Shown: in pieces, positions 1 through 49,303 of the stretch
Layout: each line of letters begins with the position of its first letter
How positions within the stretch are numbered: the stretch's first letter is position 1
Origin: Candidatus Latescibacterota bacterium
Lineage (GTDB): Bacteria > Latescibacterota > Latescibacteria > Latescibacterales > Latescibacteraceae
DNA length: 49,303 nt
Direction of reading: 5' to 3'
Assembly (NCBI GenBank): GCA_016927495.1
Contig: JAFGMP010000259.1
Location: 1 to 49,303 of the forward strand
Program-made: the position numbers and the translations under genes
Notes under the pieces: generated by a model
The model's input: the letters and a program-made list of their open reading frames with translations, nothing else
What the model was told of the DNA's origin: nothing
The model's database searches: none

Positions 1-16
1 ATATAATATAATTAAT

Positions 17-1435
17 ATGATCTGGTACATTTTAAGAAGACAAACAATAAGATTATTTTTAAAAATGAAAGCTGTAGGAAAAAAATTAAAAGTTTTTAGA
101 TTAAATTACAGAATTTTTCGTAAAATTCTTAACCTTCCCATTACGATAAAATATTCATTAATAAAAACAGTATTCATATTTCATCCGTCAATTTTAAGTT
201 TTTTATGCAGAAATAGTTATATTATCAGAAAAAATTGGGCTCCCGCAAAAATTGTAAATAAAACTACTCCAAAAATTCTTCATGTAACGTGCAGTTTTGA
301 TTTGGGAGGCACTCAACGTCAAATATTGAATTTATGCAAAAACAGTGATAACAGGGACGTATATCACAGTACAATTGAAATTTTTCCAGAGTATAATTAT
401 TTGTACCGCAAAGGAATAAAGTTAGAAAGAAATAGATATGTTCGCGGGAATTATTTATTCAGATTTTTAGGCAGGTGGACATTAAACATTGCGTATCGGT
501 CACTTCAGGTAGTACAGATTTATAAACTTGTTCGTGATTTTCAAACCCTAAAACCAGATGTTGTTGTCGGCTGGGGGCATGAGGTGGCGATGTTAACTTT
601 TGTTGCTGCTACAGTTGTAAAAGTCCCTAAAATCTTATTCTGTATACGCACTGTTAATCCTTCATACGGATGGACTGGAATTGGTCCGCTTCTCTATAAA
701 GCCCATAAGAAAATGATCCCATATATTGATGGTGTTATTGTAAACAGCACTTTACTCCAACGCGATTATGCAGAATGGATGAATATTCCGGTTAATAAAG
801 TTCGAGTTTGTGCAAATGGTATTGAAACTCACCCATTGTCGCCGAAGGAAAGAAGTATCTCTCGAAAAAAAATAAGAAATCAATATAAAATTTATGAAGA
901 AGCAATAATAATAGTAAATATCGGGCGTTTTTCAAAAGAAAAAGGCCAGATAGTGATGGTTAAGGCTTTTGAAAAATTGATCAATTTATGGCCAGAGAAA
1001 AAATTATATTGTTTGCTGTGTGGGGATGGTCCAACACAAAATGAAATCAAAAGTTATGTCAAAAATAATAATGTTCACAATGTTATTTTCACAGGACGAA
1101 TTAGTGATATTCATTTATACTTAAGTGCTGTCGATATTTTTGTGATGCCTTCGGATTTCGAGGGTATGCCAAATGCTATGATGGAGGCGATGTCCTATGG
1201 TTTGCCCTGTGTGTCAACAAACAATTCTGGCGTATTGGACATAGCTCGAGATAATATTGAAGCTTTGTATGTTGATGTTGGATCGGTTGAACAAATGTTT
1301 GAAAAACTTTCATATTTAATCGAAAATCCAAATGAATGTAAGAGATTGGGATTAAAATCAGAAAAAAGGCTTAAAGAATTCTCCATTCAAAAAATGATTG
1401 ATACATTTAATAGACATTTGGAGGAGATTCTTTGA
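17..1435 (+). CDS. Glycosyltransferase, GT-B fold, family 4 (group 1) type
   Basis: 472-aa ORF. The C-terminal half has the GT4 signature region VMPSDFEGMPNAMMEAMSYGLPCVSTNNSG. The N-terminal Rossmann half starts at KILHVTCSFDLGGTQRQ. The first ~90 aa are Lys/Ile-rich and may not all be coding, with an alternative ATG at 65. The gene lies at the window edge. Confidence 0.8.
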   Translation: MIWYILRRQTIRLFLKMKAVGKKLKVFRLNYRIFRKILNLPITIKYSLIKTVFIFHPSILSFLCRNSYIIRKNWAPAKIVNKTTPKILHVTCSFDLGGTQRQILNLCKNSDNRDVYHSTIEIFPEYNYLYRKGIKLERNRYVRGNYLFRFLGRWTLNIAYRSLQVVQIYKLVRDFQTLKPDVVVGWGHEVAMLTFVAATVVKVPKILFCIRTVNPSYGWTGIGPLLYKAHKKMIPYIDGVIVNSTLLQRDYAEWMNIPVNKVRVCANGIETHPLSPKERSISRKKIRNQYKIYEEAIIIVNIGRFSKEKGQIVMVKAFEKLINLWPEKKLYCLLCGDGPTQNEIKSYVKNNNVHNVIFTGRISDIHLYLSAVDIFVMPSDFEGMPNAMMEAMSYGLPCVSTNNSGVLDIARDNIEALYVDVGSVEQMFEKLSYLIENPNECKRLGLKSEKRLKEFSIQKMIDTFNRHLEEIL

Positions 1436-1614
1436 CTTCAACACATTAAAAATGTTTGGTTAACATTAAGATAAAAATGGTTTTGAAAAAGAATTTTGTT
1501 TCAAAATGAAAATTATTTGTAAAAATTACCCCCAGTTATTTTATCCGGAAAAATTATTTCAGGAAGAGAGAATACGGTTTTTTAGAATCAAAAGTTGCAT
1601 TTTTACTTGATGAA

Positions 1615-2420
1615 GTGAGTGGCTTGCGAAGCCTGGTCAGGTATCTCGTTGCAGAAAAAATGGGTGATATGCCTGTTATGCAACAAACCAAAGACAGTTT
1701 CGAATTTCAGTGGGACCGGCTCCCCGAAGGATATCAGCTGTTGAGCAGCGATACCTGGAAAAGTGCCGTTATAGATACTATATGCAATTTTTCAGATTTT
1801 ACAGCAGAATGGTTTAAAGGTAAAAAGGTGATGGATGCAGGTTGTGGCCGAGGCCGGTGGACATATGGTTTTGGTAAGTTAGGTGTAGAAAGTTGCGTTT
1901 CTTTTGATATTTCAGATACAGGTGTAGCTGAAACAAATAAAGTAGCAGAAGAATTTGGTGAAAATTTCAAGGTTTACAAAAAAAACATTCTTGATGATTT
2001 GGGATTTTCTGAAGATTTCGACATTGTTTGGTGCTTTGGTGTACTGCATCATACCGGGAATACATATAAAGGTTTTAAAATCTGATAAAATATGTAAAAC
2101 CGGGTGGTTTTTTATTTTTAATGCTGTATGGCGAACCGAGGGCAAATGATTTGGGGGATTACAACTATTATCATGAAATATTCGATATGCGCTGTAAAAC
2201 CAAAAATTTACCCTTTGAGGAAAAAGTTAAAGTACTCGCACAAAAATATGATAAGGATCACTTACATGGATATTTTGATGCTATTTCTCCTGAAATTAAC
2301 GATCTCTATCGGTGGGATGAGATAGTCGGCTGGTTGATAAATGCAGGTTTCGAAAATATAAAACGCACATTACCCGATCATCCGAATCATCATATTATTG
2401 CGCGGAAAAAACTTACCTGA
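1615..2420 (+). pseudogene. Class I SAM-dependent methyltransferase interrupted by a single-base frameshift
   Basis: ORF 1615..2085 (frame 1) has motif I VMDAGCGRGRWTYGF and DIVWCFGVLHHTGN, then stops at 2083. Frame 3 is open from 2079 and reads NLIKYVKPGGFLFLMLYGEP..., the expected continuation of the fold, running to 2420. One extra A in the TTTTAAAA run (2073..2080) would give GFKNLIKYVKPGG and one protein of ~268 aa. Confidence 0.75.
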
Positions 2421-2432
2421 GAGGCTCGATTT

Positions 2433-4325
2433 ATGTGCGGAATTTTCGGAATGTGTTTGCTTGACGGCAAATCTTCAGATACTGTTACCGGACAGGTGAA
2501 AAAAGGTGTGGAGTTACTGCGTCACCGCGGGCCAGACGAATTCGGTATTGAAGCTCGTGAGAGTGTATGTTTTGGGCATGCACGATTATCGATTATCGAT
2601 CTCGAAGGCGGCCATCAACCTATGTGGGACATCACGAAAAAAGGCATGGTCTGTTATAACGGCGAGGTATATAATTTCAGAGAAATACGTCATGAACTCG
2701 AAAAGCTCGGATACAGGTTTGCCTCACGCTCCGATACGGAAGTTGTATTAAATGCCTATCTGGAATGGGGCGCCGAATGTGTTACTCGTTTCAGGGGGAT
2801 GTTTGCATTTGCTGTTTTTGATGTGAAAAAGAAAACGGTATTATTTGCTCGGGACCGTCTTGGTATAAAACCACTTTTCTATACTATTCATAATGGCTCT
2901 CTCTGTTTTTCCAGTGAACTCGAATCACTCTACCGTACAATCGGTCCCTTTGAGATGGACATTGAATCGCTCGATGATTACTTAAACTGGCAGTATATAC
3001 ATGCTCCGAAAACCATTTACAAGGATGTTCGTTCTCTACCGCCAGCTCACCTGCTTGAAATCGATCTTAACTCAGGAAAAATCAATGAAAAACGGTACTG
3101 GAATCTGAATTTCAGGGAAGACCGTACTCTTTCTGTCGATGATTGGCGCCATCTTTTAGATGAAAAAGTCAGAGAGGCTGTGGATATACGTCTGGTGAGC
3201 GATGTACCGTTCGGAGCATTCCTGAGCGGCGGTATCGATTCAAGTCTTGTGACCGGATATATGGCAGAAATAATGGAGCAGCCGGTCAAAACGTTCAGTA
3301 TCGGTTTCGAGGAAAGTGATTTTTCAGAACTGGATTATGCAAACAGGGTCGCTGAAATAAATCGGACGGAACACCATACCGAAATAGTTAAGGCCGAGTC
3401 ATTGAGCTTACTGCCCATGCTTGTTCGTCACTACGGCCAGCCGTTTGCCGATTCATCTGCTATCCCGACATACTATGTTTCACGGATGGCGCGGAAAAAT
3501 GTTAAAATGGTGTTAAGCGGTGATGGCGGTGATGAAAATTTTGCGGGCTATAACAGCTATGAAACGGTCATCAGAGAACTGTATCGTACATACAATGACC
3601 GTGCGCTGACAATGAAAAAACGTATACTTCGTCTGGGTTTCAACTATTTCTGGAAATTTAAGCAGTGGGCGCAACTTGGTGATCTGACCGACAAGGCATA
3701 TGAGCTTCATTGTTATACAGCACGTCATTTTTCACCTATTGAACGCAGAAATCTTTTCCGGCAGGAATATCGGAGTTATGTACGTGATTTTAATGACGAG
3801 CGGAGGGCGCTGATGAATATCGGGAGGCAGCCGCTGATCAGCAAGCTACAGAATCTTGATTTAATGGCATATCTGCCGTTTGATATTCTGACCAAAGTCG
3901 ATTGTGTTTCTATGGCAAATTCTCTGGAGGTACGAGTACCACTTCTCGACCATATTTTAGTAGAAACCGCTGCAACAATGCCCTCGGAATATAAATTTAA
4001 AAAAGAGATAATTGACGGTACAGTAAACTATGATAAAAAATTCATTTTGAAACAATTGGCTTTGCAGCGATATCCTTCCGATATTATCTACCGGCCAAAA
4101 ATGGGATTTGGAGTACCTCTTGGAATCTGGTTTGCGACAACTTTGCAACAACAAATCAGAGAAAAATTGCTTAAGTCCGAATTTCTTCCCTGTCTTTTTT
4201 CAATGAAACATATCGAAAAAATCGTAGATATGCACTCTGAAACCGCCGACTTTTCGACCAAACTCTGGAATTTACTTTTTCTTGAGGAATGGATGAGCAG
4301 CCATCATGACTCCTTTCCATCTTAA
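2433..4325 (+). CDS. asnB: Asparagine synthase (glutamine-hydrolysing) family amidotransferase
   Basis: 630 aa. N-terminal MCGIFG (Cys2 Ntn glutaminase), HRGPD, and the synthetase PP-loop FLSGGIDSS. Length and domain order are typical of AsnB. The context suggests a glycan-modifying paralogue. Confidence 0.93.
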   Translation: MCGIFGMCLLDGKSSDTVTGQVKKGVELLRHRGPDEFGIEARESVCFGHARLSIIDLEGGHQPMWDITKKGMVCYNGEVYNFREIRHELEKLGYRFASRSDTEVVLNAYLEWGAECVTRFRGMFAFAVFDVKKKTVLFARDRLGIKPLFYTIHNGSLCFSSELESLYRTIGPFEMDIESLDDYLNWQYIHAPKTIYKDVRSLPPAHLLEIDLNSGKINEKRYWNLNFREDRTLSVDDWRHLLDEKVREAVDIRLVSDVPFGAFLSGGIDSSLVTGYMAEIMEQPVKTFSIGFEESDFSELDYANRVAEINRTEHHTEIVKAESLSLLPMLVRHYGQPFADSSAIPTYYVSRMARKNVKMVLSGDGGDENFAGYNSYETVIRELYRTYNDRALTMKKRILRLGFNYFWKFKQWAQLGDLTDKAYELHCYTARHFSPIERRNLFRQEYRSYVRDFNDERRALMNIGRQPLISKLQNLDLMAYLPFDILTKVDCVSMANSLEVRVPLLDHILVETAATMPSEYKFKKEIIDGTVNYDKKFILKQLALQRYPSDIIYRPKMGFGVPLGIWFATTLQQQIREKLLKSEFLPCLFSMKHIEKIVDMHSETADFSTKLWNLLFLEEWMSSHHDSFPS

Positions 4326-5520
4326 AACATTTATCAATCGTTTCCCGGTTTTAAAAAATACGGCACGGTTTTTCTTTAAATTATACGAGAACTCAGTCTG
4401 GAATCTTTTCACTCTGTATTTTAAACTGTATGGCAGACATCGATTTTTTACGGCTGATAAACCTAAAGAAGTACGGTCTGTTTTGCATGTTTCGGTTCTG
4501 AGCCACAAACCATATATGCTCTCACTGTTGATGCGGCAAAAAGGATTGAAATCAGAATATATGGCGGTACATGCGGAATCAGGCTGGCTGCAGGTTGGTG
4601 ATAAGGGATATGATTATAATATTCCATGGAATATGTCAGGTTTGATATTTCGTCCTTTCATTACGCTCCATTTTTTCTGGAACATCATGCGTCGCTATGA
4701 TGTGATTCATTATCATTTTGCTTCTTTTCTCACTTATGATGGCCGTGAACTTTTTTATCTGAAATTGATGGGTAAAGTGATTGTCGTTCATTTTCGCGGT
4801 TGTGATTTACGGCAAAAGAGTGAGAATAATATGAAAAATCCCGAATTGAACTGCTGCCAGGAATGTGAATATCCCAACGGCAGTTGTGAAAATGAGGATC
4901 AGATGCTACGAATACGACTGGCACGAAAATATGCCGATCTGTTATTTGTCACGACGCCGGATCTGCTTGATTTCCTACCTGAAGCCGAGCATATACCGTT
5001 TATTATGCCGTTTGGTGTTGACATCAATAATATAGAGCCTGCTCCCCGAACTCCCGGTACTTTTCGTGTTGTTACCAGTTCAAACCATGACAGTGTCGAT
5101 GGTACGAAATATATCAGAAATGCCGTAAAACGCCTTCAACGTGAAGGCAGATCAATTGAACTTATCGAGGTACATAATACGCCCTATGAAAAAGCTTTGT
5201 CGATTTACAAGAGCGCTGATATATATGCAGGGAAACTATTGATGGGCTATTATAACAATGCCAATATCGAATGCATGATGATGGGTGTTCCTTGTTTGAG
5301 TTACATAAGAGATGAATTTTTTGATCGTATTCCGGATTGTCCTATAATTATAACTCGTCCCGAAACTGTTTATCAAAAATTATGTGAATATATGGATAAA
5401 CCTGAAGATTTGCAGACAGCAGCCAATAAAGGAATAGCCTTTGTAAAAAAATATCACGATCCTGATATAATTCTCCGCCATCTTATAAAAAGATATAATG
5501 AAGTACTCCAATCTTTCTGA
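4306..5520 (+). CDS. Hypothetical protein, possibly a GT-B-like glycosyltransferase
   Basis: 404-aa ORF overlapping the asnB stop by 20 nt. The C-terminal segment YKSADIYAGKLLMGYYNNANIECMMMGVPCLSYI resembles the GT1/GT4 C-terminal nucleotide-sugar region. It has an unusual Cys cluster, NCCQECEYPNGSC. I recognise no confident family. Confidence 0.4.
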   Translation: MTPFHLKTFINRFPVLKNTARFFFKLYENSVWNLFTLYFKLYGRHRFFTADKPKEVRSVLHVSVLSHKPYMLSLLMRQKGLKSEYMAVHAESGWLQVGDKGYDYNIPWNMSGLIFRPFITLHFFWNIMRRYDVIHYHFASFLTYDGRELFYLKLMGKVIVVHFRGCDLRQKSENNMKNPELNCCQECEYPNGSCENEDQMLRIRLARKYADLLFVTTPDLLDFLPEAEHIPFIMPFGVDINNIEPAPRTPGTFRVVTSSNHDSVDGTKYIRNAVKRLQREGRSIELIEVHNTPYEKALSIYKSADIYAGKLLMGYYNNANIECMMMGVPCLSYIRDEFFDRIPDCPIIITRPETVYQKLCEYMDKPEDLQTAANKGIAFVKKYHDPDIILRHLIKRYNEVLQSF

Positions 5521-5696
5521 AATACACACAAATATTGACTTTTAAAAAAAATAAGTTATTATTTTTAATAAAATAGGCTCACTTTAACCTTTATCCTTTT
5601 CATTTTCAGCTTAAGAAGAAAAATACATACATCACAAAGCAAAACCGGGCAGTCAATTGAATTCTGAGATTTTAAATCCGGAGAAACTGTTTCGCT

Positions 5697-8600
5697 ATGG
5701 ATATAAACAGTCTGCTTCAGTTCATACGACAAAATCCTCTTTTTTCGATCTACAGCGACGAAGAAATGTCCAGCCTGCTCGAAACCGCGGAACTTGAATC
5801 TGTCAGTGCAGGCCAGCTTGTCTTTGAGCAGGGCGATGTTGGCGATACCTTTTACATTGTATACAGCGGTAAAATAAGGATACTTCACAAAGACGAAAAT
5901 CAAAAGGAAGTTAACCTCGGTGTTATATCAAAGGGTGATCATTTTGGTGAAACTGCCCTAATAACCGACCATCCGAGAAATGCGGCCGCACGGGCTGTTG
6001 ATGACAGCGTGCTATTATCCATCCATAAAGATTCATTCTATAAATACCTCCTCCATAGTTCAAAACAGAGAGAATATTTCGACAAATTTATTAGATTCAC
6101 CTCGGTTCACCGATTTTTAAAATCCTGCACCGATCTTTCGGCTGTCCCGGTTAAAGAACTGAAAGAACTCATTGATAATTTCAAACCTGAATTTTTCAGT
6201 GAGGGGGAGGCTGTATTCCGGCAGGATACTATACCGGACAAATTTTATTTAATCGAACGTGGCAAGATTAAAGTTGTACGGTGGGAAGAAGCAAAACCGG
6301 AAATAATTAATTTTTTGCACGAAGGTGATTTTTTCGGAGAAAAAGCGCTTTTTGAAGAAACCGTCCGTTATGCTGATATTATCTGTCTGACCGATTGCCA
6401 CCTTTTCTCCATAAGTCGCGAAGCATTTAACGAGTTTATTATCAGATCCCCTAAGCTGAAAAAAGTGATTGAGGACAGAATTCAATCCTACAGTACCGAA
6501 AAACCTCCGATTCCTTATCATGAAATGATAAAACAGGAACTTGCCGGTCTGAAGGACATAAAAGCTGAAAAGAAACTCCCTGATGAGGATTTGGAGCCGA
6601 CTGTTGAAGATAAAAACCGCTTAAAGAAACTGACTTCGTATTATCATCAGCACATTCGTTTTCCCTTTATAATGCAGCACGATGAAATGACTTGCGGCAC
6701 CACATGTATCATGATGATCGCAAAATTTTACGGCAAAAATTTCTCATCGAGCAGACTTCGGGAACTTGCGCATGTGGATATCAGCGGTTCATCGCTGGCA
6801 AATCTTGCATCAGCGGCTGAACAACTCGGATTTGCAACACGAGGTTTGAAAATTGATTACGATACCCTTATATCCGCCCATCACCCGTGCATCATTCACT
6901 GGCAGGGGTATCACTATGTCGTCATTTACAAAATTACAGACAGTAATGTTTGGGTATCCGATCCGGCTTTGGGGCTGAGAAAATACACAAGAGACTATTT
7001 CAACAACAACTGGAATGGTATCACACTTACTCTTGAACCGACTCCGGAATTTGAAACAAAAAATGAAGACAAATCTTCGCTTAAAAATTTCATGCAATTT
7101 ATTCTGCCTTACAAACAATTGCTCCTTGAAATTTTTGCCGCTTCCCTTTTACTGAACGTTTTCGGACTGGCAACACCTATTTTTACCCAGAATGTGATCG
7201 ATAAGGTTATTGCACACAGTAATGTGACAATGCTCAACATCATGATCATCGGGATGATCATCGTCCTTATATTCCGGATTTTGGTGAGTATCATTCGTCA
7301 GTATCTGATCGTACATACAAGTATGAAAATCGATTTGAGAATGCTCGTCACATTTTACAAGCATATGCTTGCATTACCATTAGGATATTTTAAAGTCAGA
7401 AAAATAGGCGACTTCATATCCCGGTTCGGTGAGAATTTGAAAATACGCAATTTTATGACCAATATTGCCCTTACACTTATCCTCGATACGATTTTAATTA
7501 TTGTGTATCTGTCGCTGATGTTTTATTACAATGCCCATATGACTGGTCTTGTGTTGTTATTCTTACCGTTATTCATCGGAATTACCATTGGATTTTCACC
7601 GATTCTCAAACGGTTTAATATTGACTCTTTTGCTGCAAATGTCGAATCAAGGTCTCATTTGATCGAATCTATGAATGCAATCGATACTGTCAAAGCCATG
7701 AATATCGAGTATCCGATCCGCTGGAAGTGGGAGGATAAGTTCATAAAAAGTCTGAATATTGATTTTAAACTGAACATGGCTACGATGTATTTCAACTCAT
7801 TCGGTGATTTTGTGGGTACTATAAGCTCAACAATTATTCTCTGGTTTGGTGCGCTCAAAGTGATGCAGGGTGTGCTTAGTGTCGGTGAACTCATGGCATT
7901 TATGTCGTTGATGGGAAGCGTAATATCACCGATAAACAGGATTATTATGGCGTGGGACGATGTACAACAGACTCTTGTATCGGTTGACAGATTGAATGAT
8001 GTGTTTACTGCAAAAGCGGAATTTCCCGAAACAATGGATGATGAAACAGGATTGGTATTTAAAGAGCCTCGTGGTGAAATTGCATTCGATGAGGTATATT
8101 TTCGTTATGGTGGTGAAGATGAGGCTTATATTCTGTCAAATATTACATTTAAAATCGCTCCGGGTCAGAAAATCGCAATAGTCGGCAGAAGCGGATCCGG
8201 CAAATCAACACTGGTGAGGCTTCTTGCGCGGTTCTACGATGTGACAGAGGGTAAAATTACGATTGATAATTTCAGTATTAATAATATAAACCTCGCGAGC
8301 CTGCGTAAAATTGTCGGCTTTGTTCTTCAGGAGAGTTTTCTGTTTAACGGAACTATCCGTGAGAATATATCGCTGGGTGACCCGGAAGAATCGTTGGAAA
8401 AAGTAATAGAGGCAGCAAAAATGGCAAATTCTCACGAATTTATATCGAATCTCGCACTCGGCTACGAAACTAAAGTCGGAGAAAGCGGACTTCAGCTTTC
8501 CGGTGGCCAGAAACAGAGAATTGCCATTGCCCGTGTGCTCTATTCCAAACCGAGGATCATAGTTCTTGATGAGGCAACAAGTTCACTCGATACAGAGTCC

Positions 8601-8804
8601 GAAAGAGCTATTCAGAAAAATATGCAGGCAATTCTTGCAGACAAAACGGCAATAATAATTGCTCATAGATTGAGTACGGTTCGAAATGCGGATAAAATTA
8701 TTGTTCTCGATGACGGTGAGATAGTTGAAATGGGAACTCACGAGGAATTGATGGACAAACATGGCCTGTACCATTACCTGAACCATCAACAATTAAATTT
8801 ATAA
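5697..8804 (+). CDS. Peptidase-containing ABC exporter (PCAT) with two N-terminal cyclic-nucleotide-binding domains
   Basis: 1035 aa. Two CAP/Crp-type cNMP domains (GDHFGETALITDHPRNAAARA and GDFFGEKALFEETVRYADIIC). C39 peptidase domain with Cys333 (QHDEMTCGTTC, nt 6693..6695) and His406 (GYHYVVIY). Six-helix exporter TMD. NBD with Walker A GRSGSGKST, signature LSGGQKQR and Walker B IIVLDEATS. Confidence 0.9.
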   Translation: MDINSLLQFIRQNPLFSIYSDEEMSSLLETAELESVSAGQLVFEQGDVGDTFYIVYSGKIRILHKDENQKEVNLGVISKGDHFGETALITDHPRNAAARAVDDSVLLSIHKDSFYKYLLHSSKQREYFDKFIRFTSVHRFLKSCTDLSAVPVKELKELIDNFKPEFFSEGEAVFRQDTIPDKFYLIERGKIKVVRWEEAKPEIINFLHEGDFFGEKALFEETVRYADIICLTDCHLFSISREAFNEFIIRSPKLKKVIEDRIQSYSTEKPPIPYHEMIKQELAGLKDIKAEKKLPDEDLEPTVEDKNRLKKLTSYYHQHIRFPFIMQHDEMTCGTTCIMMIAKFYGKNFSSSRLRELAHVDISGSSLANLASAAEQLGFATRGLKIDYDTLISAHHPCIIHWQGYHYVVIYKITDSNVWVSDPALGLRKYTRDYFNNNWNGITLTLEPTPEFETKNEDKSSLKNFMQFILPYKQLLLEIFAASLLLNVFGLATPIFTQNVIDKVIAHSNVTMLNIMIIGMIIVLIFRILVSIIRQYLIVHTSMKIDLRMLVTFYKHMLALPLGYFKVRKIGDFISRFGENLKIRNFMTNIALTLILDTILIIVYLSLMFYYNAHMTGLVLLFLPLFIGITIGFSPILKRFNIDSFAANVESRSHLIESMNAIDTVKAMNIEYPIRWKWEDKFIKSLNIDFKLNMATMYFNSFGDFVGTISSTIILWFGALKVMQGVLSVGELMAFMSLMGSVISPINRIIMAWDDVQQTLVSVDRLNDVFTAKAEFPETMDDETGLVFKEPRGEIAFDEVYFRYGGEDEAYILSNITFKIAPGQKIAIVGRSGSGKSTLVRLLARFYDVTEGKITIDNFSINNINLASLRKIVGFVLQESFLFNGTIRENISLGDPEESLEKVIEAAKMANSHEFISNLALGYETKVGESGLQLSGGQKQRIAIARVLYSKPRIIVLDEATSSLDTESERAIQKNMQAILADKTAIIIAHRLSTVRNADKIIVLDDGEIVEMGTHEELMDKHGLYHYLNHQQLNL

Positions 8805-8813
8805 GAATCACAT

Positions 8814-10175
8814 GTGAACTGCATGGAAAAAAATAACAAACATATTCCTCCGGATGAAAAACAAGGGATAATAACCGTAACACCGATTGATTCACCTTCC
8901 GGTAATTATCTTGTGGAAGAGCATTTACAGAGAATGCCGAATATCTTTGCGCGAGGCCTGTTTTATATAATCATTCTGCTCTTGGTGGTAACACTTATAT
9001 ATACTTATCTGGCAAAAGTCGATGTTGTGGCGGAATGCAGATCCGTTGTCCGGCCTGCCTCGCATATAATAAGGATTCTTTCGGACAGAAACGGGTATAT
9101 TGAACGGGTGTATGTTGCTGAAGGAGAATATATAAAAAAAGGAATGCCGTTATTTTATATCCGTTCCAAAGAGGCAGTGGGATATACCTCAAAAGTGGAC
9201 GAACTGCTGCGTACCATACCGCTTCAGGAACAGTATTTCGATATGCAGATATCGGTCGTCAAAGATCGTTTGAAGCAGCGTGAAAATCAGAACCGGAATA
9301 CACTCAAAATACTGCGCCTTAAATTGGATCAGAACCGGCTTTCTTTTGAATCGATAGAATCGGATATCGAATATTGGGAAAATCAGGTCAAAATACTGGC
9401 CGGTGAGGCTGAACGTACAAAAAACGGTGTGTCAAAGGGATATATGTCGGTTACGCAATATAATGAAATGATAAGCGAACTTGGGAGAGCGAAAACCGAT
9501 GTAAAAAAATTACAGTCCGAAAAAGAAATAAGTCTTAAAGAAAAAACAATCATAGAAGAGGAAATTGCAAAAGAAATATCGGATTATGAGAATGAAAAAG
9601 CTATTCTTGAAAAGGAAATCAACAATCTCGAATTGCAAAAAGGAACAATGTTACATTCGATGCGAAGCGAACTCGGCATGAATAAAAAAATGTTGACTCT
9701 GAATAATGAGGTATCTGATAGTAATACAGATAATGAAGAAAAAGGAAATATTATCCGTGCGGAAAAATCCGGCGCTGTTTCTGAACTGTATTTTAGAAAC
9801 AGGGGAGAATATGTGTTAATGTCTGATTTGCTTTGCACTATAGTGCCTGAAGACAGCCCTCTGTATATGGATGTAGTTGTCGCAAATAAAGATATAGGAT
9901 TTATTGAAAAAGACATGCAAATAAAATATAAGTTCGATGCTTTCCCATATACAGATTATGGAATTGTTCGGGGTAATGTGGTCACCGTATCACCTTCAGC
10001 GGTTGAAGATCAAACGAAAGAGTTTGTGTATCATGTTCATGGATCGCTTGACCAACAATCTTTTAAAATTAAAGACAAACAATATCCGATAAAGGCAGGA
10101 ATGACTGCTACTGCCGAATTGGTTAAGGAAAGGAAAAATATTCTTTCGATATTGATTGGAAAATTAAAAAAATAG
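8814..10175 (+). CDS. HlyD-family periplasmic adaptor (membrane fusion protein)
   Basis: 453 aa. It has one N-terminal TM helix (LFYIIILLLVVTLIYTYLA), a long Lys/Glu-rich coiled-coil middle and a C-terminal beta-barrel segment (PIKAGMTATAELV). It starts 10 nt after the ABC exporter stop. Confidence 0.85.
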   Translation: MNCMEKNNKHIPPDEKQGIITVTPIDSPSGNYLVEEHLQRMPNIFARGLFYIIILLLVVTLIYTYLAKVDVVAECRSVVRPASHIIRILSDRNGYIERVYVAEGEYIKKGMPLFYIRSKEAVGYTSKVDELLRTIPLQEQYFDMQISVVKDRLKQRENQNRNTLKILRLKLDQNRLSFESIESDIEYWENQVKILAGEAERTKNGVSKGYMSVTQYNEMISELGRAKTDVKKLQSEKEISLKEKTIIEEEIAKEISDYENEKAILEKEINNLELQKGTMLHSMRSELGMNKKMLTLNNEVSDSNTDNEEKGNIIRAEKSGAVSELYFRNRGEYVLMSDLLCTIVPEDSPLYMDVVVANKDIGFIEKDMQIKYKFDAFPYTDYGIVRGNVVTVSPSAVEDQTKEFVYHVHGSLDQQSFKIKDKQYPIKAGMTATAELVKERKNILSILIGKLKK

Positions 10176-10201
10176 AGGCGTTATGAATAGGGGAAAAAAA
10201 T

Positions 10202-10948
10202 ATGTTGATATCATATTCTCATGGGAAAATCTATCCGGAAGAAATTGTAAAATATCTTGGATTGACCGGCAGGTCATACATGATTATAGCAGAAATCATC
10301 AAGAACAAGGTTACCGTTGAAAAAGCCGGGGATTTTGGGTTGGTCGCATCGGATGAAGAATTACAGAAGTATGCAGATAACTTCAGAAGCCTTCTCAATC
10401 TGTATTCGACGAATGATATGTATCGCTTTCTGGAAAATTCAGGGCTTACGGTTGATGATTTCGAAGCTTTTTGTGAAACTGCAATCCTTGTCGGTCATCT
10501 TAAAAATTACCTGTCAGGCGAAGAAAAAATTAAAGGATATTTTGTCAATAACCGTGCTGATTTTGATCTTGTGAGAATATCATCGATAACCGTTAAGGAG
10601 GAAAATCTGGCAAAAGACTTAATAATGCAGGTTGAAGAGGATGGTGAGGATTTTCATGTGCTTGCAAGAAAATATTCAACGGATGATACTACCAGATATA
10701 CTGGAGGATATATTGGTCTGGTTTCCCGCAAAATTTTTCCTCCGGAAATAACGGCTAAGCTGTTTAATGCGTCCGAAGGAGAATTGATCGGTCCGTTTCA
10801 AAGGGATGATGAGTACCAATTATTATTAGTTGAGGAGGTGTTGAAAGCCGAGCTGAATGAAAATGTCAAAAATGAAATTAAAGATATTATTTTCAATGAA
10901 TGGGTATCATCGTTTTTGAAAAACGGCATAAAAATTACGGAAAATTAA
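10202..10948 (+). CDS. PpiC/parvulin-type peptidyl-prolyl isomerase with SurA-N-like N-terminal domain, no signal peptide
   Basis: 248 aa. Rotamase-like segment FHVLARKYSTDDTTRYTGGYIGLVSRKIFPPEITAKLFNASEGELIGPFQRDDEYQLLLVEEV. The N-terminal ~110 aa are helical and paralogous to the next ORF. No hydrophobic N-terminus. Confidence 0.8.
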   Translation: MLISYSHGKIYPEEIVKYLGLTGRSYMIIAEIIKNKVTVEKAGDFGLVASDEELQKYADNFRSLLNLYSTNDMYRFLENSGLTVDDFEAFCETAILVGHLKNYLSGEEKIKGYFVNNRADFDLVRISSITVKEENLAKDLIMQVEEDGEDFHVLARKYSTDDTTRYTGGYIGLVSRKIFPPEITAKLFNASEGELIGPFQRDDEYQLLLVEEVLKAELNENVKNEIKDIIFNEWVSSFLKNGIKITEN

Positions 10949-11018
10949 CTCAAATAATAAAACATTCAGGTTTATGTAACTATGACTTTTTATGTATTCC
11001 AGCCCGGAGGATTTCATC

Positions 11019-11429
11019 ATGGCAGACATTAACGAGCTTGAAGTAGCTGTTGCTGAAGTTGTAGATTACCTGAGATTATCGGGTGATTTTGGTTCGGCTC
11101 TCCGTGAAGTGGTCAAGCGAAAAATCACAGCGCAGGCAGCAAAGGAAAATGGTCTTACCGTGTCTGATGAGGAGTTGCAGAAAGGTGCGGATACATTTCG
11201 CATTGTTAACAACCTCAGCAAAGCCAGCGATACTGAGAACTGGCTCAAAATAATGGGCGTCAGTATTGACACGTTTGAGGAATTTCTCGAAACCAATCTG
11301 CTTATCAGTAAATTCAAGGATACTCTTGAAACCAAAGGGGATAAGCAAAAATATATCGATTCCGAAGCTATCAAGGAATCAGTCAGAGAAATGATTTATC
11401 AGGACTGGTTAGGTGAGCAATTGAAATAA
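11019..11429 (+). CDS. Stand-alone SurA-N-like domain protein, paralogue of the N-terminus of the preceding PPIase
   Basis: I moved the start to the ATG at 11019, 8 nt after GGAGG (11006..11010). By eye it aligns at ~35-40% identity to aa 12-105 of the 248-aa protein (YL.L.G...GL..SDEELQK.AD.FR...NL...D.FE.F.ET..L). It lacks a rotamase domain. Confidence 0.6.
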   Translation: MADINELEVAVAEVVDYLRLSGDFGSALREVVKRKITAQAAKENGLTVSDEELQKGADTFRIVNNLSKASDTENWLKIMGVSIDTFEEFLETNLLISKFKDTLETKGDKQKYIDSEAIKESVREMIYQDWLGEQLK

Positions 11430-11460
11430 TAGCAGTTTTTGATCAAAGCGGTTCCAATGA

Positions 11461-11492
11461 GCAGGGGCACAAAATTTTGAGCCCCTGCTTTT
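11461..11492 (+). terminator. Rho-independent terminator closing the exporter operon
   Basis: GCAGGGGC-acaaaattttga-GCCCCTGC (8-bp GC-rich stem) followed by TTTT. It sits 32 nt after the stop at 11429, between convergent genes. Confidence 0.7.
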
Positions 11493-11522
11493 GGATTTAT
11501 TAGTGATGAGGATTGTGTATTT

Positions 11523-12767
11523 TTAATTTTCAGGACTCTTTGCTACAGGCCGTAACGTAACCGAACCTATTGCACCGAGAAGCGCTGCTCCTGCCGCCAA
11601 AAGAAAAGCGGGATAAAATGACCCAACGACATCGGCTATGGCGCCTGCGACACTTGGTCCTAACGCCTGGCCAATCCCGAAAAACAGTGTGATAAACCCG
11701 AGCGCGGCCGGTGCAAGCCTCGGGCCGAGGACATCACCACAGGCTGCCGCCATTATTGCCGGTATGCTCCATGCGGTCAGGCCGAAAATAATTGCCGAAA
11801 TCGTAAATCCCATGGGTGTTGCCCATAAAGCGAAAAGGGAGTAAGCGATAGCCTGCAGGATGTAGACGATAAAAAGCGTATATTTACGACCGATAACATC
11901 GGAAACCATACCCCATATCAATCCACACAGCATGCTGAACCATCCCATAACCATGAACAGACGGCCTGCCGCTTCCTGTAAATACCCACCCTCGGATATT
12001 AAATGTTTAAAGAAAAAGGTCATGTAAATGATGTAGGAAAAACCGAAAGCGATATAGACAAAACCCAGATGCCAGACTGGTTTTGATCGGTACACAAGCC
12101 CCCACTGTAATCCCTTTTTCTTCGGAGCAACAGAAGGTGTGTCCGTATCTGATCCGACCGGTTTCAATCCGAGTTCTGAGGGATTGTTACGCAGGAGTAT
12201 ATAGCTGCCAAGCGCAAGTATCAGTGTAACGCCGCCAAAAAAAAGCCAGCAAACGCGCCACCCCTCATTGCCAAATACACTGAGTATATAAGGTACCAGC
12301 GGGCCCAGAACAATAAGTGCTACGGATGATCCCGATGCAGCGATACCGGTTGCCATACCGCGGCGCCGTGTGGAAAACCATGCTGCCATGAGCCCCATAA
12401 CCGGCACATTGCTTGCTCCGCTTCCGATTCCCGTTATAGCGCGCCAGACCGCAATAGTGTAAAAATTATGAGCCAGACCGGTCAGGATCATCGAGCATCC
12501 AGCCAGAGAAAGGCCTGCGGTAATAACCGCTTTCGGTCCGAAACGCGATGCCAGCGCTCCTCCGATTACCGATGTCGCGAGGTAACCTATCAGATTAGCC
12601 GTGGCCAGGGCTCCGGCATGCGTATTTTTGATACCAAGACTCGTCTGCATAGCGGGCAACACCAAAGAGTACCCGAATCGTGCCAGACCCAGCGAGCCGA
12701 ACACAATCAGTACACCCATAATAAGTACCGCCCAGCCATAGTGAATCTTAGTACGGACTAAGGTCAT
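11523..12767 (-). CDS. MFS transporter
   Basis: 414 aa, about 12 hydrophobic helices, Gly/Ala-rich. The loop motif after TM2 is of MFS type (ASRFGPK). Confidence 0.85.
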   Translation of the reverse strand: MTLVRTKIHYGWAVLIMGVLIVFGSLGLARFGYSLVLPAMQTSLGIKNTHAGALATANLIGYLATSVIGGALASRFGPKAVITAGLSLAGCSMILTGLAHNFYTIAVWRAITGIGSGASNVPVMGLMAAWFSTRRRGMATGIAASGSSVALIVLGPLVPYILSVFGNEGWRVCWLFFGGVTLILALGSYILLRNNPSELGLKPVGSDTDTPSVAPKKKGLQWGLVYRSKPVWHLGFVYIAFGFSYIIYMTFFFKHLISEGGYLQEAAGRLFMVMGWFSMLCGLIWGMVSDVIGRKYTLFIVYILQAIAYSLFALWATPMGFTISAIIFGLTAWSIPAIMAAACGDVLGPRLAPAALGFITLFFGIGQALGPSVAGAIADVVGSFYPAFLLAAGAALLGAIGSVTLRPVAKSPEN

Positions 12768-12802
12768 AATGAATTATACCATAAATGTTGTTGTTTGATA
12801 CA

Positions 12803-14182
12803 TCACGCTTTTTTGTCTTCACCGGGTACTGGAATAACCGGATTCGTATCCATTTTGCCCATTGCATATTCGGTCGGTCCGAGTCTCAGATCTGAATCCA
12901 TCATTTCTTTCCAGGTCGTCTCTCTACCGGTATAGGCTGAGATACGACCCATGATTGCACACATTGTCGATTCTGCGGTAAGCCGTGCCTCGTTCAACGG
13001 TTCTCCGGTCCGAACGGATGTTACAAAGTCCACATGTTCCTGATCGTACGGGCTTCGAACATCTTCGAGATAGGTTACCTCATATGGTGCGGGTTCTTTT
13101 GCTTGTCCCGATTCGATTTCAATACATTTCCACTTGACGCTGCCGTCAAGGTTGTAAATGGTATCGGCGCAATTTGTCGATCCCTTGGTTCCGACTATAA
13201 ACTCCGAGACGTTATTGGCGCAGCCGTTGACCTGACGGCACATGCTGTGTGTGTGCATGCCGTCCTCATATTCGAAATCGATGCTGAAATAGTCAAACTG
13301 GTCCCCGGTTACACGACGGGCCCGTCCCCCGAACCCGACCGCTTTAACCGGAAGTTTTCCTGTAAACCAGTTAATAACATCGATATTATGTACATGCTGT
13401 TCCACTATATGATCGCCGGAAAGCCATGTCCAGTTTACCCAGTCACGGATCATCCATTCCATGTCCGACCACCCGGGCTGACGTTCACGGTACCAGAGTT
13501 GATTCTGGTTCCAGTAACAGCGGGCAGCGACGATATCACCTATAGCGCCGTTTGCAACCTGCTTCAGTGTTTCGACATACTTGTCCTGGTGATGACGCTG
13601 GGTGCCGGTTACGACAGTTAAGTTTTTGGTTCTTGCCTGACCGGCAGATTCGATAATGGATTTAGCTCCGACCGGATCGACCGCCACAGGTTTTTCCATG
13701 AAAACATGTTTGTTTGCGGCTACAGCCGCAGCAAAATGTTCTGGCCTGAAATGAGGTGGGGTGGCAATCAGCAGAACGTCGACACCGGAATCAATTACTT
13801 TTTTATAAGCATCGAATCCAACAAACTGGTTTTCCGGGGGGGTGTCCTGGCCGCCCTTACTTTTATCGGTTACCTGTTTTACAGCTTCATCGACACGGTC
13901 CTGAAATACATCGGCGAGCGCGGTAATTCTAAGACTCGGACCGGAGTTGAGAAAATTGAGCGCTGCTCCCCGTCCTCGCCCACCACAGCCGATAAGCCCG
14001 GCTTTAATCATGGCGCCGTCTGGGGCAGTTTTGTGAAGATTGGTTATGCTTGCATTCGATGATTTCGGTTGTGATACCATCGCAGGTTTTGACTTGCCGC
14101 AGCTTGCCGCAATCGCTCCCGTTGCCAATGCTGTTCCGATAAACATACGGCGAGAAAGATCAGATCCCTGTGTACTCATCAT
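12803..14182 (-). CDS. Gfo/Idh/MocA-family oxidoreductase with Tat signal and probable lipobox
   Basis: 459 aa. Twin-arginine motif SRRMFIGTALATGAIAASC. Rossmann segment KAGLIGCGGRGRG. EKP motif (FMEKPVAV) typical of the family. Confidence 0.9.
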   Translation of the reverse strand: MMSTQGSDLSRRMFIGTALATGAIAASCGKSKPAMVSQPKSSNASITNLHKTAPDGAMIKAGLIGCGGRGRGAALNFLNSGPSLRITALADVFQDRVDEAVKQVTDKSKGGQDTPPENQFVGFDAYKKVIDSGVDVLLIATPPHFRPEHFAAAVAANKHVFMEKPVAVDPVGAKSIIESAGQARTKNLTVVTGTQRHHQDKYVETLKQVANGAIGDIVAARCYWNQNQLWYRERQPGWSDMEWMIRDWVNWTWLSGDHIVEQHVHNIDVINWFTGKLPVKAVGFGGRARRVTGDQFDYFSIDFEYEDGMHTHSMCRQVNGCANNVSEFIVGTKGSTNCADTIYNLDGSVKWKCIEIESGQAKEPAPYEVTYLEDVRSPYDQEHVDFVTSVRTGEPLNEARLTAESTMCAIMGRISAYTGRETTWKEMMDSDLRLGPTEYAMGKMDTNPVIPVPGEDKKA

Positions 14183-14235
14183 GTTCTCCTCCTTTTATTT
14201 TCGAAAAAACGGTTAACTTACCCTGAATACATTGT

Positions 14236-15861
14236 TTATTTTGCAGCTACGGTTTCTCCTTCATATTCCCGTACAACACGGAATCCAACATCTTTGCTGT
14301 CTGAATACCACCATACGCTTTTAGGCGACTGCGGGTCGGTCATCATCCACCTGTCATGGTATGTTCTGTCGCGTCTTGCGGATCGCAAATCGGCCGGATC
14401 ACTGTTATAGGAACCGCCTCTTATGACATGTTCTTTTCCTGATGACGGGCCTTTAGGGTTGATGAGGACATCTTCGTTTGAATACTGAATGTATGCATCG
14501 GGTGCATACCAGTCGAGGCAGAATTCCTTAACATTACCTATCATATTATAAAGTCCCCATGGGTTGGGGCCTTTTTTATAGGGTGAATTGGTTCTGAAAT
14601 TGCTGTTTGTCTGTGACCACGCGAGAGAATCAACAGCGCTTGTGTCTTTTCTGAACGTTCTGTTTATCCATGACGTTCTCGTCAGTTTTTCAGGATCACC
14701 ATCAAAATAGTAAGGGCCCGTTGTTCCGGCGCGGCATGCATATTCCCATTCGGCCTCTGTGGGAAGTCTGAATTTTTTGCCGGTGACCTGTGACAGCCAT
14801 CTGCAGTAAGTCTCCGCCGCATGATGAGTCATGGTAATTGCCGGACGGTAACCTTTACCCCAACCCTGATCCGGCGAACCGTAGGGCGGTGTAGGCCCGG
14901 TTATGGCATCGACGCCTGCTGTATCGCTATTAGCGCTTATCGATGCTGTTTTGATGGTATCGGAACTTTCCGTGCCGGTTAAACCCGCTTCGTTTTTGCC
15001 CATTGTAGCCGTTCGTGAATAAAAGATATCGAATTCACGCCATGATACCTCGATTTCACCCATCCAAAACTGACTGACCTGAACTTTACACGGAGGTCCC
15101 TCATCGGGATTACGGAACGGCTCGTCTTCAGGGCTGCCCATGTTAAATGTCCCGGCTTCGATCGCAATCATATCGAATGTCACGTTGGTTCCCGGAATTG
15201 TCTGGGTATAATCTTTGAATTCATCGATATCAAACGGCCGTTCAGGTCGTTTAAATAATTCCTGTTCGCCAATAACAAACTCTTCCTCCACCGCTTCCTC
15301 ACGGTAATGGCCTACAGTTATGTGACAGTTGATACAGCGTAATTTATCAGTATTCTTCATGTAATATTCGTGTGCTTCGACACCTTTAGGAGTCAATTCA
15401 CGGCTGTATAGATCCTGATGACATCGAATACATGAACTGTCGTATGTGTAGGTTACTGCGTGTTCAAGCATCGATTTGGTATCCCAGTCAATGCTTTCCA
15501 CATCTTTGAATGCTGTGCTGTAAGCATCTCTTATTCCAAGACGGGCTTTTTCCGTAAAATAATACAGACCACCTGCCGGCAGGTGACATTCGACACAATG
15601 AATTACAACACCGCTTTCATTTTTATAATGTGTCGATTTTTTCCATGAATAATTTACATGCGGGTGGGCGTGGCACATATTACAGAAATCATCAGTCGAT
15701 GTATATTTAAGTCCTGCGTGACCAAGATATACTATTAACAGACCGAATACAAAACCAAGCAGTATTTGTGAAAATTTTTTAACTAATTTTAAGATTATTC
15801 CAAACAGAAATTTAATTATACTAAAAATAATGCTGATAGGCTTAAAAATTATTTTAATCAT
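14236..15861 (-). CDS. Fusion protein: NapC/NirT-type tetrahaem cytochrome c (N-terminal) and FGE/SUMF1-family domain (C-terminal)
   Basis: 541 aa. It has an N-terminal TM helix and four CxxCH sites (CNMCH aa 60, CVECH 89, CIRCH 144, CINCH 176) with NapC/NirT-like spacing. The C-terminal ~310 aa carry FGE-sulfatase hallmarks (RLPTEAEWEYACRAGT, NPWGLYNMIGNVKEF, RGGSYNS). Confidence 0.85.
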   Translation of the reverse strand: MIKIIFKPISIIFSIIKFLFGIILKLVKKFSQILLGFVFGLLIVYLGHAGLKYTSTDDFCNMCHAHPHVNYSWKKSTHYKNESGVVIHCVECHLPAGGLYYFTEKARLGIRDAYSTAFKDVESIDWDTKSMLEHAVTYTYDSSCIRCHQDLYSRELTPKGVEAHEYYMKNTDKLRCINCHITVGHYREEAVEEEFVIGEQELFKRPERPFDIDEFKDYTQTIPGTNVTFDMIAIEAGTFNMGSPEDEPFRNPDEGPPCKVQVSQFWMGEIEVSWREFDIFYSRTATMGKNEAGLTGTESSDTIKTASISANSDTAGVDAITGPTPPYGSPDQGWGKGYRPAITMTHHAAETYCRWLSQVTGKKFRLPTEAEWEYACRAGTTGPYYFDGDPEKLTRTSWINRTFRKDTSAVDSLAWSQTNSNFRTNSPYKKGPNPWGLYNMIGNVKEFCLDWYAPDAYIQYSNEDVLINPKGPSSGKEHVIRGGSYNSDPADLRSARRDRTYHDRWMMTDPQSPKSVWWYSDSKDVGFRVVREYEGETVAAK

Positions 15862-16164
15862 ATTACTCCGCTCTATCGTTTTAGTTTTCGGCAGTCACCT
15901 CATCTTTATAAGAGATTGTATACCGGACATGTGTAATAATTATCATATTATTTTTATTTTTCTTATGTAGAAATAGAAGATTAACATAAATGATAATACA
16001 AATCAAGAACATTTTTTCTCATATTTTTATCAGAAATTATTATATATACTTGATTAATTGTTGTTTTGGATTAATCTTATAAAATTCCTGTTCTGTATAG
16101 TTACAGTACAAATGTGATTATCAAATATTTCTTATTTTAACAATTTGTCGCAAAAGGGAAAAGC

Positions 16165-17271
16165 ATGTACGAAGATTGCATCTGGATTGATTTTGAAACA
16201 ATGGACCATTTCATGGTTGATGTTTTCAAAGGTGTCGGTGTTCCTGAAGATGAGGCAAAAATTTGCGCTGATGTCCTGATTACATCCGATAAACGCGGCA
16301 TCGATTCTCACGGCATCGCCCGGTTGAAAACAATCTATTACGATAGAATACGAATCGGAATTCAGCAACCGTTTACCCATTACGAAATTATAAAGGAAGG
16401 TCCGACTACGGCGGTCATCGACGGCCATGACGGTATGGGGCATGTTATCGGCTATAAATCGATGGGAAAAGCCATTGAAAAGGCCCGTGCATATGGTATG
16501 GGTATGGTGGCGGTCAGAAACTCGACGCATTACGGTATAGCGGGATATTATGCCCTTATGGCGGTTAACGCAGGTATGGTTGGTATAAGCGGTACGAATG
16601 CACGACCGTCGGTTGCGCCCACTTTTGGAGTCGAAAATATGCTCGGTACCAATGCGCTGACATTCGGAATGCCCTCGGACGAGGAATTTCCCTTTGTGCT
16701 GGACTGTGCAACATCGCTCACCCAACGGGGAAAAATCGAAGTATATGACCGTGAAGGTAAAACATTGCCCGCGGGATGGGTCATAGATCACACCGGCAAG
16801 ACAAGAACCGACACTCATCAGATTCTCGACGATCTGGTTAAAGGTACTGCCGCACTCACTCCGCTTGGCGGAATAGGTGAGGAAACTGCGGGATACAAGG
16901 GCTACGGTTATTCTACTGTTGTTGAAATACTCTCCGCTGCTCTTCAGGGGGGCAGTTTTCTGAAAATGCTTTCCGGCTGGGATAAAAGCCGGCAGGTACC
17001 GCACCGTCTCGGTCACTTTTTTATTGCAATCGACATCTCTGCGTTCACCGAGCTTGAGTCTTTTAAGAAAACAACGGGTGATATTTTACGGGCGCTCCGT
17101 GCATCGAAAAAGATGCCTGAGGAAAGCAGGATATACACAGCCGGTGAAAAAGAACATATGGCGTGGCTGGAAAGAAAGGATAAAGGCGTTCCCGTAAACA
17201 GGGTATTGCAGAAAGAAATGATTATTATGCGTGATGAACTGAATTTGAGCGGATATGACTTCCCATTTTAA
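16165..17271 (+). CDS. Ldh_2-family (malate/L-lactate/sulfolactate dehydrogenase type 2) oxidoreductase
   Basis: 368 aa. DSHGIARL motif near the N-terminus, then NSTHYGIAGYY and GTNA segments typical of the Ldh_2 family. Confidence 0.8.
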   Translation: MYEDCIWIDFETMDHFMVDVFKGVGVPEDEAKICADVLITSDKRGIDSHGIARLKTIYYDRIRIGIQQPFTHYEIIKEGPTTAVIDGHDGMGHVIGYKSMGKAIEKARAYGMGMVAVRNSTHYGIAGYYALMAVNAGMVGISGTNARPSVAPTFGVENMLGTNALTFGMPSDEEFPFVLDCATSLTQRGKIEVYDREGKTLPAGWVIDHTGKTRTDTHQILDDLVKGTAALTPLGGIGEETAGYKGYGYSTVVEILSAALQGGSFLKMLSGWDKSRQVPHRLGHFFIAIDISAFTELESFKKTTGDILRALRASKKMPEESRIYTAGEKEHMAWLERKDKGVPVNRVLQKEMIIMRDELNLSGYDFPF

Positions 17272-17284
17272 CATGGAGGGAGAC

Positions 17285-20056
17285 ATGAAGCACGTTTTTG
17301 TTATCTTTCTGGTATTAATTATGATTCCACTGATTACATTTGCAGACAACAATGGGGAGAAATCGAATATGACACGAATAGCGCATTATGTCGCCAGTAC
17401 TCACTGGGATCGTGAGTGGTATGAACCGTTCCAGGGATTTCGTATGCGTTTGGTTTCGATGCTGGACGAAGTGTATGATACCTTCGACAAAGATAAAGCG
17501 TTCAAAGCATTTGTTATGGACGGTCAGACTATCCCGGTATGCGACTATCTCGAAATCCGACCGGAAAACCGTGCCAGGATTGAGGAGTATGTAAAGGCTG
17601 ACAAATTTAAACTCGGACCGTGGTATGTCCTGCCTGATGAATGGCTTGTCTCCGGCGAATCCCTTGTACGGAACCTTCAGATGGGTATGGAAACCGCGTC
17701 CTCATTCGGAGCGCCGTCCTCACGTGCCGGTTTTATGTGCGATATGTTCGGCCATGTGGGGCAAATGCCGCAGATATTCGACCAGATGAATATTTCCGCC
17801 GCTTTTGTCTGGCGAGGTACGCTCGAAAAAGAACTTCACGGCCATTTTAACTGGAAAGCCCCCGATGGCACTATCATTCCTACATATCGTTTCGCACGGA
17901 CGGGATATTGCACCTATGCGTTTGATGTACGTAACGCAACAAGTGATGAACCGTTCGATCTTGACAAAGCGGTCGATAAACTGGTCGCATTCGTCGAAAT
18001 GCAGTCCAATCGTTCTAAAGTAAAACCGATTCTGGTATTTGACGGCGGCGATCATCTCGAAATCGAACCGCAGACAAGTAAACTTCTGGCACTTGCCAAT
18101 AAAAAACTCGAATCTCAGGGAATTACAATAGTCCACAGCACACTCGACAATTATATCGATGACCTCCTTAAAGAACGGTCGAACATCCCAAAGACGCTCG
18201 AAGGTGAATTGCGTGAAAGCAGCCGTGACCCCGGTTCAATCGATGAGCAATGGTTGATTCCCGGTGTTCTGTCAAGCCGTATTCATCTGAAACAGCGTAA
18301 TGCGTTGTGTGAGGATGAATTATGCCTGTGGGCCGAACCGTTCAGCGCCTTTGCCGGGAATATAGGTTATATGTATCCTGCGAGTTATCTATACACATCA
18401 TGGAAACATCTCATCGAAAATCATCCGCATGACAGTATATGCGGCTGTTCCATCGATCAGGTACATCAGGATATGATCTATCGCTTTGACCAGTCGTACG
18501 GCATATCGTCACGGCTGACCGAAAAGGCGCTCAATACCGTTGCGCTGGCCGCCGCACCCCAAGACATGCCGGATAATAGTATAATGTTGGCGGTTTTCAA
18601 CGCCACCGCGGAAAAAATAGATGAACCGGTCGATCTCGATATCCCGTTACCTACAAACTGGCCGAAACGGTATCAGGAATTTTTCGGGTATGAGGAAAAG
18701 TTTTCGTTCAAACTGTTCGATGCACAGGGTGAGGAAATACCGTACCAGCTTGTCTCGCAGGTTCGTGACAGCAAAGGATTCAGACGTCTTCGCTATAAAT
18801 TCCCGAAAGGAGACAATCGTCACATAGTTACCGTGACAGCCCGATTACATGTCCCGTCATTCGGCTATACCACAGTCATGGTTGAACCTGTGGATGGCCC
18901 GACGCGCTATCTTGGTTCCATGGCGCTTTCCCATCGCTCCATCGGAAATGAATTTTTGACGGTACAGACCGAGTCGAACGGAACTATTACCATTAGGGAT
19001 AAACGAAACGGGAAACAGTATGACCAGTTACTGACATTCGAGGATTGTGCCGATATTGGTGATGGCTGGTATCATGGTCTTGCGGTCAACGACCTGAGAT
19101 ATCTGAGTTCCGCTTCGGGCGCTGATGTGGCCCTTATCGCCGATGGCATAAACAAGGCTACGCTCAGAATCACGGTTACTATGAACGTGCCTGAGGAATT
19201 CGATTTCGCAAAGATGATGAGGAGAGAGCAGACCGCTCCGCTGAAAATTGTTTCCGATGTTACGCTCCGTAAAGGTTCGGACAGGGTCGAGGTAACCACA
19301 ACCGTCGATAACACAATCCTTGACCACCGTGTTCGTGTTCTCTTCCCGACACATATCGATGGTGACACATACCTCAGCGATTCGGCATATGATGTGGTCA
19401 GACGTCCCGTTGCTTTGAAAGAGGACAATAACATCCGCCGTGAACTCGATGTGGAAACACGTCCCCAGATCACCTGGACCGCATTCGGTGACGGGAAATC
19501 AGGTCTTGCAGTTGTGAGTCGTGGATTGCCTGAAAACGCGGTTATCAACATACCCGATCGTCCCATAACGCTAACATTGTTACGGGCATTTCGCCGTGCC
19601 GTGATGGCAAACGACAATCCCGGCGGACAGATTCAGGGGACGCATACCTTTAACTATGATATTGTTCCGGTTGTTGGAGAGATTCCGGTCAACAAGCTGT
19701 TTCTGTTAGGACAGCGTGTGAACAGACCTGTGCAAGTTGTCGATATTTTGCCGATCGATGCAGCGAAAAAGTCCGGTGCAAAGACTCTACCCCGCGAGTT
19801 ATCATTCCTGAACGTTGAGGGTAAAGCGGTAGTAACTTCGGTTCAACGAGATAACGATCACTTACTTGTCAGGCTGTTTAATCCACATGGTACAACTGAA
19901 AAAGTTACGTTGGAATTACAAAATGCTCCGGTGAATGCAAAATGTGTGGCTCTGGATGGCCGTGATGATACCAAAACAACCGTTTTATCACAGGGAAAAG
20001 TTACGGAGGTACTTGTACCGCCCAAACGTATCGCTACGATAAGGTTTAAGGAATAA
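17285..20056 (+). CDS. Glycoside hydrolase family 38 alpha-mannosidase-like enzyme with N-terminal signal or anchor
   Basis: The start was moved to the ATG at 17285, after GGAGGGA. It has a hydrophobic N-terminus (MKHVFVIFLVLIMIPLITFA), the GH38 N-terminal metal-site motif ASTHWDREWY, HPHDSICGCS, and a length (~920 aa) typical of the family. Confidence 0.88.
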   Translation: MKHVFVIFLVLIMIPLITFADNNGEKSNMTRIAHYVASTHWDREWYEPFQGFRMRLVSMLDEVYDTFDKDKAFKAFVMDGQTIPVCDYLEIRPENRARIEEYVKADKFKLGPWYVLPDEWLVSGESLVRNLQMGMETASSFGAPSSRAGFMCDMFGHVGQMPQIFDQMNISAAFVWRGTLEKELHGHFNWKAPDGTIIPTYRFARTGYCTYAFDVRNATSDEPFDLDKAVDKLVAFVEMQSNRSKVKPILVFDGGDHLEIEPQTSKLLALANKKLESQGITIVHSTLDNYIDDLLKERSNIPKTLEGELRESSRDPGSIDEQWLIPGVLSSRIHLKQRNALCEDELCLWAEPFSAFAGNIGYMYPASYLYTSWKHLIENHPHDSICGCSIDQVHQDMIYRFDQSYGISSRLTEKALNTVALAAAPQDMPDNSIMLAVFNATAEKIDEPVDLDIPLPTNWPKRYQEFFGYEEKFSFKLFDAQGEEIPYQLVSQVRDSKGFRRLRYKFPKGDNRHIVTVTARLHVPSFGYTTVMVEPVDGPTRYLGSMALSHRSIGNEFLTVQTESNGTITIRDKRNGKQYDQLLTFEDCADIGDGWYHGLAVNDLRYLSSASGADVALIADGINKATLRITVTMNVPEEFDFAKMMRREQTAPLKIVSDVTLRKGSDRVEVTTTVDNTILDHRVRVLFPTHIDGDTYLSDSAYDVVRRPVALKEDNNIRRELDVETRPQITWTAFGDGKSGLAVVSRGLPENAVINIPDRPITLTLLRAFRRAVMANDNPGGQIQGTHTFNYDIVPVVGEIPVNKLFLLGQRVNRPVQVVDILPIDAAKKSGAKTLPRELSFLNVEGKAVVTSVQRDNDHLLVRLFNPHGTTEKVTLELQNAPVNAKCVALDGRDDTKTTVLSQGKVTEVLVPPKRIATIRFKE

Positions 20057-20105
20057 AACGATTATTTGACCTTAAAAAGTTATAATAATGATAATTATAT
20101 GATCT

Positions 20106-20174
20106 GTCATTCTGAACGAAGTGAAGAATCTGTTTTTTATTATTTTTGAGACTCTTCGTTTCAATCAGAGTGAC
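20106..20174 (+). repeat. 69-nt imperfect palindromic element, copy A (GTCATTCTGAACGAAGTGAAGAATCT / U-rich loop / GAGACTCTTCGTTTCAATCAGAGTGAC)
   Basis: Near-identical to 44280..44348. The left arm is 26/26 identical, the right arm 26/27, and both loops are 16 nt and T-rich. It lies 50 nt after the GH38 stop. Confidence 0.9.
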
Positions 20175-20211
20175 AAACAGCATTGTGAAATGGATTAATA
20201 AAGAGAAACAT

Positions 20212-20655
20212 ATGTCAAAAATTCTACAGCATTATAGTATTTCTGTTGAAATGAATGCCGATCAGAAAGATATCGATTTTGTTTCCGAACATTTGAGCGC
20301 TGATGCCGAATTGAAAGCGAACTCACCCAAAAACCATCATAAATTATCGGTTTTCGCTCGTAACAATGAAGCTAATCTGGTCGGAGGCCTGGTTGCCGAT
20401 ATTGCCTGGGGCTGGCTATATATCCTGAAAATCTGGATTCAGGAAAGCCACCGTTTTCAGGGAATAGGAACACAACTTCTTAAAACGGCTGAGGCCGAGG
20501 CAATAAAATACGGTTGTCGGTATGCCTATCTCGATACTTTCAGTTTTCAGGCCCGGCCATTATATGAAAAGCTTGGATATGAGGTTTTCGGGACGCTTGA
20601 AAATTATCCTCCGGGACACAAGAAATATTTTATGCGGAAATTGCTGGATAGTTGA
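20212..20655 (+). CDS. GNAT-family N-acetyltransferase
   Basis: Acetyl-CoA binding motif A, HRFQGIGTQLLKTAEAEAIKYG, then LDTFSFQARPLYEKLGYEVFG. The start was moved to the ATG at 20212 because the track start (20146) lies inside the palindromic repeat. Confidence 0.85.
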   Translation: MSKILQHYSISVEMNADQKDIDFVSEHLSADAELKANSPKNHHKLSVFARNNEANLVGGLVADIAWGWLYILKIWIQESHRFQGIGTQLLKTAEAEAIKYGCRYAYLDTFSFQARPLYEKLGYEVFGTLENYPPGHKKYFMRKLLDS

Positions 20656-20682
20656 TACATTCCTTAAGAAAGAACATGTGTA

Positions 20683-23178
20683 ATGAAAAAAATGTGTGTT
20701 ACCTTCTGTTTTTTAGGAATGATGTTTTTTGCCGCTGAAATTATTTCTGCCGAAAGCTGGATACGGGTCAATCAGCTTGGGTATCTACCCGGTTCGATTA
20801 AAAACGCAGTACTGGTCAGTAAAGACACGAATTCGGTTTCCGGCTTCGAACTGTGCGATGCCCTGACCGATGAAGTGGTTTATACATCAGACAACATCAA
20901 ACAATTCGGATCCTATGCTGCATTTTCACATGGTTATCGTCTTGACTTCTCGGATTTTAAGAAACGAGGGGCATATTATGTCAAAGCCGGTACGGCACAA
21001 TCCCCTCATTTCAGAATTGCGACCGATGTATATGACGGAACCGCCGATTTTCTGCTGAACTACATGCGACAGCAGCGATGCGGATATAATCCCTGTCTCA
21101 GGGATTCCTGCCATGTTCATGACGGGTATATCATCTACCATCCGACGCTCGATTCCACCTATATCGATGTAACCGGCGGATGGCATGATGCTTCCGACTA
21201 CCTCCAGTATGTCACTACATCGGCGAATGCCACTTTCCAGATGTTGTTTGCATGGCAGCAGAATCCCGGTTCTTTCGGTGACTCGTATGATGCGACCGGA
21301 CTACCCGGTGCAAATGGTATACCCGATATACTCGACGAGGCAAAATGGGGACTCGACTGGCTGGTAAAGATGAATCCCCGAAAAGACTTCATGTTCAACC
21401 AGATTGCGGATGACCGTGACCATTCTGGATTTCGCCTCCCCAACAGCGACTCGACAAGTTACGGTAAAGGTCTCGAACGGCCGGTTTATTTCTGCACCGG
21501 AAAGCCTCAGGGACTGTTCGAACATAAAAACAGGGCTAACGGTATCGCATCGACAGCAGGTAAATACGCTTCGGCGTTTGCTCTCGGGTCGCAGGTGCTC
21601 AGGGACTATTATCCCGAATTTGCCGAGACCATCGAACAAAAGGCGGTCGATGCCTATGATTATGGCGTTCGTAATCCGGGTGTGTGCCAGACAGCACCAT
21701 GTCTTGCGCCGTACTTTTACGAGGAGGATAACTGGGTCGATGATATGGAACTGGCGGCATATCAGTTGTATGAACTGACCGGAAACCGAAAATACCTCGG
21801 TGAAGCATCGCAGTATGGCAAACAGGAGCAGTTCACTCCCTGGATGGGCAGCGAAAAAGCCCGTCACTACCAGTGGTATCCCTTCGTAAACCTCGGACAC
21901 TACTTTTGCGCGAAATCTGAAGACAGTAACGACAGCAGAGAGTTTGTGTCGTATCTGAAGAAAGGTATCGATAATGTCTGGCAACGCGGGAAAGACAATC
22001 CGTTTTTGATGGGTGTACCGTTCATATGGTGTTCCAATAATCTTGTTGCGGCGCTAATCACCCAATGTCGCCTGTACCGTGAGGTGACAGGAGATACTGC
22101 CTATGCCGAAATGGAAGCCTCGATGCGTGACTGGCTGTTCGGCTGTAATCCCTGGGGTACGAGTATGATTGTCGGTCTCCCAAAATACGGCGATTACCCC
22201 GACGACACACACTCGTCTTTAGCCGCAGTGTATAATATTCAGGTTTGGGGTGGGCTGGTGGATGGCCCGGTGTATGGTTCGGTGTTCGACAGTCTGATCG
22301 GGTTAACGCTTTACAACGGTGACGAATACGCCGACTTCCAGTCCGATCTGGTAGTGTATCACGATGATTACGGCGACTATTCCACCAACGAACCGACCAT
22401 GGACGGCACCGCAAGCCTGACATATTATCTGTCCTCAATGCAGAAGGACGGAATGAATGCGAGAGTGGATCGCAACCTGGTGTTTGATTATGGCGGCGTT
22501 GTCCGTACCGATCCCACAATGAAAGAAATTAACCTGGTGTTCACCGCGCACGGTTTTGTGGACGGCTATGAAACCATCAGGTCGGTATTAAACAAACACG
22601 GTATCAAAGCCGGATTTTTCTTCACCGGAGATTTTTACCGTACTCCCGAATTTGCCCGTATGGTTCATGCGCTAAAAGCTGATGGCATGTATATAGGCGC
22701 TCATTCAGACAAACATATCCTCTATGCACCCTGGGAAAACCGTGACTCGACATTGGTTTCCAAAGACGAGTTTCTAACCGACCTTAAGGGCAATTACGCC
22801 GAGATGGCCAAATTCGGGATAACGAAGAAAGATGCGCCGTATTATATGCCGCCGTACGAGTGGTACAACGACGAAATCAGTGACTGGTGCAAAGAGTACG
22901 GACTCATCCTGATCAACCTGACCCCGAACACTTGGGTGAATCAGGACTGGACAGTACCGGTACCGGAGGGTCCCTATTACAGCAGTGACGAACTTCTCGG
23001 GAAACTTAAGAATTTTGAGATCAACGATGAACATGGCCTGAACGGCACCATTCTTCTCATTCATTTCGGCACCGATCCGCGAAGGACTGACAAGTTATAC
23101 AACCGTCTCGACAGCCTGATCACCGAGTTAAAAGGGAAGGGATACCGGTTTACATCGCTGAGAGAAACGATACGGTAG
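20683..23178 (+). CDS. Secreted GH9 glycoside hydrolase fused to a C-terminal CE4-like polysaccharide deacetylase domain
   Basis: 831 aa. Signal peptide MKKMCVTFCFLGMMFFAAEIISA, followed by an N-terminal Ig-like module. GH9 motifs GGWHDASDYLQY and YHDDYGDYSTNEPTMDGTA. The last ~225 aa (from nt ~22495) read like a NodB-homology deacetylase (INLVFTAHGFVDG...GIKAGFFFTGDFY...GAHSDKH). Confidence 0.8.
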   Translation: MKKMCVTFCFLGMMFFAAEIISAESWIRVNQLGYLPGSIKNAVLVSKDTNSVSGFELCDALTDEVVYTSDNIKQFGSYAAFSHGYRLDFSDFKKRGAYYVKAGTAQSPHFRIATDVYDGTADFLLNYMRQQRCGYNPCLRDSCHVHDGYIIYHPTLDSTYIDVTGGWHDASDYLQYVTTSANATFQMLFAWQQNPGSFGDSYDATGLPGANGIPDILDEAKWGLDWLVKMNPRKDFMFNQIADDRDHSGFRLPNSDSTSYGKGLERPVYFCTGKPQGLFEHKNRANGIASTAGKYASAFALGSQVLRDYYPEFAETIEQKAVDAYDYGVRNPGVCQTAPCLAPYFYEEDNWVDDMELAAYQLYELTGNRKYLGEASQYGKQEQFTPWMGSEKARHYQWYPFVNLGHYFCAKSEDSNDSREFVSYLKKGIDNVWQRGKDNPFLMGVPFIWCSNNLVAALITQCRLYREVTGDTAYAEMEASMRDWLFGCNPWGTSMIVGLPKYGDYPDDTHSSLAAVYNIQVWGGLVDGPVYGSVFDSLIGLTLYNGDEYADFQSDLVVYHDDYGDYSTNEPTMDGTASLTYYLSSMQKDGMNARVDRNLVFDYGGVVRTDPTMKEINLVFTAHGFVDGYETIRSVLNKHGIKAGFFFTGDFYRTPEFARMVHALKADGMYIGAHSDKHILYAPWENRDSTLVSKDEFLTDLKGNYAEMAKFGITKKDAPYYMPPYEWYNDEISDWCKEYGLILINLTPNTWVNQDWTVPVPEGPYYSSDELLGKLKNFEINDEHGLNGTILLIHFGTDPRRTDKLYNRLDSLITELKGKGYRFTSLRETIR

Positions 23179-23228
23179 GGATAAGGCAGGATAGTTTTTT
23201 TATTGCATTCTTTTTAATGTAAATCATA

Positions 23229-23256
23229 GTAGGGACAGGATATATCCTGTCCCTAC
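23229..23256. terminator. Perfect 28-bp palindrome between convergent genes, probable bidirectional terminator
   Basis: GTAGGGACAGGATA|TATCCTGTCCCTAC lies between the GH9-CE4 stop (23178) and the fprA stop (23308). There is a T-run upstream (23205..23211) but no clean T-run after it. Confidence 0.5.
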
Positions 23257-23307
23257 AAACCAGCACTTATCGCAAATACCATATAAAATACAACAACTTG
23301 TTAAAGG

Positions 23308-24519
23308 TTATTCCGTGACTAATTCATCCACTTCAATGATTCCTTCTTCACGGTGTTTCTGCTCTATTTGATCCGCAAGATCGTCCAAAGCCTTAAAATG
23401 TTCTTCCCTCGGATAGCCCTTGATCAATACCGGTTTGAGCAGTTCCGCTTTTATATTCGGAATCATACTTGTTAAAATATCCAGCGATTTCCCGCCCCAA
23501 CCGTACGATCCGATGACAGAGGCATATTTCAGCTTGGGCCGTAGCGCATTCGCGAGATATGCGCCATAAACAGCCAGAGGATGCGGCCCGGTCAACACCG
23601 TTGGCGTTCCGATAACGATTGTCGCGGTATCGACCAGCGCCATTGCCAGTTCACCGATATCGGTATGCGTAAGGTTGAACGGTTTCACGGTGATACCTCT
23701 TTTCACCAGCGCATCGGTCAGGTATTCAACCATTCGTGCGGTACTGTGATGCATCGAGACATATGGTATTACCACCTCATTTTTTACAGTGTCGGATATC
23801 CAGTCACGGTATGCGTCCATAATAAGTTTCGGTTCACGGTAAATGGGGCCGTGACTTGGTGCAATCATATTAATGTCCAGCGGCTCCAGCTTTTTCATAT
23901 TGCTCCTGATGGGAATTCTGAACGGCATCATTATTTCAGCATAGTACCGTTTCGCCGCCTGAAGAACCTGTGCATTATCGGTTACATACAGGTCGCTTGT
24001 TGCAAGATGCGAACCGAAAAAGTCACAGGTAAAGAGCAGTTTTTCCTCTCTGAGATAAGACACCATCGTCTCCGGCCAGTGTACCCAGGGAGTATGGATA
24101 AACTGTAACGTTCTGTTGCCTATTGACAGGATTTCACCATCAGAAACAACCTTGAATTGCTTTTCCGGTATACCCAACAGGTCAATGAGCATATCTTTGC
24201 ACTTAGCCGTACACACAACCTGTGCATCGGAAAATTTTTGGAGTATGACCGGAATCGACCCGGAATGATCCTGTTCCGCATGATTAGCTATGATATAATC
24301 GATATGACCGGGATTGAGTTGCCCAAGGTTTCGCAAGAGTACATCCGTTTTTGACGGATCGACGGTATCGATTAGGGCTGTTTTTTCAGTTCCCTGTACA
24401 AGATATGAATTGTAACTGGTGCCGTCGGGCAGGGGAATGAGTTCATCAAATAACCTTCGGTCCCAATCAATAGCTCCGACAGCATTAACATTCGATTTAA
24501 TTTCATTGTATGCAGTCAT
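23308..24519 (-). CDS. fprA: Flavodiiron protein (A-type flavoprotein, O2/NO reductase)
   Basis: 403 aa. Metallo-beta-lactamase-like domain with the diiron motif HAEQDHSG, followed by a flavodoxin-like domain (IVIGTPTVLTGPHP). Confidence 0.9.
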   Translation of the reverse strand: MTAYNEIKSNVNAVGAIDWDRRLFDELIPLPDGTSYNSYLVQGTEKTALIDTVDPSKTDVLLRNLGQLNPGHIDYIIANHAEQDHSGSIPVILQKFSDAQVVCTAKCKDMLIDLLGIPEKQFKVVSDGEILSIGNRTLQFIHTPWVHWPETMVSYLREEKLLFTCDFFGSHLATSDLYVTDNAQVLQAAKRYYAEIMMPFRIPIRSNMKKLEPLDINMIAPSHGPIYREPKLIMDAYRDWISDTVKNEVVIPYVSMHHSTARMVEYLTDALVKRGITVKPFNLTHTDIGELAMALVDTATIVIGTPTVLTGPHPLAVYGAYLANALRPKLKYASVIGSYGWGGKSLDILTSMIPNIKAELLKPVLIKGYPREEHFKALDDLADQIEQKHREEGIIEVDELVTE

Positions 24520-24568
24520 GATTTAACCCTTTCATTAACATCTATTTATAAAACTTGATATATTATTA

Positions 24569-24594
24569 ATGGTATTCTGGTATTAAAATACCAT
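24569..24594. promoter_or_regulatory. Candidate operator upstream of fprA: three GGTATT/AATACC half-sites
   Basis: GGTATT (24571..24576) followed by the palindrome GGTATT-aa-AATACC (24579..24592), 50-75 nt upstream of the fprA start. It overlaps a possible minus-strand TTGACA (24607..24612) / TATTTT (24585..24590) promoter. Confidence 0.25.
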
Positions 24595-24686
24595 AAATAA
24601 TTTTTTTGTCAAGAAAAAAGTATGGTGCTTGACAGATTCACATTGAATTGGTTATGTTCAAATAATGATAATTTTTGTTATGCGAT

Positions 24687-24720
24687 GAGATTGCTTCGTC
24701 ATTTCAATTCTCGCAATGAC
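24687..24720. repeat. Solo arm resembling the right arm of the 69-nt palindromic element
   Basis: GAGATTGCTTCGTCATTTCAATTCTCGCAATGAC versus GAGACTCTTCGTTTCAATCAGAGTGAC. They share GAGAyT..CTTCGT..TTCAAT..TGAC. No partner arm is nearby. Confidence 0.35.
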
Positions 24721-25035
24721 TTAAAAAATATACATGAAATACCGTCTTTTGAACATTTTCATCACTAGCAAAAATAAAGGTATTAACTAAAGAGTTTAGA
24801 GTATATACTAAATCCGTTTATCCCTTTAGTTCAGCAACGTTTATAAGTATGTTATATTTCTTTTCTTTGAAAGTAACATGATGGTAAAACAGACAGCTAA
24901 AGCAGTCTGTTTTTGTGGTTTGTACCTTTAACAACATGCTTTAGCTTGCTGTTGAATTTCCCCGGTTTTTTTAGCTTAACTAAGGGGATAACAGGAAAAG
25001 AAATTTTAACTCCTAATTTAAATAAGGAGGAATAT

Positions 25036-26070
25036 ATGGGGACATATAATGTCGGTATCGTCGGTTTTGGCTGGGCGGCTGGCGCACATCTGAAATCCTT
25101 TACAGAACTCCCGGAATTCGAACCGGTTGCTATCATGACTCGAAGCGAACTCGATCCCGGACGAATTAAAGCAGAATACGGTGTCGATGTTCGTGTTTAC
25201 AACGATTTTGATGCTATCATTAATGACGAAAACATCGATATTATCGATATCTGCACTCCTCACCCGTGCCATGCCGAACAGGTAATTAAAGCGGCGGACG
25301 CCGGAAAACATCTCATAATAGAAAAGCCTGTTGCGCTCAATTTTAAGGACATGAAAAAAATGCTCGAAGCTGTCGAACGGAATAAAACAATGACCTCAGT
25401 TTGTTTCGAGGTGCGGTTCATTTCCGTTGCAAAAGCCATGAAGTCAATTATTCAGGAGGGGCAAATCGGCGATGTATATTATGCCGAGTGTGATTACTTT
25501 CACGGGATCGGCCCCTGGTACAAGCAATTTGACTGGAACGTAAAAAAAGACATCGGCGGCAGTTCGCTCCTCACAGCGGGATGTCATGCGCTCGATCTGT
25601 TGCTCTGGCTTACCGATTTTGAGGTTGAGGAAGTATTCTCCTACTCGACCAGGAATCCGAACAAAGTGTTTAAGGCATATGAATATGACTCCACATCGGT
25701 TACGCTTCTCAAATTCAAAGGCAATAAGATCATCGGCAAAGTGGCGTCGGTAATCGATTGTATGCAGCCCTATGTTTTTAATATGAATATGGTCGGTTCT
25801 CACGGCTCAATCAAAAACAATCTGTTTTACAGCAAAAAAATCGAGGGGTTAAACGGCTGGAGTATTCTGGATGTCCAGCTTGTTGACAGTGGTGATGTGG
25901 CTCATCACCCTTATCGTGAGCAGTTCGCATATTTTGCCAAATGCATCGATAGTGGCCAGGAAAGCCATAACAGCCTGGGTAACACATTTGAAACTCACAG
26001 GGTGATTTTCGCTGCGGATAAATCGGCCAAAACAGGCAAACCGGTAAAGCTGAGCGAGTTTAAGGTTTAA
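25036..26070 (+). CDS. Gfo/Idh/MocA-family oxidoreductase (cytoplasmic)
   Basis: The start was moved to the ATG at 25036, after AAGGAGG (25024..25030). Rossmann segment YNVGIVGFGWAAGAH, IIEKPVAL motif, no signal peptide. Confidence 0.9.
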   Translation: MGTYNVGIVGFGWAAGAHLKSFTELPEFEPVAIMTRSELDPGRIKAEYGVDVRVYNDFDAIINDENIDIIDICTPHPCHAEQVIKAADAGKHLIIEKPVALNFKDMKKMLEAVERNKTMTSVCFEVRFISVAKAMKSIIQEGQIGDVYYAECDYFHGIGPWYKQFDWNVKKDIGGSSLLTAGCHALDLLLWLTDFEVEEVFSYSTRNPNKVFKAYEYDSTSVTLLKFKGNKIIGKVASVIDCMQPYVFNMNMVGSHGSIKNNLFYSKKIEGLNGWSILDVQLVDSGDVAHHPYREQFAYFAKCIDSGQESHNSLGNTFETHRVIFAADKSAKTGKPVKLSEFKV

Positions 26071-26097
26071 AACCGGGCGTTGATGCAGTTTATAATT

Positions 26098-27756
26098 TCA
26101 ACTTTGTCTCTGCAAGTTCAGATGATCTTTATGCTCATACCCATTTATACGAAGCCGGTAACTGTACGATCCGGATGCACGGTTTTGTATATCCCATAAT
26201 GTCATATGAGCGCCGAAGGAGCGAAAACCGTCCACCGGAACATCGAGAAGCCGGCCGGTGTTGTCGCTGATTTCGAGGCGAACATACCCGCTCATGGGCA
26301 GACGGTATTCGAGAGAAGCATGATGGTTGTACGGATTCGCTTTGCCCTGATACAGGACGATTACTTCCGGCTTTTCAGGTTGGCTAAGCTGCTCGATGCC
26401 ATCGACCAACCTGTAATCGAACGGTTCGTCACACAAATGATACTGCGGCTCAATTTGCCCTTTATAATCACGCTGGAGGTAATAGGTGAGAAGCGGAGTC
26501 CTGTTGAACTGATAGAGCGGAGTCAATGTAGCGGAACCGTTTCCCCAAAGGTAAACCGGTATTTTCATTGGATCGAGCGCGTTTGACATACCCCGTTCGA
26601 TCGCCAGATGAAAGTAACCGAAATTACCCGGTTCATGACCACCGAGCCAGTGGCCGATAATATCGGTGCGAAAGGTATCCTTGCCGAATATTATATAATT
26701 ACTCATAAAATCCTGAACGGTAACGCCTTTCGATGAATCATCAGTGTTATTAACCGCATCGAAGGGGTGCGGGCCATTATTTCCGCCATCGCCGTCACGG
26801 CCGTAAATGCCCTCGATAATATTCAGGCCTCTGGGTGTTACCGACAGATTGTCGAGGGTACGGTGCGTCCATACTTCCTGCCAGCTTCCGCCGTTTTGCC
26901 CGGGCTTGTCCCACCTTGGTATTATATGTTCTGCGACATGCCTTTCATAACTCGATTGTATGGCCTTCAGTGCGTTATCCTGTAAATGCGGCGATAATCC
27001 CATATCGCTGTCGATTCTGGCACACAGTCTGCAGAAAGGTCTTGTCATTAAACCCTGAAGATTTTTACTGCACAGAGTCAGGCCCATGCCGTGCGCTTTG
27101 AATTTGGCCATGTTTAACAGCCATGTGTTTGGGGTATTTATCGGTTCGAGATGGGGGATTTCCCTGAAAAAGACGCCGTTCGGGACATTTGTCCAGTTGA
27201 AATCCCGTCCCGGTTCCATGTCGTCGCCGACATCACCTGAAAAATCGTTGCGGAAATCTATGCCGGCACGTTCGGCCATATCGAGGATGCCATATGTTTC
27301 GAACGATGTACCCCGGGGATTCTCACGGAGATGTATGTTTTTGCCCGGTATACCCAGTTTCTGAAGGCTCTCATATACACCCTCGGCAAACCAGGGATCG
27401 GTGACACAGCCCATTATGTCGTCGACGGGATATTTACCGGCATCCGTAGTCTTGAGATTCATTTTAACCGGAATCGATATCGAAAGAGGTATACCGTTCT
27501 CATCACCGGGAACAAAAACGCTTTTTCCAAAAATAAGTCCCGCCTCTATTTTAGCCGCTGTATTCAATCTATGATCAACATGGGTCGGCATAATAAAAAC
27601 AGCTTCGGGATGGTTTTCAATAAATGGATGAACCGTGAAATAGCCTCTGGATTGCCGACGCGACGGCAACACTTTAATCGGAACGCTTAATCCAAATGCT
27701 CCGGCTGCTGCTGTTTTCAGGAAGTTCCTTCTGTTTAACACTAATATAGCCTCCAA
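26098..27756 (-). CDS. Tat-signal DUF362-family protein with FlgD-Ig/T9SS-type C-terminal domain (paralogue 1)
   Basis: 552 aa. Twin-arginine motif NRRNFLKTAAAGAFG. DUF362-like motifs MAKFKAHGMGLTLCSKNLQGL, IIEGIYGRDGDGGNNGP and IIFGKDTFRTDIIGHWLGGHEP. The C-terminal ~85 aa fit the T9SS type-A sorting/FlgD-Ig pattern (LYQGKANPYN..LEYRLP.SGYVRLEISDNTGRLL...WD..NRASGSYSYRL). Confidence 0.75.
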   Translation of the reverse strand: MEAILVLNRRNFLKTAAAGAFGLSVPIKVLPSRRQSRGYFTVHPFIENHPEAVFIMPTHVDHRLNTAAKIEAGLIFGKSVFVPGDENGIPLSISIPVKMNLKTTDAGKYPVDDIMGCVTDPWFAEGVYESLQKLGIPGKNIHLRENPRGTSFETYGILDMAERAGIDFRNDFSGDVGDDMEPGRDFNWTNVPNGVFFREIPHLEPINTPNTWLLNMAKFKAHGMGLTLCSKNLQGLMTRPFCRLCARIDSDMGLSPHLQDNALKAIQSSYERHVAEHIIPRWDKPGQNGGSWQEVWTHRTLDNLSVTPRGLNIIEGIYGRDGDGGNNGPHPFDAVNNTDDSSKGVTVQDFMSNYIIFGKDTFRTDIIGHWLGGHEPGNFGYFHLAIERGMSNALDPMKIPVYLWGNGSATLTPLYQFNRTPLLTYYLQRDYKGQIEPQYHLCDEPFDYRLVDGIEQLSQPEKPEVIVLYQGKANPYNHHASLEYRLPMSGYVRLEISDNTGRLLDVPVDGFRSFGAHMTLWDIQNRASGSYSYRLRINGYEHKDHLNLQRQS

Positions 27757-27768
27757 ATGCTTATTATC

Positions 27769-29103
27769 TTACCATCCACGCTGTAAAAAATATGGGCGAA
27801 TGCTGTTGTTATACTCACGGCCGTTTTTCATGAAGAATCCTTTCCAGTAATACGGAAATTCATTCCGCTGCGCCATTTCATCGGTCCACTCTGCCACGAT
27901 GAGCCAGAGGATAAGGTCGCCTATAATACCTGTGGTAGGGCAAACCTTTCGGTCAAATCCTTCGATTGGGACAACACCCCAGCTTTCCGGTGAATAGCTG
28001 TTGAATGCGACATCAACCTCTTTGTAGAGCCTGTCGCCGGATGCATCTCCATCGGTCGAAAACGGTGTAATAGCCATAACGTATGCGTCTTTGTCGCGGC
28101 TTTCGCGGGCGACTGCTATCTCATCGGGATGGTTCGATGTATAAGCTCCGATAAGCACAATATCTCCTTTTTTAACCTGATCCGCGTTATATGGACGGGT
28201 AATCATCGGGCCGTTTGCCACACCGTTTGCATCGGAAACCAGAGCATGATTCGCTCCGAACACCCACCATTTTGCACCATCCATAACCAGATCGGCAAGT
28301 TTTTTCCCGACAGCCTCGAACTTTGGTTTATCCTGACCGACCATGAGGGCTCGTTCGATACATTTATTTATGTAATATTGCGCCCATCCGCCGTTTTGAA
28401 TTTTACCCTGTGTTGCCTTTAATCCCGCAAATTCAGCAGCGACCATCCAGTACACCGCGGCCTGAGCAAGACCGCCGCCGGGTATAATAGGGAAATCAGG
28501 ATTCTGCGGTGCTTTAACCAAACCGTTATACCAGGGCATCTGGCTGTCGATGGTCATATTTGCCGTGTCTTCGATGCGGAGGATCTTACCCTCATATTCA
28601 ATCTGGTAGCCCTCCTCAGGCGGCGTCTGTGCAAACGGGTAATAATTAACCGTCACTGCAACGACACGTATCCCGCGCTTCATTGCATCGATATTTCCCA
28701 GATTTATCGTATTGGTGATGATCATATCGTTGGGTGCGAGCTTTTGATAGGCATCCTCTTTGGCGCCACGTTCGAGAAAAGCAAGTACTCCTGGCTGTCC
28801 GATACGGTCGAGTGCTGTTTCCTCGGTCGGGAAATGGCCGGAGGTAATTTGTGAGTATATAATACCACCCTTTTTTGAGCGATCGTATGCTGTTCTCATT
28901 TCACGTTCGATTATAGGTATCTGTGTATCGTGTAGACCGGTGAGAATTTTCAAAACGCCGTTAAAATATTGGTCCCAAAACGGAGTCACGTCCTTAGCGA
29001 GACCATATGCTTTTCCGGCATTCATTGTTGAATACAACGTTGAACCTAAAATTCCTGTACATGATCCGGTAACGAAACGGCGGCGGGAAAGGTTGTTTAG
29101 CAT
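27769..29103 (-). CDS. Tat-signal protein with two SIS-like (sugar isomerase) half-domains
   Basis: 444 aa. Twin-arginine motif SRRRFVTGSCTG. Two segments have the SIS pattern of a buried strand plus a helix plus ...V.A(I/V)T: NDMIITNTINLGNIDAMKRGIRVVAVT and GDIVLIGAYTSNHPDEIAVARESRDKDAYVMAIT. The assignment is tentative. Confidence 0.45.
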   Translation of the reverse strand: MLNNLSRRRFVTGSCTGILGSTLYSTMNAGKAYGLAKDVTPFWDQYFNGVLKILTGLHDTQIPIIEREMRTAYDRSKKGGIIYSQITSGHFPTEETALDRIGQPGVLAFLERGAKEDAYQKLAPNDMIITNTINLGNIDAMKRGIRVVAVTVNYYPFAQTPPEEGYQIEYEGKILRIEDTANMTIDSQMPWYNGLVKAPQNPDFPIIPGGGLAQAAVYWMVAAEFAGLKATQGKIQNGGWAQYYINKCIERALMVGQDKPKFEAVGKKLADLVMDGAKWWVFGANHALVSDANGVANGPMITRPYNADQVKKGDIVLIGAYTSNHPDEIAVARESRDKDAYVMAITPFSTDGDASGDRLYKEVDVAFNSYSPESWGVVPIEGFDRKVCPTTGIIGDLILWLIVAEWTDEMAQRNEFPYYWKGFFMKNGREYNNSIRPYFLQRGW

Positions 29104-29157
29104 AGGTTGGTCCTTTGTAAATTCAAATAATAAGCATTATGTAATATACAATAATAT

Positions 29158-29574
29158 TTATTTGTCGGTAATATATGCCTTTGTCCACAATGTAATTGTT
29201 TCAGCGAGTTCTATTGCTTTTTCTACTTCTTGTTTTGTTATCTCAGTCATATAGCCAGGATAGCGGGTTTCAACTGCGTATGGTGTCAAAATGCCAGCGT
29301 CCTCAAAATCGGAGGGTAAAGTAATACCGCTGATTTTCAGAATGTCAATTAGCTGGTAAATATCATATGTGAGGGGAAAATCAACATTAGAAAATAAAAG
29401 AATTGCTTTGAGTGATTTTTCAACTGCCTGTTGTGCATGAAAACATATTTGTTGTGAGAGTATATTGTCGGGTTCAATACCGAGTTTTGCATATCTTAAA
29501 TCACTCAGTGCATGCTTGAGCCATTCTTCCGGAGAATTGGGCAGGTACTTATCACGTGTCCAATTCATAAACAA
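29158..29574 (-). CDS. HEPN domain protein (putative toxin of a HEPN/MNT pair)
   Basis: 138 aa. Pattern FHAQQAVEKSLKAILL...YAVETRYPGY is typical of stand-alone HEPN proteins. It overlaps the upstream nucleotidyltransferase gene by ~20 nt. Confidence 0.8.
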   Translation of the reverse strand: MFMNWTRDKYLPNSPEEWLKHALSDLRYAKLGIEPDNILSQQICFHAQQAVEKSLKAILLFSNVDFPLTYDIYQLIDILKISGITLPSDFEDAGILTPYAVETRYPGYMTEITKQEVEKAIELAETITLWTKAYITDK

Positions 29575-29920
29575 CCTTACCTTTTTTTATTGCTTCACGA
29601 TATATTAATCCTGGTGTCTGAGCAAATTTTTGAAGTTGTTCTTCCTGTAAGACAATAATATCAAGCGACATCATGATTCCTCTTAATGCTTGCCGTATAC
29701 GGACACTCTCGCTGTGCGGATTTTTGACATAATTTTCTGTGACAACCAGTATATCCAAATCGCTGTTAGAATCCATGTATCCGGTAACATAAGAGCCAAA
29801 AAGTATTACTTTTTTAGGATTACTTACTTCAATGATTTTTTTTACAGCAGTTTCGACTTTTTGTGGGGTAATTTCCCACAATTTAGATGTTGAATATATA
29901 TCTGTTTTAGTCATGTTCAT
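29552..29920 (-). CDS. Minimal nucleotidyltransferase (MNT, Pol-beta superfamily), putative antitoxin
   Basis: GS..(D/E).D motif: VILFGSYVTGYMDSNSDLDILVV. The start was moved to MNMTKTD (29920). The 21-aa track extension upstream of it is unsupported. Confidence 0.8.
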   Translation of the reverse strand: MNMTKTDIYSTSKLWEITPQKVETAVKKIIEVSNPKKVILFGSYVTGYMDSNSDLDILVVTENYVKNPHSESVRIRQALRGIMMSLDIIVLQEEQLQKFAQTPGLIYREAIKKGKVVYELDT

Positions 29921-30000
29921 TATTTCTCTTATGTAAAAACCGGTTTTTTTTGTTATGATACTCGAAAATAATGAGTTATACAATTAATAAATTACATGTC

Positions 30001-31584
30001 TTATGTATATAGCACCTTATGTTCACCCGCATCCCACTTCATTCCTTTGAAATAGGTATTGTACAAACCGGGTGCATCGAAACCTTCCCACACGACCTGA
30101 TGTTTCCCCGGTTCAAGTTCACCGTCTGCGAGTAGCTCTCCTAACTTTTTACCATCACTGTCGAGGATTTCAACATAGACATGATTGTGTTCAGGCACAA
30201 TTGATTCAACAGCCATCCTTCTGTCATACTGTTTGTCACAGTCGGGCATTTCCCCGAGTTTTTTGGCTTTCCAGGCTTTGTAATCGAACGGTTCGTTGCA
30301 GAGATGATATGTCGGTTCGTTCTGGCCTTTGTAGTCTCTTTGAAGGTATATTGTTCGCAGCGGTGTACGGGGAAATTCATTAAGTTTGGCCGGAGTTGCT
30401 TCGCCGTTTTTCCATGCATATACCGGAATATCGGAAGGATCAAGTACATCCGAAAATCCGCGTTCGATTGCGATATGAAACAGACCGAAATTGCCGGGTT
30501 CATGTTCCGCAAGCCAGTGGGTTATGATATCGACACGGAACGGATCGAAGCCAAAGACCAGCACATTACTCATGAAATCCCGTGAAGTGTAGCCGCTGGG
30601 GCTTTTTTCATGCGGACCTGCTCCGAAACCGTTGCCATCCATACCGTATATACCCTCGACTATATGAAGCCCTTTCGGTGATACGCTGTATGAATCGAGC
30701 ATACGTTGCACCCATTGTTCCTGCCAGATTCCGCCCTGATAACCTCCCGACGGTTTATCCCAGCGTGGGATGCCCTGCTGTACATGTCTGGCATACAATC
30801 GTTCAATATTTTTTTCAAAATCTTTTTTAAGGTATCTACCGTATTGTTGTCCGGCACTTTTCCGCAACTGGTTGTACGGTGTGCAGAATCTTCTGAACAG
30901 GCCCGGACACAATCCCTGAAGATTCTTTATCGTCGCGGTGATACCCATGGAATGAGCTTTGAGCTTTGCTATATTAACTAAAAATGTTCCCGGGTCGCCA
31001 TATGGTGTTATATGGCCGAATGTATCGAAAACAACGCCATTCGGGACTTTCAGATATTTAATAGCGCCCTCATTTACTTGCCAATAGTCTTTATTATAGT
31101 CTTCGAGGTTTACGCCGTTTTTTTGTGCCAGATCCTGAAAATCAACTTTTTTGAAAAGCTTAATTAGATCATTAGCAGCATTGGCGTAATATTTCTGAGG
31201 GCCGCATTTCATCATTCCCCGTACCCACCCCTCGATGAAGTTCGGGTCTGTGTTTTCCGCCATCAGGTCATCAAGTTTCTGGATACCGTGCCAGTTATGT
31301 TTCAGGGTCACCAGTGTGGAATTCGGATAACCTGAATCTGAGGGTACAATAAGTTCCTTTGCAAGTTTATATCCTTCACCATATATGTCATCTTCATCTT
31401 TTTTCGTTTTGACTGATGTGAGCTTAATAAATACTGCTTTTGGGTGTTCTTTTACAAACGGGTGAATATCAAATCCATGAGCATAAGTTTTGCCTGAACT
31501 CTGTTGCGCCGGTGAAACATGGCTCTCCAAAATTCCTGAAAGACCCGCTGCCGAAGATACTTTGAGAAAATCCCTTCTTTTCAT
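30001..31584 (-). CDS. Tat-signal DUF362-family protein (paralogue 2)
   Basis: 527 aa. KRRDFLKVSSAAGLSG. Collinear with paralogue 1 (IAKLKAHSMGITATIKNLQGL, IVEGIYGMDGNGFGAGP, LVFGFDPFRVDIITHWLAEHEPGNFGLFHIAIERG, YLQRDYKGQNEPTYHLCNEPFDY). It has a degenerate Ig-like tail. Confidence 0.75.
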   Translation of the reverse strand: MKRRDFLKVSSAAGLSGILESHVSPAQQSSGKTYAHGFDIHPFVKEHPKAVFIKLTSVKTKKDEDDIYGEGYKLAKELIVPSDSGYPNSTLVTLKHNWHGIQKLDDLMAENTDPNFIEGWVRGMMKCGPQKYYANAANDLIKLFKKVDFQDLAQKNGVNLEDYNKDYWQVNEGAIKYLKVPNGVVFDTFGHITPYGDPGTFLVNIAKLKAHSMGITATIKNLQGLCPGLFRRFCTPYNQLRKSAGQQYGRYLKKDFEKNIERLYARHVQQGIPRWDKPSGGYQGGIWQEQWVQRMLDSYSVSPKGLHIVEGIYGMDGNGFGAGPHEKSPSGYTSRDFMSNVLVFGFDPFRVDIITHWLAEHEPGNFGLFHIAIERGFSDVLDPSDIPVYAWKNGEATPAKLNEFPRTPLRTIYLQRDYKGQNEPTYHLCNEPFDYKAWKAKKLGEMPDCDKQYDRRMAVESIVPEHNHVYVEILDSDGKKLGELLADGELEPGKHQVVWEGFDAPGLYNTYFKGMKWDAGEHKVLYT

Positions 31585-31613
31585 TCATACTCCTATTATT
31601 AAAATAATTGAAC

Positions 31614-33047
31614 TTACCAGAATAGACGTTTCCCGGTATCTTTCCTGCGGGTATGCATATTTACTCCAAGTCTGTAGCGCTTTATTTCCTCAAGGTTTTT
31701 TACCGGTTCAACGGAATTTTTAGTTAACCGGTATATGTCGATTTTCTTTGGATCATTTTCGCCTAATCCCCGTTCTTTGGCTATCCGCGTATAAATGAGT
31801 TCTCTGGGGTCATGTCCCATAATGTATGAACCAACAGCATCGATTTCAAGCATGGACCGGCTTACCAGAATGACATTACACAACTGATCGGTACCGATTT
31901 CAAATCCACAACCGTCTCTGCCGATGACACCTTCGATGATATTGAGCGTCGGTTTCATTGCTTCTGCGGAATCGATAGCACGCTGACACCATTGCTCATC
32001 CCACATGAGATTTTCTATGCCGTTCATAAAGTCGCTGACTGTATCGGGATCGTCCTTAATCTTTTTGAACGTTTCCCAGCCGCCGCGGGTTTCATATATT
32101 GGATAATAACCCTCGTAATCCCAATGTTTGTATCCCTCGGCACGGTGTTTAAGAAATGCCGCCTCCACCCGTGGCTGGTAGTCTTTTACGAAGTCACGTC
32201 TGAAATTGATCTCATATGATTTTTCCGCGAGATGCTGCAATCCTGCCCATGTATTGCAATAATGCCCGTAGCCGGTTGCAGGAGCGCCCTGAAGGTTTTT
32301 GATACACAGTGTGGTCAGACCGAGATTATGAGCTTTAAGTTTTGCCATGTTGATAAATATAGTATCGCTGTCTCCGATGGGGCGACTGATCGGAATATTT
32401 TTCCACACAACGGGGTGAGGGACTTTGCACCAGTTGAGTTCATTTTTGCTGTAATGTGAAAATCTTCGATACGATGTTTCGATGAGATTGATATCGTATT
32501 TGTCAAAAACCGAATAAATGCCGGTTTTTCTGTGGATACGGGCATTACCACCTCGCTCGCTCACAATTGAATTGGTATTGCCGATTTCGCGTAACCCGTG
32601 GATAAATCCTGCTATAAAATCCGGTGAGGTGTTTATCCCTACAACCGGGCTCAGTACAGAATCCGGCACCGTTGTAAAATTAGGCTTTATAAGCGTAGCG
32701 CCGCCTTTATGGGTACCCTTGACAAATATCCTGTTAACAGAATCCTTTCCAATCTGCTGGAGTTCCTCCTGTGCAGCAGTAAAAAAACCCCGGTTATCTC
32801 TTGGTACATCAACATGTGTCTCGATCAGGAAAACTGCTCGGGGATTATTCAGTATCTCAGGCCTGATTTCCGGGATAGTGTTTTTTTCTTTTCCCGATTC
32901 GAGCAAACAAAGGGCCTCTTCAATGTCAATTCCGCCAGCGCTGCCAAAAGCTTCTACACTTTCAGGTACAGCGAGAGCCGAAAGAGCAGAACCGGCGAAT
33001 ATACCGCAACTGACCGCTGCTTTTTGAAGAAAAGTTCGGCGTTTCAT
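31614..33047 (-). CDS. Tat-signal DUF362-family protein (paralogue 3, most canonical)
   Basis: 477 aa. KRRTFLQKAAVSCGIFAGSALSALA. DUF362 hallmarks TLIKPNFT, MAKLKAHNLGLTTLCIKNLQGA, IIEGVIGRDGCGF and LVSRSMLEIDAVGSYIMGHDP. No Ig-like tail. Confidence 0.75.
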   Translation of the reverse strand: MKRRTFLQKAAVSCGIFAGSALSALAVPESVEAFGSAGGIDIEEALCLLESGKEKNTIPEIRPEILNNPRAVFLIETHVDVPRDNRGFFTAAQEELQQIGKDSVNRIFVKGTHKGGATLIKPNFTTVPDSVLSPVVGINTSPDFIAGFIHGLREIGNTNSIVSERGGNARIHRKTGIYSVFDKYDINLIETSYRRFSHYSKNELNWCKVPHPVVWKNIPISRPIGDSDTIFINMAKLKAHNLGLTTLCIKNLQGAPATGYGHYCNTWAGLQHLAEKSYEINFRRDFVKDYQPRVEAAFLKHRAEGYKHWDYEGYYPIYETRGGWETFKKIKDDPDTVSDFMNGIENLMWDEQWCQRAIDSAEAMKPTLNIIEGVIGRDGCGFEIGTDQLCNVILVSRSMLEIDAVGSYIMGHDPRELIYTRIAKERGLGENDPKKIDIYRLTKNSVEPVKNLEEIKRYRLGVNMHTRRKDTGKRLFW

Positions 33048-33238
33048 AATATTTCCTTTTCAAATTTATGTAAAAAGGATAGCTTAAATTGGTATGGATT
33101 TCAAGTAATTTATCAGCTCACGTGTCATATTTCCCGATTTTAAAATATTTATGCCATATACCGATATTATTATTACATTTTAAGATAAATCGGGTTAAAA
33201 AACTCTTATCATAAAATATTTAACAAAAAGGAATTCAT

Positions 33239-34372
33239 ATGACCTCAAGAGAAAGAGTATTAAGTTCCTATAACCGAAACGGCTATGACCGAATTCCGGT
33301 TAAACATGAGGGGACTCCTGAAATTAACCGTATGATTATGAATCATTTCGGACTAACCAATATCGAGCAACTGCTTCGTGTTGTCGGTGATGATTTCCGC
33401 TATGTGGAACCGGTTTACTGCGGGCCTGAATTACGTAGGTTCCCCGATGGTAGTGCCGAGGGTTTTTTCGGCGAGCGATACAATTATGCCGAATTTGACG
33501 GCGGCAGATATCTGGAGTCAGTGTACCAACCATTTGCCGGAGTAAACAGGCTTGAGGATCTGGACCGTTCACATTTTCCGAAAGCTGACTGGTTCGACTA
33601 TTCGACGATTAAACGTCAGTGTGAAGCACTAAACGGGGAATTTGCGGTGTGCTGTGGTAACGCGGGAGATATGGATTTCATTAACGGAATCGGCCGTGCA
33701 AAAGGTATGGAAGAAGTACTTATAAACCTGATTGAAGACAATCCTGCCTATCTGGAAATAATGAATGCCCGTTCCGAATTTTATATCGAACAGCACAGAA
33801 GGATACTTGAGGCCGCAGATGGATTGATTGATTTCACTCATATCGGTGAGGATCTCGGTAATCAAAACGGTAAAATGATCAGTATGGACATATTTGATAA
33901 ACATTTTGTTCCGAAGTACGGTAAATATTTTGAAATGGTTCATCGTTACGGGGCAAAAGTGATCATGCATATGTGTGGCACTGTTGTCGATTTTCTGCCG
34001 AGATTGATTGAAATGGGCCTTGATGTTTATGATGTTGTTCAACCTACCATACCTGAGATGGATATTGCTGCGCTCAAGTACAGATTTGGTGACAAACTGG
34101 TTTTTTGTGGTAGTGTCTGTGTCCAGACAACAATTGCATGGGGGACAACTGATGAAGTCGAAAGAGAAGTAACCCGCCGTCTCGAACTCTTTCCCGATGG
34201 AGGACTGTTCCTCGGGCCTTCGCATGCCGTGCAGGTCGGATCACCGCTGGAAAATGTTCTTGCAATGTATAGAAAAGCCGGCAGCCTGTGCGAAAAAATC
34301 GATCGGTCAATACTTGATATTCAGGATACGAAGGGTAATATAAATGAAATATCCATATCGAAACTTTTTTAA
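33239..34372 (+). CDS. Uroporphyrinogen decarboxylase (URO-D/MtaA-like) family protein
   Basis: 377 aa. Its overall pattern (N-terminal RIPV, GEDLG, MHMCGTVVDFLPRLIEMGLDVYDVVQP) is typical of the URO-D family TIM barrel. The function in this context is unknown. Confidence 0.7.
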   Translation: MTSRERVLSSYNRNGYDRIPVKHEGTPEINRMIMNHFGLTNIEQLLRVVGDDFRYVEPVYCGPELRRFPDGSAEGFFGERYNYAEFDGGRYLESVYQPFAGVNRLEDLDRSHFPKADWFDYSTIKRQCEALNGEFAVCCGNAGDMDFINGIGRAKGMEEVLINLIEDNPAYLEIMNARSEFYIEQHRRILEAADGLIDFTHIGEDLGNQNGKMISMDIFDKHFVPKYGKYFEMVHRYGAKVIMHMCGTVVDFLPRLIEMGLDVYDVVQPTIPEMDIAALKYRFGDKLVFCGSVCVQTTIAWGTTDEVEREVTRRLELFPDGGLFLGPSHAVQVGSPLENVLAMYRKAGSLCEKIDRSILDIQDTKGNINEISISKLF

Positions 34373-34390
34373 TTAAAGGGAGAATAGTGA

Positions 34391-37300
34391 ATGACTTCGA
34401 CTGTCATAGTGTTTTTAATAATGAATAATATTAAAAAATACCGGACTATAATTGTTTGTTTTCTTATTGTGTTGGTAAGTATACTGTGTTTTCCTGTTAT
34501 GCAATCTGAAGGAACGGTTCTCCTAACCGATGCCGAATTGGTGCAGGCGAAAAAAAATATACAAACCGAACCTTTAATGTCGTATTTCAGGAACCTTTCA
34601 ATAGGGGATGGAGGGCAGGCCGCTCCGGTATTGTATCTGCTTACCGGCGAGAAACGGTTTGCCCTGAAAGCACAGGAAACAGTCCATAATAACCTCGAAT
34701 TTCTCCGTAAAAATATACCATATATGGTCAATATCTGGATTCTTCGTACTCCCGGACCGGTAGTATCCGCTCTGCTCGCATATGATATGACAAAAGACAG
34801 CGGTGTTTATTCACAAGTAGAAATCAGTGAAATACAAGAAACACTGACATGGTGTATTACTCATTTTCTGAACGAGGGTACAGATCATATCGGCAAGGGA
34901 TTTCTCTACCAGACCGATTACATACCGGAGGATATGGAAGACTGGGTGATCGCCAATATGAATATCCACCGTCTGTTGGCTGTGGGTTTGTATGCTATGG
35001 TATTTCCCGATGAGCCACGATCCGATGAGATCATCCGGTACACCGAGGACTACTTCGAACGGATTTTGAGTCTCGGGTCACGGTCCGGCGGAACTTTTGC
35101 GGAAAATCCACGCTATATGGGTGGTGTCCTTCAGGAACTGTATATGCTTGCGGCTGCGCTCAAAAACGCCGGAAAGAGGGATTTCTTTCAGGATGAAAGA
35201 CTCATCAGAATGTTCGGCTTTTTCGCCGAAAGTATACCGGCGCCCGGTATGCAGGGAAAGTACAGGCCTACTATGATTGCTGCCGATGATGCGCATTGGT
35301 GGGAAAACCAGTCTGAAATATTATCCTGGGCCGCATCACGGTACTATAAAACTGACCCGACGAGAGTGGGGGAATGGATATGGTGCTGGAAAAACCTCGG
35401 ATCACTAATGACAGATAAAAGCCTTCTCTTTGTCAATCCCGATATTGAACCAGTCAAACCGGACTATACAAGTTATCTGCCGGGAATGGGATATGTGATC
35501 CTCAGAGAAAGTTTTGCAGATCCTGATGAAACTTTCTTTTTAGGCACCTTCGGCCCTGAATTGGGAACATCGAACCGCACCATGCATCATCATCCCAATC
35601 ACGGGGATTTTTCTCTCATCTGGCGCGGGTATCCGGTTATGCTGACACGGGGCTGTGCATCGTATGTATGGTCGAGAAGAATGCGTGACCAGACCGATTT
35701 TTCCCACAGTGTCGTAACATTCGATGGGGCAGGAGAATCTTCTGTGATTCCCGAAAAAAAATATGATTTACCGGCCCTCGAAACAAACGCTACATTCGAT
35801 GAAACATTAGTCCGTGATTATTATCCTGACGGTATCACAAATTATGTTTCAGCTAACAGTTTCGATTATGTAGCCGGCCATGTGCGTAATTGGGGAATCG
35901 GGCTTCCCGCTCCGTTCAATGTTCGTCATTTTATTCATCTGAAACCGGACGTTTTTGTTATCTGGGATCAGGTCAGATCACCCTATCCGCTGCAGTGGAA
36001 TATGCATCTTCCAGCCGAGAGTGTAAGACAAAATGGCAGGAGCATTGAAATAGTTAATCATGATGGTGTTGAGGTTATGATAGATTTTTTGCAGGATGAA
36101 CCGCTTGATTTTACACTCGACTGGCCACTGGAAAGCATCCGTCGCGAATGGCCGATGGTATTGAGTTGTCCGTACGGCAAAGGGATGTTTATTTTCAATG
36201 CACTCGATATTACCCGTCAGGTAATCGAGAACAACCATGAAGGTGCTATAAAAATTCTGGAAAATCTCCTGTCATATCCTGCACAGCCAAAACATATTGG
36301 CCTTATCGAGACAGACGGCCAAACCGAAACAGTCCTTAATAAGTTAGGATTTTCCTGCGAATTGCTCGGTTATGAGGATCTTGATGGCGACCTTTCTCGT
36401 TTTGACCGTATTATTGTAGGACATTTTGCTGTTCTCGTCCGTGACCGTGATATGCTCGATTATCGAGAAAAACTTTGGAAATATGTGGAAAACGGCGGTG
36501 TGTGTTACTGGGCATACCAGTTTGCATGGGGATGGAAACCGGGCGATACATCGGGGCCTGGGTATTTCCCCTATACACTCATGGTCGGCGAGGGCACCTC
36601 TGTGCTCTGGGGTGAGGGTATCGAACTTGACCGGCCGTTGACCATGGATAATGATTCCATCTGGAAAGGCCCAAACCATATCAATCCTGAAGACTGGCTT
36701 GGCTGGCAGGTTGGAGCGCCTGATACACTGAAACTTCTGCATTATAACCAAAGGCCGAATACCGACCGGGCGAGAAACATTCCCGTCTACTATTCGGATT
36801 ACTGGAATGTGCATGCATCGGCACTGCGGACATATAATATCGATGTACCGCAGACACGGAGCAGATTTGGACCGTACCGCTGGATTAAAGTTCATCATGA
36901 ACCATCCGATGATTATTTCGCCGTCCTGAGGTTACGGAAAAAGGGTTTGCCGGGAGCTGAACAGTTCGCAGAAATTCTCAAAGGTACAGAAAATGAAACA
37001 ATAATTCACCATGATGACAGCTATTGGCGGATACTTTTGGGTAATCACCCGGGAAACACCGGTAATCTTACCGTACTGAAATATGATAAATCGCAGGTGG
37101 AATCAAATTCAGCACGCTCAAAAAATGAGATACCCGATATTTTAAAACAAAACGCAATATTACCCCGTGAAATGCTGTTTGCCGATATGAAAGACATTGA
37201 AACCGGCGGTCTCAAATTTTCGTTCGAACATCCTGCGACTTTTTTGTATGATGCGTCAACACAAGCTGGGCGAATTTCCATGCTTGATGGCGGAAAAGTT

Positions 37301-37678
37301 ACTCTGCCGTGGGAACTGGAGAATATATCGATATCGGGTTCATCTATAAAATGTGATCATGTCGGAAACAGCACAATGTTCGGTCTGCCACCGGGTGAAT
37401 TTACATTGAAGATGGTTGGTAACAAGTTGATACTTGACCGGGAGATTTTCGCAGTCCGCGTGAAAGTGGTCGATCGAAACAATCAACCGGTACAATGGGT
37501 GCATGTTTTCCGCGATTTACCCGGAGATAGCAGAACGCAGTTTCAGGGCGCTACCGATGCTCAGGGTTTTCTGACTATGAGATGGGATGGGGAAGAAAAG
37601 CAGAGCATCACGTTGTCCAAAGGTAAGCAAAAAATCAGAAACACAGTGCATCCGGGGGAACAGATAATTACGTTTTAA
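34391..37678 (+). CDS. Large multidomain protein: heparinase II/III-like lyase region, GATase1/ThuA-like module and C-terminal beta-sandwich
   Basis: 1095 aa with an N-terminal anchor (IIVCFLIVLVSILCF). It has a His-rich motif, TMHHHPNHGDFSLIWRGYPVMLTRG, like the heparinase II/III C-terminal domain. The mid region IGLIETDG..FDRIIVGHFAV..GGVCYW resembles ThuA or the beta-gal trimerisation module. The tail VRVKVVDRNNQPV is CarboxypepD_reg-like. The alternative start is 34421. Confidence 0.55.
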   Translation: MTSTVIVFLIMNNIKKYRTIIVCFLIVLVSILCFPVMQSEGTVLLTDAELVQAKKNIQTEPLMSYFRNLSIGDGGQAAPVLYLLTGEKRFALKAQETVHNNLEFLRKNIPYMVNIWILRTPGPVVSALLAYDMTKDSGVYSQVEISEIQETLTWCITHFLNEGTDHIGKGFLYQTDYIPEDMEDWVIANMNIHRLLAVGLYAMVFPDEPRSDEIIRYTEDYFERILSLGSRSGGTFAENPRYMGGVLQELYMLAAALKNAGKRDFFQDERLIRMFGFFAESIPAPGMQGKYRPTMIAADDAHWWENQSEILSWAASRYYKTDPTRVGEWIWCWKNLGSLMTDKSLLFVNPDIEPVKPDYTSYLPGMGYVILRESFADPDETFFLGTFGPELGTSNRTMHHHPNHGDFSLIWRGYPVMLTRGCASYVWSRRMRDQTDFSHSVVTFDGAGESSVIPEKKYDLPALETNATFDETLVRDYYPDGITNYVSANSFDYVAGHVRNWGIGLPAPFNVRHFIHLKPDVFVIWDQVRSPYPLQWNMHLPAESVRQNGRSIEIVNHDGVEVMIDFLQDEPLDFTLDWPLESIRREWPMVLSCPYGKGMFIFNALDITRQVIENNHEGAIKILENLLSYPAQPKHIGLIETDGQTETVLNKLGFSCELLGYEDLDGDLSRFDRIIVGHFAVLVRDRDMLDYREKLWKYVENGGVCYWAYQFAWGWKPGDTSGPGYFPYTLMVGEGTSVLWGEGIELDRPLTMDNDSIWKGPNHINPEDWLGWQVGAPDTLKLLHYNQRPNTDRARNIPVYYSDYWNVHASALRTYNIDVPQTRSRFGPYRWIKVHHEPSDDYFAVLRLRKKGLPGAEQFAEILKGTENETIIHHDDSYWRILLGNHPGNTGNLTVLKYDKSQVESNSARSKNEIPDILKQNAILPREMLFADMKDIETGGLKFSFEHPATFLYDASTQAGRISMLDGGKVTLPWELENISISGSSIKCDHVGNSTMFGLPPGEFTLKMVGNKLILDREIFAVRVKVVDRNNQPVQWVHVFRDLPGDSRTQFQGATDAQGFLTMRWDGEEKQSITLSKGKQKIRNTVHPGEQIITF

Positions 37679-37758
37679 GCAAAAACACAGGTAATGAAAA
37701 AAATAACGCCAATTGACCTGAGATATTATCCCTATTGAAAAGCCCCGATTGAGCGAGG

Positions 37759-37859
37759 TTTTTCCGGTAAAGAAACGAAGCATGTCTGAGCCGCCGAAGC
37801 TGGTTATTGAACCTGTCGAAACACAGCGAAAGCGGTGAGTTCTGCGTTTCCCGGAAAAA
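37759..37859. repeat. ~100-nt imperfect palindrome in the 400-nt spacer upstream of the sugar MFS gene
   Basis: The outer stem is TTTTTCCGG(taaa)GAACG-type: 37759..37767 plus 37772..37777 pair with 37845..37859 (CGTTTCCCGGAAAAA). The ~67-nt interior has the small hairpins CTGTcgaaacACAG and GCgaaaGC. Confidence 0.6.
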
Positions 37860-37907
37860 AGCAGTGAAAGTGGAGAAAGGCTTTTCACGAGGGCGCGCTT
37901 TCTTTTG

Positions 37908-37940
37908 TTACTTTTCTTTGTTGCGTTCAAAGAAAAGTAA
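37908..37940. repeat. 13-bp perfect-stem hairpin TTACTTTTCTTTG-ttgcgtt-CAAAGAAAAGTAA
   Basis: Read directly from the sequence. It is AT-rich with no T-run after it, and lies 48 nt downstream of the previous palindrome. Confidence 0.6.
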
Positions 37941-38079
37941 GTAGAAAAATCATAAAGTCACAAAATATTTTAGGAAAAGTTAAGTTTGTTTGTTCTTTTA
38001 ACTACAATGAATTTGTGACTTTTTTTAATTTTTCGGATTGGTAATAAACGGATGTTATCAATCTTCAGATGAAAGTACC

Positions 38080-39348
38080 ATGAAAAAAACCCATATAGTA
38101 ATTCTAATCCTTGTCATATTTTTTGTCATTTCATTTTTGACAAACATTTTGGGTCCGATTATCCCCGATATTATCGATAGTTTTAACCTGAATCTGACAC
38201 TGGTTGCATTTTTACCTTTTGCTTTTTTTATTGCTTACGCTTTTATGTCAATACCGGCAGGAATCGGTATTGAAAAATTTAAAGAAAAACCGGTTATTAT
38301 TGCATCTTTTTTCATTGCCTTTATAGGATCAATATCTTTTGCCCTGAATCCGTCTTATATCATTTCGATTATCTCTCTGTTTTTAATCGGAATGGGAATG
38401 GCGATGCTCCAGGTCGCGCTCAATCCACTTATGAGGGTAGCGGGTGGAGAAGAGCACTTCGCATTCAATCTGGTTATGGTACAGCTTGTTTTCGGTTCGG
38501 CATCGTATATCAGCCCACTGGTTTATTCATATCTCGTTACCCACCTGTCGCAGGAAACCGGGGAAAATAATTTTTTGCTCAAGTCTCTGGCCTTAGTAGT
38601 ACCTGCAAATTTGGCTTGGATTTCCATATACTGGATATTTGCCCTTATTTCATTGATTATGTTGATATGCATGTATTTTGTACGGTTGCCACAGGTTCAA
38701 CTTAAGGAAGATGAACGTGTAGGTGCATGGAATTCGATCAGGAAATTGTTAAAAAACAAGACGGTATGGCTGTTTTTTCTGGGAATATTTGCATATGTCG
38801 GATCGGAACAGGGAGTCGCGAACTGGATGTCAAAGTTTTTAGCTGTATATCATGGGTACGATCCTCACGTGACAGGGGCAAAAGCAGTGTCATGGTTCTG
38901 GGGACTTTTTACTGCGGGTTCGCTGCTTGGAATGGCTCTTTTGAAATTATTTGACAGCAGGAAAGTTCTGATCTGGTTTTCAACGGCTGCAATGTTTTGT
39001 CTGACATTAGCTCTTTTCGGGCCGTCGCATATATCCCTGATTTATTTCCCGCTGATCGGATTTTTTGCTTCATCCATGTGGTCGATAATTTTTTCTCTGG
39101 GGCTAAATTCATTCTATAAACATCACGGCGCATTTTCCGGTATATTATGCACCGGCATTGCGGGCGGAGCAGTTGTCCCCCTGATTATCGGAGGATTGGG
39201 CGATCTTTTAGGACTTCGTTACGGATTGATGTTTCTATACATCACTTTAATATACATCTTCAGCATCGGTTTCTGGTCGACACCCCTCGTAACCAACAAG
39301 ACTATAAATCTTTCAAAATTAACGGGAAAATTAATAAGAAAACATTAA
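38080..39348 (+). CDS. Sugar MFS transporter (FucP/GluP-like)
   Basis: The start was moved to MKKTHIVILILVIFF (38080). It has 12 predicted helices. I recall the N-terminal pattern FFVISFLTNILGPIIPDI and the overall layout from fucose/glucose-galactose permeases. Confidence 0.7.
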   Translation: MKKTHIVILILVIFFVISFLTNILGPIIPDIIDSFNLNLTLVAFLPFAFFIAYAFMSIPAGIGIEKFKEKPVIIASFFIAFIGSISFALNPSYIISIISLFLIGMGMAMLQVALNPLMRVAGGEEHFAFNLVMVQLVFGSASYISPLVYSYLVTHLSQETGENNFLLKSLALVVPANLAWISIYWIFALISLIMLICMYFVRLPQVQLKEDERVGAWNSIRKLLKNKTVWLFFLGIFAYVGSEQGVANWMSKFLAVYHGYDPHVTGAKAVSWFWGLFTAGSLLGMALLKLFDSRKVLIWFSTAAMFCLTLALFGPSHISLIYFPLIGFFASSMWSIIFSLGLNSFYKHHGAFSGILCTGIAGGAVVPLIIGGLGDLLGLRYGLMFLYITLIYIFSIGFWSTPLVTNKTINLSKLTGKLIRKH

Positions 39349-39351
39349 AAC

Positions 39352-41325
39352 TCACTCTTCATTGTTCCTGTACACTTCTTCTTTGATTCCTTCTATTTCC
39401 TCGGAAATTTCGAGCCATTCCTCTTCGGCATGTTCTTTTCTGTTTTTCAGGTTTTCGTATTCATTAAGCATATCATTGAACAGTTTCTGGTCTTCACAAC
39501 TCGATGGATCAGCCAGAACAGCCTCGATTTCGGTGATACGGGCTTCAAAAACCTTAATTTCCTTTTCGATTTTTCCGATTCGGTTTTTGAGATGTTTTGT
39601 TTTTTGGTGCAGTTCATTGCGAAGTTCACCCTCGCGGCGTTTACGCTCCTTGTCAAGCTCCCTGCGATTGGGGCTATCGACCGAATCCGGTACGGCTATA
39701 TATTTAGCTGCTGCTGCTGATTCCTGTTCTTTTTTGTAACGGTAATCGCTGTAGTTGCCGAGATAGACTGTCACTGCTCCGTTATTAACCTCGATGATTT
39801 TGTTTGCTGTCTTGTCGATGAGATCACGGTCATGTGTGACGATGCAAAGGGTGCCGTCATACGAGGACAGTGCATCGACAAGCACATCCCGAGAGGGAAT
39901 GTCGAGATGATTTGTCGGCTCGTCCATGAGAATAAAATTGGCAGGCCGCAGAAGCAGTTTTGCAAGTGCAAGCCGTGCTTTTTCGCCACCTGAAAGGACG
40001 GCAACTTTTTTCGATACATCATCCCCGCTGAAAAGAAAAGCTCCGAGTACCGTACGAAGCCGCTCATCGTTTTCATCCACTGCTGCCCGCCGAAGTTCCG
40101 CAAGCACGGTGTTTTGATCGGCAAGCTGTTCGGTCTGAAACTGGGCGTAATAGACACCCCGGACATTGTGGCCAAGTGTGCGGATTCCTTCGGCGGGACT
40201 GAGTATTCCTGCCAGCAGTTTCAAAAGCGTGGTTTTACCCGCGCCATTAGGTCCGACAAGAGCAACCTTGTCGCCTCTGAGCAGTATCAAGTCGAGATTA
40301 CGGTAAAGGAATTCATTGTCGTCATATCCGAAACCGATCTTATTCAGGTTAATGACATTTTTACCGCACCTTGGAGACGGTGGTATGGAAAGCCTTACCG
40401 TTTTTTCTTTTCGTGCCTCGGTAACACGTTCCATTTTCTCAAGGCGTTTGATACGGCTTTGTACCTGTGTCGCTTTTGTGTTTTTTGCACGGAATCGGTC
40501 GATGAAACGTTGTTCACTATCAATAAATCGTTCCTGATTTTTTATGGTGGCTTCTATTGTTTCCCGTTCCTTTTCACGCACCATCAGGTAATTAATGTAA
40601 TTCCCATGATAGAGTTTGGCCTGTGAAGGCTCGAGGGCGATAATTTTTGTTGCAGTATTGTTAAGGAATGTACGATCATGGCTGATAAGCAGCACAGCGC
40701 CGGCATAATTTCTGAGAAACTGTTCAAGCCAGACGACTGCATCGAGGTCGAGATAGTTAGTAGGTTCGTCGAGAAATAAAATGTCGGGTTCGCTGAGCAG
40801 AAGCCTGGCAAGTCCGGCACGCATGACCCATCCGCCGCTGAATTCGCTGACCGGTCTTTTAAAATCACTTTCGCCGAAACCGAAACCGGCCAAAATTGTT
40901 TTTGCCTCATATTCGAGTGTATAACCCCCGGAATGCTCATAATGCGTTTCTATTTCACCAAGTTCCGCAAGAAGTTCCCGTTGTTCATCTGGGTCGGTTG
41001 TTACAGCAAGATTTTCGTGGATAAGTTGCCTCTTATGTTCCAACCGCTGAGCGAGTGAACGGGCGCGAGCAACCTCGCTGAGCAAATCGTTTTCGGGATT
41101 AAGCGACTGGTTTTGCTCCAGATATCCGATGGAAGCGCCTTTCTGAATGAAAACGTCGCCGGAGTCGCAATCGGTTCTTCCGGCAATTATATCGAGAAGT
41201 GTTGTTTTCCCCGAGCCGTTCGTGCCAACAATTCCGAGACGGTCCCGTCCCGTAAGGGTGAATGACACGTCTGAAAAAAGAGTACGGTCGCCGAATGATT
41301 TTGTTATATTGGAAACTGTCAGCAT
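39352..41325 (-). CDS. ABC-F family ATPase (two NBDs, no TMD, C-terminal coiled coil)
   Basis: 657 aa. Two Walker A sites ([18 protein letters not shown]), two signature motifs ([16 protein letters not shown]), an inter-domain linker and a Lys/Glu-rich tail. Confidence 0.9.
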
Positions 41326-41647
41326 ATTGATTACGTAAATAAGTGGTGAGTGAAATTTTAAGAGTACAAATATACGCTTTTACTTCGCCTTTAACAACGA
41401 ATTATAGATCAGATATTTGGCCCGATTAAAACATATGAGTGATTCAAAATGAAAATTCTTTTCGTGTGTTTCGTATTTTTTCATTGTTTAAGAACAGGTT
41501 TGAAAGTGTTCATTTCCGTTGAATAAAACTACCAGAAAAATTTTTAATAGTTAAATATTGTTTACCATTTGCGATGTTTCAATCCCTGATATTTCTTATT
41601 ATAGATGTTAACGTTTGCAGTTTTATCAAATACGAAAGGATCACTGT

Positions 41648-44221
41648 ATGAAAACGAATCGGTTAGCTGTTTTTGTGCTTATTATGTTTTCAATAACCGC
41701 AAATAGCGTTATTGCCGAACCTGTTGAACGTAAATATGCACCGGACCGTAAAGTTGATATACTGCACATCACCATCGATGTTACCCCGAATTTTAAGGAG
41801 AGAACCGTATCGGGAACAACAACGATTTCATTTGCGCCCATAGCAAAACCGCTTACCGAACTTCAGCTTAATGCAGTCGACCTGACGGTCACTTCGGTCA
41901 CTTCAGAGTCAAAAATCGAAGGGTATACGGTGACTGATGATTTTGTAATCATAACATTCGATCCGCCGGTTGCTCCCGATGTAAAAACATCGGTAACGCT
42001 TACTCACGAAGCGGAACCGAAACTGGGACTTTATTTCCGGACTCCGGACATGGGATACCGTGAGGAGGATACACACCTCTGGACACAGGGAGAGCCGCAC
42101 GAGGCTCCGCACTGGTTTCCCAATTATGATTATCCGAATGAACGTTCATCATCCGAGGTCATATGCCATGTACCGCAGGACATGACTGTTGTGTCGAACG
42201 GCAGGCTCATCACAGAAACAATCGATCGGACAACCGGACTGAAAACGGTATGCTGGCTGCAGGAAAAACCGCATGTGAATTATCTGATAGCTCTCGCTGC
42301 CGGTAAATTCAAAAAAATCGAATCAACCTATAAAAATATACCACTGGCGTTTTATACTCCGGCTTCTCAGATAGAACAAGCGTCGAATTCATTTAAGGAT
42401 ACTGCAGATATGGTAGGTTTTCTCGAACGTGAGATAGGTATTCCTTACCCATGGAATAAATATTATCAGGTTGTTGTTGATGACTTCAGTTGGGGCGGCA
42501 TGGAAAATACCACAATGACGATACTGAGTGACAATACCCTGTTTACCGAAGAAACGGAAAATATTCGTTCCAGCCAGCAACTTGTCGTCCATGAGCTTAC
42601 ACATATGTGGTTCGGGGATTATGTAACCTGCAAGGACTGGAGTCATTTATGGCTCAACGAGGGATTCGCCGTATATTATGCTCACCTCTATGACAGGTAT
42701 AAAAATGGCCCGGATTCAATGCTGTACGGGCTCTATAAGGATTCACAGCGTGTTCTTGCGGAGCGGGAGGTTCATAATCCTATTGTGTATAAGGAATATG
42801 AGGATGCAGATCAGCAGTTCGATTATCGTGCCTATCCGAAAGGAAGCTGGGTACTTCACATGCTGCGCACTGAGCTTGGAGATGAACTTTTCAGTAAGTG
42901 TGTGAAAACCTATGTGGAACGTAATGCTCTCTCAAGTGTAGTTACCGAGGATTTCAACTCGGTGATCGAAGAACTGACCGGCCGTTCGTACGACAGATTC
43001 TTCGATCAGTGGGTATACCATGCGCGACATCCCGATCTGAATGTCAAATATTCGTGGTCGGAGAAAGAAAAACTGGCAAAAGTCACGGTTGAACAGACTC
43101 AGACGGTTGATGATAATGTTATGCTGTATCATTTCGACACAAAAGTTCGCTTTGTGGTGAATGACGCCATTGTTGACAGGAATATATCGGTCGATAAAGC
43201 CAAACATGATTTTTACTTTCCGCTGGTTGATGAACCGGAAATAGTGAGGTTTGATCCCGATTACGGGCTATTGTGCACTATTACGTTCGACAAACCGGCA
43301 GAGACACTTTATGCACAGCTTGTAAATACGGATGATGTAATCGGTCGTATTAGGGCTGTCGAAGCGCTGAAAGAAAAAAAGGACAGGAAAACGGTGGAAA
43401 AACTGCAAGAAGCGCTCAATTCGGATTCATTCTACGGTGTCCGTATCGAAGCATCGTCGGCGCTTCGTAATATCCACACCAACGAGGCGTTCGATGCCCT
43501 GTCAGCTTGTATTGACCAGCCCGATGCACGGGTCAGGCTTCAGGTAGTTCGGGATATCGGCGGTTTTTACCGGCCCGAAAGCCTGAAACTGACAACACAA
43601 ATACTCGAAAAGGAACAAAATCCCGATATTCTGTATGAAGCCATACGAAATCTCGGCCGGTATCACCATCGAGTAACAAAAAAAATGATTACCGGGTTTC
43701 TTCAATCTCAATCATACCGTAACAGGCTTACCGATGCTGCCATATCGGCGATACGGCAGCTTGATGACCCTGTTTACATAAAACCGCTGCAGAAAATCCT
43801 TGAGAGTAGGGAGAAAGATTTTACGTCCTTTGGATTTGTACAGGGGCTTGATGCACTGGCGTATATAACACGAAACGAGGATGATAAATCCGGGGTGAGG
43901 GAGTTTCTGACCGACAGGGTAAACCATAAAAAAATGCGGGTACAGATCGGCGTTATCGATGCTCTCGGTACTCTTGGCGATCCCAGGACGATTCCTGTAC
44001 TTGAAACATTCGCTGGTAATGATTCGGATGACAGAATACAGAAGGCCGCACAAAATGCATTGAAAAATGTTCGTGAGGAAAAGGATATAGTACCTGAAGA
44101 AATCATGTCTCTTCGCGAGGTTGTCGATGAACTTAAAAAAGAAAATGATGAGGTGAAAAAAGACCTGGAAGATATAAAAAAGCGTCTGGAAGCCACTGAA
44201 GAGGGAAAAGAGGGTAACTAA
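41648..44221 (+). CDS. M1-family zinc aminopeptidase with signal peptide and C-terminal HEAT-repeat and coiled-coil region
   Basis: GGMENT exopeptidase motif, zinc site HELTHMWFGD...WLNEGFA, HEAT-like repeats (RIRAVEAL, VRIEASSAL, VRLQVVRDIG, VQIGVIDALG). The start was moved to MKTNRLAVFVLIMFS (41648). Confidence 0.9.
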   Translation: MKTNRLAVFVLIMFSITANSVIAEPVERKYAPDRKVDILHITIDVTPNFKERTVSGTTTISFAPIAKPLTELQLNAVDLTVTSVTSESKIEGYTVTDDFVIITFDPPVAPDVKTSVTLTHEAEPKLGLYFRTPDMGYREEDTHLWTQGEPHEAPHWFPNYDYPNERSSSEVICHVPQDMTVVSNGRLITETIDRTTGLKTVCWLQEKPHVNYLIALAAGKFKKIESTYKNIPLAFYTPASQIEQASNSFKDTADMVGFLEREIGIPYPWNKYYQVVVDDFSWGGMENTTMTILSDNTLFTEETENIRSSQQLVVHELTHMWFGDYVTCKDWSHLWLNEGFAVYYAHLYDRYKNGPDSMLYGLYKDSQRVLAEREVHNPIVYKEYEDADQQFDYRAYPKGSWVLHMLRTELGDELFSKCVKTYVERNALSSVVTEDFNSVIEELTGRSYDRFFDQWVYHARHPDLNVKYSWSEKEKLAKVTVEQTQTVDDNVMLYHFDTKVRFVVNDAIVDRNISVDKAKHDFYFPLVDEPEIVRFDPDYGLLCTITFDKPAETLYAQLVNTDDVIGRIRAVEALKEKKDRKTVEKLQEALNSDSFYGVRIEASSALRNIHTNEAFDALSACIDQPDARVRLQVVRDIGGFYRPESLKLTTQILEKEQNPDILYEAIRNLGRYHHRVTKKMITGFLQSQSYRNRLTDAAISAIRQLDDPVYIKPLQKILESREKDFTSFGFVQGLDALAYITRNEDDKSGVREFLTDRVNHKKMRVQIGVIDALGTLGDPRTIPVLETFAGNDSDDRIQKAAQNALKNVREEKDIVPEEIMSLREVVDELKKENDEVKKDLEDIKKRLEATEEGKEGN

Positions 44222-44279
44222 TCCGAGTAATTAAACTTTTTCAATAATGGTAAAAAACCCTGTCATTTTAATATCTCTT

Positions 44280-44348
44280 GTCATTCTGAACGAAGTGAAG
44301 AATCTCGTATTTATTTTTTTTGAGACTCTTCGTTTCACTCAGAGTGAC
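44280..44348 (+). repeat. 69-nt imperfect palindromic element, copy B
   Basis: GTCATTCTGAACGAAGTGAAGAATCT-cgtatttatttttttt-GAGACTCTTCGTTTCACTCAGAGTGAC. It lies 59 nt after the aminopeptidase stop and has the same orientation as copy A. Confidence 0.9.
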
Positions 44349-44449
44349 AGTCTATGAATTATAGTCATAAGAACCATATTTTTAATTTACGAAAATTTTT
44401 TATGAATTATTGGAAATAATAGGATTTACCCAAAACAACTAAAAAAACT

Positions 44450-47400
44450 ATGACCACAAAATCCAATACAAATACACTCAAACTGTTTCATCCTCTTGTC
44501 AGTAAATGGTTCAGGGAAAATGTCGGAACACCGACCGATATACAAAATCAGGCATGGCCGTGCATTGCTGAGGGAAAACACGTGCTGGTCACAGCCCCGA
44601 CCGGCAGCGGGAAAACACTCACTGCATTTCTCTGGGCGATCAACAACTTTCTGGTTGATCTGAATACTATTCATCCGAAACGTGTCCTGTATATTTCTCC
44701 GCTCAAAGCTCTCAACAATGACATCAAACGAAATCTGAGTGAACCGCTGGAGGGCTTGAGAACTTTTTTCGAAAAGACAGGAGAGTCTTTCCCTGAAATA
44801 CGGATTGATGTTCGAAGCGGAGACACCGACCCTGGTGATCGCCGTCGAATGCTGCGCCATCCGCCGGAGATATTCATTACCACACCGGAAAGCCTGAATG
44901 TGCTGTTATCGTCGAAAAGCGGTGAACATCTGCTTTCGGGTTTCACCACGGTTATTTTAGATGAAATACATGCGGTTGCCGATGTGAAACGCGGTACTTA
45001 TCTGATGACGGCCATTGAACGACTGGCGCCGTTATGCGGCGAATTCCAGCGTATCGCCCTCTCAGCTACGGTTAAGCCACTCGAACACATAGCTGATTTT
45101 ATCGGTGGATACAGGATTGTCAGAAGTAAGGGTGAGTATCATTATGAAAAGCGTAATGTTACCATTTTAGAATCAAAGGTTAAGAAAAAATATCAAATCG
45201 ATGTAAATTTTCCGGATACAGACACTGAAAACAAGAATAATGATGCGTGGTGGGACTCATTCATAAACATTTTACGCGGGCGAATCGATTCTAACCGTTC
45301 AACACTGCTGTTTGCCAACAATCGCCGCATGGTAGAAAAAATCACGCGCCTGATAAACGAAAAGGAAGAAACGGATAAGGTCTATTCTCATCACGGTTCT
45401 CTGGCGAAAGAAATCAGGTCGGTTGTAGAACATAGACTCAAGAACGGTGAACTATCAGCCATTGTTGCCACAAGCTCACTTGAACTTGGGATCGATATCG
45501 GGGCTGTGGACGAAGTAATTTTAGTACAGACACCGTATTCCCTGGCATCGGCAATTCAACGGATAGGGCGGGCAGGCCACGGTGTCGGTCAGGTGTCGCA
45601 TGGAAGTTTTGTTCCTATGCATTCCCGTGACCTGATCGAAGCTGCCGTTCTTGCGGCGAATATCGATTCAGGTGATATCGAAACAATTAAGCCGCTTGAA
45701 AATCCGCTGGATGTACTGGCTCAGGTTTTACTTTCAGAAACTCTTCATGGACACCGTGATATAGATGAACTTTATGCTGAAATACGGGCTTGCAGCGCTT
45801 ACCAAAATCTGAGCCGCAAGGAATTTGACCTTGTTGTCGAAATGCTTGCCGGGCGGTATGCCGACACCAGAATTCGTGAACTCAAACCCCGTATCAAACT
45901 CGACCGTCTGAATAATACCATCATTGCAAACGATAACGCGAGGATTCTCTTGTACATGTCCGGTGGTGTCATACCCGACCGTGGGTATTACAACCTTCGT
46001 GTTGCGGAATCGAAAGCGAAAATCGGCGAACTTGACGAGGAATTTGTCTGGGAACGTTCTCTCGGCGATGCGTTTCCGTTCGGGAACCAGATTTGGCAGA
46101 TACTCCGTATTACCCATAACGATGTTGAGGTTAGGCAGGTGACAAAAAGCAACTCACTTGTCCCTTTCTGGAAAGCGGAGGCTTTTAACCGTTCGTTTCA
46201 TGTATCGGAAAAAATCGGCCTGTTTCTTGAAAACGCCAATAACCGGCTTAAAACCGGGGAGTTCAAAGAAGAACTTATGACGGTTAACCATACCGAAGAA
46301 ACTGCCGCCGACAGCTTAATCGGATTTCTCGACAGACAAAAAGAATCGACAGGTTCGCTTCCGCACCGTCACAATCTTGTCATCGAGCATTTCCATGATC
46401 CCGCAAATATCAGCGACAGTAAACAGTCTTTACTTCATACCCTGTGGGGCGGACAGGTAAATAGGCCTTTCGCCTTTGCGCTTTCGGCAGCATGGGAGGA
46501 AAAATATAACTATGCGCTGGAAACTTTTGTAAACAATGATTGTATTATGGTGAATCTGCCCCATGATTTCACTGCTGATGAGATTTTCTTACTCGTTGAA
46601 TCAGCGGAAATACCAAGGTTGTTGCGGAAAAAGCTCGAAAGCACAGGATATTTCGGAGCTCATTTTAGGGAAAATGCACAGCGTGCTCTTCTTTTGCCGC
46701 GGCGGAATTTCCGGGAGCGTATGCCGCGCTGGATAAACCGATTGCGTTCGAAAAAGCTGCTCGATGCGGTTTCGAAATTTGATGATTTTCCCATAGTGCT
46801 TGAAACATGGCGTGAATGTTTCGGTTATGACTTTGATCTCGAAACACTTTATCAGCTGATGGAAGAGATACGTACGGGTGAAATTTGCATCACCGAGGTT
46901 AATACACAGATTCCATCACCGTTCGCCGATCAGATTTTATGGCGCCAAACCAATTACTATATGTATGACGATGATACGCCGGGATCGAAACTTCAGACAA
47001 ACCTGAGAGATGAACTGTTACAGGAGATTATACATTCGTCTCATCTCCGACCCCGTCTTTCTTCGGATTTGATACATTCATTTGAGGAAAAAATTCAGCG
47101 GACATCCGAAGGATACCCGCCCGCATCACCGGAAGACCTCCTGGAATGGATAAAAGAGCGATTATACATACCCGCCGCTGAATGGGAGAAACTCTTACAG
47201 GCTATTAAACGGGATTATGAAATCGCACCGGAAAAAATAGTTGTTCCGATAACAGGCCAAATGTACAGAATTGAACGGGATAATTCGCTGGTTGCTGTTG
47301 TCGCGCTGGAAAATATCCCACGTGTAGCCGAAGCTTTGGAGATTGAAGTACACGATATCGACAGTATCACCGGAAAAATCAAGCGACCCCGCAAATCATC

Positions 47401-48925
47401 TGAAATGGAAGAAAATCCCCTCGCTGCTTTTTTGTATGAATGGCTGCGGTTTTATGGACCGGTTACACATGAATTTTTACTCGCTGCGCTCCATGTTGAT
47501 CAAAAAAAACTGACCAATGCGCTTGAAAAGCTTCTCGATGAGCGTAACATTATTATCGATGAATTCAGAGTGCCTGAAGTAACAGCATCACAAACAGCTG
47601 TACAGCAGGAGATATGTGACAATAAAAATCTTGAAATTCTCCTGAGGATGCGACGAAACGCAGAACGTCCTGTTTTCGAACCATTGAATATAAATACACT
47701 ACAGCTATTTCTGGCATATCATCAGGGTCTTGTCTCCATAGGGGAAAGCTCGGAGGATTTACAGGAGCGGCTCGATATGCTGCTTGGCTATCCGGCACGG
47801 GTATCGCTGTGGGAAACCGATATTCTTCCGGCACGACTTTCTCCTTACTACACATCTTGGCTGGATTCGGTGATGCATGAATGCGATCTTATCTGGTTCG
47901 GTTGTGGCAAGGAACGTATCAGCCTCTGTTTTGAGGCGGATTACGAACTTTATGCAGAAACATTTGAAACAACCGACAAAAATAACGAAAATGTTTTATA
48001 TAAATCTGTACATGAATTGAAACAGATATTTTCAGTGATGGTCGGCAAAATCGGATTTGCCGATATTGCGCGGTTGTCACGTATCCCTGTAGATACTCTA
48101 AGCGATGGACTCTGGCAGCTTGTCTGGGAAGGATCGGTGACGAACGATGATTTTAACACCCTCAGACGGGGCATTTTGAATAGATTTCGGTCTGAAAAAC
48201 TTCCGGAGCAAAGCGGACGGCGACATCGTCCGGGTTTCAACAGGTGGAAAAACGCGAGGCCGTTTACCGGCAACTGGTATATGCTGCCGAAGGCAGATAT
48301 GGGAACTTCAGATGCGCTTGACCGCCAGGAATTCATCAAAGACCGTATAAGACAGCTTTTTCTACGGTACGGCATTCTGTTTCGTGAGCTTTTGAGGAAT
48401 GAATTGCCATCGCTACAATGGGGGAGTATTTTCAGAACGCTGAGACTCATGGAACTTTCGGGCGAGGTATTCACCGGGCATTTCTTTAAAGGTTTGTACG
48501 GACTGCAATTTTGTACACATGGCGCATTACGAGTTCTTAATAAACCATTACCTAACGACACAATATATTGGATGAACGCAACTGATCCGGCATCGCTTTG
48601 CAGCCTGGGAATCGATGATTTGAAAGGCGTTCTTCCTGCACGGCTCCCCACAACTCACCTGGTTTATCACGGGCAGAATCTTGTTCTCATCTCAAAACGG
48701 AGCGGCAACGAACTGCTGTTTCGCGTTGGACCGGAAACGGAACTGATTGGTGAATATCTTGAAATGTTCAACGTTCAGTTGTCCAGACAATTCCAGCCGC
48801 AGAAAATCATAAAGGTGGAAACGGTCAACGATGTACCGGTTTTTGAAAGCCCGTATTTGAAAGCGCTAAAAAATTTCGGATTTAAAAAAGACTATAAAGC
48901 AGTGGTTCTTAGGAAAAAATATTAA
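44450..48925 (+). CDS. lhr: Lhr-like large ATP-dependent DEAD/DEAH-box helicase
   Basis: 1491 aa. Motif I APTGSGKT, motif II LDEIH, motif VI QRIGRAGH, then a ~900-aa Lhr-type C-terminal extension. Length and N-terminus (F.P.V..WF......PT..Q) match Lhr. Confidence 0.9.
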   Translation: MTTKSNTNTLKLFHPLVSKWFRENVGTPTDIQNQAWPCIAEGKHVLVTAPTGSGKTLTAFLWAINNFLVDLNTIHPKRVLYISPLKALNNDIKRNLSEPLEGLRTFFEKTGESFPEIRIDVRSGDTDPGDRRRMLRHPPEIFITTPESLNVLLSSKSGEHLLSGFTTVILDEIHAVADVKRGTYLMTAIERLAPLCGEFQRIALSATVKPLEHIADFIGGYRIVRSKGEYHYEKRNVTILESKVKKKYQIDVNFPDTDTENKNNDAWWDSFINILRGRIDSNRSTLLFANNRRMVEKITRLINEKEETDKVYSHHGSLAKEIRSVVEHRLKNGELSAIVATSSLELGIDIGAVDEVILVQTPYSLASAIQRIGRAGHGVGQVSHGSFVPMHSRDLIEAAVLAANIDSGDIETIKPLENPLDVLAQVLLSETLHGHRDIDELYAEIRACSAYQNLSRKEFDLVVEMLAGRYADTRIRELKPRIKLDRLNNTIIANDNARILLYMSGGVIPDRGYYNLRVAESKAKIGELDEEFVWERSLGDAFPFGNQIWQILRITHNDVEVRQVTKSNSLVPFWKAEAFNRSFHVSEKIGLFLENANNRLKTGEFKEELMTVNHTEETAADSLIGFLDRQKESTGSLPHRHNLVIEHFHDPANISDSKQSLLHTLWGGQVNRPFAFALSAAWEEKYNYALETFVNNDCIMVNLPHDFTADEIFLLVESAEIPRLLRKKLESTGYFGAHFRENAQRALLLPRRNFRERMPRWINRLRSKKLLDAVSKFDDFPIVLETWRECFGYDFDLETLYQLMEEIRTGEICITEVNTQIPSPFADQILWRQTNYYMYDDDTPGSKLQTNLRDELLQEIIHSSHLRPRLSSDLIHSFEEKIQRTSEGYPPASPEDLLEWIKERLYIPAAEWEKLLQAIKRDYEIAPEKIVVPITGQMYRIERDNSLVAVVALENIPRVAEALEIEVHDIDSITGKIKRPRKSSEMEENPLAAFLYEWLRFYGPVTHEFLLAALHVDQKKLTNALEKLLDERNIIIDEFRVPEVTASQTAVQQEICDNKNLEILLRMRRNAERPVFEPLNINTLQLFLAYHQGLVSIGESSEDLQERLDMLLGYPARVSLWETDILPARLSPYYTSWLDSVMHECDLIWFGCGKERISLCFEADYELYAETFETTDKNNENVLYKSVHELKQIFSVMVGKIGFADIARLSRIPVDTLSDGLWQLVWEGSVTNDDFNTLRRGILNRFRSEKLPEQSGRRHRPGFNRWKNARPFTGNWYMLPKADMGTSDALDRQEFIKDRIRQLFLRYGILFRELLRNELPSLQWGSIFRTLRLMELSGEVFTGHFFKGLYGLQFCTHGALRVLNKPLPNDTIYWMNATDPASLCSLGIDDLKGVLPARLPTTHLVYHGQNLVLISKRSGNELLFRVGPETELIGEYLEMFNVQLSRQFQPQKIIKVETVNDVPVFESPYLKALKNFGFKKDYKAVVLRKKY

Positions 48926-48977
48926 AAAACACTGGCAGAGTAACAAAGATACAAGATACAGGATTTTTGTACGATAT

Positions 48978-49085
48978 TGTAGGGGCACAACATTTTGTGC
49001 CCTGTATTATATATATGTGTAGGGGCAGGACCCTGTGTCTGCCCTTTCATATGTAGGTTGCCCCTGTGGTTGCCCTGTATTATTG
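48978..49085. repeat. Three tandem TGTAGG(G/T)-type hairpin units
   Basis: Unit 1 is 48978..49010, TGTAGGGGCACAAcattTTGTGCCCTGTATTAT. Unit 2 is 49018..49045, TGTAGGGGCAGgaccctgtgtCTGCCCT. Unit 3 is 49052..49085, TGTAGGTTGCCCctgtGGTTGCCCTGTATTATTG, and is degenerate. They start 53 nt after the lhr stop. Confidence 0.75.
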
Positions 49086-49174
49086 TCTGAACCATGATTC
49101 GCTTGATTTGTCTGATTACTTGATTTTAAAATCATGGCCATCCTTTAATCATATAAATCATGTTCAGACTTTTT
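49085..49174. repeat. Inverted repeat built from TGATT / AATCA motif arrays
   Basis: GTCTGAACCATGATT (49085..49099) pairs with AATCATGTTCAGAC (49156..49169) and is followed by TTTTT. Inside it, TGATT occurs at 49095, 49104, 49113 and 49121 (spacings 9, 9, 8). The complement AATCA occurs at 49130, 49147 and 49156. Confidence 0.7.
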
Positions 49175-49303
49175 ACACCCAATCATAAAAAAATTTCCTA
49201 ACATTTTTTCACTCCAAAAATATATATTAAGTTATGTATCTACATGTACTTATACAAAATACAGTTTAGATAGATATATGCTTCATTTCAATTAATATAC
49301 TTA

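Follow-up and report, generated by a model that had tools for sequence, protein, structure and literature searches.

The module at positions 5,697 to 11,429 of the window (the whole 49,303-nt stretch of DNA analysed here) raises the question of what a peptide exporter fused to nucleotide sensor domains carries out of the cell when no cargo gene is visible beside it, and whether such a system is new. The original prediction treated it as the best candidate in the window for an uncharacterised, second-messenger-gated secretion or maturation system. We consider it probable that the module is a non-cyanobacterial long-type export system of a known kind, with its cargo encoded elsewhere or beyond the contig end. 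The features are as follows.

5535..5562, plus strand: promoter-like site, TTGACT-16 nt-TATTAT, within the AT-rich stretch of 176 nt that precedes the transporter gene
5697..8804, plus strand: PCAT, a long-type peptidase-containing ABC transporter of 1035 aa (Pfam, NCBIfam, motifs, hydrophobic segments)
5796..6050, plus strand: cNMP-binding domain A, aa 34-118 (Pfam and PDB matches)
6150..6482, plus strand: cNMP-binding domain B, about aa 152-262 (Pfam and PDB matches)
6510..6689, plus strand: probable flexible linker between sensor and peptidase, aa 272-331 (low-confidence AlphaFold2 region)
6660..7046, plus strand: C39 peptidase domain, aa 322-450 (Pfam and catalytic residues)
7125..8804, plus strand: ABC exporter membrane domain (aa 477-745) and ATPase domain (Pfam, motifs)
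8814..10175, plus strand: HlyD-family periplasmic adaptor (Pfam HlyD_3)
10202..10948, plus strand: Rot, a signal-less PrsA/SurA-like foldase of 248 aa (Pfam, NCBIfam, PDB, AlphaFold2, Foldseek)
11019..11429, plus strand: SurAN, a Rot paralogue of 136 aa without the parvulin insert (alignment to Rot)
11459..11503, plus strand: terminator hairpin (11459-11490) and T-rich tail (fold)

Two cNMP-binding domains in tandem make up the N-terminal part of the transporter; a probably flexible linker connects them to the C39 peptidase, and the six-helix membrane domain of the exporter and the ATPase follow. All of its Pfam matches lay above the gathering cut-offs: cNMP_binding scored 158.7 bits over two stretches, Peptidase_C39 127.5 bits (aa 322-450), ABC_membrane 153.2 bits (aa 477-745) and ABC_tran 119.7 bits (aa 813-962). 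The NCBIfam model TIGR01193 scored 523.0 bits against a cut-off of 523.85. The catalytic set of the peptidase is complete (Gln327, Cys333, His406 and Asp422) and conserved in every homologue that includes a C39 domain, and the ATPase motifs are intact, with Walker A (830), Q-loop (878), LSGGQ (934), Walker B (954) and H-loop (989). The predicted fusion of two sensor domains, peptidase and whole exporter in one polypeptide was thus borne out, as were the intact Cys333 (nt 6693-6695) and His406 (nt 6912-6914).

The four genes lie on one strand, with intergenic gaps of 9-18, 26 and 70 nt. As predicted, an HlyD adaptor gene comes right after the transporter gene; it starts at GTG 8814 (453 aa) or at ATG 8823 (450 aa), the latter being the gene call on a Logan contig. 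Its product has one N-terminal membrane helix (aa 40-73, from hydrophobicity) and scored 155 bits with TIGR01843, below the cut-off of 208.65. SurAN most likely starts at ATG 11019. The strong terminator anticipated after the module was recovered by folding: 11430-11510 gave -30.1 kcal/mol (z = -4.15), and 0 of 200 shuffles were as stable. Our pattern scan had overlooked this hairpin owing to its loop definition. Since the terminator sits between the module and a convergent MFS gene, it could terminate both. Promoter-like sites in the region were not above shuffle expectation, so only the position of the site at 5535..5562 is suggestive.

If the four genes form one functional unit, they should recur together. 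The order PCAT, HlyD, Rot, SurAN is identical in loci L001/L009, L007, L008 and L018, all from Desulfobacterota-type MAGs that are also the window's closest homologues, which supports the predicted operon-like module. SurAN orthologues occupy the same position in L001, L007, L008, L009, L016 and L018. Gene sets vary in L002 and L004, and rearranged versions occur in Pyrinomonadaceae (Acidobacteriota; L010-L012), Desulfosporosinus (L013) and Bacillota (L020). L007 and L022 have an adjacent gene for an outer-membrane factor (OEP). The window's remaining genes are not conserved in the related loci.

The related loci also carry cargo of the kind that an active C39 domain had been taken to imply. 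Among ten Rot-containing loci found without using the leader, nine have an ORF with a double-glycine leader within 10 kb, and a single locus can hold as many as 10 copies in tandem. In the closest relatives (L007, L018, L001/L009) the cargo comes immediately after SurAN, and ten cargo genes lie upstream of the transporter in L004. The leader of the closest relatives is near-invariant and typically 26 residues long, MARIKI[KE]DLPKDxKISxEEMKKVxGG. The C-terminal half of this tag follows the classical double-glycine pattern (hydrophobic residues at -4, -7 and -12, Glu at -8, Gly-Gly), to which the RIKIxDLP box at the N-terminus is an addition. A database search with the cargo alignments returned at least 261 unannotated proteins, of which the 120 best, 37-104 aa long, contained the motif in 117 cases, with Gly-Gly ending exactly at residue 26 in 108 of the 117. 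Where cargo genes were looked up on long contigs, the Rot gene was adjacent in all three (3/3); the cargo of L020 has Rot adjacent but no PCAT within 10 kb.

The architecture had been judged to lie outside the characterised PCATs. This did not hold, as Wang, Fewer and Sivonen defined it in 2011: in cyanobacterial bacteriocin groups I, II and VI, HlyD and a rotamase 'SurA' accompany a long-type CAP_ED-C39 transporter (PMC3140520), and the same long-type architecture appears in the cyanobacterial clusters of PMC4558948. Common to these groups and the module are an extra N-terminal stretch of ~300 aa with CAP_ED domain(s), followed by C39, membrane and ATPase domains, and adjacent genes for HlyD and a rotamase-domain 'SurA'. 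Group I clusters, the commonest, have a mean of 0.35 precursors each, an adjacent precursor usually being absent (PMC3140520), as it is here. Group V has a separate protein of two CAP_ED domains, like that of L004. By architecture, rather than by alignment of the proteins to group I or HetC, the module would be of the group I kind. Since this architecture and its types of cargo are already on record for a described family, the system is not new as a kind. The claim of novelty is only partly right: new here is the recurrence of the four-gene set in non-cyanobacterial lineages (in the same order in Desulfobacterota-type MAGs, rearranged in Acidobacteriota and Bacillota), with a newly seen 26-residue double-glycine leader family linked to its loci, one that differs from those of the cyanobacterial groups. 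Unlike in those groups, the host is evidently not a cyanobacterium, to judge from the window's glycoside hydrolase, sulfatase-maturase and DUF362 genes and its Desulfobacterota-type homologues, and there is a second, parvulin-less paralogue of which PMC3140520 and PMC4558948 make no mention. With PCAT1, ComA, LagD and CvaB the transporter shares the C39 catalytic set, six-helix exporter and ATPase; it differs in ~320 extra N-terminal residues with two sensor domains and in dedicated cytoplasmic foldase-like partners, and the leaders of its relatives differ in the conserved RIKIxDLP box.

In the reading that we favour, the cell would make the cargo, a small protein or peptide, in its cytoplasm with a double-glycine leader at the N-terminus. 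Cleavage after Gly-Gly would be the task of the C39 domain, and the ABC exporter, HlyD and an outer-membrane factor encoded elsewhere would move the core peptide out of the cell.

The sensor domains gave tandem PKG/PKA-R domains as best PDB matches (E 1e-35 to 1e-24). The phosphate-binding cassette of domain A is FGETALITDHPRNAA, with Glu85 and Arg94, and that of domain B is FGEKALFEETVRYA, with Glu215 and Arg224. In domain A, F83, G84 and E85 never vary and 9 of 10 homologues retain R94; in domain B, F213, G214, E215, R224 and A226 are invariant across the 10. In PKA/PKG-type domains, Glu and Arg make the contacts to ribose and cyclic phosphate, and alignment found both kept in both cassettes, a newly described feature, so the predicted gating stands on this point. 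The proposed cNMP-C39 interface fared less well. The AlphaFold2 model of the transporter (pTM 0.53; pLDDT below 50 at aa 272-274 and 287-331) yielded no confident sensor-peptidase contact, and thus lends no structural support to allosteric coupling. A CHASE2 class-III adenylate/guanylate cyclase gene lies directly upstream of the module in L001 and L009, which count as a single lineage because they are near-identical; no cyclase gene occurs anywhere in the 49-kb window. Most likely, the tandem PKA-R/PKG-like domains would tie cleavage or transport to a nucleotide second messenger.

That messenger could also be non-cyclic. Contrary to the belief that no cNMP-fused exporter had been studied, just one long-type PCAT has been, namely HetC of Nostoc sp. 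PCC 7120. It was characterised in 2024 as an active protease with an essential cNMP region that bound ppGpp rather than cAMP (PMC10986499). HetC likewise joins cNMP region, C39 and ABC exporter at nearly the same length and layout (Cys347/His420 against Cys333/His406 here), and its substrate is likewise not identified and not encoded nearby (PMC10986499). A fragment of its first 480 residues (cNMP and C39) was not stabilised by cAMP or 2-oxoglutarate and bound GDP, GTP and ppGpp (Kd 59 uM), and deletion of the N-terminal cNMP region abolished function (PMC10986499). By analogy, the sensor domains here might bind ppGpp or another non-cyclic ligand and link export to the stringent response or nutrient state, and the more distant relative L022 indeed has a degenerate single CNB-like extension without the cassette motif. 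We regard this as possible, though on the unlikely side: both cassettes here look competent for cyclic nucleotides from their retained Glu and Arg, and the cyclase gene adjoins the module in L001/L009. HetC also differs in its role in heterocyst differentiation (PMC10986499) and in having no membrane-fusion protein gene nearby, whereas the module has HlyD and two SurA-like genes in its operon.

Rot has the two-part fold of PrsA and SurA, in which a parvulin domain interrupts a helical N+C chaperone module. It matched Pfam Rotamase, with SurA_N_3 below threshold; its AlphaFold2 model is confident (pLDDT 94.7) with a complete parvulin fold, and the best Foldseek matches were PrsA (E 2e-11) and SurA (E 3e-10). 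Unlike these extracytoplasmic foldases, Rot has no hydrophobic N-terminus, signal peptide or lipobox and is therefore cytoplasmic, as the predicted signal-less parvulin protein should be. Its gene is also linked to those of a peptide exporter and the exporter's cargo, and Rot carries Ser128 and Gln206 in place of the canonical parvulin histidines, at positions variable across the family; such a PrsA/SurA-type model without the two histidines is likewise new. SurAN had been described as a copy of Rot's N-terminal domain. It is indeed a paralogue, but it aligns to the C-terminal helix as well as to the N-terminal helices, with the parvulin domain cleanly absent, and so represents the whole chaperone module; three SurA_N models all fell below their Pfam cut-offs.

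A cytoplasmic chaperone partner turned out to have a precedent in MirC, the TIGR04500 partner protein of rosaritide (graspetide) biosynthesis, which is cytoplasmic, has a SurA-like chaperone domain, bears a PpiC-type isomerase annotation and serves as an essential non-enzymatic partner in a cluster that also encodes a PCAT (PMC13097080). TIGR04500 is the best NCBIfam match of both Rot (67 bits) and SurAN (52.5 bits), far below its cut-off of 180, with only the chaperone part of the model aligning (positions 134-327 and 92-194). MirC differs in an extra N-domain, in having no parvulin-like fold and in pairing with an ATP-grasp ligase (PMC13097080), an enzyme that is not found here. Most likely, the two signal-less proteins would attach to the leader or retain the precursor in the cytoplasm, and then pass it to the transporter and, where present, to tailoring enzymes.

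Alternatively, Rot could be a true prolyl isomerase acting on the leader Leu-Pro or on Pro-rich cores, and would then serve as an enzyme of maturation, not as a chaperone for holding or targeting. Asp-Leu-Pro is almost invariant in the leader (116 of 117 at position -17), Pro makes up 9% of the cargo cores and no part of the parvulin fold is missing. The absence of the two histidines is not by itself proof of lost isomerase activity, as Pin1 mutants illustrate. Wang et al. supposed that the rotamase protein takes part in modification (PMC3140520). We nevertheless find this reading doubtful, and conventional isomerase action by Rot or SurAN unlikely, given the Ser/Gln replacements, the conservation beside Rot of a paralogue without any parvulin domain and the non-enzymatic role of MirC.

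The absence of visible cargo was upheld in the window. The leader HMM built from related loci reached at best 6.9 bits (E = 0.4) across all six-frame segments, and none of the intergenic small ORFs has a double-glycine-type leader. Since neither the 5.7 kb upstream of the module nor the 38 kb downstream contains a cargo gene, the cargo would be encoded elsewhere or beyond the contig start, the usual situation in cyanobacterial group I clusters; with no cargo, OEP or cyclase gene in the window, the function in this organism is putative. These same absences could mean that a low-GC island brought in the module without cargo and tailoring genes, or that these were lost later, and that the module exports nothing here. 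GC content is 0.383 over 1-11492 and 0.447 in the rest of the window, and the place 3' of SurAN that holds the cargo in the closest relatives is occupied by the terminator and the convergent, higher-GC MFS gene. We consider such a remnant improbable. All four ORFs are full length with every catalytic, ATPase and ligand-contact residue intact, and group I clusters occur in nearly all surveyed cyanobacterial genomes despite their few adjacent precursors (PMC3140520). Moreover, the contig begins within the island, so the cargo may lie just beyond position 1, where the upstream cargo genes of L004 provide a precedent.

Export of a large protein that stays uncleaved (RTX or adhesin type) by classical type I secretion, with a merely docking C39-like domain, would fit the adjacent HlyD and the transporter's best NCBIfam score (HlyB-type TIGR01846, 628 bits, below the cut-off of 725.55), but is already disfavoured and very improbable: the 49-kb window has no RTX-like gene, the relatives' flanks hold small Gly-Gly-leader ORFs and no giant repeat proteins, and all four catalytic residues are present, whereas docking C39-like domains lack the Cys. 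An identical transporter gene is present on a Logan contig.

We examined the exporter module at 5697-11492, which consists of four co-directional genes. The first encodes a peptidase-containing ABC transporter (PCAT), and the last two encode a signal-less parvulin protein (Rot) and its parvulin-less paralogue (SurAN):

5697-8804 (+): PCAT, 1035 aa
8814 (GTG) or, more likely, 8823 (ATG) to 10175 (+): HlyD-family adaptor with one N-terminal membrane helix
10202-10948 (+): Rot, 248-aa parvulin protein
11019 (ATG) to 11429 (+): SurAN, 136 aa

The ATG at 8823 was judged the likelier HlyD start because the start was called there on an independent assembly. The intergenic gaps within the set measure 9-18, 26 and 70 nt, and the last gene is followed by a hairpin (11459-11490) and a T-rich run. 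This hairpin was missed by the terminator pattern scan and was confirmed by folding, which found it far more stable than its shuffles (z = -4.15). A convergent MFS gene ends beyond it, at 11523. All domains of the transporter scored above the Pfam gathering thresholds, namely two cNMP_binding domains within aa 1-270, Peptidase_C39 (aa 322-450, 127.5 bits), ABC_membrane (aa 477-745, 153.2 bits) and ABC_tran (aa 813-962, 119.7 bits). The C39 catalytic set is complete and conserved among homologues, with the oxyanion-hole Gln327, Cys333 (nt 6693-6695), His406 (nt 6912-6914) and the triad Asp422. The ATPase domain is also complete, with Walker A, Q-loop, LSGGQ signature, Walker B and H-loop. Pfam, motifs, gaps and terminator fold together confirmed the domain make-up and gene layout that the original prediction had assigned to this region, and Cys333 and His406 lie exactly where it had placed them. 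Against NCBIfam, the transporter fell less than 1 bit short of TIGR01193 (bacteriocin_ABC; 523.0 bits, cut-off 523.85), and it scored 554.6 bits with TIGR03796 (cut-off 853.3) and 628.3 bits with TIGR01846 (cut-off 725.55).

Related loci were gathered by a closest-relative look-up with the N-terminal 460 aa of the PCAT and by a scan of species-representative genomes with a three-sequence Rot alignment. This gave fifteen loci, which were mapped with the window proteins as queries. The closest relatives of the PCAT N-terminal 460 aa share 54-66% identity with it and come from MAGs labelled Deltaproteobacteria, Thermodesulfobacteriota or Desulfobacteraceae. The order PCAT, HlyD, Rot, SurAN is unchanged in the near-identical loci L001 and L009, in L007 (Syntrophaceae), in L008 (Ca. 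Adiutricales) and in the later-found L018, and this recurrence upholds the proposal that the four genes form one operon. In L004 the two sensor domains form a separate 303-aa protein and SurAN is absent, while L002 is without SurAN and has three radical SAM genes added. In the three Pyrinomonadaceae loci (L010-L012) the PCAT stands apart from HlyD-Rot by 6-8 kb of other genes. The Desulfosporosinus locus (L013) contains PCAT, a short HlyD, Rot, two cargo genes (small ORFs with a double-glycine leader) and a SurAN fusion. Two extra loci reached through distant Rot relatives showed mixed context, L022 having a PCAT and an outer-membrane factor (OEP) gene nearby and L023 lacking them. OEP genes adjoin the module in L007 and L022; in the 49-kb window we found no outer-membrane factor (TolC/OEP) gene, and such a factor could be encoded elsewhere in the genome. 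As possible further parts of the system we considered the genes upstream (glycosyltransferase, methyltransferase and AsnB-like) and those downstream; L001-L015 contain no homologue of any of them, so they were excluded, and the conserved unit consists of just the four genes. In two Bacillota loci (L013 8776-9645 and L020 10206-11066) a Cys-rich N-terminal domain is joined to the SurAN module in fusion proteins of 286-289 aa, and a Crp-family regulator gene precedes the cluster.

The original prediction had put this set of genes forward as a candidate for an uncharacterised system, a claim of novelty that is only partly right, since the architecture is already described as the long-type PCAT/HlyD/SurA kind (PMC3140520). 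The cyanobacterial precedent that it mentioned was right, although better documented than it supposed (PMC3140520, PMC4558948, PMC10986499). The survey by Wang, Fewer and Sivonen (2011) divided 145 bacteriocin clusters from cyanobacteria into seven groups (PMC3140520; restated in PMC4558948). A long-type transporter, with an extra N-terminal stretch of ~300 aa that contains the CAP_ED domain(s) before C39, marks groups I, II and VI (PMC3140520, PMC4558948). [quoted passage not shown] The most frequent is group I, which has 57 clusters and, on average, only 0.35 adjacent precursors per cluster (PMC3140520). As in groups I, II and VI, the window transporter has an N-terminal extension of ~300 aa with CAP_ED-type domains and adjacent genes for HlyD and a rotamase SurA, and the HlyD/SurA arrangement is kept in its relatives. 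The window module thus shares the architecture that defines the long-type PCAT/HlyD/SurA kind and is expected to work like it, an assignment made by architecture and not by sequence orthology. The find is real and was correctly described, but it is apparently a non-cyanobacterial example of an already known kind, not a new system. The present analysis adds a paralogue without the parvulin domain, the finding that the cyclic-nucleotide cassettes are intact, a sharply defined family of leaders 26 residues long, a wider range that takes in Desulfobacterota-type, Acidobacteriota and Bacillota genomes, and the linkage of SurA-like genes to cargo.

The best solved-structure matches to the sensor region were the tandem cyclic-nucleotide-binding domains of PKG and of PKA regulatory subunits (E 1e-35 to 1e-24). 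The phosphate-binding cassettes of the two sensor domains, FGETALITDHPRNAA and FGEKALFEETVRYA, both show the pattern FGE...R.A, that is, the ligand-contacting Glu and Arg are kept in each, so the earlier idea that cyclic nucleotides gate the exporter survives this comparison. Among 10 homologues, FGE is invariant in both domains, and the Arg is invariant in domain B and present in 9/10 in domain A, the sole loss being in the Desulfosporosinus protein (L013). A gene for a CHASE2 class-III cyclase lies immediately 5' of the transporter in L001 and L009, which represent one lineage. An AlphaFold2 model of PCAT aa 1-460 showed confident domains and a disordered linker at aa 272-331 (pTM 0.53), and no interface between sensor and peptidase could be proposed from it. 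HetC is a long-type PCAT whose protease and ATPase residues are essential (PMC10986499). Its cNMP region is also essential and binds ppGpp (Kd 59 uM), not cAMP (PMC10986499). A stand-alone tandem cNMP-domain protein that is 51% identical to the PCAT sensor region is encoded at L005 10001-10879, with no transporter, HlyD or Rot gene near it.

SurAN aligns with the N-terminal helices and the C-terminal helix of Rot, the parvulin domain being precisely missing between them, and is therefore the chaperone module alone. Neither protein has a hydrophobic segment or N-terminus (maximum 19-residue Kyte-Doolittle mean 1.1 for Rot and 0.87 for SurAN), and Rot has no export signal, unlike the extracytoplasmic PrsA and SurA. 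The AlphaFold2 model of Rot (27 sequences; pLDDT 94.7) had PrsA foldases and SurA as its best Foldseek matches (E 2e-11 to 1e-8), and the predicted fold is a helical N- and C-terminal chaperone module with an inserted parvulin domain. When Rot was mapped onto Par10 (1jns), the canonical His8 and His84 corresponded to Ser128 and Gln206, i.e. the active-site His pair is absent, and both columns are variable across the 27 Rot family members. A HMMER scan for Rot over 1.84 billion representatives returned 81 clusters at E <= 1e-30 and 709 at E <= 1e-10; among the 150 best clusters, most are 240-270 aa long and were matched nearly end to end. The Rot family is a distinct group of cytoplasmic PrsA-like proteins, and the module cannot be classed as a PrsA, SurA or parvulin enzyme of the canonical type. 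The best NCBIfam match of both proteins was the MirC family TIGR04500 (PpiC_rel_mature, 340-position model), far below its cut-off of 180, with 67.4 bits over model positions 134-327 for Rot and 52.5 bits over positions 92-194 for SurAN. Both are related to this family through the chaperone domain, yet are not members of it. [quoted passage not shown]

No cargo gene had been visible in the original prediction, and our searches across the window agreed. Regular-expression scans in six frames found no double-glycine leader in the window. A 26-position leader HMM built from related loci and run on all six-frame window segments reached at best 6.9 bits (E = 0.4), inside another gene. The small ORFs lying mostly in intergenic window DNA were listed, and none showed a Gly-Gly, Gly-Ala or Gly-Ser leader pattern. 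Since the window covers the whole 49,303-bp contig, and the only other assembly of the transporter is a 12.7-kb Logan contig wholly inside it, the cargo may lie beyond position 1. A low-GC block (1-11492; G+C 0.383 vs 0.447 for the rest) starts at this contig edge and carries genes for a GT4 glycosyltransferase, a methyltransferase, an AsnB-like amidotransferase and a GT-like protein, then the exporter module; this block is possibly an island gained by horizontal transfer. The best match of the AsnB-like protein was the XrtA/PEP-CTERM amidotransferase model (580 bits, cut-off 817).

Leader-bearing ORFs were present in 9/10 Rot-containing loci that had been found without using the leader. The leader HMM matched in L001, L002, L004, L007, L008 (seven), L009, L010 (four) and L013 (two), and weakly in L012, where two Gly-Gly peptides are readable. 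L004 has ten tandem small ORFs upstream of the module, each starting MARIKIEDLPKDMEISREEMRKILGG. Since an alignment of the leader only was too short, the protein search used alignments of full cargo sequences. It returned at least 261 small proteins, which form an uncurated family; 120 of them were listed (37-104 aa), and among the matches listed, annotation did not go beyond 'hypothetical protein' and a precomputed Pfam domain was found in only one. The leader motif was present in 117 of the 120 best matches, and in 108 of these 117 residue 26 is the last residue of the Gly-Gly. As a consensus, the leader reads M-A-R-I-K-I-[KE]-D-L-P-K-D-x-K-I-S-[KR]-E-E-M-K-K-V-x-G-G. Its C-terminal half fits the double-glycine pattern of classical leaders (hydrophobic residues at -4, -7 and -12; Glu at -8), to which the RIKIxDLP box is extra. 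Curated leader models gave sub-threshold matches only (TIGR04149, 22.1 bits, cut-off 25; TIGR01847). A KIxDLxYLEx10GG motif was noted in HetP-like proteins adjoining group II clusters (PMC3140520), and it resembles the KIxDLP...GG layout of the leader described here. The cores, i.e. the parts after Gly-Gly, are diverse, with a median of 44 aa in the best 120 of at least 261.

All three cargo genes that were looked up on long contigs adjoin a Rot gene, and the Bacillota locus L020 has Rot, cargo and a SurAN fusion with no PCAT within 10 kb. The SurA-like proteins therefore track cargo at least as closely as they do the transporter. Several loci also encode tailoring enzymes (B12-radical SAM, LanB dehydratase, methyltransferases, a JmjC-type protein and GT2-TPR proteins), and the module is therefore predicted to serve unmodified small proteins and RiPP-like products alike. 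Some cores behind the conserved leader resemble pieces of other secretion machines (L008 7505-7759, L007 10665-10847, L018 11733-11897 and the cargo-search protein P0270). One such core matches Tox-PAAR-like at 38.6 bits, above the cut-off; two resemble the first ~30 residues of Hcp, in L007 by a weak Pfam T6SS_HCP match (E 0.059) and in L018 by eye only; and P0270 has the T3SS needle domain PF09392. A Phd/YefM-like protein of 65-69 aa is conserved beside cargo genes (L001 15515-15712; L004 4675-4878; L018 18820-19026, minus strand). Its N-terminus, KIKIKDLEPIAATKAK, mimics the leader start, and it has no counterpart in the window. Two B12/radical-SAM proteins of the cargo-bearing cluster L016 (3980-4396 and 6720-8144) also start leader-like (MARIRIGDL... 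and MRIRIADL...), and enzymes, too, might be marked by the RIKIxDL box for binding by the same partner.

Rot and SurAN probably bind the leader or hold the precursor. Par10 prefers Leu-Pro, and by analogy it is plausible that the near-invariant Leu-Pro of the leader is a ligand of the Rot parvulin pocket. One joint reading, which we offer tentatively and consider rather doubtful as a whole, is that Rot and SurAN are dedicated cytoplasmic readers of the leader's RIKIxDLP box, with a degenerate parvulin pocket possibly holding Leu-Pro. Rot and SurAN would then pass precursors on to the tailoring enzymes and to a PCAT in which cAMP or cGMP, acting through the PKA-R-like tandem sensors, activates the protease or ATPase. 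If true, this joint reading would describe a second-messenger-gated, chaperone-fed peptide secretion pathway across several bacterial phyla, and it would suggest that the missing substrates of HetC are HetP-type KIxDL...GG proteins. Long-type PCATs are abundant, and HetC is the sole one studied. The non-cyanobacterial relatives form a cleaner system than HetC, since the module lies beside its cargo, the canonical cyclic-nucleotide cassettes are kept, the cargo carries a sharply defined 26-residue leader, and SurA-like genes go with the cargo even where the transporter is missing. These relatives make testable the possible second-messenger gating of peptide export, the role of the foldase-like proteins, and the partner of the leader's extra box. 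The window itself holds a cargo-less copy and is of limited value here, the cargo-bearing related loci being the better experimental entry.

In the window as a whole, Rfam searches found no riboswitch or other RNA family, no tRNA genes were detected, and at E <= 1e-5 Pfam matched nothing in the 1095-aa ORF at 34391-37678 (+). Two copies of a 71-nt intergenic element, 93% identical, lie at 20105-20175 and 44279-44349. The ends of the element are inverted, TGTCATTCTGAACGAAGTGAAGAATCT ... AGACTCTTCGTTTCA.TCAGAGTGACA, which gives it the look of a REP- or MITE-type repeat. A toxin-antitoxin pair of HEPN and nucleotidyltransferase (MNT-type) genes, with a markedly low GC content of 0.33-0.37, is inserted at 29158-29983 (-) among three paralogous DUF362 genes. 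Finally, a single 541-aa ORF at 14236-15861 (-) combines NapC/NirT multihaem cytochrome c and FGE-sulfatase (sulfatase-modifying factor) domains, an unusual pairing.
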